Assembly (NCBI GenBank): GCA_963703575.1
Contig: CAVPEU010000026.1
Span: 129,850-193,849, forward strand
DNA length: 64,000 nucleotides
Direction: 5' to 3'
Source of the DNA: an uncultured Chloroflexia bacterium
GTDB lineage: Bacteria > Chloroflexota > Limnocylindria > Limnocylindrales > CSP1-4
Of this stretch, positions 1 to 64,000 are shown in pieces. Numbering within the stretch: position 1 is the first letter of the stretch; each line of letters starts with the position of its first letter. Below the pieces are notes generated by a model. That model was not told the origin of the DNA. It did not search any database and worked only from the letters and a program-made list of their open reading frames with translations. The translations under genes were made by a program, and so were the position numbers.

Positions 1-1
1 C

Positions 2-367
2 ATGCTCCGGGGGCGCGGGGTCGTGGTCCTGATCTCGGACCTGCTGGATCCCGGTGCGGACCGCGTGATCCGCGAGCTGGCCGCCACCGGCTCCGAGCTG
101 ATCGTCCTGCACACGCTGTCGCCGGACGAGCTGGATCCGGCCCTCGAGGGCGACCTGAGGCTGGTGGACAGCGAGACCGGCGAGGGGATCGACGTGACGG
201 TCGACCTCGCCACGCTCGACGACTACAGGGCGCGGCTGGCGGCGTGGCAGGAGTCCTTCGCGGACCTCGCCGCCAGGCGGCGGGCGTCCTACGTGCCGCT
301 GTCCACTGACGTGCCGCTGGCGGACCTCGTGTTCGCCGAGCTGCGGCGCCGGCGCGTGGTCGGGTAG
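2..367 (+). CDS. C-terminal end of a DUF58-family protein (MoxR-associated vWA-like); 5' end lies outside the window
   Basis: Conserved DUF58 tail (VLISDLLD...LIVLHTL). It ends 8 bp before a BatA-N/vWA gene, which is the usual MoxR-DUF58-BatA order. Confidence 0.7.
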   Translation: MLRGRGVVVLISDLLDPGADRVIRELAATGSELIVLHTLSPDELDPALEGDLRLVDSETGEGIDVTVDLATLDDYRARLAAWQESFADLAARRRASYVPLSTDVPLADLVFAELRRRRVVG

Positions 368-374
368 GCGCACG

Positions 375-2464
375 GTGCCGTTCCTCGCGCCGCTGGCGCT
401 GGCCGGGCTGCTGTTCCTGCCGCTCGTCGTGGCGATGTACCTGCTCAAGCTCCGGCGTGACGAGGCGCCCGTCGCGTCCACGCTGCTGTGGCAGCGGCTG
501 GTCGCGGACGTGGAGGCGAACGCGCCCTGGCAGAAGCTCCGCCGCAACCTGCTGCTGCTGCTCCAGCTGCTCCTGGTCGTGATCCTGGCGCTGCTGGCCG
601 CTCGCCCGTTCCTGGAGCGCCCGGCCGGGCTGGCCGGCGACATCGTGGTGGTGATCGACACCTCCGCCTCGATGCAGGCCACCGATGTCACGCCGAACCG
701 GCTCGAGGCCGCCAAGGCGGCGGCGATCGATGCGCTCAGGGACCTGCCCGCGGGCGGCAGGTGAGCGTGATCGAGGCCGGGCGGACGGCGAAGGTCGTGG
801 CCAACGGCACGTCCGACATCGGGCGGGTGAAGCAGGCGATCGCCGGGATCCAGGCGACGTCCGCGGTCGGTGACCTGGGCGATGCGCTGCGCCTGGCCTC
901 GGCGCTGGCGGCCCGCTCGGGCGACGCGGAAATCCTGGTGGCGACGGACGCGTCGCTCGCCAGCCCGCCGGCCGGCTCGCTGGATGCGCCGGTCCGGGTC
1001 CTCCAGGTCGGCCGGGACGGGACGAACCAGGCGATCGTCGCGCTGGCCGTGCGCACCGCGCCCAACGGGCTGACCCACTCCGCGTTCGTGTCGGTGGCGA
1101 ACCTGGGCCTGGAGATGGCCGAGCGACGGATCGAGCTGTACGCGGACGGGCAGCTCCGGGAGGCACGCACGGTCGTGCTCGACCCGCAGCGCCGGACGGA
1201 CGTCTCGATCGAGGACATCGACGACGCGGCCCATCCGGCGACCGTGGTCGAGGTGCGGCTGGCCGCGAAGGACCAGGCCTCGACCGTCGCCGCGGACGCG
1301 CTGACCGTGGACGACAGGGCCTGGGCCATCGTCCCGCCGACGCACCTGCGGACCGTGCTCCTCGTCGGCGCCGGCGACCCATACCTCGAGACCGCGCTGT
1401 CGTACCTGCCGGACACCGAGCTGTACGGCGTCACCCCGGACAGGTACGGGCCCGGCACGAAGCCGGAGCTGTTCGACCTGGTCATCTTCGAGGGGTACCT
1501 GCCCGCGGAGCTGCCGGCCAGGCCGCTGCTGGTGATCGCGCCGCCGAGGACCTCGGCGCTGGGCACCGTGACCGGCATGCTGGCCAACCCGGGCGTCGGC
1601 ACCCTCGACCCGTCCGACCCGATCCTGCGCTACGTGGACCTGTCCACCACGCACATCGCCGAGGCGAGGAAGCTGGAGCTGCCGGCCTGGGCGCGGGACG
1701 TCATCCCGGGCCCGTCCGGGTCCCCGCTGCTGTACTCGGGGACGCTCGCCGGGCGGCCCGCCGCGGTGCTGGCGTTCGAGCCCCGGCGCTCCGACCTCCC
1801 GCTCCAGGTGGCGTTCCCGGTCCTGCTGGCGAACCTCGCGGGCGAGCTGCTCGGCGGGTCGGAGACGCCCGCGGACGCCGTGGCGCCCGGTTCGCCGGTC
1901 ACGCTCGCGATCCCGGCGGGCTCGATTGGCGTGCGCGTGGAACGGCCCGACGGGTCCGTGGACGAGCTGGTGGCGCCGACGACGGCCGCGGCCAGCGTCA
2001 CGTTCGCCCGGACGGAGCAGCTGGGCGTGTACACGGTCACCGGGATCCCGGATCCGGCCGCAACGGGTTCGCCGGCTTCCTCGGGTTCGCCCGCCGCAAC
2101 GGGTTCGCCGGCGTCGGCGGCTCCCTCGCCGGCCTCCCGCCCGGCCGACCCCGGCGCTCCGCAACGCTTCGCGGTGGACCTCCTGGACGTTGACGAGTCC
2201 CGGATCGCCCCGGGCGATGCCGCGAAGCTCACTGCCCTCGGCGCGCCCGCGGCGAGCCCGGGCGCCAGCCCCGGCACCGGCACCGGAACCACCGCGCCGT
2301 CCCGGCCCAACGCACGCGACGAGTTGTGGGTCCCGATCCTGCTGCTCGCCCTCCTCGTGCTCACGGCGGAGTGGCTCGTCTACGAGCGCGACACGCTGGC
2401 GCGCCTCCGGCGCGCCGTCTCGGGCCGGCTGCGTGGCCCGCGGGCCACCGGCGGGGGCGCGTGA
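375..2464 (+). CDS. BatA-N (aerotolerance-type N-terminal TM) plus von Willebrand factor A domain protein; reading frame is interrupted near 758-764
   Basis: GTG start. BatA_N motif LFLPLVVAMYLLKLRR and the MIDAS motif DIVVVIDTSASM lie in frame 0 up to TGA at 762-764. The same vWA domain continues in the -1 frame (QVSVIEAGRTAKVV...GDLGDALRLA) through to 2464. The tail is Pro/Ser/Ala-rich. A single vWA domain split across two frames points to a 1-nt indel. Confidence 0.75.
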
Positions 2465-5394
2465 TGGGGGTCTCGTTCGACGCGCCGCTCGCCCTGGCGC
2501 TGCTGCCGGTCCTGGTCGCCGTCGTGCTGGTGCTGCACATGGCGTCGAGGCGCCGGTTGGGCCGGGGCAGGCGGCGGGCGGCGCTGGCGATCCGCGTGCT
2601 GCTGCTGTCCGCGCTCGTCGCGGCCCTGGCCGGCCTCCAGCTCGTGCTGCCGGTGGACCGCCTGGCCGTCGTGTTCGTGGTGGACCTGTCCGATTCCGTG
2701 GGCACCGCCGGGCGCGAGGAGGCGCTCGCCTACCTGCGCAACTCGCTGGCCGGGAAGCGGGACGATGACGTCGCGGGGATCGTTGCCTTCGGCGGCGACG
2801 CGCTGGTCGAGCGCCTGCCGTCCGACCTCGCCGAGGTCGACCGGATCGCGTCCACGCCCGTCAGGGGCGCCACGGACATCGGGGCGGCACTGCGGCTCGC
2901 CGGCGCGCTGTTCCCGGACGAGGCCCAGAAGCGGATCGTGCTCCTCACCGACGGCAACGACACGACCGGGTCCGGCCAGACGGAGGCCGCACTCGCGGCC
3001 GCCCGGGGCATCCAGGTGGATACGGTGCTGACCGGCCTCGCCGGCCGGGACGAGGTCCTGGCCGAGCGCCTCGCGGCCCCGTCCACGGCGCGCCTGGGGG
3101 AGGCGATCGAGGTCTCCGGGGACATCACTTCCACGGTCGCCCAGCCGGCCACGATCCGGCTGTTCGTCAACGGCGAGCTGGCCAGGACGCAGGCCATGGA
3201 CCTCGCCCAGGGCGCCAACAGGGTCGCCTTCAGCTTCACGCCGGACGAGGCCGGGTTCCTCCGCTTCCGGATCGTCGTGGAGGCCGCCCGTGACACGTTC
3301 AACCAGAACGACCGGGCGGACGCCAACACGATCGTCAAGGGCGAGCCCCGGGTACTCGTCGTGCAGGGGGACCGGGAGGTCGCGGCCGACCTCGTGACGG
3401 CGCTCCGCGCCGAGCGGCAGACCGTGGACACGGTGATCCCCGAAGCCCTGCCGTCCGACCTCGCGGGGCTCGCCGACTACGACTCGATCGTGCTCGTGGA
3501 CGTCCCGCGGCTGCGTCTCACGGACCCGGCGATGGCGGCGCTCCAGGTCTACGTCAGGGACCTGGGACGGGGGCTGGTGATGATCGGCGGGCCCCGCAGC
3601 TACGGCGCGGGCGGATACACGGACACGCCGCTCGAGGAGACGCTGCCGGTGGACATGGGCGTCCGCGATCGACAGAAGCAGCCGGACGTCGCGCTCGTCG
3701 TGGTGATCGACAAGTCGGGCTCCATGGATGCCTGCCACTGCAACAGCTTCAACGGCGGGATGGGCGGCGGGACGGCGGGCATCGCCGGCGTCCGGAAGGT
3801 GGACATCGGCAAGGAGGCGATCCTGCGGGCCGCCTCCGCGCTGACGAGCCAGGACGAGCTGGGCGTGGTCGCCTTCGACGCGTCCGCGCACTGGGTCGTC
3901 AGGACCGCGCCGCTGGGTGGCCTCGCGGACCTCCAGGCCGAGATCGCCGCCATCCAGCCGGATGGCCAGACCAACATCTTCGCGGGCCTGGACCAGGCGG
4001 TGCAGTCGCTCAGGAGCACGAGCGCGACGCGGCGCCACATCATCCTGCTGACCGACGGCTGGTCCAGCAGCGGCCAGTACGACGACATCCTCAAGCAGAT
4101 GAAGGCGGCCGGGATCACGCTGTCCACGGTCGGTGCGGGAGGGGGCGCGAACCCGTTCCTGGAGCAGCTGGCGAAGAAGGGCGGCGGCCGGTTCTACGAC
4201 GCCGCGAACCCGGCCTCGATCCCGGACATCTTCCTCAAGGAGACCCAGCAGGTCTCGGGGCAGCAGATCGTCGAGGAGGCCTTCTTCCCGATCCTGACCT
4301 CGAGCTCGCCGATCCTGCGCGGCATCGACGACGGGCTGCCGCGGCTGCTGGGCTACAACGGCACGACGGCGAAGGCGGCCGCCCAGACGGTGCTGGTCAG
4401 CGCGCGCGACGACCCGCTGCTCGCCCAGTGGCAGTACGGCCTGGGCCGCGCGGTTGCCTGGACGTCGGACACGACCGGTCGCTGGGCGAAGAGCTGGATC
4501 CCGTGGCAGGGCTTCTCGAGGTTCCTGGGCCAGATGGTCGGCTGGACGTTCCCGGGCGAGGAGAGCGGCGGCATCGAGGCAGCGCTCGTCGACCGGGGCG
4601 GACGGAGCTACCTGCGGGTGGAGAGCGTCAACAGCGACGGCTCGCCGCGCGACTTCTACGCCACCAGCGTCGCGATGATCGGACCGGACCTTGCCACGAC
4701 CACCGTGAGCCTGAGCCAGGTGGCGCCCGGTGTCTACGAGTCGCCGCTGGCCAACCTGGACAGCGGCGCCTACGCGGTGCGCGTGACGCAGACGAAGCCC
4801 GGGGCCGCGGCGCTGGGCCGGACCCTCGGCCTGGTGGCCCCCACGGCGGCCGAGTACCGGCTCCTGGGCGCCAACCAGCCCCTGCTGGCGGCGATCCGGG
4901 CGGCGACCGGCGGCTCCGTCGTGGCGGCGCCGGCGGACGCCTGGGCGCACGACCTGCGCACCACCAGCCAGCCCACCGATCTCCGGCCGTGGCTGCTGGT
5001 GCTGGCGCTGCTGCTGTGGCCGCTGGACGTCGCCCTCCGGCGGGTCTCGCTCGGGCGCCGCGAGCTGGCCGATGGTCGTCGCTGGGTGGCCGACCGGGTG
5101 CTCGGGCGGCGGGTCGCCGTCCGGACGAAGCCCGTGGAGGGGATGCTGGCCGCGAGGGACCGGGCCGGCTCCGCAGGTGCCCGGTCGGCGATCCTGCGGG
5201 AGGCCGCGGAGCGGGCTTCTTCGCGCCCCGGCGCGGCCGAGCCGGTTCGCCCCGCGCGCTCCGCGGCCGGCGCGGCGGCGGCGGCGCCCGCTCCTCCGCC
5301 CCAGGCTTCCGTCCCGGCTTCCGCCCCGGAGGACCCGCCCGACCGGGACACCCTGGCCCGCCTGCGCGACGCGAAGCGCCGGACCCGCGACTGA
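2464..5394 (+). CDS. Large membrane protein with two vWA domains and a ThuA/GATase1-like middle domain (BatB-like)
   Basis: ATG overlaps the upstream TGA (ATGA). N-terminal TM helices; vWA1 (VVFVVDLSDSVG); a ThuA-like block (RVLVVQGDREV...LVMIGG); vWA2 (VALVVVIDKSGSMD...ILLTDG); C-terminal TM (WLLVLALLLWPL) and an Ala/Pro-rich tail. Confidence 0.8.
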   Translation: MGVSFDAPLALALLPVLVAVVLVLHMASRRRLGRGRRRAALAIRVLLLSALVAALAGLQLVLPVDRLAVVFVVDLSDSVGTAGREEALAYLRNSLAGKRDDDVAGIVAFGGDALVERLPSDLAEVDRIASTPVRGATDIGAALRLAGALFPDEAQKRIVLLTDGNDTTGSGQTEAALAAARGIQVDTVLTGLAGRDEVLAERLAAPSTARLGEAIEVSGDITSTVAQPATIRLFVNGELARTQAMDLAQGANRVAFSFTPDEAGFLRFRIVVEAARDTFNQNDRADANTIVKGEPRVLVVQGDREVAADLVTALRAERQTVDTVIPEALPSDLAGLADYDSIVLVDVPRLRLTDPAMAALQVYVRDLGRGLVMIGGPRSYGAGGYTDTPLEETLPVDMGVRDRQKQPDVALVVVIDKSGSMDACHCNSFNGGMGGGTAGIAGVRKVDIGKEAILRAASALTSQDELGVVAFDASAHWVVRTAPLGGLADLQAEIAAIQPDGQTNIFAGLDQAVQSLRSTSATRRHIILLTDGWSSSGQYDDILKQMKAAGITLSTVGAGGGANPFLEQLAKKGGGRFYDAANPASIPDIFLKETQQVSGQQIVEEAFFPILTSSSPILRGIDDGLPRLLGYNGTTAKAAAQTVLVSARDDPLLAQWQYGLGRAVAWTSDTTGRWAKSWIPWQGFSRFLGQMVGWTFPGEESGGIEAALVDRGGRSYLRVESVNSDGSPRDFYATSVAMIGPDLATTTVSLSQVAPGVYESPLANLDSGAYAVRVTQTKPGAAALGRTLGLVAPTAAEYRLLGANQPLLAAIRAATGGSVVAAPADAWAHDLRTTSQPTDLRPWLLVLALLLWPLDVALRRVSLGRRELADGRRWVADRVLGRRVAVRTKPVEGMLAARDRAGSAGARSAILREAAERASSRPGAAEPVRPARSAAGAAAAAPAPPPQASVPASAPEDPPDRDTLARLRDAKRRTRD

Positions 5395-5468
5395 CCAGCC
5401 GACGGGGACCCGGGCCCGCCGGACGCAGGGATGCCGCGCGCGGCCGGCGCCGGTGCTAGCCTCCCGCC

Positions 5469-5972
5469 ATGGCTCCGTCACCCGCGGGCCGCCGGCACGG
5501 CGGCCCGACCGCGTCCGTCGCGCGCCGCGCCCGGGCCGTCCTCCTCGCCCTGCCCCTCGCCCTCGCGGCCTGCGGCACGATCTCGACCACCCCGCCGCCC
5601 GCCACGCCGACGGACTTTCCCGGTCTCACCGGGCGCCTCAGCGCGGTGAAGATCACGGTCAGCGCCTACGTCTCGGGAGACGCCGGGTGCGCGGACCCGG
5701 ACCTCGTGCCGGCGGCCATCAGCTTCCATGCCCAGGGCCTGGACCAGGCGACGCCGGTGAAGCTGTACCTGTACGTGTTCCGCGATCGGCCGGCGTTCGA
5801 GCGCCACCTCGACCAGGTGGGGCCGTGTGCCCGGTCGTGGGTCACGGATCCGGAAAGGTACGAGCAGGTCGAGCAGTCCCCGTACGTGCTGGCCGGCCAG
5901 GGGCCATGGGGCACCGCGTTCGGGGCCACGCTGCGGACGGTGCTGCAGCAGGCGGCCGGCACCGGCGGCTGA
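5469..5972 (+). CDS. Putative lipoprotein of unknown function
   Basis: N-terminal signal peptide with lipobox LALAAC. No recognisable catalytic motif. RBS is weak. Confidence 0.5.
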   Translation: MAPSPAGRRHGGPTASVARRARAVLLALPLALAACGTISTTPPPATPTDFPGLTGRLSAVKITVSAYVSGDAGCADPDLVPAAISFHAQGLDQATPVKLYLYVFRDRPAFERHLDQVGPCARSWVTDPERYEQVEQSPYVLAGQGPWGTAFGATLRTVLQQAAGTGG

Positions 5973-6086
5973 TCCCCGGGGCCTCGGTACCTGCCGGGAC
6001 ACGCGTCCCGCGTGTTCGAGCCCCTCCACCGGGTAGCCCGGCCACCGGCTCCACCGGGTGTCCCGGCCACCGGCGTCGGCGAGTCC

Positions 6087-7253
6087 TCAGACCACGCGCA
6101 GGCCGAGGATCCGCCTGGCGATCACGAGCCGCTGCACCTGGCTCGTCCCCTCGCCGATCTCGGTCAGCTTCGCGTCCCGCAGGTAGCGCTCCACCTTGTA
6201 GTCCTCGGTGTAGCCGTACCCCCCGTGGACCTGGAGCGCGGCGTTCGTCACCCGGGACGACATCTCGGACGCGAACAGCTTGGCCTGGGCAGCGGCAAGG
6301 TGATAGTCGCGACCCTGGTCCTTCAGCCACGCGGCGTGATGGACGAGCCCGCGGGCGGCCTCGATCTCGGTCGCCATGTCGGCGATCATGAACGCGACGC
6401 CCTGGAACGAACCGATCGGCCGGCCGAACTGCTCGCGCGTCCTGGCGTACGGAACGGCCGCATCGAACGCCGCCTCCGCCAGGCCGAGCGCCAGCGCCCC
6501 GATCGAGATCCGGCCGCCGTCGAGCACCTTGAGGAACGCCCGGAACCCGGATCCCTCGTCGCCCAGCATGTTGGCCGCGGGCACCCGGACGCCGTCGAAA
6601 TGGAGCTCCCCCGTCGCCGACGCGTGGAGTCCCATCTTGTCCTCGAGCCGCCCGACGCCGAAGCCGGGGGTATCCGCCGGGACGATGAACGCGGAGATCA
6701 TGGCGCTGCCGTCGGCGTGGGTGCCGGTGCGCGCCGAGACGATGTAGGTCCCCGCCTGCCCGGCGTTGGTGATGAACCGCTTCTGCCCGTCGATGACCCA
6801 GGTCCCGCCATCCGGGCCGGCCTCGTGGCGGGCAGTGGTCCGGGTGCCGCCGGCGTCGGAGCCCGCGGTCGCCTCCGTGAGCCCGTACGCGCCCAGCACG
6901 CGACCGCTCGCCAGCGGCGGCAGGAACCGGTCGCGCTGCTCGTCCGTGCCCGCGATCAGCAGCGGTCCACAGCCCAGGCTGGTGTGGGCCGCCACGATCA
7001 GCCCCAGCGAGCCCCACACCCGCCCGATCTCCTCGACGGCGATCGCGTACGCGAGCGTGTCCATGCCGGCGCCGCCCCACCGCTCCGGGACGTTGATCCC
7101 GAGCCAGCCGAGGTCGGCGATCCTGCGGACGATCTCCGTGGGGAACCGGCGGGCACGCTCGTGCTCGTCGACGACGGGAGCCACCTCGGTGGCCATGAAC
7201 TCGCGAATGGTGTCCCGGAGCAGGAGGTGGTCGGGCGACAGGTCGAGGTCCAT
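6087..7253 (-). CDS. Acyl-CoA dehydrogenase
   Basis: Full-length ACAD fold (MDLDLSPDHLLLRD...GGYGYTEDYKVERYLRDAKLTEIGEGTSQVQRLVIAR). The real start MDLDL lies well inside the longer ORF listed in the track. Confidence 0.9.
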   Translation of the reverse strand: MDLDLSPDHLLLRDTIREFMATEVAPVVDEHERARRFPTEIVRRIADLGWLGINVPERWGGAGMDTLAYAIAVEEIGRVWGSLGLIVAAHTSLGCGPLLIAGTDEQRDRFLPPLASGRVLGAYGLTEATAGSDAGGTRTTARHEAGPDGGTWVIDGQKRFITNAGQAGTYIVSARTGTHADGSAMISAFIVPADTPGFGVGRLEDKMGLHASATGELHFDGVRVPAANMLGDEGSGFRAFLKVLDGGRISIGALALGLAEAAFDAAVPYARTREQFGRPIGSFQGVAFMIADMATEIEAARGLVHHAAWLKDQGRDYHLAAAQAKLFASEMSSRVTNAALQVHGGYGYTEDYKVERYLRDAKLTEIGEGTSQVQRLVIARRILGLRVV

Positions 7254-7412
7254 GGCGCGAGCGTAGCACCGCGAGCGGCGCGCGCCGGAGGCGGCGGGCA
7301 CGACCCGGAGGGTCGGTCGGCGGGGGCCACCGTGCCGAAGGGCCGCCGGCGCGGCAGGCTGGACGGCCCGATCCCGACGCCCGGCGCCGGTTCTTGCTAG
7401 CCTCTGCCCGGC

Positions 7413-8108
7413 ATGCCCGAGCCGGTCGTCCCGTCCGTGACCCCATCCGCCACAGCACCCATCGCCGGATCGCCGTCCGCGCTCCGCCGGGCGATCCTGC
7501 TGCACCTCCGGCGGACCGGCCCGGCCTCGCCCTCCGCGATCGCCGCCGCGCTGGGCGCGAGCCGCAGCGGCGTCTCCCAGCAGCTCCGTGCGCTGGACGG
7601 CGTCGGCCTCGTCGCCCGGACCGCGGTGCGCCATGGGGTCGGCCGGCCGCGCCACCTGTACGACGTCACCCCCGACGCGCAGGACCTGTTCCCGACCAAC
7701 TACGACGGCCTGGCGACGGGGCTGCTGGCGGCGATCGTGGAGATCGGCGGCGACGCGCTGCTGGACGAGGTGTTCGCGGCGCGGCGGCGCCAGGCGGAGT
7801 CGGCGCTGCGCGACCGGATGACCGCCGCGATGTCGCCGGACGCGCCCCTTGCGGAACGAGTCCGCGAGCTCGCCCGGATCCAGGACGAGCTCGGCTACCT
7901 CTCCGAGGCGGTCGTCGATGACGGCGAGATCCGCCTCATCGAGCACAACTGCGCGGTGCTCAACGTCGCCAGGGGAAGCGCGGCCGCGTGCGCCGCGGAG
8001 CTGGACCTGTTCCGCGGCGTGCTGGGCGCGGACGTGGAACGGCGGCAGCACATCGCGCTCGGCGATCGCTGCTGCGAATACCGGGTGTCGGCCCCGTCCG
8101 GGGCCTGA
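7413..8108 (+). CDS. ArsR/SufR-like winged-helix transcriptional regulator with a Cys-containing C-terminal domain
   Basis: wHTH segment (LRRTGPASPSAIAAALGASRSGVSQQLRALDGVGLV), then a C-terminal region with HNC, AACA and RCC cysteines. Divergent from the ACAD gene. Confidence 0.65.
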   Translation: MPEPVVPSVTPSATAPIAGSPSALRRAILLHLRRTGPASPSAIAAALGASRSGVSQQLRALDGVGLVARTAVRHGVGRPRHLYDVTPDAQDLFPTNYDGLATGLLAAIVEIGGDALLDEVFAARRRQAESALRDRMTAAMSPDAPLAERVRELARIQDELGYLSEAVVDDGEIRLIEHNCAVLNVARGSAAACAAELDLFRGVLGADVERRQHIALGDRCCEYRVSAPSGA

Positions 8109-8156
8109 CCGGGGCCGTCCTTCCCGGGATCCGCCCGGAACCGGGCCAGCCGCCCC

Positions 8157-9212
8157 CTACGCTTCCTCGCGCTCCACGACCTCGCGAGGCACGGGCTCGC
8201 GTCGGGGCACCGGCACGTCCGAGACGTTGGGAACGAACGAGGCCGCGAGCGAGGTCGCGGCGATCTGCTCCTGCTGCTCGACGGACAGGATGCCGAGGCG
8301 GCCCAGCGTGGCGAGCTCGTCGCGGATGTACGTCTTGAGCATCTCGGGTCCGTCCGTGCTGATCGTGTAGCGCACGCCGTTGCGGCGGAACTGGTCCAGG
8401 ATCCAGCGGAACTCCTCCCAGCCGGATACCACGCCGGTGTTCAGGTTCGAGGTCGGACAGATCTCGAGCACGATCCCGCGTTCCCGGAGCATCGCCATCG
8501 CGCGCGGATCGTAGGCCGCCTTCACCCCGTGGCCGATCCGGTCCGGCTCCAGGAGCTCGATGACCTGGGCGACCTCGTCAACGGGTCCCGACTCGCCGGT
8601 GTGGATCGTGATCCCCAGCCCGTACTGGCGGGCGCGGCGGAACAGGCGGCGATAGTCGGCCACCCGGAACGTGGCCGACTCCGGGCCGGCGATGTCGACG
8701 CCGACCACGCCCCGGTCCCGCCACGCGATCGCCTTGTCGGCGATGATCTCGTTGAGCTCGTAGGGAAAGGCGCGGTCCAGGCAGAAGATCAGCCCGGGCT
8801 TGACCGGGTACTCCAGGGTCGCCTTGTCCATGCCCCGGACGGCGGCCGCGATGATGTGGTCCAGGTCCTGCTCGCCGCCCCGGTTTCGCTTCATCGGGTT
8901 GAAGCGGAGCTCGGTGGTGGTGATGTTGTTCTTGCGGTACGCCCCGCCGATGACCTCGTACACCGCGCGCTCGACGGCGATGGGGCTGGACTGGATCAGC
9001 TCCGTCCAGTGGAACAGCTGCAGGTACCCGTCGAAGCTCTTGGGACGCCGTGGATGGACGGTGATCAGGTCCCGGAAGTCCCAGTAGTCCCGGGTCGGGA
9101 GCTTGATGCCCTGCGCGTGGGCGATCGACCACATGATGGCCGGCGTCACGGCCGCACCCAGGTGGCAGTGCAGGTCCGCCAGCGGGACCTTGCGGCTGAG
9201 GTGGGCGGTCAT
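8157..9212 (-). CDS. add: Adenosine deaminase
   Basis: Metal-dependent hydrolase signature LHCHLGAAVTP; also TIHTGESG and SVSTDGP-like motifs. Full length, 351 aa. Confidence 0.9.
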   Translation of the reverse strand: MTAHLSRKVPLADLHCHLGAAVTPAIMWSIAHAQGIKLPTRDYWDFRDLITVHPRRPKSFDGYLQLFHWTELIQSSPIAVERAVYEVIGGAYRKNNITTTELRFNPMKRNRGGEQDLDHIIAAAVRGMDKATLEYPVKPGLIFCLDRAFPYELNEIIADKAIAWRDRGVVGVDIAGPESATFRVADYRRLFRRARQYGLGITIHTGESGPVDEVAQVIELLEPDRIGHGVKAAYDPRAMAMLRERGIVLEICPTSNLNTGVVSGWEEFRWILDQFRRNGVRYTISTDGPEMLKTYIRDELATLGRLGILSVEQQEQIAATSLAASFVPNVSDVPVPRREPVPREVVEREEA

Positions 9213-9288
9213 CGGTGCGAAGGATAGCCGAGCCGGTGGCCGGGCAACCGATCCGGCCGCCGGGCGGTCCGGCGGAACGACGGCGTCG

Positions 9289-10341
9289 TCAACCCGCCGC
9301 CGGGACGACGCGACCCTGCGCGTCCAGCGTCGCGCGGCGGCGCAGGGCCCTGAGCTCCGCGCCCGGGACCTGGTCGCGTGCGTGGTAGCTCGAGCGCACG
9401 AGCGGGCCCGACTCCACGTGCTTGAAGCCGAGCGCGAGCGCCTCCGCCTTCATCTCGGCGAACTCGTCGGGGTGGTAGTAGCGCGCGAGCGGGAGATGGT
9501 CCAGCGTCGGGCGCAGGTACTGGCCGATGGTGAGGATGTCGACGTCCACCTCGCGCAGGGCGACGAAGCACTCCGTCATCTCGTCCCGCGTCTCGCCCAG
9601 GCCGACCATCAGGCTGCTCTTGGTGTGGACCTCGTGGCCGTACTCCGCGGCGTACGCCTTCGCGCGTTCGAGGACCGAGAGCGTCCGGTCCCAGCGGGCC
9701 CGCTTGCGGACCGGCTTCTGGAGCCGCTTCACGGTTTCGAGGTTGTGGTTGAGGATGTCCGGACCCGCCTCCATGACCGTCCGCAGGGGGAGCTCCTCAC
9801 CGTTGAAGTCCGGGATCAGGACCTCGACGCCCATGCCCGGGCTCCGCTGGCGCAGCTCGCGGATCGTCGCGGCAAAGGCGCCGGCTCCGCCGTCGGGGAG
9901 GTCGTCTCGGGCGACGCTGGTGACCACGACGTGGTCCAGGTTCATGGCCGCGACGGCCTCCGCGACCCGGCGCGGCTCGTCGTCGTCGAACCAGGTGGGC
10001 TTGCCCGTCCTGATCGCGCAGAAGCCGCAGGCCCGGGTGCAGGTGTCGCCCAGGATCATGACCGTCGCGGTGCGCTGGTCCCAGCACTCCCCGATGTTCG
10101 GGCAGTGGGCCTCCTCGCACACGGTGTTGAGGTTCAGGCCGCGGAGCAGGTCCTTCAGGTCGTGGTAGTTGTCGCCGGACGGCATGCGGGCCTTGACCCA
10201 GTCCGGGTGGCGGCGGAGGGCCGTGCTCCCGTCCGCGGCGGGGCCGAAGGTGCCGCCGCCCATCGCGATGGAGATCGCGTCAGGCGCGGCGTGGTGCGCG
10301 TGGACGGGGGTGGGGTCGAAGATCGGAAGCTCGCGTGCCAT
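9289..10341 (-). CDS. lipA: Lipoyl synthase
   Basis: Radical SAM CxxxCxxC (CTRACGFCAIRTG) plus the auxiliary Cys cluster (CEEAHCPNIGEC). Start MARELPIF sits 4 nt after the E2 stop. Confidence 0.9.
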   Translation of the reverse strand: MARELPIFDPTPVHAHHAAPDAISIAMGGGTFGPAADGSTALRRHPDWVKARMPSGDNYHDLKDLLRGLNLNTVCEEAHCPNIGECWDQRTATVMILGDTCTRACGFCAIRTGKPTWFDDDEPRRVAEAVAAMNLDHVVVTSVARDDLPDGGAGAFAATIRELRQRSPGMGVEVLIPDFNGEELPLRTVMEAGPDILNHNLETVKRLQKPVRKRARWDRTLSVLERAKAYAAEYGHEVHTKSSLMVGLGETRDEMTECFVALREVDVDILTIGQYLRPTLDHLPLARYYHPDEFAEMKAEALALGFKHVESGPLVRSSYHARDQVPGAELRALRRRATLDAQGRVVPAAG

Positions 10342-10345
10342 GGAA

Positions 10346-11743
10346 CTAGTAGATACCGCTTTCCGGGCCGACGCCCTCGAGCCAGGCCTTGATGTCGCGC
10401 AGCAGCGCGGCGCCACCGGCGCCGTCGTTCGCGCGGTGGTCGAGGGCGAGGACCATGTTCATGACCGGCCGGATGGCGATCACGTCGCCGTCCGGGGTGC
10501 TCACGACGACGGCGCGCTTGGTGATCGCCTCCATGGTCACGATCGCGACCTCCGGCACGTTGATGATCGGCATCACGAGGTTGGTGCCCAGGTAGCCGGT
10601 GTTGTCCACGGTGAACGTGCCGCCGCCGAAATCGTCGAGGCGCAGCTTGTTGGCCCGGGCACGGTCGGTGACATCGGTGATCGCACGGTTGAGACCGTGG
10701 ACCGAGAGCTGGTCCGCGTCCCGGATGACGGGCACGATCAGCCCATCGTCGACGGCGACCGCCACGCCGATGTTGATCCGGCGCTTGGCGAGCAGGCCCT
10801 GCTCGGTCCATTGGGCGTTGAAGGTGGGGTTGCACTTGAGCGCCTCGGCCGATGCCTTGACCACGAACGGGACGTAGCTGAGCGAGAGGCCCTCCTTGTC
10901 CTGGTACGCCTTCTTCGCCCGCTCCCGGAAGGCCACCAGGCGCGTGACGTCCACCTCCATCTGGACGTAGGCGTGCGGCGCCTGGAGGGCGCGGGTCATC
11001 TGTGCCGCGATGCCCTTGCGCATCTGGGTCGTGGGGACGAGGACCTCGTCCGCGCCGGCCGGGAAGGTGATGACGGTGCCGGTCGGTGCCTTCGAGGGCG
11101 CCGAGCCGCCCGCCGGGGCAGGCGCGGCAGGACCGGGCGCGACGGGTCCCGATGCCGGCGCCGGCGGCGCCGGCGGCGCCACGCCGGTCCGGACGGCCTC
11201 GACGAACGCCAGGACGTCCTCGCGGGTGATGCGGCCGCCGCCGCCGGTGCCGACGATCTGGGCCGGCTCGAGGTTGTGCTCGCGGAGCAGCCGGCGGACG
11301 GCCGGGGTCATGCGGGCGTTGGGGTCCCCGACAAGATCCGGGGCGGGCGCATGGAACGACGGGACCGGGGCGGACGGTTGGGCCGCCGGGGCGGAGGGGA
11401 CGGCGACGGGCCGCTCGTCGGACCCGGCCGGTCCATGGGCCGGCTCCGTCACCGACGTCGCCACGGGCGCGGGCGCCGCGGCGGCCGCGACGGCGCCGCC
11501 CGCTTCGTCCGCGGTCTCGATGATCGCGATCTCGGCGTTGTTGGCGACGGTCGCGCCCTCGTCCGCGAGGATCTGCTTCAGGACGCCCGCGAACGGCGAG
11601 GGGACCTCGGCGTTCACCTTGTCGGTGATGACCTCGAGCAGCGGCTCGTACTTGTCGACGGTATCGCCCGGCTGCTTGAGCCAGCGCCCGATCGTGCCCT
11701 CGGCCACGCTCTCGCCGAGCTGGGGCATCGTCACCTTGGCCAC
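10346..11743 (-). CDS. 2-oxoacid dehydrogenase E2 (dihydrolipoamide acyltransferase)
   Basis: Single lipoyl domain (MPQLGESVAEGTIGRWLK...EVITDKV), Ala/Pro linker, and catalytic domain with DHRANDG. GTG start (MAKVTMPQLGE) preceded by GGAGGA; an ATG start at 11728 is the alternative. Confidence 0.85.
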   Translation of the reverse strand: MAKVTMPQLGESVAEGTIGRWLKQPGDTVDKYEPLLEVITDKVNAEVPSPFAGVLKQILADEGATVANNAEIAIIETADEAGGAVAAAAAPAPVATSVTEPAHGPAGSDERPVAVPSAPAAQPSAPVPSFHAPAPDLVGDPNARMTPAVRRLLREHNLEPAQIVGTGGGGRITREDVLAFVEAVRTGVAPPAPPAPASGPVAPGPAAPAPAGGSAPSKAPTGTVITFPAGADEVLVPTTQMRKGIAAQMTRALQAPHAYVQMEVDVTRLVAFRERAKKAYQDKEGLSLSYVPFVVKASAEALKCNPTFNAQWTEQGLLAKRRINIGVAVAVDDGLIVPVIRDADQLSVHGLNRAITDVTDRARANKLRLDDFGGGTFTVDNTGYLGTNLVMPIINVPEVAIVTMEAITKRAVVVSTPDGDVIAIRPVMNMVLALDHRANDGAGGAALLRDIKAWLEGVGPESGIY

Positions 11744-11864
11744 TGGTCCTGTTCCTCCGATGGGGCGCTGCGGGGAGGCGCTGGTCTCGTCGGCACCTAG
11801 TGTCGCGCATCCTGCGAGGGCGTGTCGCCGGGACGGGAGCATTGCGGAGCCGGCGGCGACGGCC

Positions 11865-11918
11865 CGCCCGGCCCTCCACCTGCGCCCGGCCCTCCACCTG
11901 CGCCCGGCCCTCCACCTG
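11865..11918. repeat. Tandem repeat, 3 x 18 bp (GCCCGGCCCTCCACCTGC), in the E1beta-E2 intergenic spacer
   Basis: Three perfect tandem copies plus a degenerate fourth. They produce the PAPGPP and GRAQVE repeats seen in spurious ORFs on both strands. Confidence 0.8.
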
Positions 11919-11949
11919 CGCCCGGCCCGCCGGCGCGGACCGGCGACGT

Positions 11950-12933
11950 TCAGTACGCGGCCAGCCTCCGGATCGCGTCGGCGATCTTCGCGGGGCTGAG
12001 CATGAACCAGTCCTCCAGCACGTGGTTGTAGGGCACGCCGGGGACATCCGGGCCGGCGATGCGGGAGACCGGCCCGTCGAGGTAGTCGAACGCCTCCTCG
12101 GCGACGATCGCCGCGATCTCCGCCCCGTACCCGCCGAACCGGTTGTCCTCGTACGCGACCAGGCACTTGCCGGTCTTGCGCACGCTCGACAGGAGCGTCT
12201 CGCGGTCCAGCGGCCGCAGCGTGCGCAGGTCGATGACCTCGGTCTCGATCCCTTCTGCCGCCACGCGCTCGGCGGCTTCCAGCGCGTAATGGACCATCAG
12301 CCCGTACCCGATGACCGTTACGTGGCGCCCAGCCCGCCGGACGGCCGCCTGGCCCAACGGCACCGTGAACTCCCCGTCCGGCACGTCCCCGCGCACGGAG
12401 CGGTACATCTTCTTGTGCTCGAAGAACAGCACCGGGTCATCGTCCCGGATCGCCGTCCGGAGCAGGCCCTTGGCGTCGTACGGCGTGGACGGGATCACGA
12501 CCTTGAGCCCCGGCACGTGGGTGTAGAACGCCTCCACCGACTGCGAGTGGTAGAGCGCCCCGTGGACGCCGCCGCCGTAGGGTGCCCGGATGACGATCGG
12601 CACCGAGAACCCGTTGTTCGAGCGATAGCGCATCCGCGCCGCCTCGGACACGATCTGGTTGAACGCCGGGTGGATGAAGTCGGCGAACTGGATCTCGGCG
12701 ATCGGCCGCAGCCCGTTGAGCGCGGCGCCGATCGACGTGCCGACGATCATCGATTCGGTCAGCGGCGTGTCGATCACCCGGTCGTCGCCGAACTCGGCCC
12801 ACAGCCCGTCGGTGGCCAGGAACACGCCGCCCTTCAGGCCGACATCCTCGCCCAGCAGCACGACGGACGCGTCACGCCGCATCTCCTCGGCCATGCCCTC
12901 GCGGATCGCCTCGATGAACGTCCGGATCGCCAT
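11950..12933 (-). CDS. 2-oxoacid dehydrogenase E1 beta subunit
   Basis: Transketolase-like beta-subunit sequence (MAIRTFIEAIREGM...). ATG overlaps the E1alpha TGA (TGATG). Confidence 0.9.
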   Translation of the reverse strand: MAIRTFIEAIREGMAEEMRRDASVVLLGEDVGLKGGVFLATDGLWAEFGDDRVIDTPLTESMIVGTSIGAALNGLRPIAEIQFADFIHPAFNQIVSEAARMRYRSNNGFSVPIVIRAPYGGGVHGALYHSQSVEAFYTHVPGLKVVIPSTPYDAKGLLRTAIRDDDPVLFFEHKKMYRSVRGDVPDGEFTVPLGQAAVRRAGRHVTVIGYGLMVHYALEAAERVAAEGIETEVIDLRTLRPLDRETLLSSVRKTGKCLVAYEDNRFGGYGAEIAAIVAEEAFDYLDGPVSRIAGPDVPGVPYNHVLEDWFMLSPAKIADAIRRLAAY

Positions 12934-14015
12934 CAGCCGTGATCCTCGGCCCCCGCGGCCCCGTGCCACGGCGGCGGCGTCTCGCCCGGCCAGTGCTCCG
13001 CGTAGACCCAGTCGAGGGCGGTGGACGGATCCGGGTCCGGCTGCGCCTCCGCGAAATCGGTCGCGTCGTCCACGGCTGCCCTGATCCCGGTCGCCAGCGC
13101 CGCCTCGATCTCGTCCGTCAGCACGCCGGCCTCGTGGAGCCGAGCCCGGAAGATCGGCAGCGGGTCGCGGGCCCGGCCCTCGGCGAGGTCGTCCTCGGAG
13201 CGGTACTTGGTCTGCTGGTCGTCCGACGAGTGGGCCGTCAGGCGGGTCACCTTGGCCTCGATGAGGGTCGGGCCCTCGCCCCGACGAGCCTGCTCCACGG
13301 CCTCGCGCCCGGCCACGTAGCACGCGAGCACGTCCGTCCCGTCCACGACCACGCCCGGGATCCCGTACCCGGACGCGCGGTCCGCGACGTCCCTGACGCT
13401 CAGCTCCTTCTCCGCCGGCACGCTGATCGCGTAGCCGTTGTTCTCGACGACCAGCACGAACGGCAGCCTGTGGATGGCGGCGAAGTTGAGCGCCTCGTGG
13501 ACGTCGCCCTGGTTGGAGCTCCCCTCGCCCATGACCGCGATGGCGACCTGGTCCAGCCCCCGGAGCTTCGCGGCGAGCGCGATCCCCACCGCGTGCAGGA
13601 TCTGGGTGGCGACCGGCGACGACACGGACACCAGGTGATGCGAGGGGTGTCCGTAGTGGCCGGGCATCTGGCGCCCGCCCGACGACGGGTCGGTCGACTT
13701 CGCGTACTGGGCGAGCATCAGGTCCCGGGCGGTCATGCCGAACGTGAGGCAGGTCGCGATGGAGCGGTAGAACGGGGCGATCCAGTCCTGGCCGCGGCGG
13801 AGCGCCCAGGTCAGGCCGACCTGGGCGCCCTCGTGCCCCTGGCCGCTGATCACGAACGGGATCCGGCCGGAGCGGTTGAGGATCCACATCCGCTCGTCCA
13901 CCGCACGGGCGAGCGCGACCGTCCGGTACATCGCGAGCAGGTCGGCGTCGGTCAGGCCGACCGAGGCGGCGAGGGGGCTCGTGGCGGCGTCACCGCTGCG
14001 ATCGGTCACCGTCAT
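12933..14015 (-). CDS. 2-oxoacid dehydrogenase E1 alpha subunit (TPP-dependent)
   Basis: TPP-binding GEGSSNQGDVHEALNFAA motif. Start chosen at MTVTD (GGAGGA 4 nt upstream); the alternative upstream start is at 14063. Confidence 0.85.
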   Translation of the reverse strand: MTVTDRSGDAATSPLAASVGLTDADLLAMYRTVALARAVDERMWILNRSGRIPFVISGQGHEGAQVGLTWALRRGQDWIAPFYRSIATCLTFGMTARDLMLAQYAKSTDPSSGGRQMPGHYGHPSHHLVSVSSPVATQILHAVGIALAAKLRGLDQVAIAVMGEGSSNQGDVHEALNFAAIHRLPFVLVVENNGYAISVPAEKELSVRDVADRASGYGIPGVVVDGTDVLACYVAGREAVEQARRGEGPTLIEAKVTRLTAHSSDDQQTKYRSEDDLAEGRARDPLPIFRARLHEAGVLTDEIEAALATGIRAAVDDATDFAEAQPDPDPSTALDWVYAEHWPGETPPPWHGAAGAEDHG

Positions 14016-14069
14016 CGCGTCCTCCGTGCGCCGCTCCGCGGCGACCGGCTGCGCCGGCCGCATCCACGG

Positions 14070-15512
14070 CTAGAAGTTGATCGACCGCCCGTCGATGGCC
14101 ATCGCGGTCTCGGCGAGGATCTCCGAGTAGGTGGGATGGGCGTGGGTGGCGGCGCCGATCTCCCACGGGGCTGCCTCGAGGGACAGCGCGAGCGAGGCCT
14201 CCGCGATGAGGTCCGTCGCGTGCGGGCCGATGAGGTGGACGCCCAGCGTCTCGTCGGTCTCGCGGTGGCCGATGATCTTGGCGAAGCCCTCGTACTCCCC
14301 GCCGATGATCGCCTTGCCCACCGCCTGGAACGGGACCTTGGCCGTCTTGACCGCCAGGCCGCGCTCCTCGCACTGCTGCTCGGTCAGGCCGACGGACGCG
14401 ATCTCGGGCCGGCAGTACGTGGCACGCGGCTGCTTGACGTAGTCCATCGGGTGGACGTCCGGGTCACCGGCGATCGTGTGGGCGGCGATGATCCCCTCGT
14501 GCGCGGCCGTGTGCGCGAGCATCAGCCCGCCGACGATGTCCCCGATGGCGTACAGGTGCGGCTCCTTCGTCCGCATCCGGCCATCCACCTTGACGATGCC
14601 CCGGTCGATCTCGGCCGAGGTCGTCTCGAGCCCCACATCCTCCACGTTGGTCGCCCGGCCGGTGGCGACGAGCAGCATCTCGGCGGAGATCTCCGTCGCG
14701 TCCTTGCCCTCCGGCCCCACCGTGATCCGGACGCCCGCGTCCCCGGCGACGACCGACGCGGCATCGAAGCGGGCGCTGGTCATGACCGTGATCCCGCGCC
14801 GGGCGAAGGTGCGCTCCAGTTCCCTGGATACCTCGCGGTCCTCGAGCGGCACGATCGCGGGCAGGTATTCGAGCAGCGTCACGGTCGCACCCAGGTCGTG
14901 GTACATGGACGCGAACTCCACCCCGACCGCGCCGGCGCCGATCACGATCACGCTGGCGGGCATCGAGTCCATCCGCAGGACGTCGTCAGAGGTCACGATC
15001 CGGCGCCCGTCCGGGACGATCCCGGGCAGTGACTTGACCCGCGAGCCGGTCGCGAGGATCACGTCCGTGGCGTTGAGGATCCGCTCTCCGCCGGCGCCCG
15101 GCGTGCCGTCCTCGCCCGCCTGGAGGACGCGGACCTTGGTCCCGCCCTCGAGCCGTCCCCGACCCTGGACCCAGGTCACGTCGTACTTGCGGACCAGGCC
15201 CTGGACACCCTTCCACATGCGGTTGACGACCTGGTCGCGGCGCTTCGCGATCTGCGCGTAGTCGACCTCCACCTCGCCGCCCAGCCGCAGGCCGAAGTCG
15301 CCCGCGTGGCGCAGCCGCTCGTTGAACGCGGCCGACTCGAGGAGCGCCTTGGTGGGGATGCAACCGCGATGCAGGCAGGTGCCGCCCAGCTTGTCCTCGT
15401 CCACGAGGGCCACCCGCAGGCCCAGCTGCGAGGCGCGGAACGCCGCCCCATAGCCGCCGGTGCCGGCGCCCAGGACGACGAGGTCGAAATCATTGGAGGA
15501 GCCGACGGCCAT
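14070..15512 (-). CDS. lpd: Dihydrolipoyl dehydrogenase (E3)
   Basis: FAD motif GAGTGGYGAA, redox-active disulfide GGTCLHRGCIPTK, and C-terminal HAHPTYSE. Confidence 0.9.
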   Translation of the reverse strand: MAVGSSNDFDLVVLGAGTGGYGAAFRASQLGLRVALVDEDKLGGTCLHRGCIPTKALLESAAFNERLRHAGDFGLRLGGEVEVDYAQIAKRRDQVVNRMWKGVQGLVRKYDVTWVQGRGRLEGGTKVRVLQAGEDGTPGAGGERILNATDVILATGSRVKSLPGIVPDGRRIVTSDDVLRMDSMPASVIVIGAGAVGVEFASMYHDLGATVTLLEYLPAIVPLEDREVSRELERTFARRGITVMTSARFDAASVVAGDAGVRITVGPEGKDATEISAEMLLVATGRATNVEDVGLETTSAEIDRGIVKVDGRMRTKEPHLYAIGDIVGGLMLAHTAAHEGIIAAHTIAGDPDVHPMDYVKQPRATYCRPEIASVGLTEQQCEERGLAVKTAKVPFQAVGKAIIGGEYEGFAKIIGHRETDETLGVHLIGPHATDLIAEASLALSLEAAPWEIGAATHAHPTYSEILAETAMAIDGRSINF

Positions 15513-15703
15513 CGCTCAGGAGTTCTCCGCTGGGATCACGGTCGGGCACGGCGAGCCGGCGTCCGCGGGCCTCGGCGTGCGTGGAGGGGTTCGGGACATC
15601 GGACCGATCGTACTACGGGACGTCGCGGCCGATGGCCGGGAGGACCCGGGTCCTCCCGGCCGAAGCCGGAGGCGCACCTGGGGCGGGACCCCCGGAGATG
15701 CGG

Positions 15704-15734
15704 GAGCCGGGTCGCGACGATGGCGACCCGGCTC
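15704..15734 (-). terminator. Stem-loop (12-bp perfect stem GAGCCGGGTCGC / GCGACCCGGCTC) 14 nt downstream of the zinc-ribbon gene stop
   Basis: Perfect inverted repeat seen in the sequence; no U-tract follows it. Confidence 0.4.
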
Positions 15735-15747
15735 ATGCCCGCGAAGC

Positions 15748-16146
15748 TCAGCCGCCGCGCTGGGTGCGGAAGCAGTCCGAGCAGTAGACGGGCTTGCCGT
15801 TGGTGGGGCGGAACGGGACCTTGGCCTCCTTGCCGCAGCTGGAGCAGGTTGCCGTGAACATCTCGCGGGGAGCGCTGCTGCGGCCCGGATAGCCGCCGCC
15901 CGCGTACGATCCGCCGCCGGCTGAGTACCCCCCGGCGCCGCCGGAGCCGGAGTCGTAGCCGCCGCCCGCGTACGATCCGCCGCCGTAGCTGCCGTTGCCG
16001 CCCGCGCGCGCGGCCTTGCGACTGGCGCGGCAGGAGGGACACCGGCGGGGCTCGGTGAATCCCTTCTCGGCGTAGAAGGCCTGCTCACGCTCCGAGAATT
16101 CGAACTCCATTCCGCAGTCGGAACAGGTCAGGGTCTTGTCGGCCAC
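15748..16146 (-). CDS. Double zinc-ribbon protein with an internal Gly/Tyr/Ser-rich low-complexity region
   Basis: CSDCGMEF...CPSCR and CSSCGK...CSDCF flank GGSYAGGGYDSGSGGAGGYSAGGGSYAGGGY. Confidence 0.7.
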   Translation of the reverse strand: MADKTLTCSDCGMEFEFSEREQAFYAEKGFTEPRRCPSCRASRKAARAGGNGSYGGGSYAGGGYDSGSGGAGGYSAGGGSYAGGGYPGRSSAPREMFTATCSSCGKEAKVPFRPTNGKPVYCSDCFRTQRGG

Positions 16147-16344
16147 GTGCCGATCTCCTCCAGGTGTCGCCGCCTCTCGCCCGGGTTCCTCGAGACGGTG
16201 CCGGAGGAGACCAAGTTTCGAACGTGCGAACGGGTGTGTGCGTGCGCGTCGATCCGTGCACGCGCGGAGTGTAGGAGCAACGCGCGGCCATGGCGATACC
16301 CCAAATTGCGCACGACCCCGGGATGCGCCGGTCCGGACGCCCGG

Positions 16345-16548
16345 TCAGGCGTTCGGGGCGTGGAGGATGCGCCACAGGACGAAGGCGGTGCCGCCCAGCA
16401 GCACCAGGATCAGGAGCGGCGTATGGAACACGACCGACTGGGCGCCGCTGGGCAGGAGCGCGGTGACAGCGGCGGCCGCGAGGACGGCGGCGACGACGAC
16501 GGCCGCCACGAGCAGCACCTCGCGGGCACCGGGCTGGCGCTCAGCCAC
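16345..16548 (-). CDS. Small two-TM membrane protein (67 aa), hypothetical
   Basis: GTG start overlaps the nnr stop (GTGGCTGAG). GGAGG 6 nt upstream. Two hydrophobic helices. Confidence 0.45.
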   Translation of the reverse strand: MAERQPGAREVLLVAAVVVAAVLAAAAVTALLPSGAQSVVFHTPLLILVLLGGTAFVLWRILHAPNA

Positions 16549-17323
16549 GGTCGGCCTCCGCGGGGATGCCGATCGGGGCCACCAGGACGCGTCCGGCCAG
16601 GGCGCGTCCCATCTTCGTGCGCAGGCCGGTCTTCGGCCGGTGGAACGTGACGGTCAGGTCGGCGCGCACCACCGGGTCCGACGGGTCGCCGGAGGTGAGG
16701 TCCACGGCCGTCGGCGTGTCCACGGCGAGGACGGGGATGCCGGCATCGCGCGCGCGATGGATGACCTCTACGGCTCCCCGGATCGGCTCCCGGAGCCGGC
16801 CGTTCACCCCGGTTCCCAGCAGCGCGTCCACGACGATGCCGGCTTTCTCGATGCCCTGGCCGAGGATGGCGACGTCCCGGGCGACGGGCGCATGGACCTT
16901 GGTCACGTTCGGCAGCCCGTCCAGGCGCTTCCAGTTTCGGGCGGCCTCCGGGGTGCCCGGCCGCTCCTCGACGGCGACCAGGACCGCGATCACGGTCATC
17001 CCCCACTCCGCCAGGCGCCGTGCGGCGACGAACCCGTCGCCACCGTTGTTGCCGGGACCGGCGAGCACGAGGACCGGGCGGTCCATGCGGGCGTTGCGTT
17101 CTGCCAGCGCGCGGGCGGCCGCGGCGACCGCCGTGCCAGCGTGCTCCATCAGCCGCTCCCCGGGGACGCCGAGGGCCTGCGCCTTACGGTCCGTGCCGGT
17201 CATCGCCTGGGCCGAGATGGCGGTGCGCGCGGCCGCGTCCGTCCAGCGCAGCTCGAGGTCATCGAGGCTGCAGGCATGGAGCTCGGGGTCGTCCGCGGGC
17301 AGCGGGATCGTTTCGGTCGGCAC
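16541..17323 (-). CDS. nnrE: NAD(P)H-hydrate epimerase (YjeF N-terminal domain)
   Basis: YjeF_N motifs LMEHAGTAVA, VLAGPGNNGGDGFVAAR, VDALLGTG. Start is uncertain: GTG at 17323 was chosen; the frame stays open up to 17458. Confidence 0.7.
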   Translation of the reverse strand: MPTETIPLPADDPELHACSLDDLELRWTDAAARTAISAQAMTGTDRKAQALGVPGERLMEHAGTAVAAAARALAERNARMDRPVLVLAGPGNNGGDGFVAARRLAEWGMTVIAVLVAVEERPGTPEAARNWKRLDGLPNVTKVHAPVARDVAILGQGIEKAGIVVDALLGTGVNGRLREPIRGAVEVIHRARDAGIPVLAVDTPTAVDLTSGDPSDPVVRADLTVTFHRPKTGLRTKMGRALAGRVLVAPIGIPAEADRG

Positions 17324-17702
17324 GCCCCAGAGGGTACCGCTCGGCCCCGGGGGCCGGGCCTCCGCCCGCCGCCGAGGTGGGCGGCGCCAGACAGCCTGCG
17401 CGGCCGCCCACCGATGACATGCGCGCAATTCGCCGCCGCCGCCGCCGATCCTGGCCACTCAACGACGAGGTGCGTGCTACCGCCCGGTCCAACCCTCTGA
17501 GCCGCACACCAACCGATACGGTGCGTGCTTGGCCAGGAGCAGCTGGCCAACCACGCATGCCGCCGGTCCCTGGCCGGGTCCGCGGCTGGACGCACGCTCG
17601 TTCGAGGCTACTCGGGGTGGCAGCAGGGCCCACGGCATGGCCAGGTGCGAGGACACCACGCGCGCCATCGGTGCATGGCCAAGCCCTGGAACCGGTCCGT
17701 GC

Positions 17703-18947
17703 TCAGAGCAGCTCGGCGATCAGGCTGGCGGCGCGACGAGCCCCGTCGACGGCGACCGGGCGGTACGCGACGGGGCGCTCGATCTCCTCGGCCATCGCCG
17801 CCGCGAGGACCTCGGGAGGGCTCGACGCATAGTCCATCGCCCGCCCGGCCCCGTACCGCTCGAGCCGGTGGCGCACGTGGCGGCTCTGCTCGAAGTGGTT
17901 GCGCAACGGAAAGTACAGGAACGGCCGCCGCGCGGCGGCCAGCTCCATCGTCGTCGTGAGGCCGCCCTGGACGACCGCGAGGTCGCACACCGCGAGGTGC
18001 CGGTACAGCCCCGGGACGAAGCCGCGCACCTCCACGCCCGCGGGCGCGTCCAGCGATTGGGGATCGATCCGCGGCCCGGCGACCGCGATCATCCGCAGGC
18101 CCGGGATCCGGCGCCTGGCCTCCGGGTATGCCGCGACGACCCGCCGCAACAGCGCCTCGCCCACGCCGGACCCACCCACGGTCACGAGCACCACCCGCTC
18201 GTCGGGGTGGTATCCGAGCTCCCGCCGCAGCTCCTCCCGCCGCTCGAGGAGCGGGGCCGGGTCGAACCCGGTCACGTAGCCGCTGAAGTCGTAGTGGCGC
18301 TCGGTCCAGTCGCGGATGGGCGGCAGGCCCGGGCCGAACGCGTCGGGGACGATGTCATCGGGATCGCCCACGAAGATCGCCCGGTCCCGGATTCGCGGGA
18401 AGCGCTCCACGTGCTCGATCATCTCGGCGTTGTAGTCGGCCGTGAGGAACGCCTCCCGCTCGCCGCCGGCGGGCATCGGCAGCCACCCGACGAAGTCCGT
18501 CATCCAGGCGAAGGCCGTCCGCTTGAGCTCCGGGTTCTCGTGCAGGTAGTGGTCCACGTCCCACGACTCGTCGCCGATCACGAGGTCGTACTCCCCGCTC
18601 TCGACGGCGTCGTGGAACACCATGAAGTTCGCGACCAGGATCTCGTCCATCCGGCGGATCGCCTGGAACGCGTTGAGATCGTGCTCCGACGACTCGGCCG
18701 CGATGTGGGCCGACTCGCTCGCGAGCTCACCGCTCAGTGGGTGGATGCGCTCGCCACGCGCCTCGAGGACGGCCGTCACCGGGTGCTGCGCCAGCCAGTC
18801 GATGTCGAGGTCCGGCCGCAGGACGCGGAGCTCCTCGGCGATCGCCACGTCCCGCTGCGCGTGACCCAGCCCGATGGGCGACGAGAGGTAGAGGGCCCGG
18901 CGGCGACGCGACAGGGCGCGCGTCCATCGGCCGTGGTGGGCGCTCAT
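17703..18947 (-). CDS. GT-B fold glycosyltransferase (GT1/GT28-like)
   Basis: C-terminal nucleotide-sugar binding region (VVLVTVGGSGVGE...VVQGGLTTTMELAAARRPFLYFP). ATG overlaps the upstream hydrolase TGA (ATGA). Confidence 0.8.
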   Translation of the reverse strand: MSAHHGRWTRALSRRRRALYLSSPIGLGHAQRDVAIAEELRVLRPDLDIDWLAQHPVTAVLEARGERIHPLSGELASESAHIAAESSEHDLNAFQAIRRMDEILVANFMVFHDAVESGEYDLVIGDESWDVDHYLHENPELKRTAFAWMTDFVGWLPMPAGGEREAFLTADYNAEMIEHVERFPRIRDRAIFVGDPDDIVPDAFGPGLPPIRDWTERHYDFSGYVTGFDPAPLLERREELRRELGYHPDERVVLVTVGGSGVGEALLRRVVAAYPEARRRIPGLRMIAVAGPRIDPQSLDAPAGVEVRGFVPGLYRHLAVCDLAVVQGGLTTTMELAAARRPFLYFPLRNHFEQSRHVRHRLERYGAGRAMDYASSPPEVLAAAMAEEIERPVAYRPVAVDGARRAASLIAELL

Positions 18948-19972
18948 CTCGCCCGCCCCGGCAGCGACTCGACGAAGGCGCGGATGGCCAGGTTCGTGCG
19001 CACCGGCTCGCGCGCCTGCACGAGGTGACCCGAGCCCTCGAACGTCATCAGCCGCCCGCCGGTGAGCTCGGCCAGGGCCCGGCCATGGGCGTGGCGGATG
19101 ATGTGGTCGTCCGATCCGTGGATGACGAGGACGGGACAGCGGACCGACCTGGCGAGCTCGACGAGCGCGGCGCGGCCACCGAGGCCCGGGGCGTCCTCCG
19201 TGAGCAGCAGCGTCTCCGCGTCGGTGTCGAGGGCCCAGGCGACGCAGTCCTCGGTCTGCTTGGTGGAATGCGGCTCCGACAGGCACTGGGCGAAGAAGAA
19301 CTCCACGAACCCGCGGTAGTCCTGCCGCCAGTAGTGGCGGTTGTACTTGTCCCAGCCCTCGTACGCCTCGAGCTCGTCGTCGAACATCGAGGCGGACGCG
19401 GCACGGGTCGGGTCCGGCGGCGCCAGCGGCAGCGCCGGACCGAGGAACACGGCACCGTCGACCCGTTCCGGGTGCCGGCCCGCGAGGTCCAGCGCCCAGC
19501 AGGCGCCCATCGAGAGCGACACCAGCACGGCGCTCCGGGTGACGGTCGCGTCCATCACCGCGAGCGCATCGGCGGCGAACTCCTCCACCGCGTACGCGTC
19601 GGCCGTCGCCGGCCGATCGGAGCGCCCGTTGCCACGCCCATCGAAGGTGACCACGCGGTAGGAGCGTGCGAGGTACGCGATCTGCGCCTTCCACACGCGC
19701 GCGTGCACGATCGACCAGGTGGGCAGGAGCACGACCGTCGCCCTGTCGCCGCCACCGGGACCCCGGTCGCCGTACCGGTCCCAGGCGACGCGGACGCCGT
19801 CGCGCTCGACGAACCCGCTCGCGTCGGGCAGGATCGCGGGCGAGCCGTCGGATGGCCGGGCAGGACCCGGCGGGGTGATCGGAGCATGTCTCCCGGTTGG
19901 ACGAGCCGGCCGCCGGGGGACGCGGGCCGGCGCGCTCATCGGTCGGCTCTCGGGCCGGCACCGTCGGCCCAC
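18944..19972 (-). CDS. Alpha/beta hydrolase fold protein
   Basis: Nucleophile elbow VSLSMGACWA; hydrolase fold from VVLLPTW to HGSDDHII. Low-complexity N-terminus; alternative start at 19939. Confidence 0.8.
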   Translation of the reverse strand: MGRRCRPESRPMSAPARVPRRPARPTGRHAPITPPGPARPSDGSPAILPDASGFVERDGVRVAWDRYGDRGPGGGDRATVVLLPTWSIVHARVWKAQIAYLARSYRVVTFDGRGNGRSDRPATADAYAVEEFAADALAVMDATVTRSAVLVSLSMGACWALDLAGRHPERVDGAVFLGPALPLAPPDPTRAASASMFDDELEAYEGWDKYNRHYWRQDYRGFVEFFFAQCLSEPHSTKQTEDCVAWALDTDAETLLLTEDAPGLGGRAALVELARSVRCPVLVIHGSDDHIIRHAHGRALAELTGGRLMTFEGSGHLVQAREPVRTNLAIRAFVESLPGRAR

Positions 19973-20092
19973 GCGGCGCGATCGTCCAGGCCGGCCTCGA
20001 CGGTAGGCCCGGTCGTCCAGGCCCGGGTGATGCTCGTCGTCATCGCTCGCCTCCAGTCTGGATGCCCGGCGCGATCCGGGCCGGCGAACCGG

Positions 20093-20792
20093 TCAGCCGC
20101 CCGCCGGGCCGGCGTCCGCCTCGATCCGGCCGGTCTCGAACGCGCGGATCAGGTCGCCCACCTTGCGCAGCGCTCCACGGACCGGGAACTCCGATTCGTC
20201 GAATCCGAGCAGCAGGATCGGCTCCGCGCCGACGAATGGCAGCGCCATCAGCACCCCGGCCTCCTCGGGCGTGAACGGACCGATGGGCCCGGTCCGGGAC
20301 GCGGTCCGGCGGGCGACGTCGGTCAGCAGCCGGAACCAGGCCCCGACGGGCTCGCGAAGGCTCGCCGCCAGGTCCGGGTCCGACCAGCCCGCCGCGACCA
20401 GCTCCTGGAGGACCCGGACGTAGCCGGAGGCCAGGTCGAGCTCCAGGAAGTCGCACGCCTGCTGCCACTGCATCGACAGCGCCTCGGGCCCGGCGTACAT
20501 CTCCGTCTGGCGCTCGAGCAGCCGCTCGTTCTCGGCGGAAAGGATCCGCAGCACGAGCTGCTGCTTTGACCCGAAGTGATAGTGGATCTGGCTCAGCGGC
20601 ACGCCTGCCGCCTCCGCGACCCGACGGGTCGAGAGCCGCGCATACCCCTCCTCCAGGAGGCACGACCGCGCGGCCGAGAGGATGGCCGCCGGGACGTCCC
20701 GCGGCCGATCCGCCCCGCCATCCCGGGACGGCCCCGGGATGGCGGCTGCGGCGACAACCTGTCGACGTTGGTCTCGCCATGCCCGACTCACC
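20093..20792 (-). CDS. TetR family transcriptional regulator
   Basis: HTH STRRVAEAAGVPLSQIHYHFGSKQQL. GTG start inferred because no ATG is in frame. Confidence 0.75.
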
Positions 20793-20835
20793 CGCGCAGG
20801 ATACCCGTGCCCATCCGCCGCCGGCCCACCCGTGT

Positions 20836-21639
20836 CTAGCTCGCCAGGATCGTGCCGCCCGCGAGCAGCAGCGCTACCCCCAGCGGCCGGCCCAGGCGCC
20901 GTCCGCCGGGCACGTTCTTCTCGATCGCCATCACCACACCCGTCCCCAGCATCCAGGCGAGGTTGCCCATGCCGAGCGCGAACAGCACGAGCATCAGCGA
21001 CCAACAGCAGCCGACGCAGTAGGCCGCATGCCGGACGCCGATCTCGAGCGCCTCCCGTACCGGCCGGACACCGTGCCAGTGGCCCATGACGAACATCAGC
21101 GGTGAGCGGCACGCCTCGAGGCAGCGGTACTTGAGCGACGAGAACTGGTAGGCACCGGACCCCAGCAGCGTCACCGCGACGACCGTGTTGGGGTGGGCGG
21201 CGAGCCACGGGACGGCATCGACCAGTCCGTGCACAGCCGCGTCCAGCAGGAACAGCCCGACCCCCACCCCCGTCCAGACGACGACGTAGGCAGTCACCAC
21301 GAGCCCGGCCAGGACGTCCGGGTGGGGGCGTCGTGCCACGACCGCCCGGAACGTCGCGACCAGCGGCAGGCTGGTGGGCAGCATCATCGCGACCGTCATC
21401 AGCAGCCAGCCGGCCACGAACAGGACGACCGTCAGGCCGGTCAATCCGTCGTCCGCCAGCTCGCGATGGTCCAGGTAGCGGGCCGCGGGCGAGCCGCTCC
21501 AGAGCCACAGGGCCGCCCAGGCAACGGGCACCAGCCCGACGAACGCGAGAAGCAGGAGACGGCCGCCCCGGGGTGCGGGACGCGGCCGGAGCCGCGCCCC
21601 CATCCCCGCGAGCGCCGTGAGACGGGGGGACGCCGTCAT
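20836..21639 (-). CDS. DUF2182-type integral membrane protein (predicted metal-binding)
   Basis: Six or more TM helices and conserved His/Cys (HWHGVR, AAYCVGCCW). Begins 12 nt after the DUF1326 stop. Confidence 0.75.
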   Translation of the reverse strand: MTASPRLTALAGMGARLRPRPAPRGGRLLLLAFVGLVPVAWAALWLWSGSPAARYLDHRELADDGLTGLTVVLFVAGWLLMTVAMMLPTSLPLVATFRAVVARRPHPDVLAGLVVTAYVVVWTGVGVGLFLLDAAVHGLVDAVPWLAAHPNTVVAVTLLGSGAYQFSSLKYRCLEACRSPLMFVMGHWHGVRPVREALEIGVRHAAYCVGCCWSLMLVLFALGMGNLAWMLGTGVVMAIEKNVPGGRRLGRPLGVALLLAGGTILAS

Positions 21640-21651
21640 GTCGACCGCCCC

Positions 21652-22263
21652 TCAGGCCGCGAACCTGAAGCTGCCCTGGACCGCGTTGTGGTCGCGCAGG
21701 CCCTTCACGGAGGGGAGCCCGTGCCGCGAGCCGTCCCGGCTGAAGTGGCTGGCCTTGGACACGTACGCGGGCGATCCCGGGATGGTGCTGAACGCCGTCT
21801 CCTGCATGACCGTCGGCAGACCGGTCATCCCGTGGAGCGGCGCCAGCTCCGCATCGGCCAGGTCGCCGATGCGCAGCGTGCCCTTGCCGCCCTGGACGGT
21901 GAACGTGATCGGCGCCCGCTCGACGGCGACGACCTCGCCGATCAGCCCGGCGATGTCCGCGATCGCGCCGCCCGCCTGGCCCGTGAACACCTTGAGCAGC
22001 GCCGCCTGCTGCCCGTCGCTCGCCCGGTCGTCCACGAACACCGCGGCCTTCCAGGAACCGGGTGTCAGCACGTTGCCGGGAATGTGCACCGACAGGGCGA
22101 GCGTGAGGCCCGACACGTCCATCCCCTCGATCGTGCCCTTGTCGATGCCCCACGCGAGGACCGAGTCGCACTTCCCGCCGTCCGGATCCTCCCCCACCCA
22201 GCACGGGCACACGACCTCGCAGGTGCAGACCTCGAGCAGCCTGCCTTCGATCTCGTAGGACAT
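21652..22263 (-). CDS. DUF1326 family protein
   Basis: N-terminal CTCEVVCPCW Cys cluster. GGAGG RBS 5 nt upstream. Characteristic partner of DUF2182. Confidence 0.75.
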   Translation of the reverse strand: MSYEIEGRLLEVCTCEVVCPCWVGEDPDGGKCDSVLAWGIDKGTIEGMDVSGLTLALSVHIPGNVLTPGSWKAAVFVDDRASDGQQAALLKVFTGQAGGAIADIAGLIGEVVAVERAPITFTVQGGKGTLRIGDLADAELAPLHGMTGLPTVMQETAFSTIPGSPAYVSKASHFSRDGSRHGLPSVKGLRDHNAVQGSFRFAA

Positions 22264-22320
22264 GGGACGCCTCCGCTGTTCCGCGCGGCTCGGTCGGGAC
22301 GCCGGGTGCTCGCGCTGTGT

Positions 22321-22349
22321 CTGGTTGGTCGGTCGACCGACCGACCAGG
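22321..22349. promoter_or_regulatory. Candidate operator: a 16-bp perfect palindrome GGTCGGTCGACCGACC flanked by inverted CTGGTT and GACCAG
   Basis: Sits 60-85 bp upstream of the DUF1326 start, in the promoter region of the DUF1326-DUF2182-tetR operon. Confidence 0.5.
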
Positions 22350-22384
22350 TGACCGACGCATGATGGCGATCCCGACCGGTGGTG

Positions 22385-23359
22385 TCAAGGGGTCGGATGC
22401 GTTTTTGTCGGATGCGTTTTGCTTGGCCGCCCATCCATCGACCCGGCCCGGCCCTGCCCGGGCAGGCGGGCCTCGGGGCCGGCCGCCGTCTCGCGCGTCT
22501 CGACCAGGCCCTCCGCGGCCAGCGTGGCCAGGGCTTCGCGAACGGCGTGCGGCCCGTGCTCGCCGATCGAGCCGGCGAAGGGAATCCAGGCTCCGTCACC
22601 CGCGTCGCGGGCCCGCGCGATGATCCGGCCGCGGAGCCAGCGCGTGGTCGACGGGAAGGCTGGCTCCGGACGGCGACGCACTGGGGAGGCGGCCACGGCC
22701 CGCTCCCCCGCCGCATACCGGCACCAGGCGATCGCCGGGCAGTCCGCGCACAGGGGCTTCCGCGGCCTGCACAGCCGAGCCCCGATGTCCATCAGCGCAT
22801 GGGTCCAGTCGCCGGCCCGATCCGGCGGCAGCACCGCATCGGCCAGCGCCTGGAGCGCCGCCGGCGGGATCCCCTCCGGCCCTCCAGCGGCCACCCGTCC
22901 GAGCACGCGCCGGACGTTGGTATCGACCGCCCCGACCGGCCGCCCGAACGCGATCGCGGCGACCGCCCGCGCGGTGTACGGGCCAACGCCCGGCAGGGTC
23001 ATCAGCCCCTCGACGGTGTCGGGGACGAGCCCGCCATGGTCGGCCACGATCGCCTTGGCCGCCCGGTGGAGGTGGATCGCGCGCCGGTTGTAGCCGAGGC
23101 CGGCCCAGGCCCGCAGCACATCCGCCGCCGGGGCCACGGCCAGCGCCTCGACCGTCGGGAAGCGGCCCACCCAGGCCGTCCAGGCCTCGGCCGCCCGCTC
23201 GGCCTGCGTCTGCTGGGCCATGACCTCGGAGACCAGCACGGCGTACGGGTCGCGCGTCGCGCGGAAGGCGAGGCGGCGGCCGGTCGCGTCGTACCAGGTC
23301 AGCACCGCGTTGCGCAGCGCGGGTGCGACGGGCTCGGCGGCGACCGGCTGGGCAGGCAC
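22385..23359 (-). CDS. mutY: A/G-specific adenine DNA glycosylase (MutY-like, HhH-GPD with 4Fe-4S)
   Basis: LTWYDATGRRLAFRATRDPYAVLVSEVMAQQTQ; HhH (LPGVGPYTARAV); FeS cysteines (CRPRKPLCADCPAIAWC). Confidence 0.85.
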   Translation of the reverse strand: MPAQPVAAEPVAPALRNAVLTWYDATGRRLAFRATRDPYAVLVSEVMAQQTQAERAAEAWTAWVGRFPTVEALAVAPAADVLRAWAGLGYNRRAIHLHRAAKAIVADHGGLVPDTVEGLMTLPGVGPYTARAVAAIAFGRPVGAVDTNVRRVLGRVAAGGPEGIPPAALQALADAVLPPDRAGDWTHALMDIGARLCRPRKPLCADCPAIAWCRYAAGERAVAASPVRRRPEPAFPSTTRWLRGRIIARARDAGDGAWIPFAGSIGEHGPHAVREALATLAAEGLVETRETAAGPEARLPGQGRAGSMDGRPSKTHPTKTHPTP

Positions 23360-23400
23360 CCACCTACGATACGGGTGAGCGGTGACGGAGGAGGCGAATT

Positions 23401-24330
23401 ATGGCGATGCGGTTCGGGGCGGCGTTCTGGGTCGAGCGGACCGGCTGGCCCGAGCTGCGCGATGCCGCGCTGCACGCGGAGGCGGCCGGCTTCGACGACC
23501 TGTGGATCGACGACCACCTCCTGTCCGACGAGGGCGACTGGCGCGACCCCAAGCTCGAAGGCTGGACCACGCTCGCGGCGGTCGCCGCCGTCACCAGCCG
23601 CCCGCGCCTGGGCACGCTCGTGTCCGCGAACACGCTCCGCAACCCGGGCCTGACGGTGAAGATGGCGACGACCCTCGACCACGTATCGGGCGGGCGGGCG
23701 ATCCTGGGTATCGGGGCCGGCTGGTTCGAGCGCGAGCACGAGGCCTTCGGCTTCGACTTCGGGAGTGGCATGGGCCAGCGGCTGGACCGTCTGGTCGAGG
23801 CCGTCCCGCTGATGCGGCGGCTGCTGGACGGCGAACAGGTGACGCACGAGGGCCGGTTCTACGCGTTCCGGGATGCCCTGTGCGCCCCCCCTCCCGTCCA
23901 GCCGCACCTGCCGATCCTGGTCGGCGGGTCAGGGCCCCGGAAGACGCTCCCTCTCGTCGCCCGGTCGGCCGACCTGTGGAACGTGTACGGCACGCCCGAA
24001 CAGGTGTCCGCATCCGATGCCGTCCTTCGGGCCGCGTGCGACGCGGCCGGCCGGGACGATCGCGAGATCGAGCGGACCGTCAACATGAACGTCGTGATCC
24101 GCCGGGACCGCGGCGAGGCGGACCGGGCGTGGGCGGCGTGGCTGCGGGCCGGCGAACCGCAGGAGGGCGAGGACGGCCTGGAGGCGGGAGGCTCCGTCGA
24201 GGAGGTGGCGACCGGCCTGGCCCGCTTCCGGGACGTCGGCTTCGATCACCCGATCCTGGTGTTCCGTCCCCCGTTCGACCTCCAGACCATGGACCGCCTG
24301 CCGGAGCTGCGCGCGCTCCTGGACGGCTGA
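23401..24330 (+). CDS. LLM-class (luciferase-like) F420-dependent oxidoreductase
   Basis: LLM fold (MRFGAAFWVE...LWIDDHLL...GIGAGW). Confidence 0.85.
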   Translation: MAMRFGAAFWVERTGWPELRDAALHAEAAGFDDLWIDDHLLSDEGDWRDPKLEGWTTLAAVAAVTSRPRLGTLVSANTLRNPGLTVKMATTLDHVSGGRAILGIGAGWFEREHEAFGFDFGSGMGQRLDRLVEAVPLMRRLLDGEQVTHEGRFYAFRDALCAPPPVQPHLPILVGGSGPRKTLPLVARSADLWNVYGTPEQVSASDAVLRAACDAAGRDDREIERTVNMNVVIRRDRGEADRAWAAWLRAGEPQEGEDGLEAGGSVEEVATGLARFRDVGFDHPILVFRPPFDLQTMDRLPELRALLDG

Positions 24331-24339
24331 GGCCGCCTG

Positions 24340-25815
24340 CTAGGCCACGCCGGTGCCCACGGGCTCGGCCCCGGTCTCAGGCTCGGCCCTGGTCTCAGGC
24401 TCGGCCCCCGTCTCCGGCTCCGTCACCGCGGCCGGCTGCGGGCAACCCACCGGCTCCGGGTGCTGTGTCCTGGCCCACGCCTCGTCCGCGATCTTCTTCC
24501 AGCCGGCCGAGTAGGAGTCGATGCCGTCGCGGAGGGTCGTGAGCAGGGTCTCGGCGCCCGCGTGCGTGGGGTGGGCCCCCGTGGTCGCGACGACGTCCCG
24601 GATGACATGCGTCTCGTCGATGAGCATGCACGGCCGCAGGAGGTTCGGGCTGTACGGCTGGCGGGCCCGGATGTTGGCGAAGAACGGCGACCGAAGGATG
24701 TCGGCGAGGCTGGTGTCCTTGATGTTGTCGGTCGCGAAGTGGGTGAAGATGCAGGGTTCCACGTCGCCGCTCGAGGTCACGTGGAGGTACTGGCGGCCCG
24801 CGATGCACCCGCCGACGTAGGGAGCGTCGTTCCAGAAGTCCACGACGAGCAGCGGCTTCGTGCTCCGGATCCGCTGGGCGCCGTTGACACGCAGGTACTC
24901 GCGCTGCTCCGGCGTGGGCATCAGGTCGAGGTCCGGGTCGTCCCCGACCGGCATGTACATGAAGTGCCAGCCCCACAGGCAGCCGAGCTCGATGAGCCAG
25001 TCGGCGAACGCGTCGCTCGTGACGCCGAGACAGTTCTGCCGCGTGACCATGGTCGAGAACCCGAACGGCACGCCGGCGGCGCGCAGGGCAGCCATGCCGA
25101 GACCGGTCTTCCGGAAGGTGCCGCGTCCACGACGCACCTCGTGCTCGGCCGGGAAGCCGTCGACGCTGACGCTGACCAGCACGTTCCCCGCCCTGGCGAG
25201 GCGCTCGGCGACCGCGTCGGTCACCAGCGTCCCGTTGGTGAACACCATGAACGTCAGGTCCGGGTGGTGGTCGAACAGGTCCAGCATGCCGTGGGCCATC
25301 AGCGGCTCGCCGCCGAGCATGATCATGCCGAACGAGCCGAGATCCCTTGCCTCGTTGGCCAGGCGCTCGACGACCTCGAGCGGCAGGTCGCTCTTGCGGT
25401 CGTACTGCGATGCGTAGCAGCCCGTGCACTTGAGGTTGCAGCGCATCGTCGGGCTCGTCAGGACGACGAACGGCGTGGCGCCTCCCGTCGCGGCGAACCG
25501 CTCCTGCCGCGGCGGCCCGCTGCGCATCCAGGTGGCCATGTTGGTGATCAGCCGGGCGCGGACGTGCGGCGAGGTTGCCGCGTAGATGCGCCTCACCCAC
25601 TGCATCTCGTTCGGCGGCACGTCCTGCGCCGCCGCGTTCTCGAGGTACCGGCGCGCCGTCGCGACCATCTGCTTCTGGGCCGGGCGGGAGGCGACCATCT
25701 CTACGATCCGGGCGATCCGGGCGGCGTTCCGCTCCGGATCGGACATCACCAGGCTCGCAGCGGTACCGATCGCTCGTTCGGCAAAGCGCTGGCCAAGGCC
25801 ATCTCGAGTGGTCAT
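24340..25815 (-). CDS. Radical SAM/SPASM-domain enzyme with a ~120-aa N-terminal extension; function unassigned
   Basis: CNLKCTGCY rSAM cluster; C-terminal twitch/SPASM (GGCIAGRQYLHVTSSGDVEPCIF...RPCMLID). C-terminal PETGAE/PETRAE repeats. AGGAGAGAGG RBS. Confidence 0.85.
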   Translation of the reverse strand: MTTRDGLGQRFAERAIGTAASLVMSDPERNAARIARIVEMVASRPAQKQMVATARRYLENAAAQDVPPNEMQWVRRIYAATSPHVRARLITNMATWMRSGPPRQERFAATGGATPFVVLTSPTMRCNLKCTGCYASQYDRKSDLPLEVVERLANEARDLGSFGMIMLGGEPLMAHGMLDLFDHHPDLTFMVFTNGTLVTDAVAERLARAGNVLVSVSVDGFPAEHEVRRGRGTFRKTGLGMAALRAAGVPFGFSTMVTRQNCLGVTSDAFADWLIELGCLWGWHFMYMPVGDDPDLDLMPTPEQREYLRVNGAQRIRSTKPLLVVDFWNDAPYVGGCIAGRQYLHVTSSGDVEPCIFTHFATDNIKDTSLADILRSPFFANIRARQPYSPNLLRPCMLIDETHVIRDVVATTGAHPTHAGAETLLTTLRDGIDSYSAGWKKIADEAWARTQHPEPVGCPQPAAVTEPETGAEPETRAEPETGAEPVGTGVA

Positions 25816-26028
25816 CGGACGTCCTCTCTCCTGCGATCGTGGACAACATCGGCTTGTGCGTCTCGATCCCCTGGTCCGGGGGCCGCGGCGGAGCTTCGAG
25901 CCCCGTGACGACCCGGCGGCCCCGCGGGCTCGGCCGTCGATGGAACCCAGTACACGCCGCCGGCGGCGCGGCAGTGAGGGCTGTTGGGTCTCTATCCCTC
26001 GTGACATTCATCCCAATTGGAAGTGATC

Positions 26029-27185
26029 TCACAATCCGTTCTCGCCGCCTGACTCCGCCCGGGAGTCGCCCACCCGGGGTTGCGCGTCCGCCACGCGCCC
26101 GCCGCCGAGCAGGCCGGGGTGACCCAGCCGCAGGACCAGCAGCAGGAACCAGCCGACCACGACCGGTACCAGCCACTGGACAAGGCGGAACAGGACCAGG
26201 GCGGCGGTGATCTGCTCCGCATGGCCGGGCCCCGAGACGTCCGTGAGCAGCCCGACATAGACGACCTCGGTGACCCCGACGGCCCCCGGCGTAACCGGGA
26301 CCAGGAGGGCCAGGGTGCTCACGGCCATGACCGCGAGGACCGACCACGGGGAGATCACGTCCGGACCGACCCCGGACACCACGAGCGCAAGCTCGAGCAC
26401 GACGAACCACGAGAGCTTCGCGCCCACGGCACCGGCATAGGCAACCCCGGCGTCTCGCGCGAGGCTGTCGTGCACGATGCCCCGCAGGCCGGCCACGGAG
26501 GCGGCGATGCCGGCCGGCGGGCTCCGGTGGAGAAGGCCGAACGCATGTCGCGCCAGCAATTCGAGCGCCCGGCCCGCCCGGGCGGCGATCCCCTGGGACG
26601 ACGCGAGGACCACGAGACCCGCGACGGCGATGGCAAGGACCGCCAGCGAAACGCCGGCCAGCCAGGGCAAGCCGGCCGGAGCGCCGCCGGTCGTGACCAG
26701 GAGGCCCGCCAGCGCCACGAGGGGCAGGGCGAGAGCCGCCAGGGTCTCCAACAGGCCGCCGAGGACGACCGCCGCGCCCGCGGCGTCGGTCCGGATCCCC
26801 ACCCGCGGAACAGGACGAGCCGCGTCGCCACGTCGGAGGGGCCCGGGATCACGCCGGCGACCGCACGCGCGGCCAGGTCGGCGGCGACGACACGGATCAA
26901 CGCGAGGCGGCCGACGAGCACGTGGTACGGGATCGCGTTCGCGACCCAGGCGAGCACGGCGGCCGCAACGAGCGCGGCCACCTGGCCCGCGGACAGCCCC
27001 GAGAGGGTCGCGCCGACCAGCGCGTAGTCCACCATCCGGGGCAACACGACCCCGAACACCACGACCAGGACGCCCACCACCAGCGCGATGCGTCGGACCA
27101 GGGCCCGGGGCCTGGTGTCGACCGACCCCGGGAGCGGCCCGGGCCGGCGAGGGGGCGGATCCGTGGAGGCCGGGGCGGCGGTCAT
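26029..27185 (-). CDS. Flippase-like / lysylphosphatidylglycerol-synthase-TM (UPF0104) family membrane protein; frame interrupted near 26805
   Basis: The N-terminal half is in one frame up to ...ATRLVLFRG, and the C-terminal half is in the -1 frame from VGIRTDAAGAAVV... to ENGL*. The switch falls at the G-run CGCGGGTGGGG. Confidence 0.7.
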
Positions 27186-27264
27186 GACTGGTCCTTCCAG
27201 CGCGGATCGGGCCCCGCCATTCCACGCGCGGCCGGCGTCGAGGATGAGGGCCGCACCACCCGGA

Positions 27265-28758
27265 TCAGCGTGCCTGTTCTCCCGAACGGGAGGCCCTCGC
27301 ACCAGGCGCGACGGCTCCGGCCACCCGGCCGGGGAGGTCGACGGCCGGGGCGCGGGGGGCGATGCCGGCGAGGCGCTCCCCGACCGTCGCCGCGGCCGCC
27401 AGGCCCTGCGCGATGCAGTCCGGCAGGCCGACACCCCGGTACGAGGCACCGACGACGCCCACGGCCGGCCAGGCGGTCATCGCCTCGTCGATGGCGGCCA
27501 CGCGGCGCAGGTGGCCGACGGTGTAGCGCGGCATCGACGAGGCATGGCGAGCGAGCCGGGCGAGGACCGGCTCGCCCCGGATCCCGAGCGTCCGTTCCGC
27601 GTCCGCGCGGGCGGCGGCGACGAGCGCCTCGTCCGGAAGCGAGGTCCACGCCGCCTCGTCGCGGACGAAGATCCGGAGCAGGACGGCGCCCTCGGGTGCC
27701 CGGTCGGGCCACTTCTCCGACGTCCAGGTGCAGGCGGAGATCGCGCCGCCCTCCGTCGGGGGCACCAGGTAGCCGTGCCCGACAAGCGGATGCCCCACCG
27801 CGTCGCGTGGGTACGCGAGCGTCACGAGGATCGACGTCCCGTGCGGGATGCCATCGAGCGCGCGTGCGGCGCGCGGCGCCTCGTCATCGAGCAGGGCCGC
27901 CGCCACCGGGGCCGGCGCGGCGACCAGGACGGCGTCGAACCGGACGACGGACCCATCCGCGAACCGCGCCGCGACCCCGGAGCCGGCCCGCGCGAGCGTC
28001 CGCACGCCGAGGCCCAGCCGCACGTCCACGCCTGCCTCGCCCAGGGATGCCTCGAGCGCCGAGGTCAGCGTGTCCATGCCACCGCGCAGCGTCGCGAAGG
28101 CGCCCGGGGACGTCGCGCCGGCGGGGCGCGCAGCCGCCGCCCTGCGCGTCGCCCTCCCGTCGGACAGGCCGGCGAACAGGAGGCTCCGGTGCTCGCGCTC
28201 CGCGGTCCGCAGCTGGGGAACGACGGCATCGAGGGACAGCTCGTCGATCGGCGTGCCGTAGACGCCGCCCACGAGCGGGCCCGCCAGCCGGTCCACGAGC
28301 GGCGACCCGAGCCGCCGCCGCAGGAACGTCCCCACCGCGATGTCGTCGTCGGGGAGCATTCGCGGCCAGGCGATGTCCTTCGTCATCCGGATCTTCTCGG
28401 GCCACGAGAACAGCTTCGTCCTCGCGAACGGCATCGCCCTGGTCGGCAGGACGAGGCCCAGGCCCTCGGGCATGGGGACGAGCTCGCCGCGGTGGCGGAT
28501 GAACACCGCGCGCGGGTCCTTCGTCCCCACCAGCTCGCCGCCGAGCCCGACCTCGCGCGCCAGCGTCACGGCCGTCGGCCGGGCCGCGAGGAACGAGTCC
28601 GGGCCCCGCTCGACGACGAAGCCGTCGATACGCTCGGTCGAGACCTTGCCGCCGAGCCGTTCGCCGGCCTCCGCCAGCACGACCGGCACGCCCTGGCGGG
28701 CCAGTGCCCGCGCGGCCACCAGGCCCGTGACGCCGCCGCCGACGACGAGGACGCGCAT
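27265..28758 (-). CDS. hemY: Coproporphyrinogen III / protoporphyrinogen oxidase (HemY/CgoX family, FAD)
   Basis: MRVLVVGGGVTGLVAARALA dinucleotide fold; full PPO-family length with a ~40-aa C-terminal tail. Confidence 0.85.
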   Translation of the reverse strand: MRVLVVGGGVTGLVAARALARQGVPVVLAEAGERLGGKVSTERIDGFVVERGPDSFLAARPTAVTLAREVGLGGELVGTKDPRAVFIRHRGELVPMPEGLGLVLPTRAMPFARTKLFSWPEKIRMTKDIAWPRMLPDDDIAVGTFLRRRLGSPLVDRLAGPLVGGVYGTPIDELSLDAVVPQLRTAEREHRSLLFAGLSDGRATRRAAAARPAGATSPGAFATLRGGMDTLTSALEASLGEAGVDVRLGLGVRTLARAGSGVAARFADGSVVRFDAVLVAAPAPVAAALLDDEAPRAARALDGIPHGTSILVTLAYPRDAVGHPLVGHGYLVPPTEGGAISACTWTSEKWPDRAPEGAVLLRIFVRDEAAWTSLPDEALVAAARADAERTLGIRGEPVLARLARHASSMPRYTVGHLRRVAAIDEAMTAWPAVGVVGASYRGVGLPDCIAQGLAAAATVGERLAGIAPRAPAVDLPGRVAGAVAPGARASRSGEQAR

Positions 28759-28771
28759 CGGTCGAGCGCCC

Positions 28772-30067
28772 TCAGGCGCCGGTGCCGGGGCCGGGCGCGG
28801 CCGGAGCCGGAGCGGGCGTCGAAGCGGCCGCCGTCGAGGCGGCCGCCGGCATGCCGTACGCCGGCACCGTCCCTGACGGCACGTACGGGCAGAGCGGGTC
28901 CGCCTCCAGCGGATCGCCCGTCCAGGCGTAGGCCCGCGCCCGCGAGCCCCCGCAGATCCGCGCGAACTCGCAGCGCCCGCAGCGGCCCTTGAACCCCTCG
29001 GGGTTTCGCAGGTCACGCATCACCGGGTGGTCGCGGTAGAGGTCCACGACCGACGCCTGGCGCACGTTCCCCAGCGGGATCGGCAGGAAGCCGGACGGGT
29101 TCACCGTCCCGTCGTGGGCCACGAACACGATGCCGTTGCCGTCGCGGATCCCGAACCCCCGCCCCACCGACGTCTTCGCGATCGCGTCGCTTTCCATCCC
29201 GGCCGCCTGCATCTGGCGGATCACGAGCCGGCGGTAGTGGGTCGCCTCCGTCGTCTTGACCTGGAACGGGGCGGTCCGTGACAGGTCGTACAGCCAGGCG
29301 TTGAGCTTCTCGGACTCGCCGGGCGTGACCTCGCGCAGCGCGCTCCCACGGCCCACGCTGATCAGCATGAACAGGCTCCAGCGCATGACGTCCATGCCCA
29401 GGAGCAGCTCGTAGATCGCGGGCAGGTCGCTCAGCGTCTCATCGGTGACCAGGGTGTTGACCTGGATCGGCAGGCCGGCGGCGCGGGCCCAGCGGGCGGC
29501 CTGGAGCGTCTTGTCGAACGTGCCCGGGACCATGCGGAAGCCGTCGTGGCGAGCCGCGTCCGACCCGTCGAGCGAGAGCGAGATGTTCTGGACGCCCGCC
29601 TCGTGGAGGCTCGCCAGCACGTCCGGCGTGAGCAGCGGCGTGGCGGCCGGCGCCAGCGAGACGCCGATGCCGCGGGCGGTCGCGGCGCGCACCAGGTCGT
29701 GGAGGTCCGGGCGGTTGAGCGGGTCGCCGCCGGTGAGCACGACGTGCGGGTACGGCCGCCCGAAGCCGGTGATGTCGTCCAGGAGCCGGTAACCCTCCTC
29801 GGTCGTCAGCTCCAGCGGGTCGCGCTCCGCGATGGCGGAGGCGCGGCAGTGGCGGCAGGCGAGCCCGCAGGCGAGCGTCGTCTCCCAGTACACGAGCATC
29901 GGCGCGCGGTCGTACACGTAGCCCTCGGCACGGACGGCACCCACGCCCGTGATGCCGGACGGGTGCCCGCCCCGAGGACCGCCGGGATGGCCGGCGGGAT
30001 GGCCGGCGGAATTGTCGGCGGGCCGGCCCGGGCGGCCGGCGGGGACGGGCTCCATGGACGTCGTCAT
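28772..30067 (-). CDS. Radical SAM NirJ/AhbC/AhbD-family enzyme (AhbD-like putative coproheme decarboxylase)
   Basis: YWETTLACGLACRHC rSAM motif and C-terminal CGRCEFARICGG...CPYVP auxiliary cluster. AAGGAGA RBS. N-terminal His/Pro/Gly-rich extension. Confidence 0.75.
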   Translation of the reverse strand: MTTSMEPVPAGRPGRPADNSAGHPAGHPGGPRGGHPSGITGVGAVRAEGYVYDRAPMLVYWETTLACGLACRHCRASAIAERDPLELTTEEGYRLLDDITGFGRPYPHVVLTGGDPLNRPDLHDLVRAATARGIGVSLAPAATPLLTPDVLASLHEAGVQNISLSLDGSDAARHDGFRMVPGTFDKTLQAARWARAAGLPIQVNTLVTDETLSDLPAIYELLLGMDVMRWSLFMLISVGRGSALREVTPGESEKLNAWLYDLSRTAPFQVKTTEATHYRRLVIRQMQAAGMESDAIAKTSVGRGFGIRDGNGIVFVAHDGTVNPSGFLPIPLGNVRQASVVDLYRDHPVMRDLRNPEGFKGRCGRCEFARICGGSRARAYAWTGDPLEADPLCPYVPSGTVPAYGMPAAASTAAASTPAPAPAAPGPGTGA

Positions 30068-30087
30068 CTCGGATCTCCTTCGGCCGC

Positions 30088-31015
30088 TCAGGCGACCGCT
30101 GTGGGGCGCAGCGCGTCGGCCGCGATGTCGGCCAGGCCGGCGATGAACGTCGGGTCGGTGTTCATCGAGCGTGCGCGGACGAGGTGGACGCCCAACCGAT
30201 CGGCCACCGCCTGCGCCTCGATGTCGATGTCGTAGAGGACCTCGAGGTGGTCGGTGACGAAGCCGACGGGCCGGATCACCAGCTCCGGGACGCCTTCGCC
30301 GGCCAGCCGCCGGATCTCGTCCAGGATGTCCGGGCCCAGCCACGGCTCGCCGGTCCGGCCGGCGCTCTGGAACGCGAACTCGTACCGCCCCAGGCCCAGC
30401 CGCTCCGCCACCAGCCGCGAGGTCGCGGCCAGCTCGTCCGGATACGGGTCGCCTTCCGCGAGCACGCGGGCGGGGAGGCTGTGGGCGGTGAACATCACGC
30501 GGACCCGTGCCGGATCCTCGAACCGGCCGAGCGCCTCCCGGACCGTCTGGGCCAGCGCCTCGATGAACCGGGGCTGGGCGTGCCACGAGTCCACGAACTC
30601 GACCGCGGGCGCCCCCTCCCCGAGATCCGCCAGCGCCGCGTCCACGGCCCGGCGATACCCGACGCCGTTCGAGGACCGGTGCGGCGCCATCGCGATCGCG
30701 ACGAACCGCTCCACCCCGTCGGTGGCCATGCCCTTGACGACGTCGCCGATCCGCGGCTCGATGTGCCGCATCCCGGCGTACACCGCTATCGAGCGTGCCG
30801 CGCCCCGTCAGCTCCGCCTCCAGCGCTGCCCGCTGCGCGTCCATGATCCGCGACAGCGGCGAGCCGCCGCCGATCGCCCGGTAGCGGCCCACCAGCTCCT
30901 CCAGCAGGTGGGGCGGCGGCGGGCTGCCGCGCCGGATGTCCGTGTAGTAGGCCTCGACCTGGTCCAGCCGGTCGGGGCTGCCGTAGGCCATCAGCAGGAC
31001 GGCGTCGCGGGTCAT
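30088..31015 (-). CDS. hemH: Ferrochelatase (coproporphyrin ferrochelatase CpfC/HemH); frame interrupted near 30800-30815
   Basis: N-terminus MTRDAVLLMAYGSPDRLDQVEAYYTDIRRG...AELTG is in one frame; the rest (VYAGMRHIEP...HLEVLYDIDIEA...) is in the +1 frame. ATGA overlap with the hemE stop. Confidence 0.8.
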
Positions 31016-32094
31016 CGGGAGGCCCCGGAATCGTGGACGAGGTCGACGAGGCGGGCGAGGTGGTCGGGGTTGGTGCCCGGCAGCACGCCGTGCCCGAGGT
31101 TGAACACGTGGCCGGGGCGGCCGCCGTTCTGGCCGAGGATCCAGCGGGCGCTCTCCACGACGCCCTCCCAGGGTCCGAGCAGGAGCGTCGGGTCGAGGTT
31201 GCCCTGCACGCCGCGATCCCCGACCAGCCGCCGCCCATCGGCAAGGGAGATCCGCCAGTCGAGCCCGATCACGTCGCCACCGGCCGAGGCCTGGAGGCGG
31301 AGCAGGCCGGCCGTGCCGGTGCCGAAGTGGATCGACGGGACCCCGAGCTTCCCGACGGCGTCGAACAGGCGCCGGTACCAGGGCAGGAGGCGGCGCTCGT
31401 AATCCAGCGGGCTCAGGCCGCCCACCCAGGAGTCGAAGACCTGGACGGCCTCGGCGCCGGCGGCCACCTGCGCTGCGAGGTAGCGGATCGTCGCCTCGGT
31501 GAGGACGTGGAGCAGCGCCGCCCACGTCTCGGGATCCGCGTGCATCAGGCGCCGGGTCCGGAGGAAGTCGCGCGACGGACCGCCCTCGACCAGGTAGCAG
31601 GCGAGGGTGAACGGCGCCCCGGCGAAGCCGATCAGCGGCACCGGCGACTCGCGCCGGATCAGCCGGATGGCCTCCAGCAGCGGGGCCACCGCGAACGACG
31701 GCTCGAACTCGCGCAGGGCGCGCACGTCGGCGAGGGTCCGGATCGGGTGCTCGATGACCGGCCCCACGCCCTCGCGGATCTCGAACTCGACGCCCAGCCC
31801 GGCGAGCGGCGTGGTGATGTCGGCGAACAGGATCGCCGCGTCCACGCCCAGGCGGCGGACCGGCTGGAGGGTGACCTCGGCGCACAGCCCGGGGTCGCGG
31901 GTGATCTCGAGCAGGGTCGCCCGCTCTCGGACGGCGCGGTACTCCGGCAGGGCGCGACCCGCCTGGCGCATGAACCAGACCGGCGTGGTGTCCACGGGCA
32001 CCCCGCGGGCGGCGCGCAGGAAGCGCGTCTCGGGGCGCGGGGCGGGGCTGCCGGCCGGGGCAGCCGGGGCGGCGGCGCGCGTCTCGGCCGTCAT
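31012..32094 (-). CDS. hemE: Uroporphyrinogen decarboxylase
   Basis: PVWFMRQAGRALPEY signature. ATGA overlap with the hemL stop. Confidence 0.9.
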   Translation of the reverse strand: MTAETRAAAPAAPAGSPAPRPETRFLRAARGVPVDTTPVWFMRQAGRALPEYRAVRERATLLEITRDPGLCAEVTLQPVRRLGVDAAILFADITTPLAGLGVEFEIREGVGPVIEHPIRTLADVRALREFEPSFAVAPLLEAIRLIRRESPVPLIGFAGAPFTLACYLVEGGPSRDFLRTRRLMHADPETWAALLHVLTEATIRYLAAQVAAGAEAVQVFDSWVGGLSPLDYERRLLPWYRRLFDAVGKLGVPSIHFGTGTAGLLRLQASAGGDVIGLDWRISLADGRRLVGDRGVQGNLDPTLLLGPWEGVVESARWILGQNGGRPGHVFNLGHGVLPGTNPDHLARLVDLVHDSGASR

Positions 32095-33407
32095 GCCGCG
32101 AACGCCCGTCGCACCGCGTCCAGGGTCGCCCTGACCTCCGCGTCGCCGTGGGCGACGCCGATGAACCAGGCCTCGAACTGGGACGGCGGCAGCAGTACGC
32201 CTTCGTCCAGCATGCCGCCGAAGAAGCGCGCGTACGCCTCGCGGTCCGCGGTCAGCGCCTGCGCGCCGTCCCGCGGCGGGGAGGCGAGGAAGAACACCGT
32301 GAGCAGCGAGCCGACCCGCGAGATCGCGACCTCGCGGCCGGCCGCCGCGGCCGCCTGGCGCAGCCCCGCCTCCAGGGTGGCGCCGGTGTGCTCGAGCACC
32401 TCGTACACGTACGGCGTGAGCAGGTCCAGCGTGGCCACCCCGGCCGCCATCGACAGCGGGTGGCCGCTGAGGGTCCCCGCCTGGTAGACGCCGCCCTCCG
32501 GGGCGACGTGCGCCATCAGGTCCGCACGCCCGCCGTAGGCTCCGATCGGCAGCCCGCCGCCGATGATCTTGCCCAGCGTCGTGAGGTCCGGCACGATCCC
32601 GTACCGCTCCTGCGCCCCGCCGCGCGCGACGCGGAACCCGGTGATGACCTCGTCGAAGATCAGCAGCGCGCCGTTCGCCTCCGTCTGCTCGCGCAGCGCG
32701 TCCAGGAAGCCCGGCTCCGGGGCGATGACGCCCACGTTGGCGCCCACCGGCTCCACGATGATCGCCGCGACCTGGCCCGGATGGGCGCGGAAGGCCTCCG
32801 CGACCGCGTCGACATCGTTGTACGGGATCACGATCGTGTCCCGCGCCGTGCCCGCCGTCACGCCGGCCGAGCCCGGCATGGCCAGCGTCGCGAGGCCGGA
32901 CCCCGCCTCGACGAGGAGGCTGTCGCCGTGCCCGTGGTACCCGCCGGCGAACTTGACGACCAGGTCCCGGCCGGTGGCGCCGCGGGCCAGCCGGATCGCG
33001 CTCATCACGGCCTCGGTGCCGGACGAGGTGAACCGCATCCGTTCGATGGACGGCATGGCCGCGCGGATGCGCTCGCCCAGCTCCACCTCCCGGGGACCGG
33101 TCGCGCCCAGCGCGAACCCGTCGAGGGCCGCCTCCCGGACGGCGTTGACCACCGCCGGGGCGGCATGGCCCAGGATCGCCGGCCCCCAGGCGCCGATGTA
33201 GTCCAGGTACCAGCGGCCGTCGGCGTCCCGGACGCGGGGCCCCTCGCCCCGGTCCAGCACGAGCGGCGGCCGCCCGACCGAGCGGAAGGCCCGCACGGGG
33301 CTGTTGACGCCGCCCGGGAACAGGTCCGCGGCCCGGGCGCGAAGGTCGTCCTGGCGGGATGCGGCCGGCGTCGCTCCCGCGTCCGGGTCGCCGATGAACA
33401 TCGTCAT
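32091..33407 (-). CDS. hemL: Glutamate-1-semialdehyde 2,1-aminomutase
   Basis: PLP-dependent aminotransferase class III (FPGGVNSPVRAF; lysine in TLGKIIGGG). Confidence 0.9.
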   Translation of the reverse strand: MTMFIGDPDAGATPAASRQDDLRARAADLFPGGVNSPVRAFRSVGRPPLVLDRGEGPRVRDADGRWYLDYIGAWGPAILGHAAPAVVNAVREAALDGFALGATGPREVELGERIRAAMPSIERMRFTSSGTEAVMSAIRLARGATGRDLVVKFAGGYHGHGDSLLVEAGSGLATLAMPGSAGVTAGTARDTIVIPYNDVDAVAEAFRAHPGQVAAIIVEPVGANVGVIAPEPGFLDALREQTEANGALLIFDEVITGFRVARGGAQERYGIVPDLTTLGKIIGGGLPIGAYGGRADLMAHVAPEGGVYQAGTLSGHPLSMAAGVATLDLLTPYVYEVLEHTGATLEAGLRQAAAAAGREVAISRVGSLLTVFFLASPPRDGAQALTADREAYARFFGGMLDEGVLLPPSQFEAWFIGVAHGDAEVRATLDAVRRAFAA

Positions 33408-33408
33408 G

Positions 33409-34434
33409 TCAGCCCTCCCGGGCCCAGGCCGCGAGGTCCGCCGCGGCATAGGTGATCACGAACCCCGCCCCCGCGCGCAGGATCGCCGTGGTGGTCTCGG
33501 TCAGGGCGCGACGGCGGTCGATCCAGCCGTTCCGGGCGGCCGCCTCGATGGTCGCGTACTCGCCGCTCACCTGGTAGCCGCCGATCGGGACGTCGAACCG
33601 CCGCCGCGCCGCGGCCAGGATGTCCAGCGACGGCAGCGCCGGCTTGACCAGCAGCATGTCGGCGCCCTCCGAGAGGTCGATCTCCATCTCGCGCATCGAC
33701 TCGCGCCCGTTGGCCGGGTCCATCTGGTAGCCGCGCCGGTCGCCGAAGGCGGGCGTGGAGCCCGCGGCCTCGCGGAACGGGCCGTAGAACGCGGACGCGG
33801 TCTTGGCCGCGTAGGCGAGGATCGCGGTGTCGTGGTGGCCGTCCATGTCCAGCCCATGCCGGATCGCGGCGACCTGGCCGTCCATCATGCCGCTGGGCGC
33901 CACGATGTCGGCGCCGGCCTCGGCCTGGGAGACCGCGGTGCGCGCGTACAGCTCGATGGTGGCGTCGTTGTCCACCCGGCCGTCGGCGAGGAGCGGGCCG
34001 CAGTGGCCGTGGTCCGTGTATTCGCACAGGCAGGTGTCCGCGATGAGCGCGAGATCGAGGTCGGCGTCCCGCAGGCGACGGAGCGCCTCCTGGACGATGC
34101 CGTCCGCAGCCCAGCCGCCGGTGCCGATGGCATCCTTCTCCGCCGGCAGGCCGAACAGGATGAGTCCCCCGATCCCCAGCTCCTCCAGCGCCCGGGCGTC
34201 CTTGAGCGCCTCGTCCGGCGTCACCCGCTCCACGCCGGGCATCGAGCCGACCGGCTCGCGGCGACCCCGCCCGGGGGTCACGAACAGGGGCGCCACGAGC
34301 TGCCGCGGATGGATCCGCGTCTCGCGCACGAACGCCCGGAGCGTCTCGGTCCGGCGCGTCCGGCGAAGCCGGTGGGCGGCGGGTACCTCCGGGACCGGGT
34401 GTGCGGCGGCCGTCAGGTCGGTGACAAGGCTCAT
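33409..34434 (-). CDS. hemB: Porphobilinogen synthase (ALA dehydratase)
   Basis: ALAD active-site region DTCLCEYTDHGHCG and GADIVAPSGMMDG. GGAGGA RBS. Confidence 0.9.
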   Translation of the reverse strand: MSLVTDLTAAAHPVPEVPAAHRLRRTRRTETLRAFVRETRIHPRQLVAPLFVTPGRGRREPVGSMPGVERVTPDEALKDARALEELGIGGLILFGLPAEKDAIGTGGWAADGIVQEALRRLRDADLDLALIADTCLCEYTDHGHCGPLLADGRVDNDATIELYARTAVSQAEAGADIVAPSGMMDGQVAAIRHGLDMDGHHDTAILAYAAKTASAFYGPFREAAGSTPAFGDRRGYQMDPANGRESMREMEIDLSEGADMLLVKPALPSLDILAAARRRFDVPIGGYQVSGEYATIEAAARNGWIDRRRALTETTTAILRAGAGFVITYAAADLAAWAREG

Positions 34435-36119
34435 CTGGGTCCTCCGGGAACTGGGACACGCCGGACGCCGAGGGATGCCGCGACGAACGCGGCAAGGTCC
34501 GGCGCGGCCGGCGACGGCGCGCTCAGGACGGTGGCGAAGCCGAGCGACCGGGCGGCGGTCGCGGTGGGTGCGCCGATGGCCACGACGGGAGTCCTGAGCA
34601 GGCGGTCGTGAACTGCGTCATCCGCCGCCAGCGCGAGGAACCCCCGGGCGGTCGAGCCGCTGGTCAGCACGAGCGCGTCCAGGGGCCCGTCGTCAAGCGC
34701 GGCGGCGAGCAGGGCGCGGGACGCGGCCGGCCCCTCGGCGGTGTGGTAGGCGACCACGTCCTCGACGACCGCGCCGCGGGCGCGCAGCGCATCGGGCAAG
34801 GCCGGCTCGGCGATATCGGCACGCGGCAGCAGGACCCGGTCACCGGGGAGCACGGGCAGCTCGCGCCCCATCGCGTCAGCCGTCGAGGACGACGGCACGA
34901 ACGAGACCGGGACACCAGCAGCCGCGAGGACGCCCGCGGTCGCCTCGCCGACGGCGCCCCACAGGGTGGCCGACGCCCGGGCCCCGGTGCGCTCGAAGGC
35001 GGCCAGGGTCGCACGGGCGGCGTTGCCGCTCGTGACCACGACCCAGTCCCCGGGCCGGACGGTCGCGGCCACACGGTCCAGGGGTCCGCCCACCCCGGCG
35101 GTCCGGACCTCGATGGCGGGGACGTTGGCGGCGTCGATGCCCGCCACATCCAGCGCATCGAGCAGCGCGCCCGCCTGGTCGTCCGGCCGCCCGACGAGCA
35201 CCCGTGGTCGCTGCCGCAGCGTGACGACTCTCGCGGCCAGCCGCTCCGCCAGCGCGGCGGACCGGGTGACCGGTGCGCTCCCGCGGACCCGCACGACCGG
35301 CGTGGCGACGATGGGTGCGCCCTCGGCCGGGGCCCATGTCCGCTCGGCGGAGGCGGCCAGCTCCAGCACGCCGTCGCGCACCTCCCCGATCGCCCCGATC
35401 GGTGACCGGCAGCCGCCCCCGGTCGCGTTGAGCAGTGTCCGTTCGGCCTGCACGGCCGTCCGGGTCGCGGGATCGTCCAGCAGGCCCACCGCCGCGACCG
35501 CCTCCGCGTCGGCCTTCCGCACCTGGATCGCGAGCGAGCCCTGCCCGGGCGCCGACGCGACCGCCGACGCCGGCAGGATGTCGTCGATCCGGTCCGCGCG
35601 GCCCAGGCGGGTGAGCCCGGCCACCGCCAGCACGAGCGCGTCGCTGTCCCCGCGGTCCAGCTTCGCCAGCCGCGTGTCCACGTTGCCGTGCAGCGGGTGC
35701 AGCTCGAGGTCCGGGCGGACCGCCCGCAGGAACGCCGTGCGGCGGGGGCTGTCGGTACCGACCCGCGCGCCGGCCGGGAGCGTCGCCAGCGTCGTCCCGC
35801 GGACCCGGCACACCAGCGCGTCCCGCGGGTCCTCCCGCGGCGGGTACGCGGCGATCACGAGGTCCGGGTGCTCGTCGGTGGGGACGTCCTTCGCGCTGTG
35901 CACGGCCACGTCCACGGACCCATCGAGCAGCGCGCCCACGATCCGGCCGACGAATGCGCCCTCACCCCAGGCGGTGTCCACCGGCCGGTCGTCACCCTCG
36001 GTGCGGATGATTGCGATCTCCGCGGGCACGCCGTGCTCGGCGAGGCGAGCGGCGACCCAGTTCGCCTGGACGAGCGCGAGCGCGCTCCCCCGGGTGCCGA
36101 TGCGGAGGGGACGGGTCAC
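34431..36119 (-). CDS. hemCD: Fused hydroxymethylbilane synthase / uroporphyrinogen-III synthase
   Basis: N-terminal HemC (LRIGTRGSALALVQANWV...GGGCRSP); C-terminal HemD domain (PRVLVGRPDDQAGALLDALD...). GTG start after GAGGTG. Confidence 0.85.
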   Translation of the reverse strand: MTRPLRIGTRGSALALVQANWVAARLAEHGVPAEIAIIRTEGDDRPVDTAWGEGAFVGRIVGALLDGSVDVAVHSAKDVPTDEHPDLVIAAYPPREDPRDALVCRVRGTTLATLPAGARVGTDSPRRTAFLRAVRPDLELHPLHGNVDTRLAKLDRGDSDALVLAVAGLTRLGRADRIDDILPASAVASAPGQGSLAIQVRKADAEAVAAVGLLDDPATRTAVQAERTLLNATGGGCRSPIGAIGEVRDGVLELAASAERTWAPAEGAPIVATPVVRVRGSAPVTRSAALAERLAARVVTLRQRPRVLVGRPDDQAGALLDALDVAGIDAANVPAIEVRTAGVGGPLDRVAATVRPGDWVVVTSGNAARATLAAFERTGARASATLWGAVGEATAGVLAAAGVPVSFVPSSSTADAMGRELPVLPGDRVLLPRADIAEPALPDALRARGAVVEDVVAYHTAEGPAASRALLAAALDDGPLDALVLTSGSTARGFLALAADDAVHDRLLRTPVVAIGAPTATAARSLGFATVLSAPSPAAPDLAAFVAASLGVRRVPVPGGPR

Positions 36120-36135
36120 GGGACGCACCTCGGGC

Positions 36136-37353
36136 TCAGAGGGAGAACAGGGTCCGCGCGGCCCGCTCGAGGTCGCCGGAGGCGTCCTCACGGAGCGTCG
36201 CGAGCGGCGCATGGAGCAGGCCGGAGACCAGCCGGTGGCTCATCTGCTCCACGAGCTCGCGCTCGTGGTCCGCCAGGTCCAGGCGCCGGAACAGGCGCTC
36301 CAGCTCCTCGGCCCGCTGGGCCTCGGCGCGATCGCTGAGGGCCTGGATCGCGGGCACGCCGACCCGGGCGGAGACCCACGCGACGAAGGCCGCCTCGGCC
36401 TCGTCCAGCGAGCGGTTGAAGCGCGCCCGGAGGCGGCGACGGAGCTCGTCCTGCGGGCTGCGAGCGAGGTCGTCCACGGACGTGTACCGGCCGCCCAGGG
36501 CGTCGCGCAGATCCTCGCCCAGGGACGGCGGCGAGCTGAGGTCCACCACCGGCATCGAACCGGCGACGAGGTCGGCGCGGGCCTGCGGCGACAGCGGCCA
36601 CCGGGCGCCGATCGCGATCACCACCGCGTCGACGTCGGGCAATGGCGCCCCGGGGCCGAAGGCGACCGGCTCGCCGTTGGCGTCGAAGGCCAGGGCGGCG
36701 GCGCGATCGCTGCTGCGGTTGGCGACCAGGACGTGGCAGCCTCGCCGGGACGCGGCGAGCGCGGCGAGGCGCGCCATGCGTCCCGCGCCCACGACCAGGA
36801 CGCGCCGCCCGAGCAACGGCCCGCTGGCCGTGGCCGCCCGATCGAGCGCGACGTCGGCGAGCGACTGCGGCGGGCCCTCGCGCCATGACCGGGTCTCGCG
36901 GCCCAGGTGGAGCGCGATCTGGAACAGGCGCTCCAGGACCGGGTGCAGGCCGACGGCGAGGTCGCTCGGCGAGCCGATCTGCTCCGGGCAACGGGCGGCC
37001 GCGGGCAGGTGACGATCCGCCAGGCACTCCCGAAGCTGGTGCAGGATTTGGTCCTCGCCCACGACCACGGAGTCGAGGCCGGCCGCGACCGAGAACAGGT
37101 GCCGAGCGGCCTCGACGCCCTGGAGCCGGCGGCCGCCCGGCGGCAGGTTGGGCAGGACGAGGGGTCCCCGGCCCGGGAGCGGCTCGTCCACCGCGAACAG
37201 CTCGACGCGGTGGCAGGTGCGGATCAGGATCGCCCGCGGGTCGCCGGCGAGGGCGGCGGCCGCGTCCGCGAACGCCTCCCGTGCCTCGCTCGGGACGTGG
37301 CGGGCGTGGGTGACGAGCGCAACCAGGACGAGGTCGGCGCGAGGATCGGTCAC
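36136..37353 (-). CDS. hemA: Glutamyl-tRNA reductase
   Basis: HemA N-terminal domain, NADP-binding VLVVGAGRMARLAALA, and dimerisation tail. Confidence 0.9.
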   Translation of the reverse strand: MTDPRADLVLVALVTHARHVPSEAREAFADAAAALAGDPRAILIRTCHRVELFAVDEPLPGRGPLVLPNLPPGGRRLQGVEAARHLFSVAAGLDSVVVGEDQILHQLRECLADRHLPAAARCPEQIGSPSDLAVGLHPVLERLFQIALHLGRETRSWREGPPQSLADVALDRAATASGPLLGRRVLVVGAGRMARLAALAASRRGCHVLVANRSSDRAAALAFDANGEPVAFGPGAPLPDVDAVVIAIGARWPLSPQARADLVAGSMPVVDLSSPPSLGEDLRDALGGRYTSVDDLARSPQDELRRRLRARFNRSLDEAEAAFVAWVSARVGVPAIQALSDRAEAQRAEELERLFRRLDLADHERELVEQMSHRLVSGLLHAPLATLREDASGDLERAARTLFSL

Positions 37354-38099
37354 GAGAGGCTCCCGGAGGTGGGCGAAGTGGACGGGGTCGGCGAGGCGGA
37401 CGCGGGCGGCGAGGCGGACGGGGTCGGCGAGGCGGGCCGGCGGCGGCGCGAGGGAGCCAGGGCCGCGGCCTCCCAGCCACGGAGCGTCGCCAGGAGCAGG
37501 TCGTCGAGGGCCGCCGTGGCATCGGCGAGCAGCGTAGAACAGGCGGCCGCGTCGAACTCGCGGCGCCGGGCGAGCGCACCCAGCTCCGCGAGGAACGGGC
37601 GGCGGTAGCGGAGGAACAGGTCCGCGGTCATCGATGCCCCGATCCCCTCGCGGGCCGCGACGCGCCCATACTCGGTGCAGGCGGCTTCCGCGTCGAGCAG
37701 GTGGCGGTGGTGCTCGTCCCCGGTCGAGTCGAGCGCCGCGACCAGCGCGGCGACGATGGCCCGGCCGTGGTGGCGGAATTGCTCCCGCCGCTCGTCATCC
37801 AGCTCGGCGATCCAGGGAATGTGCCCGGTGTCCACGTCCGTCGCTCGCCGGTAGCCCCTGGCCATCCGGCCCGGCGTCTCGCCCAGGTCGGCAAGGGACG
37901 GGCGACCCGTGGGATGGGCGGGCAGCAGGGCATCGAGACCCGCCCGGGAGAACCGGCGGTGGCCGCCGGGGGTGACGAAGGTGCGGACCATCCCCGTGTC
38001 GGCCCAGCGGCGGATGGTGGACGGCGAGACGCCGAGCACGCGGCAGGCCTCGGTGAGCGTCACCCAACCGGGGTCCGCGGCCGTGGTGCGGGAACGCAT
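37350..38099 (-). CDS. MerR/excisionase-type HTH regulator with a C-terminal domain of unknown function
   Basis: HTH VTLTEACRVLGVSPSTIRRWADTGMV. Its stop overlaps the hemA start. Start ambiguous (TTG at 38129, ATG at 38120 or 38099). Pro/Ser/Ala-rich C-terminal tail. Confidence 0.6.
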   Translation of the reverse strand: MRSRTTAADPGWVTLTEACRVLGVSPSTIRRWADTGMVRTFVTPGGHRRFSRAGLDALLPAHPTGRPSLADLGETPGRMARGYRRATDVDTGHIPWIAELDDERREQFRHHGRAIVAALVAALDSTGDEHHRHLLDAEAACTEYGRVAAREGIGASMTADLFLRYRRPFLAELGALARRREFDAAACSTLLADATAALDDLLLATLRGWEAAALAPSRRRRPASPTPSASPPASASPTPSTSPTSGSLS

Positions 38100-38129
38100 G
38101 ACCGCCGATGAACCTCCCATATCTCCCAA

Positions 38130-38143
38130 ACCTTAGCGAAGGT
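38130..38143. promoter_or_regulatory. Inverted repeat ACCTTagcgAAGGT in the divergent regulator/feoAB promoter region
   Basis: Perfect 5-bp arms around a 4-bp centre, at the 5' edge of the MerR-like gene and ~180 bp upstream of feoA. Confidence 0.3.
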
Positions 38144-38319
38144 CCCGGCATGGTAGTCCCCAATCGACCCCGGCCCGACAGGGCCGTCCGGCCCCGGTTG
38201 CGGTGCGAACGGCCCGGTTCGGAGGGCGGTTCCACCCTTCCCCGGCGCCCGGCCCCGGACGCCTACTTCCTTCCGTGAACGTAGCGTCCCGCCGTCCGCC
38301 TGTCGCCCCGGAGCCCGGT

Positions 38320-38559
38320 GTGCCCCTGTCCCGTGTCCCGGTGGGCCGGCGTCGCAGGGTGCTGTCGGTCGAGGGCCCCGCCCGTGCCGAGCTGGAGCGC
38401 GAAGGCGTGCTCCCCGGGACCACCGTCGTCGTGACGACGCGGACGCCGTTCGGCGGCCCGCTCGTGGTCGAGGTCGGCCGGACCCGGCTCGCCATCTCGA
38501 CCGACGTGGGGGCGCAGGTCACAACCGTCCCCCTGGTGTCGAAGGGCGACCCGGGATGA
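38320..38559 (+). CDS. feoA: FeoA-domain protein
   Basis: SH3-like FeoA sequence (LSRVPVGRRRRVLSVEG...GVLPGTTVVV...GGPLVVEVGRTRLAIS). Its TGA overlaps the feoB ATG. Confidence 0.7.
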   Translation: MPLSRVPVGRRRRVLSVEGPARAELEREGVLPGTTVVVTTRTPFGGPLVVEVGRTRLAISTDVGAQVTTVPLVSKGDPG

Positions 38560-40547
38560 TGGCTGCCGGCGCGTCCTGCCACCCGGTCGTCCAGGGGACG
38601 CGGGCGGAACCCACCGCCCGCCGCCTGCCTGTGATCGCGCTGGTCGGCCGTCCCAACGTCGGCAAGTCCACCTTCCTCGCCCGCGCCAGCCACCGCTTCG
38701 TGGAGACGGCCAACGCGCCCGGCACCACCGTCGCCCTCGAGCGCCAGCGGGTCAGTGTCGGCGGCCGGGATTCGTGGCTGGTCGACCTGCCCGGCACCCG
38801 CGCCCTGGACGACGAGCCGATCGGCGACGCGCCGTTCTGGGAGCTGCTCCTGGAGGCCGAGCCGGACGCCATCCTCGTCGTCGCCGACGCCGGCAACCTG
38901 GAACGCCACCTCCCCCTCGCGCTCGCCTGCCGGGACCTCGGCCTGCCGATCGTGCTGGCCGCCAACCTTGTCGACGAAGCCGACGGGCGCGGGGTCCGGG
39001 TGGACACCGGCCGGCTGGCGCAGCTGCTCAACGCTCCCGTGCATGCCACGTGCGGCCGGACCGGCGACGGCGTGGACGCCTGCCTGGCGGACGCGGTCCG
39101 GCTGGCCGGGCAACGGGTCGCCGTGGCCGAGGGGCTCGCGTCGCCGCACGCGACCATCCCGGCCCCCGTCTACCCGTGGGGCCTCGAGCAGCGATTGGGA
39201 GCAGCAGCCGCCGAGATCACGGACGGAGCACGATCGCTGGGCGCGGCGGCCGTCGCGGCGCCCCTCCAGGCGGGCGTCCTGGGCGGCCGCATCTCGTCAC
39301 GCGGGGCGGCCAGCCTCCGGCTGGCGTCGGACCTGGACCCCGTGCGCTGGGGCGTCGCCGAGAACTGGGCGCGCCAGGTGGAGCTGCGGCGCGACGTCCC
39401 GGAGCCGCTGGCGGACCGCCTCGGCCGGCTGGCCACGTCTCCCTGGCCGGGGATCCCGGTGTTCCTCGCGGTCAGCGCGGCGGCGTTCCTGTCCGTCATC
39501 GCCGTGGGCGGCTGGCTCGCGGCGGCGCTCGCCGCCGCCTGGAGTGCGACCGTCTCACCGTTCCTCGCCGCGGCCGTGCCGGCGATCGTCCCGGTCCCGG
39601 TCCTCGCGGGCAGCCTCCTGTGGGCGCTGGACGGCGGGATGCTGGGGATGCTCTCGGTCGGCATCCCGTACGTGCTGACGTTCTACCTGCTGCTCGCGGC
39701 CCTCGAGGACAGCGGGTACCTGACCAGCGCCGCCGTGCTCATGGACCGCGTGTTCGGGGCGCTGGGGCTGCCCGGCCGGGCGGCGATCCCGTTGCTGGCG
39801 GCGGCCGGCTGCAACGTTCCCGCGATCTACGGGACCCGCGTCCTGCGGAGCCGGCGCGAGCGGGTGCTCGCATCGTTCCTGGTGACATTGACCCCGTGCT
39901 CGGCGCGCTCCGCCGTCGTGATCGCGGCGCTGGCTCCGTTCGCGGGCATCCCCGCCGCGATCGCGGCCTTCGGGGTGGTGGCCGCGACCACGATCGGGGC
40001 CGGCCTGGGCGCCAACGCCCTGATCCCGGGGCGCCAGCCGTCGCTGGTCCTGGAGCTCGCCCCGCTCCGCCGGCCGGTGGCCCGCCACGTGGCCATGAAG
40101 GCCGGGTTCCGGTTCCGCTCGTTCGTGGTGACCGCCACGCCGATCATGCTGGCCGGGTCGCTCGTGCTGGGCTTCGTGTACGAGGCCGGCGCCTGGCAGG
40201 GCATCGCGGCCGCGATCGGGCCGTCCGTCGAGTGGTGGCTCGGGCTGCCGGCGATCGCGGGCGTCGCGATCGCCTTCGCGTTCCTGCGCAAGGAGCTCGC
40301 GCTGCAGCTGCTGCTCGTGTTCGCGGCGGTCCAGCTGGGCCACGCGGCCAGCCTCGGCGAGCTGATGACGCCGGCGCAGCTGTTCGTGTACGCGGTGGTG
40401 TCCTCGATCTCGATCCCGTGCATGGCGACGCTGGCCACGCTCCGCGCTGAGCTGGGCACGCGGGTCGCCGCGGGGATCACGGTGGCGTCGCTGGCCCTGG
40501 CCCTGGGCGTCGGCGGGATGCTGGCGCGGGTGCTCGGGATCGCGTAG
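38556..40547 (+). CDS. feoB: Ferrous iron transporter B
   Basis: N-terminal G-domain (GRPNVGKST, DLPG) followed by a polytopic membrane domain. Confidence 0.9.
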   Translation: MMAAGASCHPVVQGTRAEPTARRLPVIALVGRPNVGKSTFLARASHRFVETANAPGTTVALERQRVSVGGRDSWLVDLPGTRALDDEPIGDAPFWELLLEAEPDAILVVADAGNLERHLPLALACRDLGLPIVLAANLVDEADGRGVRVDTGRLAQLLNAPVHATCGRTGDGVDACLADAVRLAGQRVAVAEGLASPHATIPAPVYPWGLEQRLGAAAAEITDGARSLGAAAVAAPLQAGVLGGRISSRGAASLRLASDLDPVRWGVAENWARQVELRRDVPEPLADRLGRLATSPWPGIPVFLAVSAAAFLSVIAVGGWLAAALAAAWSATVSPFLAAAVPAIVPVPVLAGSLLWALDGGMLGMLSVGIPYVLTFYLLLAALEDSGYLTSAAVLMDRVFGALGLPGRAAIPLLAAAGCNVPAIYGTRVLRSRRERVLASFLVTLTPCSARSAVVIAALAPFAGIPAAIAAFGVVAATTIGAGLGANALIPGRQPSLVLELAPLRRPVARHVAMKAGFRFRSFVVTATPIMLAGSLVLGFVYEAGAWQGIAAAIGPSVEWWLGLPAIAGVAIAFAFLRKELALQLLLVFAAVQLGHAASLGELMTPAQLFVYAVVSSISIPCMATLATLRAELGTRVAAGITVASLALALGVGGMLARVLGIA

Positions 40548-40550
40548 CCG

Positions 40551-40578
40551 CCGCCAGCCGCCGGCGACGCCGGCTGGC
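40551..40578. terminator. GC-rich imperfect hairpin between the convergent feoB and aldehyde dehydrogenase genes
   Basis: CGCCAGCC...GGCTGGCG arms with a nested GCCGGCG/CGCCGGC stem. Confidence 0.35.
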
Positions 40579-40626
40579 GCAGGTTGCGCGGGGACGCGGG
40601 GTGCGCGGGGACGCGGGGAATTCCGG

Positions 40627-42093
40627 TCAGACGCCCGTGTTGATCGTGATGTGCTTCACGACCGTGTAGTCCTCGAGGGCGTACTTGCTGCCGTCCTTGC
40701 CGTAGCCGGACTCCTTCACGCCGCCATGCGGGGTCTCGGACGCCAGCGTGAAGTGCTCGTTGATCCAGACGGTCCCGAACTGGAGCCGCCGGGCGACGCG
40801 CATCGCCTTGCCGATGCTGCCCGTGAACACCGAGGACGAGAGGCCGAACTTGACGTCGTTCGCCCACTGCACCGCCTGCTCCTCGTCGCTGAAGCGCTGG
40901 ACGGTCACCACGGGCCCGAAGACCTCGTCCTGGACGATCTCGCTGTCCTGGGCCGGGTTCGCGATCAGCGTGGGCTCGAAGTAGGCACCGGGGCGGTCCG
41001 GCCGGTGGCCGCCGAGGACCAGCTCGGCCTTCGCCTCCAGCGCCCGGTCGACCATGCCCTCCACCTTGTCGACCTGGGCCTGCGCGATGAGCGAGCCCAT
41101 GTCCAGGTCGTCGGCATCGGCCGGGTTGCCCCACTTGATGGTCCTCACCTGGTCCGCGAGCGCAGCGACGAGCTTGTCGTACACCCGGGGGCCCGCGATG
41201 ACGCGGCAGGCCGCGGTGCAGTCCTGGCCGCTGTTCCAGTAGCCGGCCGACTTGAGGATCTCGGCCGCCAGCGCGACGTCGGCGTCGTCGAACACGATCA
41301 CCGGCGCCTTGCCGCCGAGCTCGAGGTGGAGCCGCTTGACCGTCCCGGCCGCGATCGTCGCGATGTGCTTGCCGGTGACCGTGTCACCGGTGATCGAGAC
41401 CATGCGGACCTTCGGGTGCCCGACGAGGAAGTCGCCCATCGCGCCGCCGGAGCCCGCCAGCACGTTGAGCACGCCCGCCGGCAGCTCGTCCGCGACCAGC
41501 TCCGCGAACCGGAGGGCGGACAGCGGCGTGCGGGCGGACGGCTTGAGCACGACCGTGTTGCCGGTCGCGAGCGCGGGCCCCAGCTTCCAGGCCGCCATGT
41601 ACAGCGGGTAGTTCCAGGGGGCGATCGAGGCGACGACGCCCACCGGGTCCCGGCGGACCATCGACGTATGGCCGTCGAGGTACTCGGTGACGGCCAGGCC
41701 CTCGGGCACCCGGCAGGCGCCCGCGAAGAACCGGAACAGGTCGCTGGAGGTGGCCATCTCGTCGATCGCGGCCTGGGTCGGCTTGCCGGTCTGGCGGGAC
41801 TCGAGGCGGCCGAGCTCGTCGGCGTTGGCGTCGATGATGTCGGCGATCCTGAGCAGGGCCAGACTGCGGGTCTGGGGCGTCGTCAGCGACCAGGTCTCGA
41901 AGGCGTCGGCGGCGGCGTTGACCGCCCGGTCGACGTCCTCGGCCCCCGAGGCCGGCACGGTGGCGACGGGCTCGCCGGTCGCCGGGTTCTCGACGGTCAG
42001 GGTCTGGCCCGAGACGGCGTCGACCCAACGGCCGCCGATGAACTGCTGATAGGCCTTGACGGGCTTCTGGGTCTCGGTCACTGGGGCCTCCAT
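40627..42093 (-). CDS. NAD(P)-dependent aldehyde dehydrogenase
   Basis: ALDH motifs (ELGGKAP, catalytic Cys in GQDCTAAC, VTLELGGKSP-like region). Confidence 0.9.
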   Translation of the reverse strand: MEAPVTETQKPVKAYQQFIGGRWVDAVSGQTLTVENPATGEPVATVPASGAEDVDRAVNAAADAFETWSLTTPQTRSLALLRIADIIDANADELGRLESRQTGKPTQAAIDEMATSSDLFRFFAGACRVPEGLAVTEYLDGHTSMVRRDPVGVVASIAPWNYPLYMAAWKLGPALATGNTVVLKPSARTPLSALRFAELVADELPAGVLNVLAGSGGAMGDFLVGHPKVRMVSITGDTVTGKHIATIAAGTVKRLHLELGGKAPVIVFDDADVALAAEILKSAGYWNSGQDCTAACRVIAGPRVYDKLVAALADQVRTIKWGNPADADDLDMGSLIAQAQVDKVEGMVDRALEAKAELVLGGHRPDRPGAYFEPTLIANPAQDSEIVQDEVFGPVVTVQRFSDEEQAVQWANDVKFGLSSSVFTGSIGKAMRVARRLQFGTVWINEHFTLASETPHGGVKESGYGKDGSKYALEDYTVVKHITINTGV

Positions 42094-42175
42094 GGCGCGC
42101 CGGGGCGCGCTTGCCGCGGGTCCGAAGGGCGATGGCGCGATTGTGCGCCAAGCCCGGGCGGCGTTCCACCCGAGC

Positions 42176-42235
42176 GCGCCGGGTGGGACGGCGCCGGGTG
42201 GGACGGCGCCGGGTGGGGCGGCGCCGGGTGGGACG
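42176..42235. repeat. Tandem repeat, 4 x 15 bp (GCGCCGGGTGGGACG; the third copy has one substitution), upstream of the aldehyde dehydrogenase
   Basis: Seen directly in the sequence. A degenerate fifth copy follows. Confidence 0.8.
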
Positions 42236-42281
42236 GCGCCGGTCCCGCCGGCCCTCCGCACGTCCGGCCCCGCCCCCGGGA

Positions 42282-43595
42282 CTACCGGGTCACCGGCGCA
42301 CCCGTCACCGCCACCCGTTCGATCAGGTCCGCGGCCCGGACCGTCCCGGCGGCCGCCTGCATCCGGGCCGCGATCGCGGCCATCCGCTCGCGGAGGGGCG
42401 CGTCCGCCAGCAGCTCGTCGATCGCGCCGGTCAGCTCCTCGTCGCGGAAGCCGTAGGTCGAAAGCCGCCGCCCGAACCCCGTCTCATGCACCCGCTGCGC
42501 GTTGTCCACCTGGTCCCAGAACAGCGGCAGCACGATCATCGGCTTGCCGTTGTGGAAGCACTCGACCACGGTGTTGTTGCCGCCGTGCGTGATCACGAGG
42601 TCCACCTGCGGCAGCACCGCGGGCTGGGGTAGGAACTGCTCGCCGGTCATGGTGTCGGGGAGGCGGATCTGCTCGTGGAGCGGGCCCTTGGACACGATCA
42701 CCCGGTGGTCGGTCCGGCCGAGGACGTCCACCAGCCGCTGCATGAGCTCGACGTCCGCCGAGCCGAGGGAGCCGAGCGAGAGGTAGATCAGCGCCCCGGG
42801 TCGCGCGGCCAGGTGCTGGGGCAGGGACCACTCCCCGTCGGTGGCACGGATCGTGGAGTCCAGCTGGTGCCACGTGGGGGCCAGCGGCTCCAGCCGCCGG
42901 TAGTCCGCCTCGGCAGGGAACGAATACAGGTTGAGGAACGGGGACTGGTGCATGAACTCCGGCCCGAGCTCGCCGTTGTCGAGCCCGCCGGCACCGTGAT
43001 CGCGACAGAAGGCGTCGAAGTCGGCCCACAGGTCCGAGTGCGCGCGCTGGTACTCGGCCAGGAACCCGGGCCAGCGGCGCGGATCCGCGGCCGGGTACCC
43101 GGACGAGAACGGCGGCACGAGCGGGTCCTTGAGCTCCGCCGGGTTGGAGGACACGATCCGGACCCACGGCCGGCCGGACGCCATCACCGCCGGGAAGGAC
43201 ACGACGTTGTCCTCGACGATCACGCCCGGCTCCAGCTCCCCGATGATCTCCTCGAGGCGCGGGTTCACGTACCTGGCGCCATCGACCAGGGCCCGCCAGG
43301 TGGGCTGGACGAACTCCGTGATCTGCTCGAGCGTGGACTTGCGGAACACCGGCGCGGTGTCGCGGATGAAGTCGATCCAGAACTGGCCGGGCACCTCGGG
43401 CTCGGCGGGCGGCGGACCGAGCCGCATCAGCCGCTCCTCGAACCCCCTGGCCTCGAGGCTGCCGGCGAACGACTCCTCGACGATGAACACGACCCGGTGG
43501 CCGCGCCGGCGGAGGACGTCGCCGATGCCGACGCAGTTGTTGGTCGGGCCGTAGGCCCCCTCGGGGAAGAACACGATCGTCCGGCCGTCGGCCAC
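42282..43595 (-). CDS. UDP-glycosyltransferase, MGT/OleD-like GT1 family
   Basis: GT1 C-terminal signature (HGGNNTVVECFHNGKPMIVLPLFWDQVDNAQRV). GTG start after GAGGTG. Confidence 0.8.
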   Translation of the reverse strand: MADGRTIVFFPEGAYGPTNNCVGIGDVLRRRGHRVVFIVEESFAGSLEARGFEERLMRLGPPPAEPEVPGQFWIDFIRDTAPVFRKSTLEQITEFVQPTWRALVDGARYVNPRLEEIIGELEPGVIVEDNVVSFPAVMASGRPWVRIVSSNPAELKDPLVPPFSSGYPAADPRRWPGFLAEYQRAHSDLWADFDAFCRDHGAGGLDNGELGPEFMHQSPFLNLYSFPAEADYRRLEPLAPTWHQLDSTIRATDGEWSLPQHLAARPGALIYLSLGSLGSADVELMQRLVDVLGRTDHRVIVSKGPLHEQIRLPDTMTGEQFLPQPAVLPQVDLVITHGGNNTVVECFHNGKPMIVLPLFWDQVDNAQRVHETGFGRRLSTYGFRDEELTGAIDELLADAPLRERMAAIAARMQAAAGTVRAADLIERVAVTGAPVTR

Positions 43596-43811
43596 CCTGG
43601 CACCTCGTGCTGCGTCGGCTGTCGCTGGCGGGCGCGATGATCGCACGCTCGCAGGCCTCGGGGTGGGATTGTCCACCCTGCGCCTGCCCGGGGGCGAGGT
43701 CCCACCGCGCACGCCGCGCAGGCCGCGCACGCCGGTGGCGCCGGTCCCGGCCGGGTCCGGTCACCTGGCCCCCCGGATGGGCCATGATGGCAGTCGCCGG
43801 CCCACGGAGCG

Positions 43812-43837
43812 AACCCCGACAGTGGTCGGGGTTTTTG
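43812..43837 (+). terminator. Hairpin (AACCCCGAC-agtg-GTCGGGGTT) followed by TTTTT, 56 nt upstream of the ABC transporter start
   Basis: Has terminator/attenuator-like geometry but sits inside a 5' leader. Confidence 0.35.
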
Positions 43838-43892
43838 CGACAGGGCAGACGCCCCTGGAGCAGGGGGCACGCGGGGGAAAGGGTCCACCGCC

Positions 43893-44837
43893 ATGACATT
43901 GGCCATCGAAGGGTTGCGCAAGCGCTTCGGCGACGTCCAGGCGCTCGACGGGGTCTCGCTCACGGTGCGGCCGGGCGAGGTCTACGGGTTCCTGGGCGCC
44001 AACGGCGCGGGCAAGACCACGACGATGCGGATCGTGCTCGGCCTGATGAAGCCGGACGAGGGCACGGTCACCTGGAACGGCCGCCCCGCGCGCGACTGGC
44101 CGCGGCGGACCTGGGGCTACATGCCCGAGGAGCGCGGGCTCTACCTGCGCATGCCGGTCATCGACCAGCTGATCCACTTCGCGTCGCTGTACGGGATCCC
44201 CCGCGCCGCGGCCCGGCGCGACGCACTGGACTGGCTGGCGCGGTTCCGGATCGCCGAGTACGCGGATCGCCGGGCGGAGACCCTGTCCAAGGGCAACCAG
44301 CAGAAGGTCCAGTACATCGCGACGGTGCTGCACGGTCCGGACGTGCTGCTCATGGACGAGCCGTTCGTGGGCCTCGATCCCGTCAACGTCGCCCTGCTCA
44401 AGGCGGCCTTCCGCGAGATGAGTGATCACGGCAGGACGATCGTGTTCAGCACCCACCAGCTGGAGCAGGCCGAGGAGCTGTGCGACTCGGTCGCGATCAT
44501 CGACCACGGCCGGATCGTCACCGCCGGCCCCACCCGTGAGGTCAAGCGCTCCACCGGCCACCAGGTGGTTCGCCTCGCTGTCGGCGGTGACGGCGACCTC
44601 GCCTGGCTCCGCTCGCTGCCCCACGTGACCGTGACCCGGGACGGCGCCGACTACGCGGAGCTCCGCGTGGACGCGGGCTCGAACCCGCAGGCCGTGCTCC
44701 AGGCGGCGATCGAGCACGGCGAGGTGCTCCGCTTCGAGGTCGCCGATCCGTCGCTGGAGGAGGTCTTCGTCGAGCGCGTCGGGGCGCTGGACGTCGAGGA
44801 GCGGACGCTCGCGGCCACCCCGGAGGCCCGGCCGTGA
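43893..44837 (+). CDS. ABC transporter ATP-binding protein
   Basis: Walker A GANGAGKTT, signature LSKGNQQKV, Walker B LLMDEP. Confidence 0.9.
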   Translation: MTLAIEGLRKRFGDVQALDGVSLTVRPGEVYGFLGANGAGKTTTMRIVLGLMKPDEGTVTWNGRPARDWPRRTWGYMPEERGLYLRMPVIDQLIHFASLYGIPRAAARRDALDWLARFRIAEYADRRAETLSKGNQQKVQYIATVLHGPDVLLMDEPFVGLDPVNVALLKAAFREMSDHGRTIVFSTHQLEQAEELCDSVAIIDHGRIVTAGPTREVKRSTGHQVVRLAVGGDGDLAWLRSLPHVTVTRDGADYAELRVDAGSNPQAVLQAAIEHGEVLRFEVADPSLEEVFVERVGALDVEERTLAATPEARP

Positions 44838-46171
44838 GCACGCGGGCCAACGTCGTGACGATCGCCCGGCGCGAGTTCCTCGTCCGCGTCCGGACGCGCA
44901 GCTTCCTGTGGGGGACGGCGCTGCTCGTGCTGGGCGTCGCCGCTATCGCGCTGCTCCCGGTCATCGCCCAGGTCATCGACCGGTCGAGCGCCACCAGGGT
45001 CGCCGTCGTCGCGCCCAGCGACGCGCTGGCGACGCGCGCCTCCGTGACGATCAGCACGCTCCTGAACCAGACGGCGACGACCGCGACCATTGGTGAGACG
45101 AGCGGTGACGGCACGCCGGACTTCGTCGTCAGCGTGGCCACCGATCTCGCCACCGCCCGGCGCGAGGTCCTGGCCGGGACCTACTCCGCGGTCCTCGGCA
45201 TCGAGCGGCCGGCCGGCGGCGAGCTCGACTTCACGCTCTACACCAACGATCCGGCCACCAGCCGGATGGTCCAGCTCCTTCGCCAGGGCGCCAACGCGAT
45301 CGCCATCGCCGACCGGCTCGACCGGCTGGACCTCGCGCCCGCGGACCAGGCGTCGCTGTTCTCGCCCGCCGAGTTCGGGGTGAGCTGGCCCGATCCCGGC
45401 CGCTCGGACCCGATCCGCGACGATCCGGTGGCGGCGGTCGGCCAGGACCTGCTCGCGTTCGGGATGACGATCCTGATCTTCATGATCATCATCATGTACG
45501 GGAACTGGATCGCGATGAGCGTGGTCGAGGAGAAGTCCTCCCGGGTGATGGAGGTCGTGCTCAACGCGGCAACCCCGTTCCAGCTCCTGGCCGGCAAGGT
45601 GTTCGGTGTCGGGGCCGTCGCGTTCGTGCAGTACGCGGCGGTCGTCGTCGCCGGCGGGGTGGCGCTGCTCGCCCAGGGATGGGTGGGGTCGCTCGTGCTC
45701 GGCGAGGCCGGCTCGGGGCTGACCCTGCCCGAAGGGCTCACGCCCGGCCTGCTCCTGATGTTCGGCGTGTACGGCGTGCTGGGCTTCCTGCTCTACGCGT
45801 CGCTGTACGCCGCGGCCGGGTCGCTGGTCAGCCGCCAGGAGGACATCAGCGCCGCGGTCATGCCGATGACGCTGATCTCCACCGGGGGCTACATCGTGGG
45901 CGTGTACGCCGCGACGGGCCTGCTCGACGCCCGGGCGGGCTGGATCGTCGCGCTCACGCAGGTGCCGTTCCTGGGCCCATTCATGATGCTGGGCCGGATC
46001 GCGACCAACGTGGCCCAGCCGTGGGAGATCGTGCTGTCCATCGTGCTGCTCGTGGCCACGATCGGCGTCGCGATCTGGGTCGCGGCGCGCATCTACGCGG
46101 CCGGCGTCCTGCTCTACGGGCAGCGGCCCGGTGCCCGCGGGGTGTGGCGGCTGCTGCGCGAGGGCATGTAG
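44834..46171 (+). CDS. ABC-2 family transporter permease
   Basis: ATGA overlap with the ATPase gene. A large extracytoplasmic loop followed by six TM helices. Confidence 0.85.
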   Translation: MSTRANVVTIARREFLVRVRTRSFLWGTALLVLGVAAIALLPVIAQVIDRSSATRVAVVAPSDALATRASVTISTLLNQTATTATIGETSGDGTPDFVVSVATDLATARREVLAGTYSAVLGIERPAGGELDFTLYTNDPATSRMVQLLRQGANAIAIADRLDRLDLAPADQASLFSPAEFGVSWPDPGRSDPIRDDPVAAVGQDLLAFGMTILIFMIIIMYGNWIAMSVVEEKSSRVMEVVLNAATPFQLLAGKVFGVGAVAFVQYAAVVVAGGVALLAQGWVGSLVLGEAGSGLTLPEGLTPGLLLMFGVYGVLGFLLYASLYAAAGSLVSRQEDISAAVMPMTLISTGGYIVGVYAATGLLDARAGWIVALTQVPFLGPFMMLGRIATNVAQPWEIVLSIVLLVATIGVAIWVAARIYAAGVLLYGQRPGARGVWRLLREGM

Positions 46172-46213
46172 GCCGCGGATCGGCCAGCCCGCGGATCGGC
46201 CGCCGGCGGAGGC

Positions 46214-46978
46214 TCAGCTCCCGGTCGCGAGCGCCGCGGCGAGGAGCAGCGCGCCGCCCGCCAGCACGGCAACGTCGAGCCACCCCCAGCCGACCTCCCG
46301 GTAGCGCGAGCGCGGCCCGGACCCGAACGCCCGCGCGTCCATCGCCAGCGCCAGCCGGTCCCCGTGACGGATCGCGAGGACCAGCAGCCCGACCAGGATT
46401 CGCGGGTGCCAGCTCCAGCGAAGGCCGCGGATCCGGCGCGCCTGCCGGAGCGAGGTCAGCTGGTCGGCCAGCCGGGGGATCGCCTGGTACGCCGCCAGCG
46501 CGCCGTACCCGAACCGCTCCGGCACGCGGGCCTGCTGTACGAGCCCGTCCACGAGCCGGGTCGAGTCCGTGGTCTGGCCGAACACCACGCCGACCGCCGC
46601 GATCGCGATCACCCGCACCGCCAGCCCGGCGCCCGCCTCCAGCGCCGCCCACGTGACGTGGAACGTGCCGAACACGAACGCGACCGGCAGCGACGGGTCC
46701 GCGTTCGACCCCGAGAACAGCGCGTTGAACACGCCGATGCCGAGCGCCGCGAGCCACAGCGGCGCGAGCCCGCCCAGCAGGCGCCGGCCGGGGATCGAGC
46801 CCCACGCCAGCCCGGCCGCGACGACCGCGGCCGTGACGATGACCGGCGGCCGGACGTCCAGCGTGAACGCCAGCCCGATCAGCAGCCCCAGGGCGACGAC
46901 CAGCTTGGTCACCGGGCTCGACCGCCCCAGCGGGCTCAGCAGCTGCCGCTCCGAGGTCTCGATGCGCGACGTGATCAC
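46214..46978 (-). CDS. ecfT: ECF transporter transmembrane (T) component (CbiQ/EcfT family)
   Basis: GTG start overlaps the ATPase TGA (GTGA). EcfT-like TM topology, with the conserved coupling-helix region (ARxxR) expected near LRQARRIRGLRW. Confidence 0.8.
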   Translation of the reverse strand: MITSRIETSERQLLSPLGRSSPVTKLVVALGLLIGLAFTLDVRPPVIVTAAVVAAGLAWGSIPGRRLLGGLAPLWLAALGIGVFNALFSGSNADPSLPVAFVFGTFHVTWAALEAGAGLAVRVIAIAAVGVVFGQTTDSTRLVDGLVQQARVPERFGYGALAAYQAIPRLADQLTSLRQARRIRGLRWSWHPRILVGLLVLAIRHGDRLALAMDARAFGSGPRSRYREVGWGWLDVAVLAGGALLLAAALATGS

Positions 46979-48513
46979 GCTACGGCCTCGCCGGAAGCGG
47001 AGGTCCGAAAGGCGATGGGGCCCTCGCCCGCGGGCAGGTCGGCGACGATCCGCCCCGCCTCCAGCCGCACGATCCGGCTCGCGAAGGCGGCGATGAACCG
47101 CTCGTCGTGGGTCGCCGCGAGCACGGCCGCGCCGGCATCCACCCGGGCGCCGAGGATCGCGACCAGGGCCTCGTGGCCGCGCCGGTCCTGCCCGAACGTG
47201 GGCTCGTCGAGGACGATCACCTCCGGGTGGCGGACGAGCGCGGTCGCCAGCGACAGCCGACGTTGCTCGCCGCCCGACAGCGTGTACGGGCTGCGGTCCC
47301 CGAACAGCCCGAGCGGCAGGCCGATTCGGTCCATCAGCGCCTCCGCCTCTCGCCGGCCGGCCGCGTCCAGGCCCAGCATCACCTCGTCGCGGACCCGCAG
47401 CGTGACGAACTGCTGCTCCGGGTCCTGGAACACGTACGCCGCGTGCCGCGCCAGCTCCGCGGGACGCAGGCGCGCCGGGTCGAGCCCCGCGAGGCGCACC
47501 CGGCCACCCGCCGGCCGCAGGAGCCCGACCAGCAGCCGGCCCAGGGTGGACTTGCCGGACCCGTTCGTGCCCACCAGCGCCACGCGCTCGCCGGGGGTCA
47601 GGGCGAGGTCCACGTCCCGCACCGCGACCGGACCGTCCGGGTAGGCGAAGGACAGGCCGTGGGCGGCAACGATGGCGGAGGGGGCCGGCGAGGACGATGC
47701 CGATGATGACGACGACGAAGCCGCCGGCGACGGCGCCTCGTCCGGCAGCCACGCCCCGGCGGTCACCAGCCGGTCCCGCGACCGCGCCAGAAGGTCGGCC
47801 GGGGGACCCACGTCGATCGGGCGGCCGTCCGGCCCCAGCGCCAGCACCACGTCCGCCAGCGGCCACGCGATGTCCACCCGGTGCTCGACCAGCACGATCG
47901 TCACCGACCGCGACGCGCGGAGGTCCGCCAGGCGAGCCGCGAACGCCCGGGCCGCGGGCGGGTCCAGGTTCGCCGTCGGCTCGTCCAGGACCAGGACCCC
48001 GGGCCGCGCCGCCAGGACGCCCGCCAGCGCCAGCCGCTGCTGCTGCCCGCCGGAGAGACGCGCGGATCGCCGCCGCTCGAAGCCCTCGAGGCCGACCCAC
48101 GCAAGCGCCTCGGGCACCCGGCGCCGCATCGCTGCCGCCGGCCACCCCCGGCTCTCGAGGCCGAACGCCACGTCGTCCTCGACCCGCTCCATGACGAGCT
48201 GGCTCTCCGGGTCCTGGAACACGAGCCCGACCCGCGCCGCCAGCTCGGCGCCGCCGGCGCCGACGGTATCGAGCCCGTCGACGGTCAGCCGGCCCCGCCA
48301 CTCCCCGGGGAACTCCCGCGGGACCAGACCCGCGAGGGCGAGCGCGAGCGTGCTCTTGCCGGAGCCGGACGGCCCCACGACGAGCAGGCAGGCCCCGGGC
48401 TCGAGTTCGAACGAGACGTCCGCGAAGGCGGGCGAGGGTCGTCCGGCGAAGCGGAACGTGGCGCCGTCCGCGCGGACGGCGCCCGGCGTCCCGGCCGGCG
48501 GTTCAGTCGTCAG
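46975..48513 (-). CDS. ecfA: Fused duplicated ECF transporter ATPase (EcfA-EcfA', YkoD-like); start codon unresolved
   Basis: Two ABC cassettes (GPSGSGKST...LSGGQQQR...VLDEPT, then GTNGSGKST...LSGGEQRR...VLDEPT). Sequence upstream of the GTG at 48378 is clearly coding (ATFRFAGRPSPAFADVSFELEPGACLLV), but no ATG/GTG/TTG is in frame up to the S-component stop. CTG at 48513 was taken as a provisional start. Confidence 0.7.
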   Translation of the reverse strand: MTTEPPAGTPGAVRADGATFRFAGRPSPAFADVSFELEPGACLLVVGPSGSGKSTLALALAGLVPREFPGEWRGRLTVDGLDTVGAGGAELAARVGLVFQDPESQLVMERVEDDVAFGLESRGWPAAAMRRRVPEALAWVGLEGFERRRSARLSGGQQQRLALAGVLAARPGVLVLDEPTANLDPPAARAFAARLADLRASRSVTIVLVEHRVDIAWPLADVVLALGPDGRPIDVGPPADLLARSRDRLVTAGAWLPDEAPSPAASSSSSSASSSPAPSAIVAAHGLSFAYPDGPVAVRDVDLALTPGERVALVGTNGSGKSTLGRLLVGLLRPAGGRVRLAGLDPARLRPAELARHAAYVFQDPEQQFVTLRVRDEVMLGLDAAGRREAEALMDRIGLPLGLFGDRSPYTLSGGEQRRLSLATALVRHPEVIVLDEPTFGQDRRGHEALVAILGARVDAGAAVLAATHDERFIAAFASRIVRLEAGRIVADLPAGEGPIAFRTSASGEAVA

Positions 48514-49102
48514 ACGGGAAGCCCTCCAGCACGCCCGCCTGGCGCAGCGCCCGCACCAGCGCGACGGATCCGCCCGTGACGATGACCACGGCCGAGATCG
48601 CCATCATCGCCCCGCGCGCCAGCTGGACCTCCAGCGACGCGTCCGCGTAGTACAGGACCCAGTCGTGGACCCACGCCCCGGCCGCGGACGCGACGGCCGC
48701 GACCGCCAGCACCGGGAACGACCAGGTGCGGTACAGCGTGAACGCGAACACGAGCTCCGCGGCCGCGCCCTGGACGAACCCGGACAGCAGCGTGTCCGGT
48801 CCCCACTGGCTGCCGATGAGCGTTGACACCCCGGCCGCGACCATCTCCGCGAACAGGGCGGCCCCGGGCCTGCGGACGATGAGCGGCGCAAGGACGGCCG
48901 GCACCAGCCACACCGCGTACAGCAGGTCCTTGGCCGGCGGCGCGAACGCGAACACGGCGTCGAACCCGCTCCACGCGAGGCCCCACGCCCAGAACACCAC
49001 CCCGAAGGTCACGCCGATGATCGCGGTCACGACGATGTCGCGCGTCCGCCATCGGGTCTGGTCGGCCGGCGCCATGCCCGGCCTCGACACTACCGTCGTC
49101 AT
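48503..49102 (-). CDS. ECF transporter substrate-specific (S) component, YkoE-like
   Basis: 199-aa protein with six hydrophobic helices. GGAGG RBS. Lies directly downstream of a TPP riboswitch. Confidence 0.75.
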   Translation of the reverse strand: MTTVVSRPGMAPADQTRWRTRDIVVTAIIGVTFGVVFWAWGLAWSGFDAVFAFAPPAKDLLYAVWLVPAVLAPLIVRRPGAALFAEMVAAGVSTLIGSQWGPDTLLSGFVQGAAAELVFAFTLYRTWSFPVLAVAAVASAAGAWVHDWVLYYADASLEVQLARGAMMAISAVVIVTGGSVALVRALRQAGVLEGFPSDD

Positions 49103-49164
49103 TGATCACGAGCCTCCACATCGCACGAACGCCGCCCCCGGGGCCGGGGACGGCGTCGACGCAT

Positions 49165-49255
49165 GCGGGCCTGCTTCCTACACCGGTACGAACCGGATCA
49201 GGTTCCGCGGGTCTGTGGGCGAACCACACTCTCAGCGCTGCCGCGCTCCCCGGAG
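49165..49255 (-). ncRNA. TPP (thiamine pyrophosphate) riboswitch (THI element)
   Basis: The minus-strand RNA reads GGGGAGCGCGGCAGCGCUGAGAGUGUGGUUCGCCCACAGACCCGCGGAACCUGAUCCGGUUCGUACCGGUGUAGGAAGC. It contains the CUGAGA box, the ACCC element, and the near-invariant GAACCUGAUCCGG..UAC.CCGG.GUAGGAAG 3' half. Confidence 0.8.
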
Positions 49256-49353
49256 GCGATCTTCTGTTGTGGGGGCAGTCTACACCGGCGCCGTTGCCGG
49301 GCTCCGCGGGCTCCGCGGGCGCTGCGCCGCGGCTCCGCGGGGCGGCGGCGGGA

Positions 49354-50238
49354 CTACGCCCAGGCCGCGCGCCGCGACTCCAGCCAGGCCACGACCTCCG
49401 CCAGGACGTGCTCGTGCTCGGGCTCGTGGTGGGTCTCGTGGCGCAGCCCCTCGTGGACCCGGCGCGTGACGTTGCCCTTGCTCCCGATCGCCTCCGACGC
49501 AGCGGTGGGAACGATCCGGTCCGCGGAGCCGTGGAGGACGTAGGTCGGGACGGGCATGGCGTCGATCGCGGCGACGGCCGCCTGCAGCCGCCGCTGCTCC
49601 CCGAACAGCTCGTGGCCGAGCCGGACCGTGGACTGCGTCTGGCACAGCGGATCGCGGGCGTACGCCTCGCCGATCGCCGGATCATGCGACAGGCCGTCGC
49701 GCAGCGGCCCGTTCGACACCCGCATCCGCGGCACGACGCGGTTGAGCGCGCCCGCCATCGATCGCTTCCAGGCCGGGACGTCCGCGTCGATGGCCGGGGC
49801 GGACAGCACCAGCAGGTCCGGGAGGGGCCGGCCCCCGCCCGACAGGACGTAGCCGGCGGCGATCAGCCCGCCCATGGAGTGGCCGTACAGGATCATCGGC
49901 CGGTCCGGATGCTCCGGGTGCTCTTCGCGGAGCGCGACGAGCCGCTCCTGGAGATCGTCGTGGAACCGGCTCCAGCGGTCCACGTACGCGCGCCGCCCCG
50001 CGGACCCGCCGAAGCCGCGATGGTCGTAGGCGTGGACGTCGATGCCGGCCGAGGTCAGCGGCGCGGCCAGGGTGCCATATCGGCCCCCGTGCTCGCCCAG
50101 GCCGTGCACGATCAGCGCCGTGGCCCAGGGCTCCCCCACCGGCTCCCAGTGCAGGGTGCGCAGCAGGGTTCCGTCGGCCATGCGGGCAGTGGCCTCGGAC
50201 GGGGTGCCGGGCCCGGGCCCGGTCGAGACTTCGAACAT
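49354..50238 (-). CDS. Alpha/beta hydrolase (lysophospholipase/monoacylglycerol-lipase-like)
   Basis: HGLGEHGGRY and GHSMGG nucleophile elbow; catalytic His near HGSADRIV. Confidence 0.8.
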   Translation of the reverse strand: MFEVSTGPGPGTPSEATARMADGTLLRTLHWEPVGEPWATALIVHGLGEHGGRYGTLAAPLTSAGIDVHAYDHRGFGGSAGRRAYVDRWSRFHDDLQERLVALREEHPEHPDRPMILYGHSMGGLIAAGYVLSGGGRPLPDLLVLSAPAIDADVPAWKRSMAGALNRVVPRMRVSNGPLRDGLSHDPAIGEAYARDPLCQTQSTVRLGHELFGEQRRLQAAVAAIDAMPVPTYVLHGSADRIVPTAASEAIGSKGNVTRRVHEGLRHETHHEPEHEHVLAEVVAWLESRRAAWA

Positions 50239-50299
50239 TCGGCGAGCGCCTCCGGTGCGGAGGGTAGCCGGTCCCGGCAGCGGCGGCTACGCTTGCCCG

Positions 50300-51149
50300 A
50301 TGACCCCCCGCTGGACCGAGCTCGGCGACCGCGTCTTCGTTCGCCGCTACGCGTTCTTCGACCAGAACATCGTGGCGGTGCTGGACGGGGGCGAGGCGCT
50401 GGTCGTGGACACCCGCTCCACCCACCGCCAGGCAGGCGAGATCGTGGACGACCTGCGTGAGCTCGGGTCGCCCCGCGTGCCCGTCGTCGTCAACACCCAC
50501 GGGCACTTCGACCACTGCTTCGGCAACTCGGTGTTCCGGCCCGCGGTCGTCTGGGGGCACGAGCGCTGCGTGACGATGATCGAGCGGCACGGGGAGCAGA
50601 TGCGTTCGTCCGTGGCGGCCGAGATCCCGGTGCTCGCCGCGGACCTCGCCCGGGTCGTCCTCGATCCGCCCGACCGGGTATTCGCCCAGCGAGCCACGGT
50701 CGAGATCGGCGGGCGCCTGGTCGAGCTGACGTTCCTGGGGCGCGGCCACACCGACAACGACATCGTGCTGGTGGTGCCCGACGCGGACGTCGTGTGCGCC
50801 GGGGACCTGCTCGAGAACGGCGCGACGCCCTACTTCGGCGACGGCTACCCCCTCGACTGGCCGGTGACCGCGGAGGCGCTGCTCGGGCTCGTCGGTGCCC
50901 GGACAGTGGTGGTGCCCGGGCACGGAGATCACGCGGGACGGGCGTTCGCGGAGGCGTCCCTGGCGGGCTTCCGGGCACTGGCCGACCTCGCACGCCGTGT
51001 TCACGCCGGCGAAGTCTCGATCGATGACGCGGTCGCGGGCGCCCCCTACCCCGCCGCGGCCGCGCGCGAGCCTGGAGCGGGCGCTGGCGCAGCTCCGCGG
51101 CGACCTGGACGGGCCGCACGAAGCGGACGGGCCGGGCGGGCCGAGCTAG
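50300..51149 (+). CDS. MBL-fold metallo-hydrolase; 3' end uncertain (possible frame change near 51050-51075)
   Basis: HGHFDHCFGN metal-binding motif, GRGHTDNDIV, PGHGDH. The in-frame continuation past ~51060 runs antisense through the convergent gene with no stop until 52252. An alternative frame ends cleanly at TAG 51149 (LERALAQLRGDL...). Confidence 0.55.
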
Positions 51150-51163
51150 CCGGACGGGCCAGG

Positions 51164-52168
51164 CTAGCCGGAGACGCGGACCACCCAGCGGCCGCGCGCC
51201 TGGCCGGCGACGATCGCGTCGAGCGCGGGCTCCACCGTGTCCAGGTCCACCTCCGTGATCCCGTCACCCAGCCCGCGCGGCAACAGGTCCGTCGCGAGGC
51301 GCTTCCACAGGGCCCGCCGCGCCGTGATGACCATGTTCGCCGAGTCCATCCCGAGCAGGGCCACGCCCCTGAGGATGAACGGGAACACCGTCGTGCTGAG
51401 CTCCGCGCCGCTCGCGTTGCCGGACGACGCGACCGCCGCCCCGATGCGCAGCGTGCGAAGCACGTAGGGCAGGGTCGCCGCGCCCACCGTGTCCACCGCC
51501 CCCGCCCAGCGGGCGGATTCGAGCGGTCGTCCCGGCGCCGTCACCTCGTCCCGGGCCAGGAACCCGGCCGCCCCGAGATCCCGCAGCCGGCCGTGCTCGT
51601 CGGGCTTGCCGGTGGCCGCCCAGGCCTCGTGGCCGCGCGAGGCGAGGATCGCCACCGCCGCCGAGCCGAGCCCGCCGGACGCCCCCGTGACGAGGACGGG
51701 CCCGTCGCCCGGACGGAGGCCGCGCTCCTCCAGGGCCGCCACGCTCATCGCCGCGGTGAAGCCTGCGGTCCCGATCGCCATCGCGTCCCGCGCCGTGAGG
51801 CCGTCGGGAAGCGGCACGACCCAGCCGGCCGGCAGCCGCGCCAGCTCCGCGTAGCCGCCGTGGCGCGCCGTGCCGATGTCGTAGCCGTTGGCGAGGATCG
51901 CCGCGCCCACGGGGAACGCCGGGTCCTCGGACGCGACGACGACGCCCGCCAGGTCGATGCCGGGCACCAGCGGGTACGAGCGCGCGACCCGCCCGTCCTC
52001 GCGCGCGGCAAGCCCGTCCTTGTAGTTGACGCTGGACCACTGCACCCGGACGGTGACCTCGCCCGGCGGCAGGTCCGCGGGGGCCAGGCGGCGGAGGCCG
52101 CGCGTGAACGCCTTGCCCGCCGGTCGGTCGACGACATAGGCACGGAACGAGGGCGGCAAATCGGGCAT
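51164..52168 (-). CDS. YhdH/YhfP-family quinone oxidoreductase (MDR superfamily)
   Basis: MDR fold (SSVNYKDGLA, GASGGLGSAAVAILASRGHE). Confidence 0.85.
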   Translation of the reverse strand: MPDLPPSFRAYVVDRPAGKAFTRGLRRLAPADLPPGEVTVRVQWSSVNYKDGLAAREDGRVARSYPLVPGIDLAGVVVASEDPAFPVGAAILANGYDIGTARHGGYAELARLPAGWVVPLPDGLTARDAMAIGTAGFTAAMSVAALEERGLRPGDGPVLVTGASGGLGSAAVAILASRGHEAWAATGKPDEHGRLRDLGAAGFLARDEVTAPGRPLESARWAGAVDTVGAATLPYVLRTLRIGAAVASSGNASGAELSTTVFPFILRGVALLGMDSANMVITARRALWKRLATDLLPRGLGDGITEVDLDTVEPALDAIVAGQARGRWVVRVSG

Positions 52169-52540
52169 GGGAAGATCATGCACGGCGCGGGCGCCCAGTG
52201 TCAGCCGCGGCCCGGACGTGGCCCGGGCGTGGGCGCTCGGCGCCGGGCGTGACTCGCGGCGCGCACGTTGCCCACGCCGGGCCGTGCGTGGGACGCATGG
52301 ATTCCGCCTCCATCGGTCGCGGGCGTGCGTGCGACGCACCACGACGACCCCGGCGGGCCCCGAAACGGCCCCGAAGCCGCCTCGAAACGGCTGCGGCGAT
52401 GCGCGGCGAGCACGATGACGACATGGGCGCGCAGGATCGATGCGCGGCCCGCACGAACGCGCCGGGCCCAAGGGGACCTCCGAGGCGCTTCCCGGCTGTC
52501 TCACAGGAAACTCTCAGCCTCGACGCCCCAGACTGGGGAC

Positions 52541-53245
52541 GTGCAGCACAATGGCGCCCGCATCCTCGTCGTCGACGACGAGCCGGCCATCACCGACCTG
52601 CTCTCCACCGCGCTCCGGTACATGGGCTACCAGGTCACGACGGCCGCGACCGGTCTCGCCGCGCTCGATGCGGCCGCCACCATGGCACCGGACCTGGTCG
52701 TGCTGGACGTCATGCTCCCGGACATCGACGGCTTCGAGGTCTGCCGCCGCCTCCGTGCCGCGCGCGATTTCGTCCCCGTCATCTTCCTCTCCGCGCGCGA
52801 CACCGAGGACGACCGCGTCACCGGGTTCGTGCGCGGCGGCGACGACTACGTCACCAAGCCCTTCTCGCTGGAAGAGCTGACGCTGCGGATCGGGGCCCTC
52901 CTGCGGCGCGTGCGGGGCGGTGCCCAGGACGGGGCCGAGAGGCTCCGCTACCGGGACCTGGAAATGGACGAGGATCGCCACCAGGTCTGGCGCGCCGGAC
53001 GCGAGGTCGAGCTCTCGCCCACGGAGTTCCGCCTGCTGCGCTACTTCCTCCTCAACCCGGAACTCGTCCTGTCCAAGCAACAGATCCTCGATCACGTGTG
53101 GCAGTACGACTTCAACGGCGAGGACAACGTCGTCGAGACCTACGTCAGCTACCTGCGCCGCAAGGTCGACGACGTCGAGCCCAGGCTGTTGCGGACCGTC
53201 CGGGGCTTCGGCTACGTCCTGCGCGCGGACGGGACCGGCGGGTGA
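52541..53245 (+). CDS. OmpR-family response regulator
   Basis: Receiver domain (ILVVDDEP...DLVVLDVMLPDIDG) plus winged-helix (ELSPTEFRLLRYF...GFGYVL). GTG start. Confidence 0.8.
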   Translation: MQHNGARILVVDDEPAITDLLSTALRYMGYQVTTAATGLAALDAAATMAPDLVVLDVMLPDIDGFEVCRRLRAARDFVPVIFLSARDTEDDRVTGFVRGGDDYVTKPFSLEELTLRIGALLRRVRGGAQDGAERLRYRDLEMDEDRHQVWRAGREVELSPTEFRLLRYFLLNPELVLSKQQILDHVWQYDFNGEDNVVETYVSYLRRKVDDVEPRLLRTVRGFGYVLRADGTGG

Positions 53246-53294
53246 GCCTGCGCGCGGACCGCAACGGCGGCATGAGCCCGCGAGGGCGCGGCGG

Positions 53295-54746
53295 ATGAGC
53301 CTGCGGGCGCGGCTGCTGCTCTCGCTGGGCGGGATGCTGGCGGTCGCGCTGCTCGTGGCGGGCGTCCTCCTCGTCGGGCTGGTTCGCACCAGCCTGGAGA
53401 GCCGCGTCGACCAGGAGCTCGTGGCGATCGGGTCCGGCGCCGGCGGCGTCCAGCGGCTGGCGGACCAGGCCGACACGGGCGGCGATGCCGGCCGTCGCGT
53501 CGCGGTCATGCGGCTCGACCGCCGGGGCAACGTCGTGCGCGCCTTCCCGTCCGGCTTCGCCAGCGATCCGGATCCGCTGCCGGCGCTGCCCCCCTACCCC
53601 GCCGGGATCCCGGCCGACGCGTACGGTCGCATCACCGACCGACAGGCCGTGGACGGGTCGATCCGCTACCACGTCCTGACCGAGCAGGGGCGGGCAGGCC
53701 TTATCGTCGCCATCGCCGCACCGCTCGCCGGCGTCGACGCCGCCGTCGGGGCCCTGGTCCGCACGCTGGTGCTCGTGGGCGCCCTGGCGATGGTCGCGAT
53801 GCTCGTCGTCGCGTGGGTGGTCGTACGGCGTGGGCTGCTGCCGCTGGAGCGCATCTCGCGGACCGCGGACCAGATCGCGGCGGGCGACCTGTCGCATCGG
53901 GCGGGCGTCGCCCACGACGACACGGAGGTCGGCCGCCTGGGCACTGCGTTCGACGCCATGCTCGACCAGATCGAGGCCAGCTTCGACCAGCAGCAGGCCG
54001 CGCTCGACGCGAAGGCCCGGAGCGAGGACCGGCTGCGGCGGTTCGTCGCCGACGCCTCCCACGAGCTCCGGACGCCGCTGACGGCCCTGCGCGGGTACGC
54101 GGACCTGTACCAGGCCGGCGGGCTGGCAGACCCCGACGAGCTGGCGACGGCGATGGGCCGGATCGGAACGGAGAGCCGCCGCATGGGCGCCCTCGTGGAC
54201 GATCTGCTGCTCCTGGCACGCCTGGACCAGGGGCGGCCGATCCGCCGGGACGCCGTGGACCTGTCGCGGATCGCCTACGACGCCGTCGCGGACGCGCGGG
54301 CGCTCGAGCCGGGGCGGCGCATCGGGGACGCGGTGGACCCCGGCGTCGTCGTGGACGGGGACGAGGACCAGCTCCGCCAGGTGGCCGGCAACCTGCTCGC
54401 CAACGTCCGCGGGCACACGCCCGCGGGGACCCCGGTCGAGATCACGGTCCGCCGCGACGACCGCGCCGCCGAGCTGCGGGTCGTGGACCACGGTCCCGGC
54501 ATCGACGAGGCGCACGGCTCGGACGTCTTCGACCGCTTCTACCGGGCGGACCCGGCCCGGTCCCGCGACAACGGCGGCACGGGGCTGGGCCTGTCCATCG
54601 TGGCCTCGATCGTGGCCGCGCACGGCGGCCGGGTCTGGCACGAGGCCACTCCCGGCGGCGGCGCGACGTTCGTGGTCCGCCTCCCGCTCACAGCAACGTC
54701 ACAGCCGATCCCCGGCCCGGCTTCAGGCTCGGCGCAGACCATCTGA
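53295..54746 (+). CDS. Sensor histidine kinase
   Basis: Two TM helices, HAMP, H-box SHELRTPLTAL, and HATPase motifs (NLLANVRGHT, DHGPGI, GGTGLGLSIV). Confidence 0.85.
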   Translation: MSLRARLLLSLGGMLAVALLVAGVLLVGLVRTSLESRVDQELVAIGSGAGGVQRLADQADTGGDAGRRVAVMRLDRRGNVVRAFPSGFASDPDPLPALPPYPAGIPADAYGRITDRQAVDGSIRYHVLTEQGRAGLIVAIAAPLAGVDAAVGALVRTLVLVGALAMVAMLVVAWVVVRRGLLPLERISRTADQIAAGDLSHRAGVAHDDTEVGRLGTAFDAMLDQIEASFDQQQAALDAKARSEDRLRRFVADASHELRTPLTALRGYADLYQAGGLADPDELATAMGRIGTESRRMGALVDDLLLLARLDQGRPIRRDAVDLSRIAYDAVADARALEPGRRIGDAVDPGVVVDGDEDQLRQVAGNLLANVRGHTPAGTPVEITVRRDDRAAELRVVDHGPGIDEAHGSDVFDRFYRADPARSRDNGGTGLGLSIVASIVAAHGGRVWHEATPGGGATFVVRLPLTATSQPIPGPASGSAQTI

Positions 54747-54796
54747 GGCATTCGACCGGAGCGCCGCTCCCCGGCGCGCCCCCACGGAGGCATCGC

Positions 54797-55372
54797 ATGA
54801 AGCTCAACAAGACGCTCGGGATCCCGCTCGCCGGGCTCCTGCTCGTCGGCGCCGCGGGCGCCGTCCTCGCCACGACCGGTTCGCCGACCGGGACCGGGAG
54901 CGGCTCCGTCGTCCCCGCTGCGGCGTCCGCGTCGCCCGCACCGTCCGCCGCCACGACCCCGGTCCAGAAGGACACCGTCCTCTCGGACGTCCTCGACCAG
55001 CTCGTGACCAAGGGCACGATCAGCTCGTCGCAGAAGGCGGCGATCCTGGACGCGGTCACGGCTGAGCGCCAGGCTCGGCAGACCGAGCGACAGGCGGCCC
55101 GGCAGCAGCTCCGGGACTTCCTCTCCGACGGCGTGATCACGCAGGACGAACTGAACAGGCTCCCGGCGGACAGCCCGCTCCGGCAGCTGACCAGCCTGAT
55201 GGCCGACGGCAAGATCACGACCGACGAGCTGCGCTCCCTGGGGCGCGGGGTCCTGGGCGAGCTGGGCGGCCGCGGCTTCGGTGGCCACGGCCCGGGCCAC
55301 GGCAGGATGTTCGGCGGCCAGGGTGCGAACCCGGGCGCCTCGCCCGCCCCGAGCGCCGGCGCCGCCGGCTGA
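54797..55372 (+). CDS. Secreted protein of unknown function (signal peptide; repeated I-T-x-D-E-L-x-x-L motifs)
   Basis: ACGGAGG RBS. N-terminal signal peptide with cleavage-type AGAVLATT. Gly-rich C-terminus. Confidence 0.65.
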   Translation: MKLNKTLGIPLAGLLLVGAAGAVLATTGSPTGTGSGSVVPAAASASPAPSAATTPVQKDTVLSDVLDQLVTKGTISSSQKAAILDAVTAERQARQTERQAARQQLRDFLSDGVITQDELNRLPADSPLRQLTSLMADGKITTDELRSLGRGVLGELGGRGFGGHGPGHGRMFGGQGANPGASPAPSAGAAG

Positions 55373-55444
55373 CGATCGCCCGCCTCGCGGACCGGGAGGC
55401 CCGCCGGCTGACGATCGCCCGGCGAACGGACCGGGAGGCCCGTC
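55367..55444. repeat. Tandem duplication, 2 x 39 bp plus a partial third copy, starting at the last codons and stop of the secreted-protein gene
   Basis: Copy 1 GGCTGACGATCGCCCGCCTCGCGGACCGGGAGGCCCGCC and copy 2 GGCTGACGATCGCCCGGCGAACGGACCGGGAGGCCCGTC are near-identical. A partial copy follows at 55461-55490. Confidence 0.75.
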
Positions 55445-55461
55445 GGCAGCGGCGGGCCTCC
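55434..55461 (+). terminator. Perfect 9-bp stem hairpin GGAGGCCCG-(10 nt)-CGGGCCTCC downstream of the secreted-protein gene
   Basis: Seen in the sequence; there is no U-tract, which is common in high-GC genomes. Confidence 0.4.
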
Positions 55462-55664
55462 TGCTGACGATCGCCCGCCTCGACGCCGCCCGGTTGCGTT
55501 TCGGTTGCGGATGCGGCGATGGGGTTGACGGGCCTCGGCCGGGTCGTGCATCCTCTCCCACCTGATGAGCCACACCACCGTCTCCTGGCTGATGTGTATG
55601 CGTGGGCGGCCCCGTCGTACGGAGGACGGGCGCCGGGATCTCCCGCGCTGAGCTTCAGCAGTGA

Positions 55665-57173
<1,509 letters not shown>

Positions 57174-57183
57174 GGCCGCGGTC

Positions 57184-58296
57184 ATGACGCCAGCGACGAC
57201 ACGGCGTCGCGTCGGCTCCCGGCCCCCGCTCGGGGCCGGGAGCGTCATCTCTGCCGACCTCGGCCCGTTCGCGCTCGAGAACGGCGGCCCTCCCCTGCCC
57301 CTCACGCTCGCCTACCGCCACGATGGGCCGCGACCTCGGGCGCCGCAGGTCCTGGTCGTCCATGCGCTCACCGGCTCGGCCGACGCCGCCGGCGACTGGT
57401 GGGCGCCGCTCATCGGGCCGGGCCTCGCCTTCGACACGACGCGCACCGGGGTCCTGTGCGCGAACCTCCTCGGCGGCTGCTACGGCTCCACCGGGCCCAC
57501 GTCCATCGACCCGTCCACCGGCACTCCGTACGGCCGGGCGTTCCCGGAGGTCACGGCACGGGACGAGGCGCGCGCCCTGTGGACGCTCGCGGACGCGCTG
57601 GGGATCGAGGGGTTCGCGCTCGTGGCCGGCGGATCGCTGGGCGGCATGGTCGCGCTGGAGGTTGCCCTGGAGCGGCCGGAGCACGTCGCGCACGTCGCGC
57701 CGATCGCGTCGCCGGCCCGCACCTCGGGGCTGGCGCTCGCCTGGAACCACATCCAGCTCGAGCTGGTGGACCGCTTCGGCACCGATGGCCTGGCGCTCGC
57801 CCGCCAGCTGGCGATGACGACCTACCGGTCCGAGACCGACTTCGATGGACGGTTCGCGCGCGAGCGCGAGAGCGACGGCCGGTTCTCGATCGCGTCCTAC
57901 CTCGACCACCAGGGACGGAAGCTCGTGGAGCGGTTCGACCCGGACACGTACCGCACCCTCGTCCGGGTGATGGACGGCCACGACGTGGGGCGGGGCCGGG
58001 GCGGGACCCTGGCCGCGCTGCGGGTCCTCCACGCCACCGGCACCGGGCTCACCGGGGTCGGCATCCAGGGCGACATCCTGTACGGGCCGTCCCAGGTTCG
58101 GGCGCTGGTCGGCGGGGCCGCCACGGCCGGGGTGGACGCGGTCTACCGCGAGATCGAGTCCACCAAGGGCCACGACGCATTCCTCACCGAGTGGGACCAG
58201 CTGGCGGCGATCCTCGGTGAGGCCCTGGCGGACGGCGTGGCTCGCCAGTCACGGGCCGACGCCGCAGGGACGGAGGTGCCGGCCGGGGCGGCATAG
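57184..58296 (+). CDS. metX: Homoserine O-acetyltransferase
   Basis: Alpha/beta hydrolase-type MetX (GGSLGGMVALE nucleophile; conserved N-terminal FALENGG). Confidence 0.9.
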   Translation: MTPATTRRRVGSRPPLGAGSVISADLGPFALENGGPPLPLTLAYRHDGPRPRAPQVLVVHALTGSADAAGDWWAPLIGPGLAFDTTRTGVLCANLLGGCYGSTGPTSIDPSTGTPYGRAFPEVTARDEARALWTLADALGIEGFALVAGGSLGGMVALEVALERPEHVAHVAPIASPARTSGLALAWNHIQLELVDRFGTDGLALARQLAMTTYRSETDFDGRFARERESDGRFSIASYLDHQGRKLVERFDPDTYRTLVRVMDGHDVGRGRGGTLAALRVLHATGTGLTGVGIQGDILYGPSQVRALVGGAATAGVDAVYREIESTKGHDAFLTEWDQLAAILGEALADGVARQSRADAAGTEVPAGAA

Positions 58297-58401
58297 GCCG
58301 GGACGGCGCGGGCCGGGGCGGCGCGGGCTCGACGGCTCAGGCGCGGTCTCGTCCCCGGGGCGGCACAGGCCGGGCGGCGCGGGCGCGACGGCTCAGGCCC
58401 G
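58291..58401. repeat. Imperfect direct duplication (~45-55-bp unit) spanning the metX stop codon
   Basis: GGCGGCATAGGCCGGGACGGCGCGGG...CGACGGCTCAGGC is followed by GGCGGCACAGGCCGGGCGGCGCGGGCGCGACGGCTCAGGC. The stop TAG in the first copy is CAG in the second. Confidence 0.6.
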
Positions 58402-58556
58402 GGCCGCGCGCCACCGGCATGCCTGCGGGACGCCACGAGCCTGCCCGCAGGGCGCGACCGCAAGACCGGTGCAAGGAAGCGGCAAGCCGCGTTGAGCCGG
58501 TCGCGACCCCCCGGTCGCGTAGAGTCGGGTGACACCACATCGACAGGAGGCCCGCC

Positions 58557-58763
58557 ATGGCGAGACTGAGCGAGAAGAAGCGCGACTCCCTTCCGAAGTC
58601 GGCGTTCGGGCTGCCGGAGGAGCGCAAGTACCCGATGCCGGACGAATCGCACGCCCGGAACGCGAAGGCCAGGGCCGCCCAGCAGGAGGACAAGGGCACG
58701 ATCACGAAGGCCGAAGAGCGCCGGATCGACCGCAAGGCCGACAAGGTGCTGGACAAGGACTGA
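58557..58763 (+). CDS. Small basic hypothetical protein (68 aa)
   Basis: Strong AGGAGG RBS 6 nt upstream. Lys/Arg/Glu-rich, with no recognisable domain. Confidence 0.6.
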   Translation: MARLSEKKRDSLPKSAFGLPEERKYPMPDESHARNAKARAAQQEDKGTITKAEERRIDRKADKVLDKD

Positions 58764-58885
58764 TCGCTTCCCGCCGCGCCCCGTGCGGCACTGCGCGGTT
58801 GAGCCGCATGGCGAGCCGCGCTACACTCCGTCCCGCCCTCGATGGGCACGCGTTCCGGACGGCACCGCTCCGGGCGCGACCTCGC

Positions 58886-58960
58886 TGGCGAGTGGCCAAA
58901 CGGTAAGGCACCTGACTCTGGATCAGGGGATTCAAGGTTCGAATCCTTGCTCGCCAGCCA
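58886..58960 (+). tRNA. tRNA-Gln (anticodon CUG)
   Basis: Cloverleaf: acceptor TGGCGAG/CTCGCCA, anticodon stem CCTGA/TCAGG with loop CTCTGGA, T-arm CAAGG-TTCGAAT-CCTTG, G73 and encoded CCA. The U1:A72 pair fits a GlnRS substrate. Confidence 0.9.
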
Positions 58961-58996
58961 GAACCCTCCTGATCCCCTATCCGGTTCGCCCTGCCC

Positions 58997-60694
58997 ATGA
59001 CCCTCGAAGCCAGCGCCGCCCCCGAACGGGGGGACTTCATCCGCGACATCGTGGCCGCCGATCTCCGCGAGGACCGGCACACGACGATCGTCACCCGCTT
59101 CCCCCCGGAGCCCAACGGCTACCTCCACATCGGGCATGCGAAGTCGATCTGCCTGAACTTCGGCATCGCGAATGAGTTCGGCGGCCATTGCAACCTGCGC
59201 TTCGACGACACCAATCCGATGAAGGAGGAGCAGGAGTACATCGACGCGATCGAGACGGACGTCCGGTGGCTGGGGTTCGACTGGGGCGAGCACCTCCACC
59301 ACGCGTCGGACTACTTCGATCAGCTCTACGCGTGGGCCGTCCACCTCATCGAGCACGGCAAGGCATACGTGGACGACCTGTCGGCTGACGAGATCCGCGA
59401 GCATCGCGGCACGCTCACGGAGCCGGGCCGGAACAGCCCGTGGCGGGACCGGTCCGTCGAGGACAACCTCGACCTCTTCCGGCGGATGCGGGCGGGCGAG
59501 TTCGAGAACGGGGCGCGCGTGCTCCGGGCGAAGATCGACATGGGCTCCCCCAACATCAACCTGCGGGACCCCGTGCTGTACCGGATCGTGCACGCGGCGC
59601 ATCCCCGCACCGGCGACGCATGGTGCATCTACCCGACCTACGACTTCGCGCACGGCCAGTCGGACGCGATCGAGGGCGTCACCCATTCGATCTGCACCCT
59701 GGAGTTCGAGGTCCACCGTCCCCTCTACGACTGGCTCATCGAGAACCTGCCGGTGCCGTCGAGACCGCGCCAGTACGAGTTCGCGCGGCTCAACCTCACC
59801 TACACCGTGCTGTCCAAGCGGGTGCTGCTGAGCCTCGTCAACGAGGGGCGCGTGCGCGGCTGGGACGACCCCCGGATGCCGACCATCTCCGGCCTGCGCC
59901 GCCGCGGGTTCCCGGCCGAGGGCATCCGCGACTTCGCGGCCATGATCGGCGTGGCCAAAGCCGACAGCGTGGTCGAGGTGGGGCAGCTGGAGTACGCGGC
60001 GCGCTCCGTCCTCAACCGGACGGCCCCGCGGCGGCTCGCCGTGCTGGATCCGCTCAAGGTCGTCATCGAGAACTACCCGGACGGCCAGGTCGAGGAGATG
60101 GAGGTCGTCAACAACCCGGAGGACCCGTCGGCCGGGACGCGACGGGTGCCGTTCTCACGCGAGCTGTGGATCGAGCGAGACGACTTCATGGAGCAGCCAC
60201 CGGCCAGGTTCTTCCGCCTCGCTCCAGGGCGCGAGGTGCGGCTGCGGTCCGCCTATTTCGTCACCTGCACCGGCGTCGTCAAGGACGAGTCGGGGCGTGT
60301 CGTGGAGCTGCGCTGCACCTACGACCCGGCCACGCGCGGCGGCGACTCGCCGGACGGGCGGCGACCGAAGGCGACGCTGCACTGGGTGTCCGCGGCCCAC
60401 GCCGTGCCGGCCGAGGTGCGGCTGTACGACTACCTGTTCAGCCGGCCGGATCCCGGGGCGGACGGGGACCTGTTCGCGGACCTCAACCCGGCGTCCGAGA
60501 CGGTGGTGCACGGCGCGTTCGTCGAGCCGTCGCTGGCGGAGTTTCCGGCCGGGGAGACCGTGCAGTTCGAGCGGCTGGGGTACTTCACGCCGGACCTGGA
60601 CTCGGCACCGGGGGCGCTCGTGTTCAACCGGACGCTGACGCTCAGGGACACGTGGGCGAAGCTGCAGGCGCAGGGACGGCACGATACGGCGTAG
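58997..60694 (+). CDS. glnS: Glutaminyl-tRNA synthetase
   Basis: Class I HIGH motif ([14 protein letters not shown]), KMSKS-like VLSKR, and the GlnRS-specific anticodon-binding beta-barrels. Confidence 0.9.
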
Positions 60695-60811
60695 TCGGCA
60701 GGGCGGGCAGGCCCGAGGTGGGAGGCCCGGCGCCGCAGGTTGAGGCGCCCGACGTGCAGGTTGAGGCGCCCGACGCCGCAAGGTAGACTCGGGGCGCCCT
60801 CCGGGCATCGC

Positions 60812-60886
60812 TGGCGAGTGGCCTAACGGTAAGGCACCTGACTCTGGATCAGGGGATTGAAGGTTCGAATCCTTCCTCGCCAGCCA
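60812..60886 (+). tRNA. tRNA-Gln (anticodon CUG), second copy
   Basis: Same acceptor and anticodon arm as the first copy. D-loop and T-stem differ (GAAGG/CCTTC). Confidence 0.9.
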
Positions 60887-60937
60887 ACCTACAACATCTA
60901 GGGCACGGCAAGCGCTGAACCACCAGATGTTGTGGTT
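60887..60937 (+). terminator. Hairpin abutting the tRNA 3' end (ACAACATCT ... AGATGTTGT, 9-bp perfect stem with a ~25-nt loop)
   Basis: Inverted repeat seen directly after the encoded CCA. Confidence 0.4.
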
Positions 60938-61228
60938 TCGACCTCACTTGGACCCCGCGCCGAGGAGGTTCGATCGTGGCTACTTCGCCTGACTCCTTCC
61001 CGGTTTGTTCGCCTGACTCTGGGCGCCCAACGACTGGTTCGTTTGATCCCGGAGGCCCCCTTGACGCGTTCGCTGTCAGCCTCGGCGCGGCCGTCGACCT
61101 GTTCATCGCGGCCAAGGCCGCCGAAGGTGCGTCGGAGCGGACGCTCGAGTGATACCCCGGGATTCCGCAGCTGGATCTCACGCGAGTATCTATGGGCGAT
61201 GACTCGGTGGGATGACCGGCTGACCGGG

Positions 61229-61528
61229 TCAGGCGGTGACGGCAGCCTCGGCGGGCGCCAGTCCGAAGATGCGCGGCGGCTCGGGGACGCCAAGCGCCTT
61301 GAAGATGGCCGTCTGGCGGGCCGTCAGCTCGGTCCGCTGGGCGACCTTGCCGGCCGAGCCGTCAAAGCGCCCGAGGTGGCACTTGTCGAGCTCGAAGCGG
61401 AGATCGCGCCAGGTGTCGCCGGTCGCCTGCTCGGCGAGCCGGATGAGGAGCAGGGCGAGCCAGCAGAGCAGGACGTGGGCCCGGATGCGCTGCTCCTTGC
61501 GATGGTGGACATGGCTCCACTGACGCAT
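61229..61528 (-). pseudogene. C-terminal fragment of a DDE transposase (IS4/IS1634-like)
   Basis: Motif ...HVLLCWLALLLIRLAEQ... is typical of a DDE_Tnp_1 C-terminus. No N-terminal catalytic region is present. Confidence 0.5.
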
Positions 61529-61572
61529 TTCGGGGTCCCATTCGTGCTCAGGAACGGCGCTCCGAGTGCCTC

Positions 61573-61929
61573 TTGAGCCGAATAGCTGCGGAAGCCGGGT
61601 CGCGGATCGACGCCTCGACCGGCAAGGTCGTCGAGCGGATCGTCCGCTCGGAGCTGGTCGTGGTCGACGACATCGGCCTGCTACCCGCCGGCGCCGACGA
61701 GGCCGAGGCGCTGTATCGCCTCGTCGACGCGGCGTACGAGAAGCGCTCGTTGATCCTGACGTCGAACCTGCATCCCGCTCGCTTCGACACGATCTTCCCG
61801 AAGAGCCTGGCGACTGCGGCGGTCGACCGCCTCCTCCACCACGCCCATGTCATCGTGACCGAGGGCCGCTCGCACCGGCTCACCGAGGCGATCGAGGGTC
61901 GCGGCGTCCGACCGCTCGAGAGCGTTTAG
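61573..61929 (+). pseudogene. C-terminal fragment of an IS21-family IstB helper ATPase
   Basis: LVVVDDIGLLP...LYRLVDAAYEKRSLILTSNLHPARFDTIFP...AVDRLLHHAHVIV matches the IstB Walker B and C-terminal region. The N-terminal half is missing. Confidence 0.65.
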
Positions 61930-61992
61930 GCCTGACAGCCCATCAACGAACCCTATTGACGTGCAGGCTTCGCCCGGTCACGCGTGTCATTC

Positions 61993-62733
61993 CTAGTCCT
62001 CGACAGTGACCGAGACGCTGGCCGGAGAGGAGCAGACCTCGTGCCAAACGGTGCCCAGGTCGATCTGAATGCTGTCCAATACGAGCGGAAACTCAACCCG
62101 GGTGATATCGGTGATCGGGTCGGTGCAGGGGGGCGCCGAGAGCGGCGTCCCGTTCTCCGTGGACCCTCCTGTCCACCACCAGGCACCGAGAACGATCGAG
62201 ACTGACTGTCCAGATCGGATGGTGAAGGAGGTGGCTGTCCCAGCATTGACCACCGTAACTGACTGGAACGGGCCGGTCGCGGAGGCCACCCTGATCGTCG
62301 CCGGCAGCTCGAGCACGCAATCGCCGCCAGCGTTCCGAAGCGGCTGCGTGACATACACGGACGTCGTCCCGACCGTGCCAAAGCCGGGGGCGCTCGTTGC
62401 CTCGCCCAGGGTGAACTGACTCGCCGAACACGTTCCTCCGACGCCTGGCACCTCCGAGGGTGACGCTACCACGGTCGAACTCGGCGCTGCTGGGACGGTC
62501 GCTGAGGGAGTGGTCGAGGATCCGGATCCAGTCGCACCACCGGTGGGCTCGCCTGGGCTCCAACCTCCCCGCACAAATAGAGCGACGAGCAAGGTGACCA
62601 CGGCTACCGCCGTGCCGGCGATGCCAAAGGCATAGGCGCTTCGGGACGGCCTTGGCGCCTTCGACGGCAGCGACGCAGCATCCGCTACCGCCCGCCACTC
62701 GTCTAGGATCTCGGTGGTCCGTGAGGAAGACAT
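61993..62733 (-). CDS. Anti-sigma factor: single-TM membrane protein with an extracytoplasmic Cys-containing domain
   Basis: ATG overlaps the sigma-factor TGA (TGATG). Cytoplasmic N-terminus, one TM helix, Ser/Thr/Pro linker, and a C-terminal beta-rich domain. Confidence 0.6.
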   Translation of the reverse strand: MSSSRTTEILDEWRAVADAASLPSKAPRPSRSAYAFGIAGTAVAVVTLLVALFVRGGWSPGEPTGGATGSGSSTTPSATVPAAPSSTVVASPSEVPGVGGTCSASQFTLGEATSAPGFGTVGTTSVYVTQPLRNAGGDCVLELPATIRVASATGPFQSVTVVNAGTATSFTIRSGQSVSIVLGAWWWTGGSTENGTPLSAPPCTDPITDITRVEFPLVLDSIQIDLGTVWHEVCSSPASVSVTVED

Positions 62734-63215
62734 CACGCAACCTCCAACTTGTCACGGGCGCGACTAACGGCCGCTCTGAGGGCGCCCTCTGTGGTGTTCA
62801 GCGCGTCTGCAACCTCCGCATAGGACCACCCCTCAACCGCAGTCATGATCAATGCCGATCGTTCGATGGGAGTCAGCTTGGCAAGCGCCTGGCACACATC
62901 AATCCAGCGGACACGGATCAGCTCGTCGGTGGGGGGATCCGAACGCGTCCATGCGAGTCTCCGGCGAAGGGACCTGAAGCGGTTGTTCGCCAAGCGTCGG
63001 GCAGTGACCAACAGCCATGGCAGGATCGGCCGATCCCAGTCAATCGAGCCTCGGTGCCGCCAGAGTCGGAGGTATGTCTCCTGCGTTAAGTCCTCGGCGG
63101 AGGTCCAGTCGTTCGTCCAGGCGAGAACGAACCGGAAGACGTCCCCCCAGAACCGATCATAGGCGCGCTGGTACCGGAGCTCGGCTGACTCAACCAAGGC
63201 GACGTCTGCCCCCAT
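62733..63215 (-). CDS. ECF (group IV) sigma-70 family sigma factor
   Basis: Region 2 (DLTQETYLRLWRH) and region 4 HTH (YAEVADALNTTEGALRAAVSRAR). An AT-rich GTATATAG element lies just upstream. Confidence 0.8.
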   Translation of the reverse strand: MGADVALVESAELRYQRAYDRFWGDVFRFVLAWTNDWTSAEDLTQETYLRLWRHRGSIDWDRPILPWLLVTARRLANNRFRSLRRRLAWTRSDPPTDELIRVRWIDVCQALAKLTPIERSALIMTAVEGWSYAEVADALNTTEGALRAAVSRARDKLEVA

Positions 63216-63743
63216 ACCTATATACACCCCGATCACCCCGAAAACGCACGGCCAAGTCAGGCGCGGTCCGTGTTCCTGGCTGCGTCGTCCTGCGGCCTGA
63301 CCGTGGGCTGGCGAGCGGAGCCTGCCCCCTCCAGAAGCCGGTATGTCGCCCTGTCGGCAGGCTCCGTGAGTCGTTGCCGCGTCGGTCAGCCGTGCGCCCG
63401 ACGGGCGGCGAGCGCTCGCAGCACGCGCCAGTTGGTGTCGTCGTTGCTCCCTCGGACGCGTGACCGTCTCGACCCTCACAACCGCGACCGCCGCGCGAGA
63501 TCCAGCCCGGTCCTGAGGGCGGCGGGGATCGCCATTTCGCTCCGGTCGTCTGTCAAGCAGTATCCGCCGGGGTGTCTGACGGGAGCCTGGCAGCGAGGTG
63601 GCGGGATGCCCGGCATTGGGAGGGGCGGGGACAACTGTCGCCCGCCCCGATTTGGAGAACTCGTTTCGGGATCGCTAGTACAGCCGTTCCTAAGTTGCGG
63701 GACGTAACTGCGGCAGCTACGATTCCTCCGAGAGGAGGGACCG

Positions 63744-64000
63744 ATGTCGAGACGTAGCCCGTACCGGATCGAACTGACACCCGAGGAGCGGTCCGCCCTG
63801 GAGCGCCGAGCCCGCCGCCAGACGGCCAGCCGACGCGAGGTCTTCCGGGCCCAGGTCGTGCTCCTCGCGGCCGACGGGTTGCGCAATGACGAGATCGCCG
63901 AGCGGCTGGGGACGGTGCGCACGACCGTGAGCCGCTGGCGCAAGCGGTTCTTCGAGGATCGCGCGGCAGGTCTCGCCGATCGCCCGCGGTCCGGCCGGCC
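63744..64000 (+). mobile_element. IS630-family transposase, 5' part (gene continues beyond the window)
   Basis: GAGGAGGGA RBS. N-terminal HTH (LTPEERSALERRARRQTASRREVFRAQVVLLAADGLRNDEIAERLGTVRTTVSRWRKRF) is typical of IS630 transposases. Confidence 0.7.

Follow-up and report, generated by a model that had tools for sequence, protein, structure and literature searches.

Repressors of the TetR/tetO and QacR type comprise an N-terminal helix-turn-helix motif (HTH; PF00440) within a nine-helix fold, and control their own synthesis from palindromic operators placed over the promoter or the transcription start. QacR occupies a single 28-bp inverted repeat (IR1) as two dimers, and a 16-bp dyad with half-sites of 6-7 bp represents the usual size and symmetry of operators in the TetR family. 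Two members from E. coli illustrate the signals perceived: NemR, which senses electrophiles and HOCl through one cysteine, and ComR, which is metal-responsive. CssR, another TetR protein, responds to heavy metals and exemplifies that the cysteine residues of such a regulator can be redox-inert (PMC8176726).

The two protein families encoded next to the regulator considered here have each been met before. PpoB2 from Marinomonas mediterranea, the founder of PF09948/COG5486, is encoded in one operon with the tyrosinase PpoB1, to which it specifically hands copper (PMC2855505). In addition, DmdE (DUF2182) and DmdF (DUF1326) from Roseobacters were studied in 2026 (EMBO J; PMC12992908): peroxidase activity is reported for DmdF, and this activity, together with DinB neighbours, led to the proposal that DmdE/DmdF protect against oxidative stress, their homologues outside Rhodobacterales being phylogenetically separate from them and showing no link to DMSP genes (PMC12992908). 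The sequence-only reading had taken the DUF1326/DUF2182 pair to be functionally undescribed, which these two studies contradict.

Compared to DmdE/DmdF, the locus shares the adjacency of DUF2182 and DUF1326 genes (12-nt gap here) and, in all likelihood, a dedicated transcriptional repressor, but displays the reversed order, DUF1326 first and then DUF2182, with a TetR protein in place of DmdR and neither dmdA nor acuI genes; around the pair lie genes for TetR, for hydrolases and a glycosyltransferase, and for a glycosylase, and it is neither operonic with dmdA/acuI nor near dmdR. The membrane protein has in common with PpoB2 from Marinomonas the Pfam family, a polytopic architecture and conserved residues of the metal-ligand type, whereas its partner is a DUF1326 protein, without a tyrosinase in the cluster or the window. 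Finally, the HTH and the nine-helix fold are those of TetR and QacR, and the sequence suggests the same operator placement and autoregulation; being 28 bp long, with two registers that overlap, the palindrome recalls IR1 of QacR. On the other hand, the repressor gene is the third of the predicted operon and not divergent from it.

Gene content and cluster architecture

The window, i.e., the whole 64-kb stretch of DNA that was analysed, carries on the minus strand the three genes announced by the first reading, DUF1326, PpoB2/DUF2182 and TetR, as borne out by their matches to PF07040, PF09948 and PF00440 and by the short gaps that separate them (12 nt for DUF1326/PpoB2 and 44 nt for PpoB2/TetR). 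The DUF1326 gene (21652-22263, minus strand) encodes a soluble protein of 203 aa that scores 178.3 bits against PF07040 (E 2.1e-52), well past the gathering cut-off of 25, and for which 6965 homologues were retrieved. The predicted CTCEVVCPCW cysteine cluster is found in the translated gene, near the N-terminus, in the form C-x-C-x3-C-P-C-W...C. C13, C15, C19, P20, C21, W22 and C32 are invariant when homologues from Chloroflexota, Caballeronia and Ralstonia are aligned, so that all five cysteines persist from Chloroflexota to Betaproteobacteria. The AlphaFold2 model (pLDDT 87.5) is mostly β.

The PpoB2/DUF2182 gene (20836-21639, minus strand; 267 aa) scores 199.4 bits against PF09948 (E 6.6e-59; gathering cut-off, 28.7), and its product is, judging from the sequence, a polytopic membrane protein of the copper-chaperone family. 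The invariant residues comprise H58, an AMMLPT motif, C173-x3-C177, H204 and C208-V-G-C-C-W. Both motifs highlighted earlier, HWHG and CVGCC, are present; CVGCC is invariant, whereas HWHG is not conserved, with only W188 and G190 preserved throughout. PF09948 is named 'PpoB2, copper chaperone' by Pfam, a name that evokes copper and so speaks against the peroxide-related role considered below.

Downstream follow (i) the TetR-family repressor gene (20093-20791, minus strand; 232 aa from a putative GTG start; PF00440, E 1.6e-13), (ii) an α/β-hydrolase gene (18944-19972, minus strand; PF00561), and (iii) a GT-B glycosyltransferase gene (17703-18947, minus strand; 414 aa), the ATG of which overlaps the hydrolase stop codon (ATGA). 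The N-terminal comparison with relatives indicates that the true start of the hydrolase is probably located downstream of 19972; a 35-codon ORF at 20043, preceded by a good Shine-Dalgarno sequence, was rejected as its start, lying in another frame and not being homologous to the N-termini of the relatives. The glycosyltransferase is the most conserved protein of the cluster (64-89% identity between loci) and displays weak similarity to Glyco_tran_28_C, MGT and MurG. The NCBIfam matches of the hydrolase (PcaD, macrolide esterases) and of the glycosyltransferase (MGT, MurG) fall far below the cut-offs. Two assignments of these genes, as an antibiotic-inactivation pair and as an RhlA/RhlB-like glycolipid pair, were considered and not adopted. 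The PADLOC defence models gave no match for any of the five cluster proteins.

The closest relatives of the locus are Chloroflexota (Limnocylindria-like) metagenome assemblies, many of them from soil. Their comparison shows that the TetR protein, one or two α/β-hydrolases and the glycosyltransferase constitute a conserved core, to which DUF1326-PpoB2 is added as a 5' accessory; a hydrolase gene follows that of TetR in most loci whose downstream sequence is long enough. The unit is thus longer than the three-gene operon first proposed. In the relative L088, 4 nt are shared by the PpoB2 and TetR genes. The TetR-hydrolase gap spans 120 nt in the window, which renders co-transcription of the downstream genes less certain, and folds no better than shuffled sequence. 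The gene 5' of the cluster varies by clade, being a co-directional glycosylase in some, including the HhH-GPD glycosylase of the window clade, and a tRNA synthetase in divergent orientation elsewhere.

Promoter and palindrome upstream of the DUF1326 gene

The only σ70-like site between 19800 and 22600 is TTGACA-17-CATCAT (22388-22360), with 10 of 12 matches against 0.1 such sites expected. The -35 hexamer TTGACA (22383-22388, minus strand) shares bases with the TGA that ends the HhH-GPD glycosylase gene upstream, a 17-nt spacer separates it from the -10 hexamer CATCAT (22360-22365, minus strand), and transcription is predicted to start near 22353. A Shine-Dalgarno sequence, GGAGG (22270-22274, minus strand), can be read 6 nt before the DUF1326 ATG, and GGAGGCGTCCC-ATG is conserved in the related loci L002-L006. 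The -10 hexamers aligned in these same loci are CACAAT, CATCAT and CACTAT, and TAGAT(T) in more distant ones. The succession of -35 hexamer, 17-nt spacer, -10 hexamer and palindrome is kept in relatives at 77-89% identity, and the same arrangement recurs in ~20 more distant metagenome loci; the conserved 16-bp dyad is situated either at the -10 hexamer or immediately behind it.

The palindrome comprises a perfect 16-bp core, GGTCGGTCGACCGACC, at 22327-22342, within a 28-bp near-palindrome (22321-22348) whose arms, 22321-22334 and 22335-22348, form 13 of the 14 possible pairs. This putative TetR operator lies 58-85 nt upstream of the DUF1326 ATG (22263), in agreement with the distance of about 60-85 bp given by the sequence-only reading; the inverted CTGGTT/GACCAG flanks described there do extend the core, but are complementary at only 5 of 6 positions and therefore imperfect. 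The exact motif TCGGTC-N4-GACCGA occupies 22329-22344 and reads TCGGTCGGTCGACCGA in gene orientation, with a second copy, bearing one mismatch, at 22325-22340, offset by 4 bp. The overlapping double register is also found in L002-L006. The operator consensus across loci is TCGGTCG-AT-CGACCGA, a sequence that the literature search traced to no paper.

With its GC content of 73%, the window is rich in perfect 16-bp palindromes: 10 occur, against 5.1 in dinucleotide shuffles (maximum, 11), and near matches to the 16-mer elsewhere, at three mismatches, arise at chance frequency. The 16-mer alone is therefore not unusual. Palindromes of 28 bp with 13 of 14 pairs are unusual, with 2 observed against 0.14 in shuffles, and the real significance of the palindrome comes from its conservation. 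The exact motif is located at most 160 nt upstream of DUF1326 in all 26 of the DUF1326-PpoB2-TetR loci with upstream sequence, 20 of which carry two copies, and the spacing of the pair is exactly 18 bp in 23 cases. As a point against the operator reading, the window clade displays one compact double-register site where two sites 18 bp apart are usual, and this site is placed 11-15 nt further from the -10 hexamer than usual. In loci that begin with TetR, without the DUF pair, the exact motif is found at the TetR start in 17 of 22. Altogether, 73 exact sites were counted in 377 kb of related loci, where base composition predicts 0.04; 69 of them fall at the head of a cluster, of a TetR gene or of an OsmC-like gene, and the remaining four (in L011 and L062) lie ~200 nt upstream of a TetR match. 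The motif thus accompanies the TetR orthologue in either gene architecture, whereas three DUF1326-PpoB2 loci without this TetR (L001, L090 and L091) have no copy. The fixed position in 26 of 26 loci and the excess of exact sites refute the palindrome as a chance feature of GC-rich sequence, an explanation left with practically no probability.

The palindrome could alternatively act as RNA, either as the terminator hairpin of the HhH-GPD glycosylase gene or as a structured 5' leader, given that in the window clade the genes on either side run in one direction and that the palindrome may form a stem of 5+6 bp with a one-nucleotide internal loop on each side and a 4-nt loop. Several observations render this highly improbable: (i) the palindrome is followed by no T-run, and the terminator scan detects no terminator-like site; (ii) the leader folds no better than shuffled sequence (z = -1.12); (iii) no Rfam family matches between 19900 and 22700 at E <= 1; (iv) the promoter comes after the stop codon of the upstream gene and before the palindrome; and (v) the motif is retained in other clades, where the upstream gene is divergent. 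Moreover, the arms are conserved in sequence, the half-sites being invariant, the central bases variable and compensatory changes absent, which is the pattern of a protein-binding site and not that of an RNA stem.

The TetR regulator and its predicted switch

The HTH match (PF00440) covers residues 40-86 of the 235-aa query (20096-20800), corresponding to approximately residues 37-83 when counted from the GTG at 20791. In the recognition helix, VPLSQIHYHFGS, residues V64-S75 are invariant or nearly so among orthologues, in one alignment of 87 and another of 34 sequences. The AlphaFold2 model (pLDDT 84.7) shows an all-helical two-domain fold of nine helices, with residues 3-16 of a low-confidence N-terminal extension also drawn as helix. 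Foldseek returned 155 PDB matches at E <= 0.001, including the QacR-DNA complex 1jt0 and NemR 4yze, and the top 50 of the 155 are all TetR-family regulators. PDB matches at the sequence level cover mostly the HTH region, none of them close (best E, 5.6e-09), and the PDB sequence and fold searches disclose no close characterised relative of the ligand domain. The orthologue alignment reveals no Cys/His cluster in the regulator; it contains one conserved cysteine and no conserved histidine outside the HTH. The cysteine, C113, is placed in the pocket helix α5 and is 98% conserved among the 87 orthologues; one orthologue lacks it.

The comparison supports the proposal that the palindrome is a TetR operator: very probably, the TetR encoded within the cluster binds there, as judged from the motif that tracks this protein. 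Binding of the palindrome by a different, unlinked regulator, with the cis-encoded TetR acting elsewhere, is improbable. The TetR-hydrolase-glycosyltransferase cluster invariably has the motif at its head, and TetR is always accompanied by hydrolase and glycosyltransferase genes, so the motif could belong to an unlinked regulator of the cluster; co-occurrence cannot separate the two regulators. Nevertheless, the conserved cluster genes were found to encode no DNA-binding protein other than TetR, the site abuts the promoter of TetR itself in TetR-first loci, the dyad has the customary size and symmetry of a TetR-family operator, and the recognition helix is invariant, as are the half-sites, in keeping with each other.

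Repression of the cluster by its own TetR, at the near-palindrome and on a σ70-type promoter, with the region representing the 5' part of the cluster, can be proposed with good confidence. Transcription would proceed from TTGACA-17-CATCAT through DUF1326, PpoB2/DUF2182 and TetR and probably continue through the α/β-hydrolase and the glycosyltransferase. We infer both this co-transcription and TetR binding: the near-palindrome, with its two overlapping operator copies, would span roughly +5 to +32 relative to the predicted transcription start, where one or two TetR dimers may bind and block initiation or promoter escape until an inducer releases them from the operator. The TetR gene being inside the unit that it is predicted to repress, the repressor would also regulate itself. 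A TetR protein with a palindromic operator is a textbook switch, and its value resides in the handle that it offers on two poorly understood cysteine-rich proteins. In addition, it provides a promoter, an operator and a candidate cognate repressor for an uncultured, GC-rich Chloroflexota lineage in which regulation is almost unknown, and assigns DUF1326/PpoB2 to a regulon that is now defined.

Candidate functions of the DUF1326-PpoB2 pair

In sister lineages, the DUF pair is replaced by an OsmC-like gene under the control of the operator: such genes, each with an operator of its own, are present in none of nine loci with the pair and in all five loci without it. The OsmC-like protein falls below the NCBIfam cut-off and, from its sequence, seems to be devoid of the second catalytic cysteine, which speaks against a stress role. 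This alternative, the peroxidase activity of DmdF and the conserved C113 of TetR together lead to the tentative proposal, put at somewhat less than even chances, that DUF1326-PpoB2 is an accessory pair for protection against peroxide or thiol-reactive stress, in which a cytosolic, five-cysteine DUF1326 protein would be served by a Cys/His/Met membrane protein of the copper-chaperone family. The inducer would point to the function of the pair.

A further step, that TetR senses peroxide or electrophiles via C113, or a stress-derived ligand, and that its regulon recruits, in different lineages, either an OsmC-like or a DUF1326+PpoB2-type protective module, is speculative and rather unlikely as formulated. 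The regulator shares with NemR the TetR family, a single highly conserved cysteine in the regulatory domain (C113) and detoxification-type genes in the regulon; however, the two proteins are only 18% identical and have just the generic fold in common, with C113 no more than a possible counterpart of Cys106 of NemR. As CssR illustrates, moreover, conservation of a cysteine in a TetR protein does not imply redox activity.

The original suggestion was of a metal-related module, with co-occurrence with metal-homeostasis genes proposed as a check. The Pfam-annotated calls of nine related loci and the scanned ORFs of L074 include no metal-homeostasis gene, whether copper ATPase, CsoR/CopY, multicopper oxidase or tyrosinase, the remaining metagenome loci being screened only for six cluster proteins; 'metal-related' remains a guess. 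The 64-kb window likewise contains no tyrosinase homologue. The missing tyrosinase lowers the claim of a tyrosinase chaperone, without lowering that of metal handling.

Homeostasis of copper or another metal, in which PpoB2 would pass Cu(I), across the membrane or within it, to the cysteine-rich DUF1326 and the metal would release TetR, is consistent with the naming of PF09948 after a copper donor to tyrosinase (PMC2855505), the invariant Met, Cys and His of the membrane protein, the five invariant cysteines of DUF1326, the existence of metal-responsive TetR proteins (ComR, CssR) and a tyrosinase gene located 2.3 kb from the DUF1326/PpoB2 pair on a Caballeronia plasmid. In addition to the outcome of the screen, it is opposed by a regulator with one conserved cysteine and no conserved histidine outside the HTH, by the constant partnership of TetR with hydrolases and a glycosyltransferase and by the OsmC-like replacement, and it is considered unlikely. 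A role in peroxide or thiol stress fits at least as well as a metal-related one.

If the reading of TetR as a stress sensor with alternative protective modules is true, DUF1326/DUF2182 would be a widespread metal- or cysteine-dependent antioxidant system, functionally interchangeable with OsmC, and the PF09948 family would supply dedicated metallochaperones to DUF1326 and not to tyrosinase alone. The DUF1326/PpoB2 pair occurs in Proteobacteria, Actinobacteria, Bacillus and haloarchaea as well as in Chloroflexota.

Genes, promoter and palindrome

Matches to PF07040 (E 2.1e-52), PF09948 (E 6.6e-59) and PF00440 confirm the three contiguous minus-strand genes recognized in the sequence-only reading, comprising (i) DUF1326 (21652-22263, 203 aa, N-terminus MSYEIEGRLLEVCTCEVVCPCW); (ii) the DUF2182 membrane protein, PpoB2 (20836-21639, 267 aa); and (iii) a TetR-family regulator (20093-20791, 232 aa, GTG start at 20791), with spacings of 12 nt between the first two genes and 44 nt between the PpoB2 and TetR genes. 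The window displays a GC content of 73%, and the homologues with a named source belong to Candidatus Limnocylindrales and Chloroflexota metagenome-assembled genomes. The public TetR gene call on the source contig (P0131, 169 aa), which lacks a Pfam match and starts inside the helix-turn-helix, is truncated, since the upstream TetR coding sequence is conserved. The ENA protein P0001 (263 aa), 49% identical to an alternative frame of the DUF1326 gene (21655-22264), is a spurious call on that frame of a GC-rich gene.

The palindrome reported upstream of the first gene is likewise present, with a perfect 16-bp core GGTCGGTCGACCGACC (22327-22342) and arms of 14 nt each, extendable to 22321-22334 and 22335-22348 with pairing at 13 of 14 positions; given the ATG at 22263, preceded at 6 nt by GGAGG, it lies 58-85 nt upstream of the start codon. 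In such a GC-rich window only the 28-bp version stands out above dinucleotide shuffles (2 observed versus 0.14), the 16-bp version being found 10 times versus 5.1. The only other palindrome of 28 bp, the perfect GGCCGGGAGGACCCGGGTCCTCCCGGCC (15634-15661), may serve a regulator or form a hairpin; one of 24 bp, GGCGCCGTCCGCGCGGACGGCGCC, likewise perfect, occupies 48460-48483.

A promoter scan disclosed a single sigma-70-like site in 19800-22600, matching the consensus at 10 of 12 positions (0.1 sites expected), with a minus-strand -35 hexamer TTGACA (22388-22383), a 17-nt spacer and a -10 hexamer CATCAT (22365-22360). The palindrome starts 11 nt past the -10 hexamer; in the transcript predicted from this promoter it would thus span approximately +5 to +32. 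No terminator-like site was detected in 19800-22600, no Rfam family matches 19900-22700, and the leader shows no fold beyond that of shuffled sequence. The TGA stop codon that closes the HhH-GPD glycosylase gene on the upstream side (22385-23359) falls within the -35 hexamer (22383-22388), so that the predicted cluster promoter is nested in the terminal part of that gene. Just upstream of this hexamer, within the glycosylase 3' end, two tandem copies of GTCGGATGCGTTTT lie 15 bp apart (22392-22420); at the corresponding position the close relative L005 has a triple repeat of unrelated sequence, CCCTCTTGAC. This spot may be UP-element-like or duplication-prone.

The proposed operator motif in related loci

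Five contigs (L002-L006) carry close relatives of the cluster, with DUF1326 proteins 77-89% identical to that of the window and a common gene order of HhH-GPD glycosylase, DUF1326, PpoB2, TetR, α/β-hydrolase and glycosyltransferase; upstream of DUF1326 they agree with the window in the -35, the spacer length, the -10 and the palindrome, with divergent sequence in between. A distant set was assembled from 80 metagenome loci retrieved by TetR protein alignment (53-68% identity) and three loci retrieved through DUF1326 homologues, and the architectures were derived from tblastn with the window proteins. Two architectures were recognized: (i) DUF1326, PpoB2 and TetR ahead of one or two hydrolases and the glycosyltransferase, with an NTF2-like gene inserted after TetR in some loci; and (ii) TetR in first position, followed by two hydrolases and the glycosyltransferase, and often by an OsmC-like gene (PF02566).

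The motif TCGGTC-N4-GACCGA accompanies TetR in both architectures. In the first, at least one exact copy occurs within 160 nt upstream of DUF1326 in all 26 loci with upstream sequence, and two copies in 20 of the 26, the usual layout being cTTGACA, 17 nt, TAGAT, TCGGTC-N4-GACCGA, 2 nt and a second TCGGTC-N4-GACCGA; a spacing of exactly 18 bp between paired copies was counted in 23 cases. In the second, an exact copy is found at the promoter of the TetR gene itself in 17 of 22 loci, as exemplified by L074 (TTGACA, 17 nt, CATCAT, then TCGGTCGATCGACCGA), and a second copy lies upstream of the OsmC-like gene. Overall, 377 kb contain 73 exact sites versus 0.04 expected from base composition, 69 of them at the head of a DUF1326, TetR or OsmC-like gene and four elsewhere, and none accompanies the three DUF1326-PpoB2 loci devoid of this TetR (L001, a Chloroflexia genome; L090, a Caballeronia plasmid; L091, a Ralstonia megaplasmid). 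The half-sites are invariant and the central bases variable (consensus TCGGTCG-AT-CGACCGA), a signature of a protein-binding site rather than an RNA stem, and the recognition helix of TetR, VPLSQIHYHFGS, shows the same invariance. This co-occurrence, together with the anatomy of the sites, strongly supports the earlier proposal that the palindrome would be the operator of the cis-encoded TetR.

In the window, an exact copy (22329-22344) overlaps a one-mismatch copy 4 bp off (22325-22340), the dyad originally described (22327-22342) falling exactly midway between both registers. The same double register occurs in L002-L006 and is therefore a clade-specific variant.

Extent of the cluster and the apparent OsmC-like alternative

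The genes that stay constant are those for TetR, the hydrolase(s) and the glycosyltransferase, with the last of these the most conserved (64-89% identity). The DUF1326-PpoB2 pair is thus a 5' accessory of a larger cluster rather than the centre of the three-gene operon proposed earlier, whose boundaries need redrawing. In the window, the stop codon of the hydrolase gene (18944-19972, minus strand) overlaps the start of the GT-B glycosyltransferase gene (17703-18947, minus strand) as ATGA, and in the related locus L088 there is a 4-nt overlap of PpoB2 with TetR. These overlaps, and the absence of any detected internal promoter, operator or terminator, suggest one transcription unit, the last two genes being less certain members because of the 120-nt gap between TetR and the hydrolase. 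TetR-autoregulated clusters are a familiar class, to which this one is a well-defined addition.

The TetR-hydrolase gap also contains an ORF of 35 codons (19936-20043) that opens with a strong GGAGG-6-ATG; it is probably due to chance, since its frame differs from that of the hydrolase and it is not conserved in L005. Several relatives (L002, L006 and L074; database protein P0129) display the hydrolase and the glycosyltransferase fused into 680-760 aa, which argues for a shared substrate of the two. The more distant relatives L087-L089 have, between TetR and the hydrolase, a small gene of NTF2-like type (PF12893, Lumazine_bd_2) that is absent from the window; in L089 it is fused to the hydrolase.

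The OsmC-like gene is located 3' of the glycosyltransferase in six TetR-first loci (L072, L074, L075, L077, L085 and L055), preceded by an exact operator copy in L072, L074, L075 and L085 and by a one-mismatch copy in L077; in L024 it directly follows TetR. None of the nine loci in which the DUF pair comes with sufficient downstream sequence has it, against five of five clearly without the pair. The DUF1326-PpoB2 pair and the OsmC-like gene thus appear to be alternatives.

Possible roles of DUF1326 and PpoB2

The pair, previously regarded as undescribed, no longer is. PpoB2 of Marinomonas mediterranea, the founding member of COG5486/PF09948, is a specific copper donor for the tyrosinase PpoB1 (PMC2855505). 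In 2026 a Roseobacter DUF2182/DUF1326 pair received the names DmdE/DmdF; growth on DMSP depends on both genes, DmdF consumes H2O2 when purified, and the authors set homologues from other phyla apart, as distinct and without a link to DMSP genes (PMC12992908). The main value of the cluster is that it offers experimental access to what these proteins do.

DUF1326 preserves five cysteines (C13, C15, C19, C21 and C32) out to Betaproteobacteria, and PpoB2 conserves H58, AMMLPT, C173-x3-C177, H204 and CVGCCW; the HWHG stretch, formerly highlighted as a motif, is not conserved among the homologues aligned. Sequence searches found no solved-structure relative of DUF1326, and its AlphaFold2 model (pLDDT 87.5), mostly β with the cysteine loop as the low-confidence part, shows only a weak resemblance to acetoacetate decarboxylase. 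In the TetR model, an N-terminal extension of low confidence precedes nine helices, and the matches to TetR structures are only generic; C113, in helix α5 and 98% conserved, is the sole conserved Cys/His outside the helix-turn-helix.

The metal-related role first assigned to the module needs revision. Participation of the pair in metal homeostasis is in keeping with the current Pfam name of PF09948, the former DUF2182 ('PpoB2, copper chaperone'), with the invariant residues of metal-ligand types in both proteins, and with a tyrosinase-family gene (1209-2708) 2.3 kb from the pair on the Caballeronia grimmiae plasmid L090, which echoes the PpoB2-tyrosinase link. It nevertheless seems unlikely: no metal-handling gene occurs among the genes called and annotated with Pfam in nine related clusters or the scanned ORFs of L074 (the remaining metagenome loci were screened for six cluster proteins only), the 64-kb window contains no tyrosinase, TetR lacks a metal-type site, and sister loci swap the pair for the OsmC-like gene. 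That swap, the reported peroxidase activity of DmdF and the single conserved TetR cysteine point, tentatively, to a possible role of the pair in protection against peroxide or thiol stress. All three are weak pointers; the OsmC-like protein is atypical, and CssR shows that conserved cysteines of TetR regulators may be redox-inert (PMC8176726). The peroxide/thiol role, itself less likely than not, is favoured over the metal role, but the two are not mutually exclusive, since DUF1326, once loaded with metal, could be the peroxidase itself.

What the first reader, a model, noticed from the sequence alone, without database searches (positions are those of the whole stretch)
28772..30067. AhbD-like radical SAM enzyme sits in the ChdC/HemQ slot of a coproporphyrin-dependent heme operon
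The minus-strand operon reads hemA, hemCD, hemB, hemL, hemE, hemH(cpfC), then this gene, then hemY(cgoX). In the CPD pathway the step after ferrochelatase is coproheme decarboxylation, normally done by ChdC/HemQ. No chdC is in the window. Instead there is a 431-aa radical SAM protein of the NirJ/AhbC/AhbD family. It has the rSAM motif CGLACRHC in a YWETTLAC context and a C-terminal auxiliary cluster CGRCEFARICGG...CPYVP. AhbD catalyses exactly this reaction (coproheme to heme b) without O2 in the siroheme-dependent pathway. The gene is translationally tight with its neighbours and has a strong AAGGAGA RBS. This suggests a hybrid pathway that keeps an O2-dependent CgoX but has an O2-independent terminal decarboxylase. 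The protein also carries an unusual ~45-aa His/Pro/Gly-rich N-terminal extension (PAGHPAGHPGGPRGGHPSG) that could bind metal or heme.
Basis: partly seen in the sequence, partly recalled or inferred. Interest (0 to 1): 0.75.

Follow-up and report, generated by a model that had tools for sequence, protein, structure and literature searches.

The report
AhbD-like radical SAM gene in heme operon
This gene encodes a radical SAM enzyme, closely related to the anaerobic heme synthase AhbD, inside a heme-synthesis operon of a soil or freshwater Chloroflexota bacterium. This arrangement is widespread and already predicted in the literature, and most relatives also keep the usual oxygen-linked enzyme ChdC, so the gene more likely backs ChdC up than replaces it.

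Summary
Window 28772..30067 (-) encodes a 431-aa radical SAM protein between hemH and hemY in a MerR-hemA-hemCD-hemB-hemL-hemE-hemH-X-hemY operon. No chdC is present in the 64 kb.

The protein is a trusted-score member of NCBIfam TIGR04053, the "BA_1875 family", which has no functional name. AhbD (TIGR04545) is the clear second-best model, and NirJ and AhbC score far lower. It has only seven Cys: the radical SAM cluster plus one auxiliary cluster (AuxII). Glu/Ser/Ser replace three of the four AuxI ligands. This matches the AuxI-less AhbD class described by Fix et al. 2023, with ligand spacing identical to M. barkeri AhbD.

Family-wide, the commonest neighbours are heme genes. One member is fused to ferrochelatase, whereas full-SPASM AhbDs are fused to siroheme decarboxylase.

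The most likely function is O2-independent coproheme decarboxylase of the coproporphyrin pathway. That idea is already published (Dailey 2015; reviews 2022-2026) but has not been tested biochemically.

The "replaces ChdC" reading is weak. The gene keeps the same position in relatives that also carry chdC, and every relative with wider information has chdC. The result is a new member of a known, predicted kind, of modest interest.

The parts
28772..30067 (-). Radical SAM/SPASM-type gene, 431 aa, TIGR04053 family (AhbD-like, AuxI-less)
   Evidence: TIGR04053 467.2 bits, cut-off 395; AhbD 303.6. AF2 model with pLDDT 86 and a SPASM/Twitch fold.
30074..30080 (-). AAGGAGA ribosome-binding site, 6 nt upstream of the ATG
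   Evidence: Sequence.
29948..30067 (-). N-terminal ~40-aa His/Pro/Gly (GHP) repeat extension, predicted disordered
   Evidence: Conserved in 81/96 close homologs. pLDDT<50 for residues 1-40. It extends about 48 residues beyond the M. barkeri AhbD numbering in PMC10452713.
29846..29869 (-). CX3CX2C radical SAM cluster motif (C67, C71, C74)
   Evidence: Conserved in 120/127 family representatives.
28889..28981 (-). C-terminal CX2CX5C(X2S)X17C motif: the four AuxII ligands (C363, C366, C372, C393), with Ser375 in place of the AuxI ligand
   Evidence: Spacing is identical to M. barkeri AhbD C312/C315/C321/C324/C342 (PMC10452713).
29093..29248 (-). Positions of the missing AuxI ligands: E274, I307, S325 (with S375 above)
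   Evidence: These match the 'one Glu, two Ser' signature of AuxI-less AhbDs.
30088..31015 (-). hemH/cpfC ferrochelatase, split by a 1-base frameshift near 30793-30797
   Evidence: Pfam Ferrochelatase 214.6 bits on the C-terminal part. tblastn places residues 1-73 and 75-316 in two frames. Sequence. The repaired protein hits NF009095/TIGR00109.
27265..28758 (-). hemY (CgoX/PgoX-family FAD oxidase), 497 aa
   Evidence: Pfam Amino_oxidase 191.7 bits. TIGR00562 251.9 bits.
31012..32094 (-). hemE, uroporphyrinogen decarboxylase
   Evidence: Pfam URO-D 405.6 bits.
32091..33449 (-). hemL, glutamate-1-semialdehyde aminomutase
   Evidence: Pfam Aminotran_3. 83% identity to L001 hemL.
33409..34434 (-). 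hemB, porphobilinogen synthase
   Evidence: Pfam ALAD 436 bits.
34431..36212 (-). hemC-hemD fusion (start codon uncertain)
   Evidence: 70% identity to the L001 gene carrying Porphobil_deam + HEM4.
36136..37353 (-). hemA, glutamyl-tRNA reductase
   Evidence: 70% identity to the L001 GlutR gene.
37350..38129 (-). MerR/BldC-type HTH regulator heading the operon
   Evidence: NCBIfam HTH_BldC/excisionase domain. Conserved at the same position in L001-L004, L013 and L087.

Best explanation
The gene encodes a TIGR04053-family radical SAM enzyme. This family is the AuxI-less sister form of the heme synthase AhbD. [quoted passage not shown]

Inferred mechanism, by analogy with characterised AhbD: the CX3CX2C [4Fe-4S] cluster cleaves SAM to a 5'-deoxyadenosyl radical. 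This radical abstracts H from the propionates on rings A and B of coproheme made by the adjacent ferrochelatase. The propionates are then decarboxylated stepwise to vinyl groups, giving heme b. The single C-terminal [4Fe-4S] cluster (AuxII) relays the leftover electron.

In this bacterial group the enzyme normally coexists with ChdC. It is therefore best read as the low-oxygen or anaerobic alternative, like hemN beside hemF, not as a replacement.

Shown here: family membership, cluster ligands, operon context, family-wide linkage to heme genes, and coexistence with chdC in relatives. Inferred: the substrate, the chemistry, and the division of labour by oxygen.
For: 1. Family. TIGR04053 scores 467 bits, above its cut-off of 395. 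AhbD is second at 303.6 bits; NirJ2, NirJ and AhbC score 180, 156 and 151.

2. Cluster ligands. The cluster-ligand positions are colinear with M. barkeri AhbD at a constant offset of 51: E274/I307/S325/C363/C366/C372/S375/C393 against C223/C256/C274/C312/C315/C321/C324/C342. The Glu/Ser/Ser replacement is the signature of AhbDs from non-methanogenic archaea (PMC10452713).

3. Phylogeny. Among 127 family representatives at 50% identity, the full-SPASM (CCCC) type forms one clade. That clade scores best on the AhbD model (405-497 bits, below the 500 cut-off), and the E/S/S type is TIGR04053.

4. Fusions. The E/S/S type is fused to ferrochelatase in P0160. This fusion was seen in two independent samples and is followed by hemY. 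It is fused in frame to HemY in P0225/L084. The CCCC type is fused to siroheme decarboxylase AhbA/B in five representatives.

5. Neighbourhood. In 81 genome loci from at least 7 phyla, the commonest neighbours within 4 kb are hemE, hemY, chdC, hemA, hemB, hemH and hemL. In five loci chdC lies immediately upstream of the radical SAM gene.

6. No siroheme route. No AhbA/B homolog is present in the window or in any locus.

7. Precedent. In Haloferax volcanii, deleting ahbD impairs only anaerobic growth and deleting the ChdC homolog impairs aerobic growth; heme rescues both (PMC5746218).

8. Literature. An AhbD-like enzyme has been proposed for anaerobic CPD heme synthesis (PMC10114771; PMC10548856; PMC13564367).
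Against: - No member of TIGR04053 has been assayed, as far as the searchable literature shows.
- The protein is below the AhbD trusted cut-off.
- In M. barkeri AhbD, perturbing AuxI stalls the reaction at the monovinyl intermediate. An enzyme with no AuxI must therefore manage the second decarboxylation differently.
- CgoX in the same operon is nominally O2-dependent. S. aureus CgoX is reported to be needed anaerobically too (PMC6620371, title and abstract).
- About two thirds of the loci, mostly Acidobacteriota, show no heme neighbours.
Confidence: 0.68

Rival explanations
1. One reading: in this genome ChdC has been lost, and the radical SAM enzyme is the only coproheme decarboxylase. This would give a hybrid pathway with an O2-using CgoX and an O2-independent last step.
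For: - No chdC lies in the 64 kb, nor within +-10 kb in the four closest operons L001-L004.
hemB and hemL overlap, LLM and MutY are adjacent, and feoAB occupies the divergent position.
- No ChdC was seen on contigs of length 255122, 2234053 or 3624741 among the clusters inspected.
Against: - Every relative with wider information has chdC. L013 (radical SAM protein 84% identical) has it 5.6 kb away. L087 has it divergent from the operon. L005 has it inside the operon. In the P0050 MAG it is on the same 107-kb contig. One NCBI MAG carries both proteins, MHB8960098 and MHB8961040.
- The chdC-hemH2 module changes position between genomes, so its absence from one window says little.
- Only about 2% of a 3-4 Mb genome was seen.
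- The contig-length check covers only some clusters.
Confidence: 0.25
2. The enzyme acts on a different tetrapyrrole or at a different step. One option is O2-independent decarboxylation of coproporphyrinogen III or coproporphyrin III before iron insertion, a CgdH-like role. Another is a further modification of heme.
For: - The family has its own NCBIfam model with no assigned function.
- It lacks AuxI, which matters for the second decarboxylation in M. barkeri AhbD.
- It is also fused to HemY and often sits next to hemY alone in Acidobacteriota.
- Relatives in the same superfamily (AhbC, NirJ) act on other side chains.
Against: - The nearest characterised family is AhbD by a wide margin.
- AuxI-less proteins are accepted AhbDs in archaea, and ahbD has an anaerobic heme phenotype in a haloarchaeon.
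- The fusion to ferrochelatase, which makes coproheme, and the tight pairing with chdC, which uses the same substrate, point to coproheme.
Confidence: 0.12
3. It is an unrelated SPASM peptide maturase or other cofactor maturase that happens to lie in a hem operon.
For: Weak full-length similarity to PqqE, the mycofactocin maturase and sactipeptide maturases. Its closest solved folds are PqqE, SkfB, SuiB and anSME.
Against: - Those scores are 3-5 times lower than the AhbD score.
- No precursor-peptide gene is present; the gaps to the neighbouring genes are 20 and 13 nt.
- The position inside hem operons is conserved across phyla.
- AuxI, the cluster that often binds peptide substrates, is absent.
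Confidence: 0.02

Closest known systems
AhbD, AdoMet-dependent heme synthase (NCBIfam TIGR04545; EC 1.3.98.6) of the siroheme-dependent pathway (D. vulgaris, M. barkeri)
   Same: Same superfamily and the best-scoring characterised family. Same CX3CX2C motif and C-terminal CX2CX5C...C motif, with identical spacing of all ligand positions. The predicted substrate and product are the same.
   Different: It scores below the trusted cut-off (303.6 < 500). All four AuxI cysteines are missing (E/I/S/S). It is linked to hemH, hemY and chdC rather than to ahbA/B/C. It carries a ~48-aa His/Pro/Gly N-terminal extension.
AuxI-less AhbDs of non-methanogenic archaea (Aeropyrum, Sulfolobus, Pyrobaculum, Halorubrum; Fix et al. 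2023, PMC10452713), and H. volcanii AhbD (PMC5746218)
   Same: Same Glu + two Ser replacement of the AuxI ligands, with AuxII retained. In Haloferax, AhbD coexists with a ChdC homolog and is needed only anaerobically. This is the arrangement proposed here.
   Different: Those organisms make coproheme from siroheme; here it would come from CgoX and CpfC. No archaeal sequence was compared directly, so whether they fall inside TIGR04053 was not tested.
TIGR04053 'BA_1875 family' radical SAM/SPASM protein (NCBIfam equivalog with no functional name). IMG labels many members 'AdoMet-dependent heme synthase'.
   Same: A trusted-score member. Close homologs carry exactly these names.
   Different: Nothing differs at family level. 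The clade-specific GHP repeat and the Ala/Pro-rich C-terminal tail are extras.
ChdC/HemQ, the H2O2-dependent coproheme decarboxylase (Pfam PF06778)
   Same: Same predicted reaction and the same pathway position. The two genes are often adjacent.
   Different: Unrelated fold and chemistry. ChdC is absent from this window but present in relatives.
HemN/CgdH beside HemF/CgdC in the protoporphyrin pathway
   Same: The same logic: a radical SAM, O2-independent propionate-to-vinyl decarboxylase paired with an O2-linked isofunctional enzyme.
   Different: A different radical SAM family with a different substrate (coproporphyrinogen III), and CgdH binds two SAM molecules (PMC10114771).

Membership tests
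TIGR04053 (BA_1875 family radical SAM/SPASM) | Whole-protein score above NCBIfam's curated cut-off (395 bits), matched end to end | tested here: met
   467.2 bits; residues 52-397 match profile positions 3-366 of 366.
AhbD (TIGR04545, heme b synthase) | Whole-protein score above the curated cut-off (500 bits) | tested here: not met
   303.6 bits, second-best family. Full-SPASM representatives score 405-497 bits.
AhbD (as defined in the literature) | N-terminal CX3CX2C motif and C-terminal CX2CX5CX20-38C motif | tested here: met
   C67/C71/C74 and C363/C366/C372/C393, with X20 between the last two. Motif definition from PMC10452713.
AhbD, full-SPASM subclass (methanogens, sulfate reducers) | Four further Cys ligating the AuxI cluster (M. 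barkeri C223, C256, C274, C324) | tested here: not met
   E274, I307, S325 and S375 occupy those positions.
AhbD, AuxI-less subclass (non-methanogenic archaea) | Conserved Glu, Ser and Ser at the C223, C274 and C324 positions | tested here: met
   E274, S325 and S375 at a constant offset of 51. Not aligned directly against an archaeal sequence.
AhbD (siroheme-dependent pathway) | Genomic association with ahbA/ahbB/ahbC | tested here: not met
   No AhbA/B homolog in the window or in 81 loci. The second radical SAM ORF in the window scores only 63 bits on AhbC.
AhbD / coproheme decarboxylase (functional class) | SAM-dependent conversion of coproheme to heme b through a monovinyl intermediate | not testable with these tools
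   Requires an anaerobic enzyme assay.
CPD-pathway 'AhbD-like' enzyme (Dailey 2015; Layer 2022) | AhbD homolog colocalised with hemY/hemH(/hemQ) in an organism without other AHB genes | tested here: met
   The hemH-X-hemY arrangement is present here and in L001-L007, L013, L059 and L087. hem genes are adjacent in 28 of 81 loci. Definition from PMC10548856.
NirJ / AhbC | Score above the family cut-offs (515-650 bits) | tested here: not met
   NirJ 155.6, NirJ1 144.3, NirJ2 180.4, AhbC 151.4 bits.
SPASM/Twitch radical SAM fold | Partial TIM barrel plus a C-terminal cluster-binding domain | tested here: met
   AF2 model with pLDDT 86.4. Top Foldseek hits are PqqE, SkfB, SuiB, BlsE and anSME. Pfam Radical_SAM 77.8 bits; SPASM 18 bits, below its cut-off.

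The most novel reading that the evidence does not exclude
A Limnocylindria subclade (the window and L001-L004) has lost ChdC altogether. It relies on an AuxI-less radical SAM enzyme with a His-rich tail as its only coproheme decarboxylase, although it keeps CgoX and lives in oxic soil or water. If so, the terminal step of the CPD pathway can be permanently taken over by the O2-independent enzyme. The GHP repeat might then serve in metal or heme handling.
Probability: 0.22. Interest if true: 0.5.

Novelty: new member of a known kind. Interest (0 to 1): 0.3.

Why it matters
How Gram-positive-type (CPD) bacteria finish heme synthesis without O2 or H2O2 has been predicted but not shown biochemically. 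A 2024 paper still calls the oxygen-independent enzyme 'yet unknown' (PMC10965808).

This analysis sharpens the candidate. It is the NCBIfam family TIGR04053, found in at least 594 species genomes. It is distinguished from siroheme-pathway AhbD by loss of the AuxI cluster, by a fusion to ferrochelatase, and by pairing with chdC.

That gives experimenters a defined target and a defined structural question: how does the enzyme complete two decarboxylations with only one auxiliary cluster? The particular gene in this window adds little beyond another example.

Tried and rejected
- An exact-sequence look-up of the window protein and of P0001 to identify the source contig found nothing. The whole genome could therefore not be searched for chdC.
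A first attempt with a 63-sequence alignment failed for lack of a conserved stretch; a 13-sequence alignment worked.
- I tried to link ChdC to the window's genome through contig lengths of cluster members and through two ChdC homology searches. This found co-occurrence in relatives but nothing for contigs of 255122, 2234053 or 3624741 bp. It is weak negative evidence only.
- The AFDB fold library was unavailable.
- The PDB holds no AhbD, NirJ or TIGR04053 structure.
- Dailey 2015 (PNAS) and Dailey 2017 (MMBR) are not in the held library, so they are cited only through papers that quote them.
- The HemH::radical SAM 'fusion' P0125 was set aside, because its contig also has a split hemE and may contain errors.
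- I considered and rejected the idea that the nearby second radical SAM ORF (24340..26007) is AhbC or NirJ. It scores only 63-101 bits on those models and has no counterpart in the related loci.
Full report
**1. The observation**

The window is 74% G+C. On the minus strand, an ATG at 30067 opens a 431-codon frame that ends at the TGA at 28774-28772. An AAGGAGA site lies 6 nt upstream of the ATG. The hemH stop is 20 nt upstream of the ATG, and the hemY ATG is 13 nt downstream of the stop.

Pfam and tblastn confirm the gene order:
- MerR-like regulator (37350..38129)
- hemA
- hemC-hemD fusion
- hemB
- hemL
- hemE
- hemH
- the target gene
- hemY (27265..28758)

No chdC lies anywhere in the 64 kb. 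tblastn with a ChdC gave a best E of 1.2. An HMM built from two ChdC types found nothing in any frame at E<=1, yet it recovered ChdC in 12 related loci.

The protein has exactly seven cysteines: C67/C71/C74 and C363/C366/C372/C393.

Two corrections are needed. First, in this sequence hemH is broken by one extra base near 30793-30797: residues 1-73 and 75-316 are in different frames. Second, the closest genomes are Limnocylindria-type Chloroflexota MAGs, not Actinobacteria.

**2. What the protein is**

NCBIfam places it in TIGR04053 at 467 bits (cut-off 395). This is an equivalog family named only 'TIGR04053 family radical SAM/SPASM domain-containing protein'. The scores on related models are:
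- AhbD (TIGR04545): 303.6 bits, second-best, below its 500-bit cut-off
- NirJ2: 180 bits
- NirJ: 156 bits
- AhbC: 151 bits

Public annotations of close homologs read 'TIGR04053 family...', 'radical SAM protein, BA_1875 family' or 'AdoMet-dependent heme synthase'.

I aligned 127 full-length representatives from a 50%-identity library; that library holds 899 representatives at E<=1e-30. The alignment shows two classes:
- 23 representatives have four extra cysteines (CCCC or DCCC).
- Most of the others, the query included, have Glu or Ala, a hydrophobic residue, Ser and Ser at those columns.

The query's positions are E274/I307/S325/C363/C366/C372/S375/C393. They match M. barkeri AhbD C223/C256/C274/C312/C315/C321/C324/C342 at a constant offset of 51. 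The M. barkeri numbers are from Fix et al. 2023 (PMC10452713). That paper reports that AhbDs of non-methanogenic archaea lack the AuxI cluster and carry a conserved Glu and two Ser at exactly these positions. The window protein therefore has the radical SAM cluster plus AuxII only.

In a neighbour-joining tree the 23 full-SPASM sequences form one clade. Those tested score best on the AhbD model, and the E/S/S sequences score best on TIGR04053.

An AlphaFold model is confident (pLDDT 86.4) for residues ~45-405. It matches the SPASM/Twitch enzymes PqqE, SkfB, SuiB, BlsE and anSME. Residues 1-40 and 410-431 are predicted disordered. No AhbD-family structure is in the PDB.

**3. What the family is linked to**

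These come from Chloroflexota, Actinomycetota, Acidobacteriota, Armatimonadota, Methylomirabilota, Gemmatimonadota, Myxococcota and Bacillota.

In the 81 loci fetched, 28 have heme genes next to the radical SAM gene. An unsupervised clustering of neighbours within 4 kb gave these as the most frequent families:
- hemE (15 loci)
- hemY (14)
- chdC (11)
- hemA (11)
- hemB (10)
- hemH (10)
- hemL (9)

Next came a c-type cytochrome in Acidobacteriota. No non-heme theme appears.

Domain fusions separate the two classes cleanly:
- P0160 is TIGR04053 (447 bits) fused to a ferrochelatase (273 bits). It was found in two independent metagenomes and is followed by hemY.
- P0225/L084 is an in-frame radical SAM-HemY fusion.
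- Five full-SPASM representatives are fused to siroheme decarboxylase AhbA/B domains.

No AhbA/B homolog occurs in the window or in any of the 81 loci. TIGR04053 is therefore the coproporphyrin-branch counterpart of the siroheme-branch AhbD.

**4. Relation to ChdC**

The related loci say otherwise.
- The operon MerR-hemA-hemCD-hemB-hemL-hemE-hemH-X-hemY is conserved in L001-L004, L013 and L087. X always lies between hemH and hemY.
- L005 is a Limnocylindrales MAG whose X is 70% identical. It has a Firmicute-like chdC between hemB and hemL of the same operon. In the window hemB and hemL overlap.
- L087 (X 68% identical) has an actinobacterial-like chdC and a second ferrochelatase transcribed divergently from the MerR gene. 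The window has feoA-feoB at that position.
- L013 (X 84% identical) has the same chdC-hemH2 pair 5.6 kb downstream, next to the LLM oxidoreductase. In the window, L001 and L003 the LLM and MutY genes are adjacent.
- In L086 the pair lies elsewhere.
- In the P0050 MAG, ChdC and X are on one 107-kb contig. One NCBI MAG holds both proteins, MHB8960098 and MHB8961040.
- In Propionibacteriales the order is hemE-X-hemY-chdC-hemH.
- In Anaerolineae, Chthonomonas and others, chdC lies immediately upstream of X.
- Both ChdC types are abundant in Limnocylindrales.

The two decarboxylases therefore normally coexist, and X has its own fixed position. For the window's own genome I could not decide. The source contig could not be retrieved. 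No ChdC on a contig of matching length turned up among the clusters I could inspect. I put the chance that chdC is truly absent from this genome at about one in four.

**5. Mechanism**

The steps below are by analogy with characterised AhbD (PMC10114771; PMC10452713).
1. The reduced radical SAM cluster cleaves SAM.
2. The 5'-deoxyadenosyl radical abstracts a hydrogen from a propionate side chain of coproheme.
3. The substrate radical fragments to vinyl and CO2.
4. The remaining electron leaves through the substrate iron and an auxiliary cluster.
5. The cycle repeats on the second propionate.

Here coproheme would come from CgoX (hemY) and CpfC (hemH) in the same operon.

The Haloferax volcanii genetics give a working precedent for the split by oxygen: the ChdC homolog is needed aerobically and AhbD anaerobically, and heme rescues both mutants (PMC5746218). 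S. aureus CgoX is reported to be needed anaerobically too (PMC6620371, listed). An O2-independent last step next to CgoX is therefore not contradictory.

One open point remains. In M. barkeri AhbD, loss of AuxI stalls the reaction at the monovinyl intermediate, while loss of AuxII does not affect activity. This enzyme has only AuxII.

**6. Novelty**

The concept is in the literature.
[quoted passage not shown] I found no biochemical test of such an enzyme. A 2024 paper still treats the oxygen-independent enzyme as unknown (PMC10965808).

The gene is therefore a new member of a known, predicted kind. What this analysis adds:
- the identification of that kind with TIGR04053
- its AuxI-less signature
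- the class-specific fusions
- the coexistence pattern with two ChdC types
- the clade-specific GHP repeat

**7. The N-terminal extension**

Residues 1-~40 contain three GHP units. Close homologs have 2-5 such units (81 of 96 have at least two), followed by a conserved ITGVGAVRAEGYVY segment. The region is predicted disordered. It is about 48 residues longer than the M. barkeri AhbD N-terminus, judged from the motif numbering. Its function is unknown, and metal or heme binding is only a guess.

**8. Verdict**

Interest is 0.3.

Noticed in passing
window 30793-30797 (-), inside hemH 30088..31015: The ferrochelatase gene is split by one extra base: 'ggcacgCtcgatagcg' against L001 and P0125. Residues 1-73 and 75-316 are in different frames. 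It is either an assembly error or a pseudogene. It is not in a homopolymer run.
   Followed up: partly
window ~26750-26780 (-), gene 26029..~27250: A UPF0104/LPG_synthase_TM membrane-protein gene also changes frame, at a GGGG run ('...LVLFRGWG|IRTDAAG...'). This is a second frameshift within 5 kb. It suggests long-read homopolymer errors; the closest genomes are MFD long-read MAGs.
   Followed up: partly
window 24340..26007 (-): A second radical SAM/SPASM ORF (about 491-555 aa, motif CNLKCTGC) lies two genes downstream of hemY. Its best family hits are weak: NirJ2 101 bits, AhbD 94 bits. With the membrane protein it forms an insertion between hemY and the LLM gene that is absent from L001-L004 and L013. 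Function unknown.
   Followed up: partly
L013 16629..18481; L086 10001..11874; L087 10001..11811: In relatives, ChdC is always followed by a second, actinobacterial-type ferrochelatase; the L013 copy has a Cys-rich C-terminus. The radical SAM gene sits next to a different ferrochelatase that scores best on the NF009095 (PRK12435) ferrochelatase subfamily. Each decarboxylase therefore seems to be paired with its own ferrochelatase, as two parallel terminal modules. The chdC-hemH2 module occupies three different positions in three genomes.
   Followed up: partly
window 38203..40547 (+): feoA-feoB (ferrous iron uptake) is transcribed divergently from the MerR-like regulator that heads the hem operon. 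The arrangement is conserved in L001-L003 and L013. In L087 the chdC-hemH2 pair replaces it at that position.
   Followed up: no
window 29948..30067 (-) and homologs P0003-P0134: The (G-H-P) repeat number varies from 2 to 5 among close homologs. The window protein also has a 34-aa Ala/Pro-rich C-terminal tail, whereas several close homologs end soon after the conserved 'PAYGM'.
   Followed up: partly
P0143, P0147, P0171 (family representatives): Other TIGR04053-type proteins carry C-terminal fusions: Pyridox_ox_2 (a flavin/heme-binding split barrel), an FeS_assembly_P domain and a GNAT domain. Their meaning was not explored.
   Followed up: no
window 8157..15512 (-): By eye, from the translations: an adenosine-deaminase-like gene, lipoyl synthase, and a 2-oxoacid dehydrogenase E2-E1beta-E1alpha-E3 cluster. 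These look ordinary and were not run against any library.
   Followed up: no
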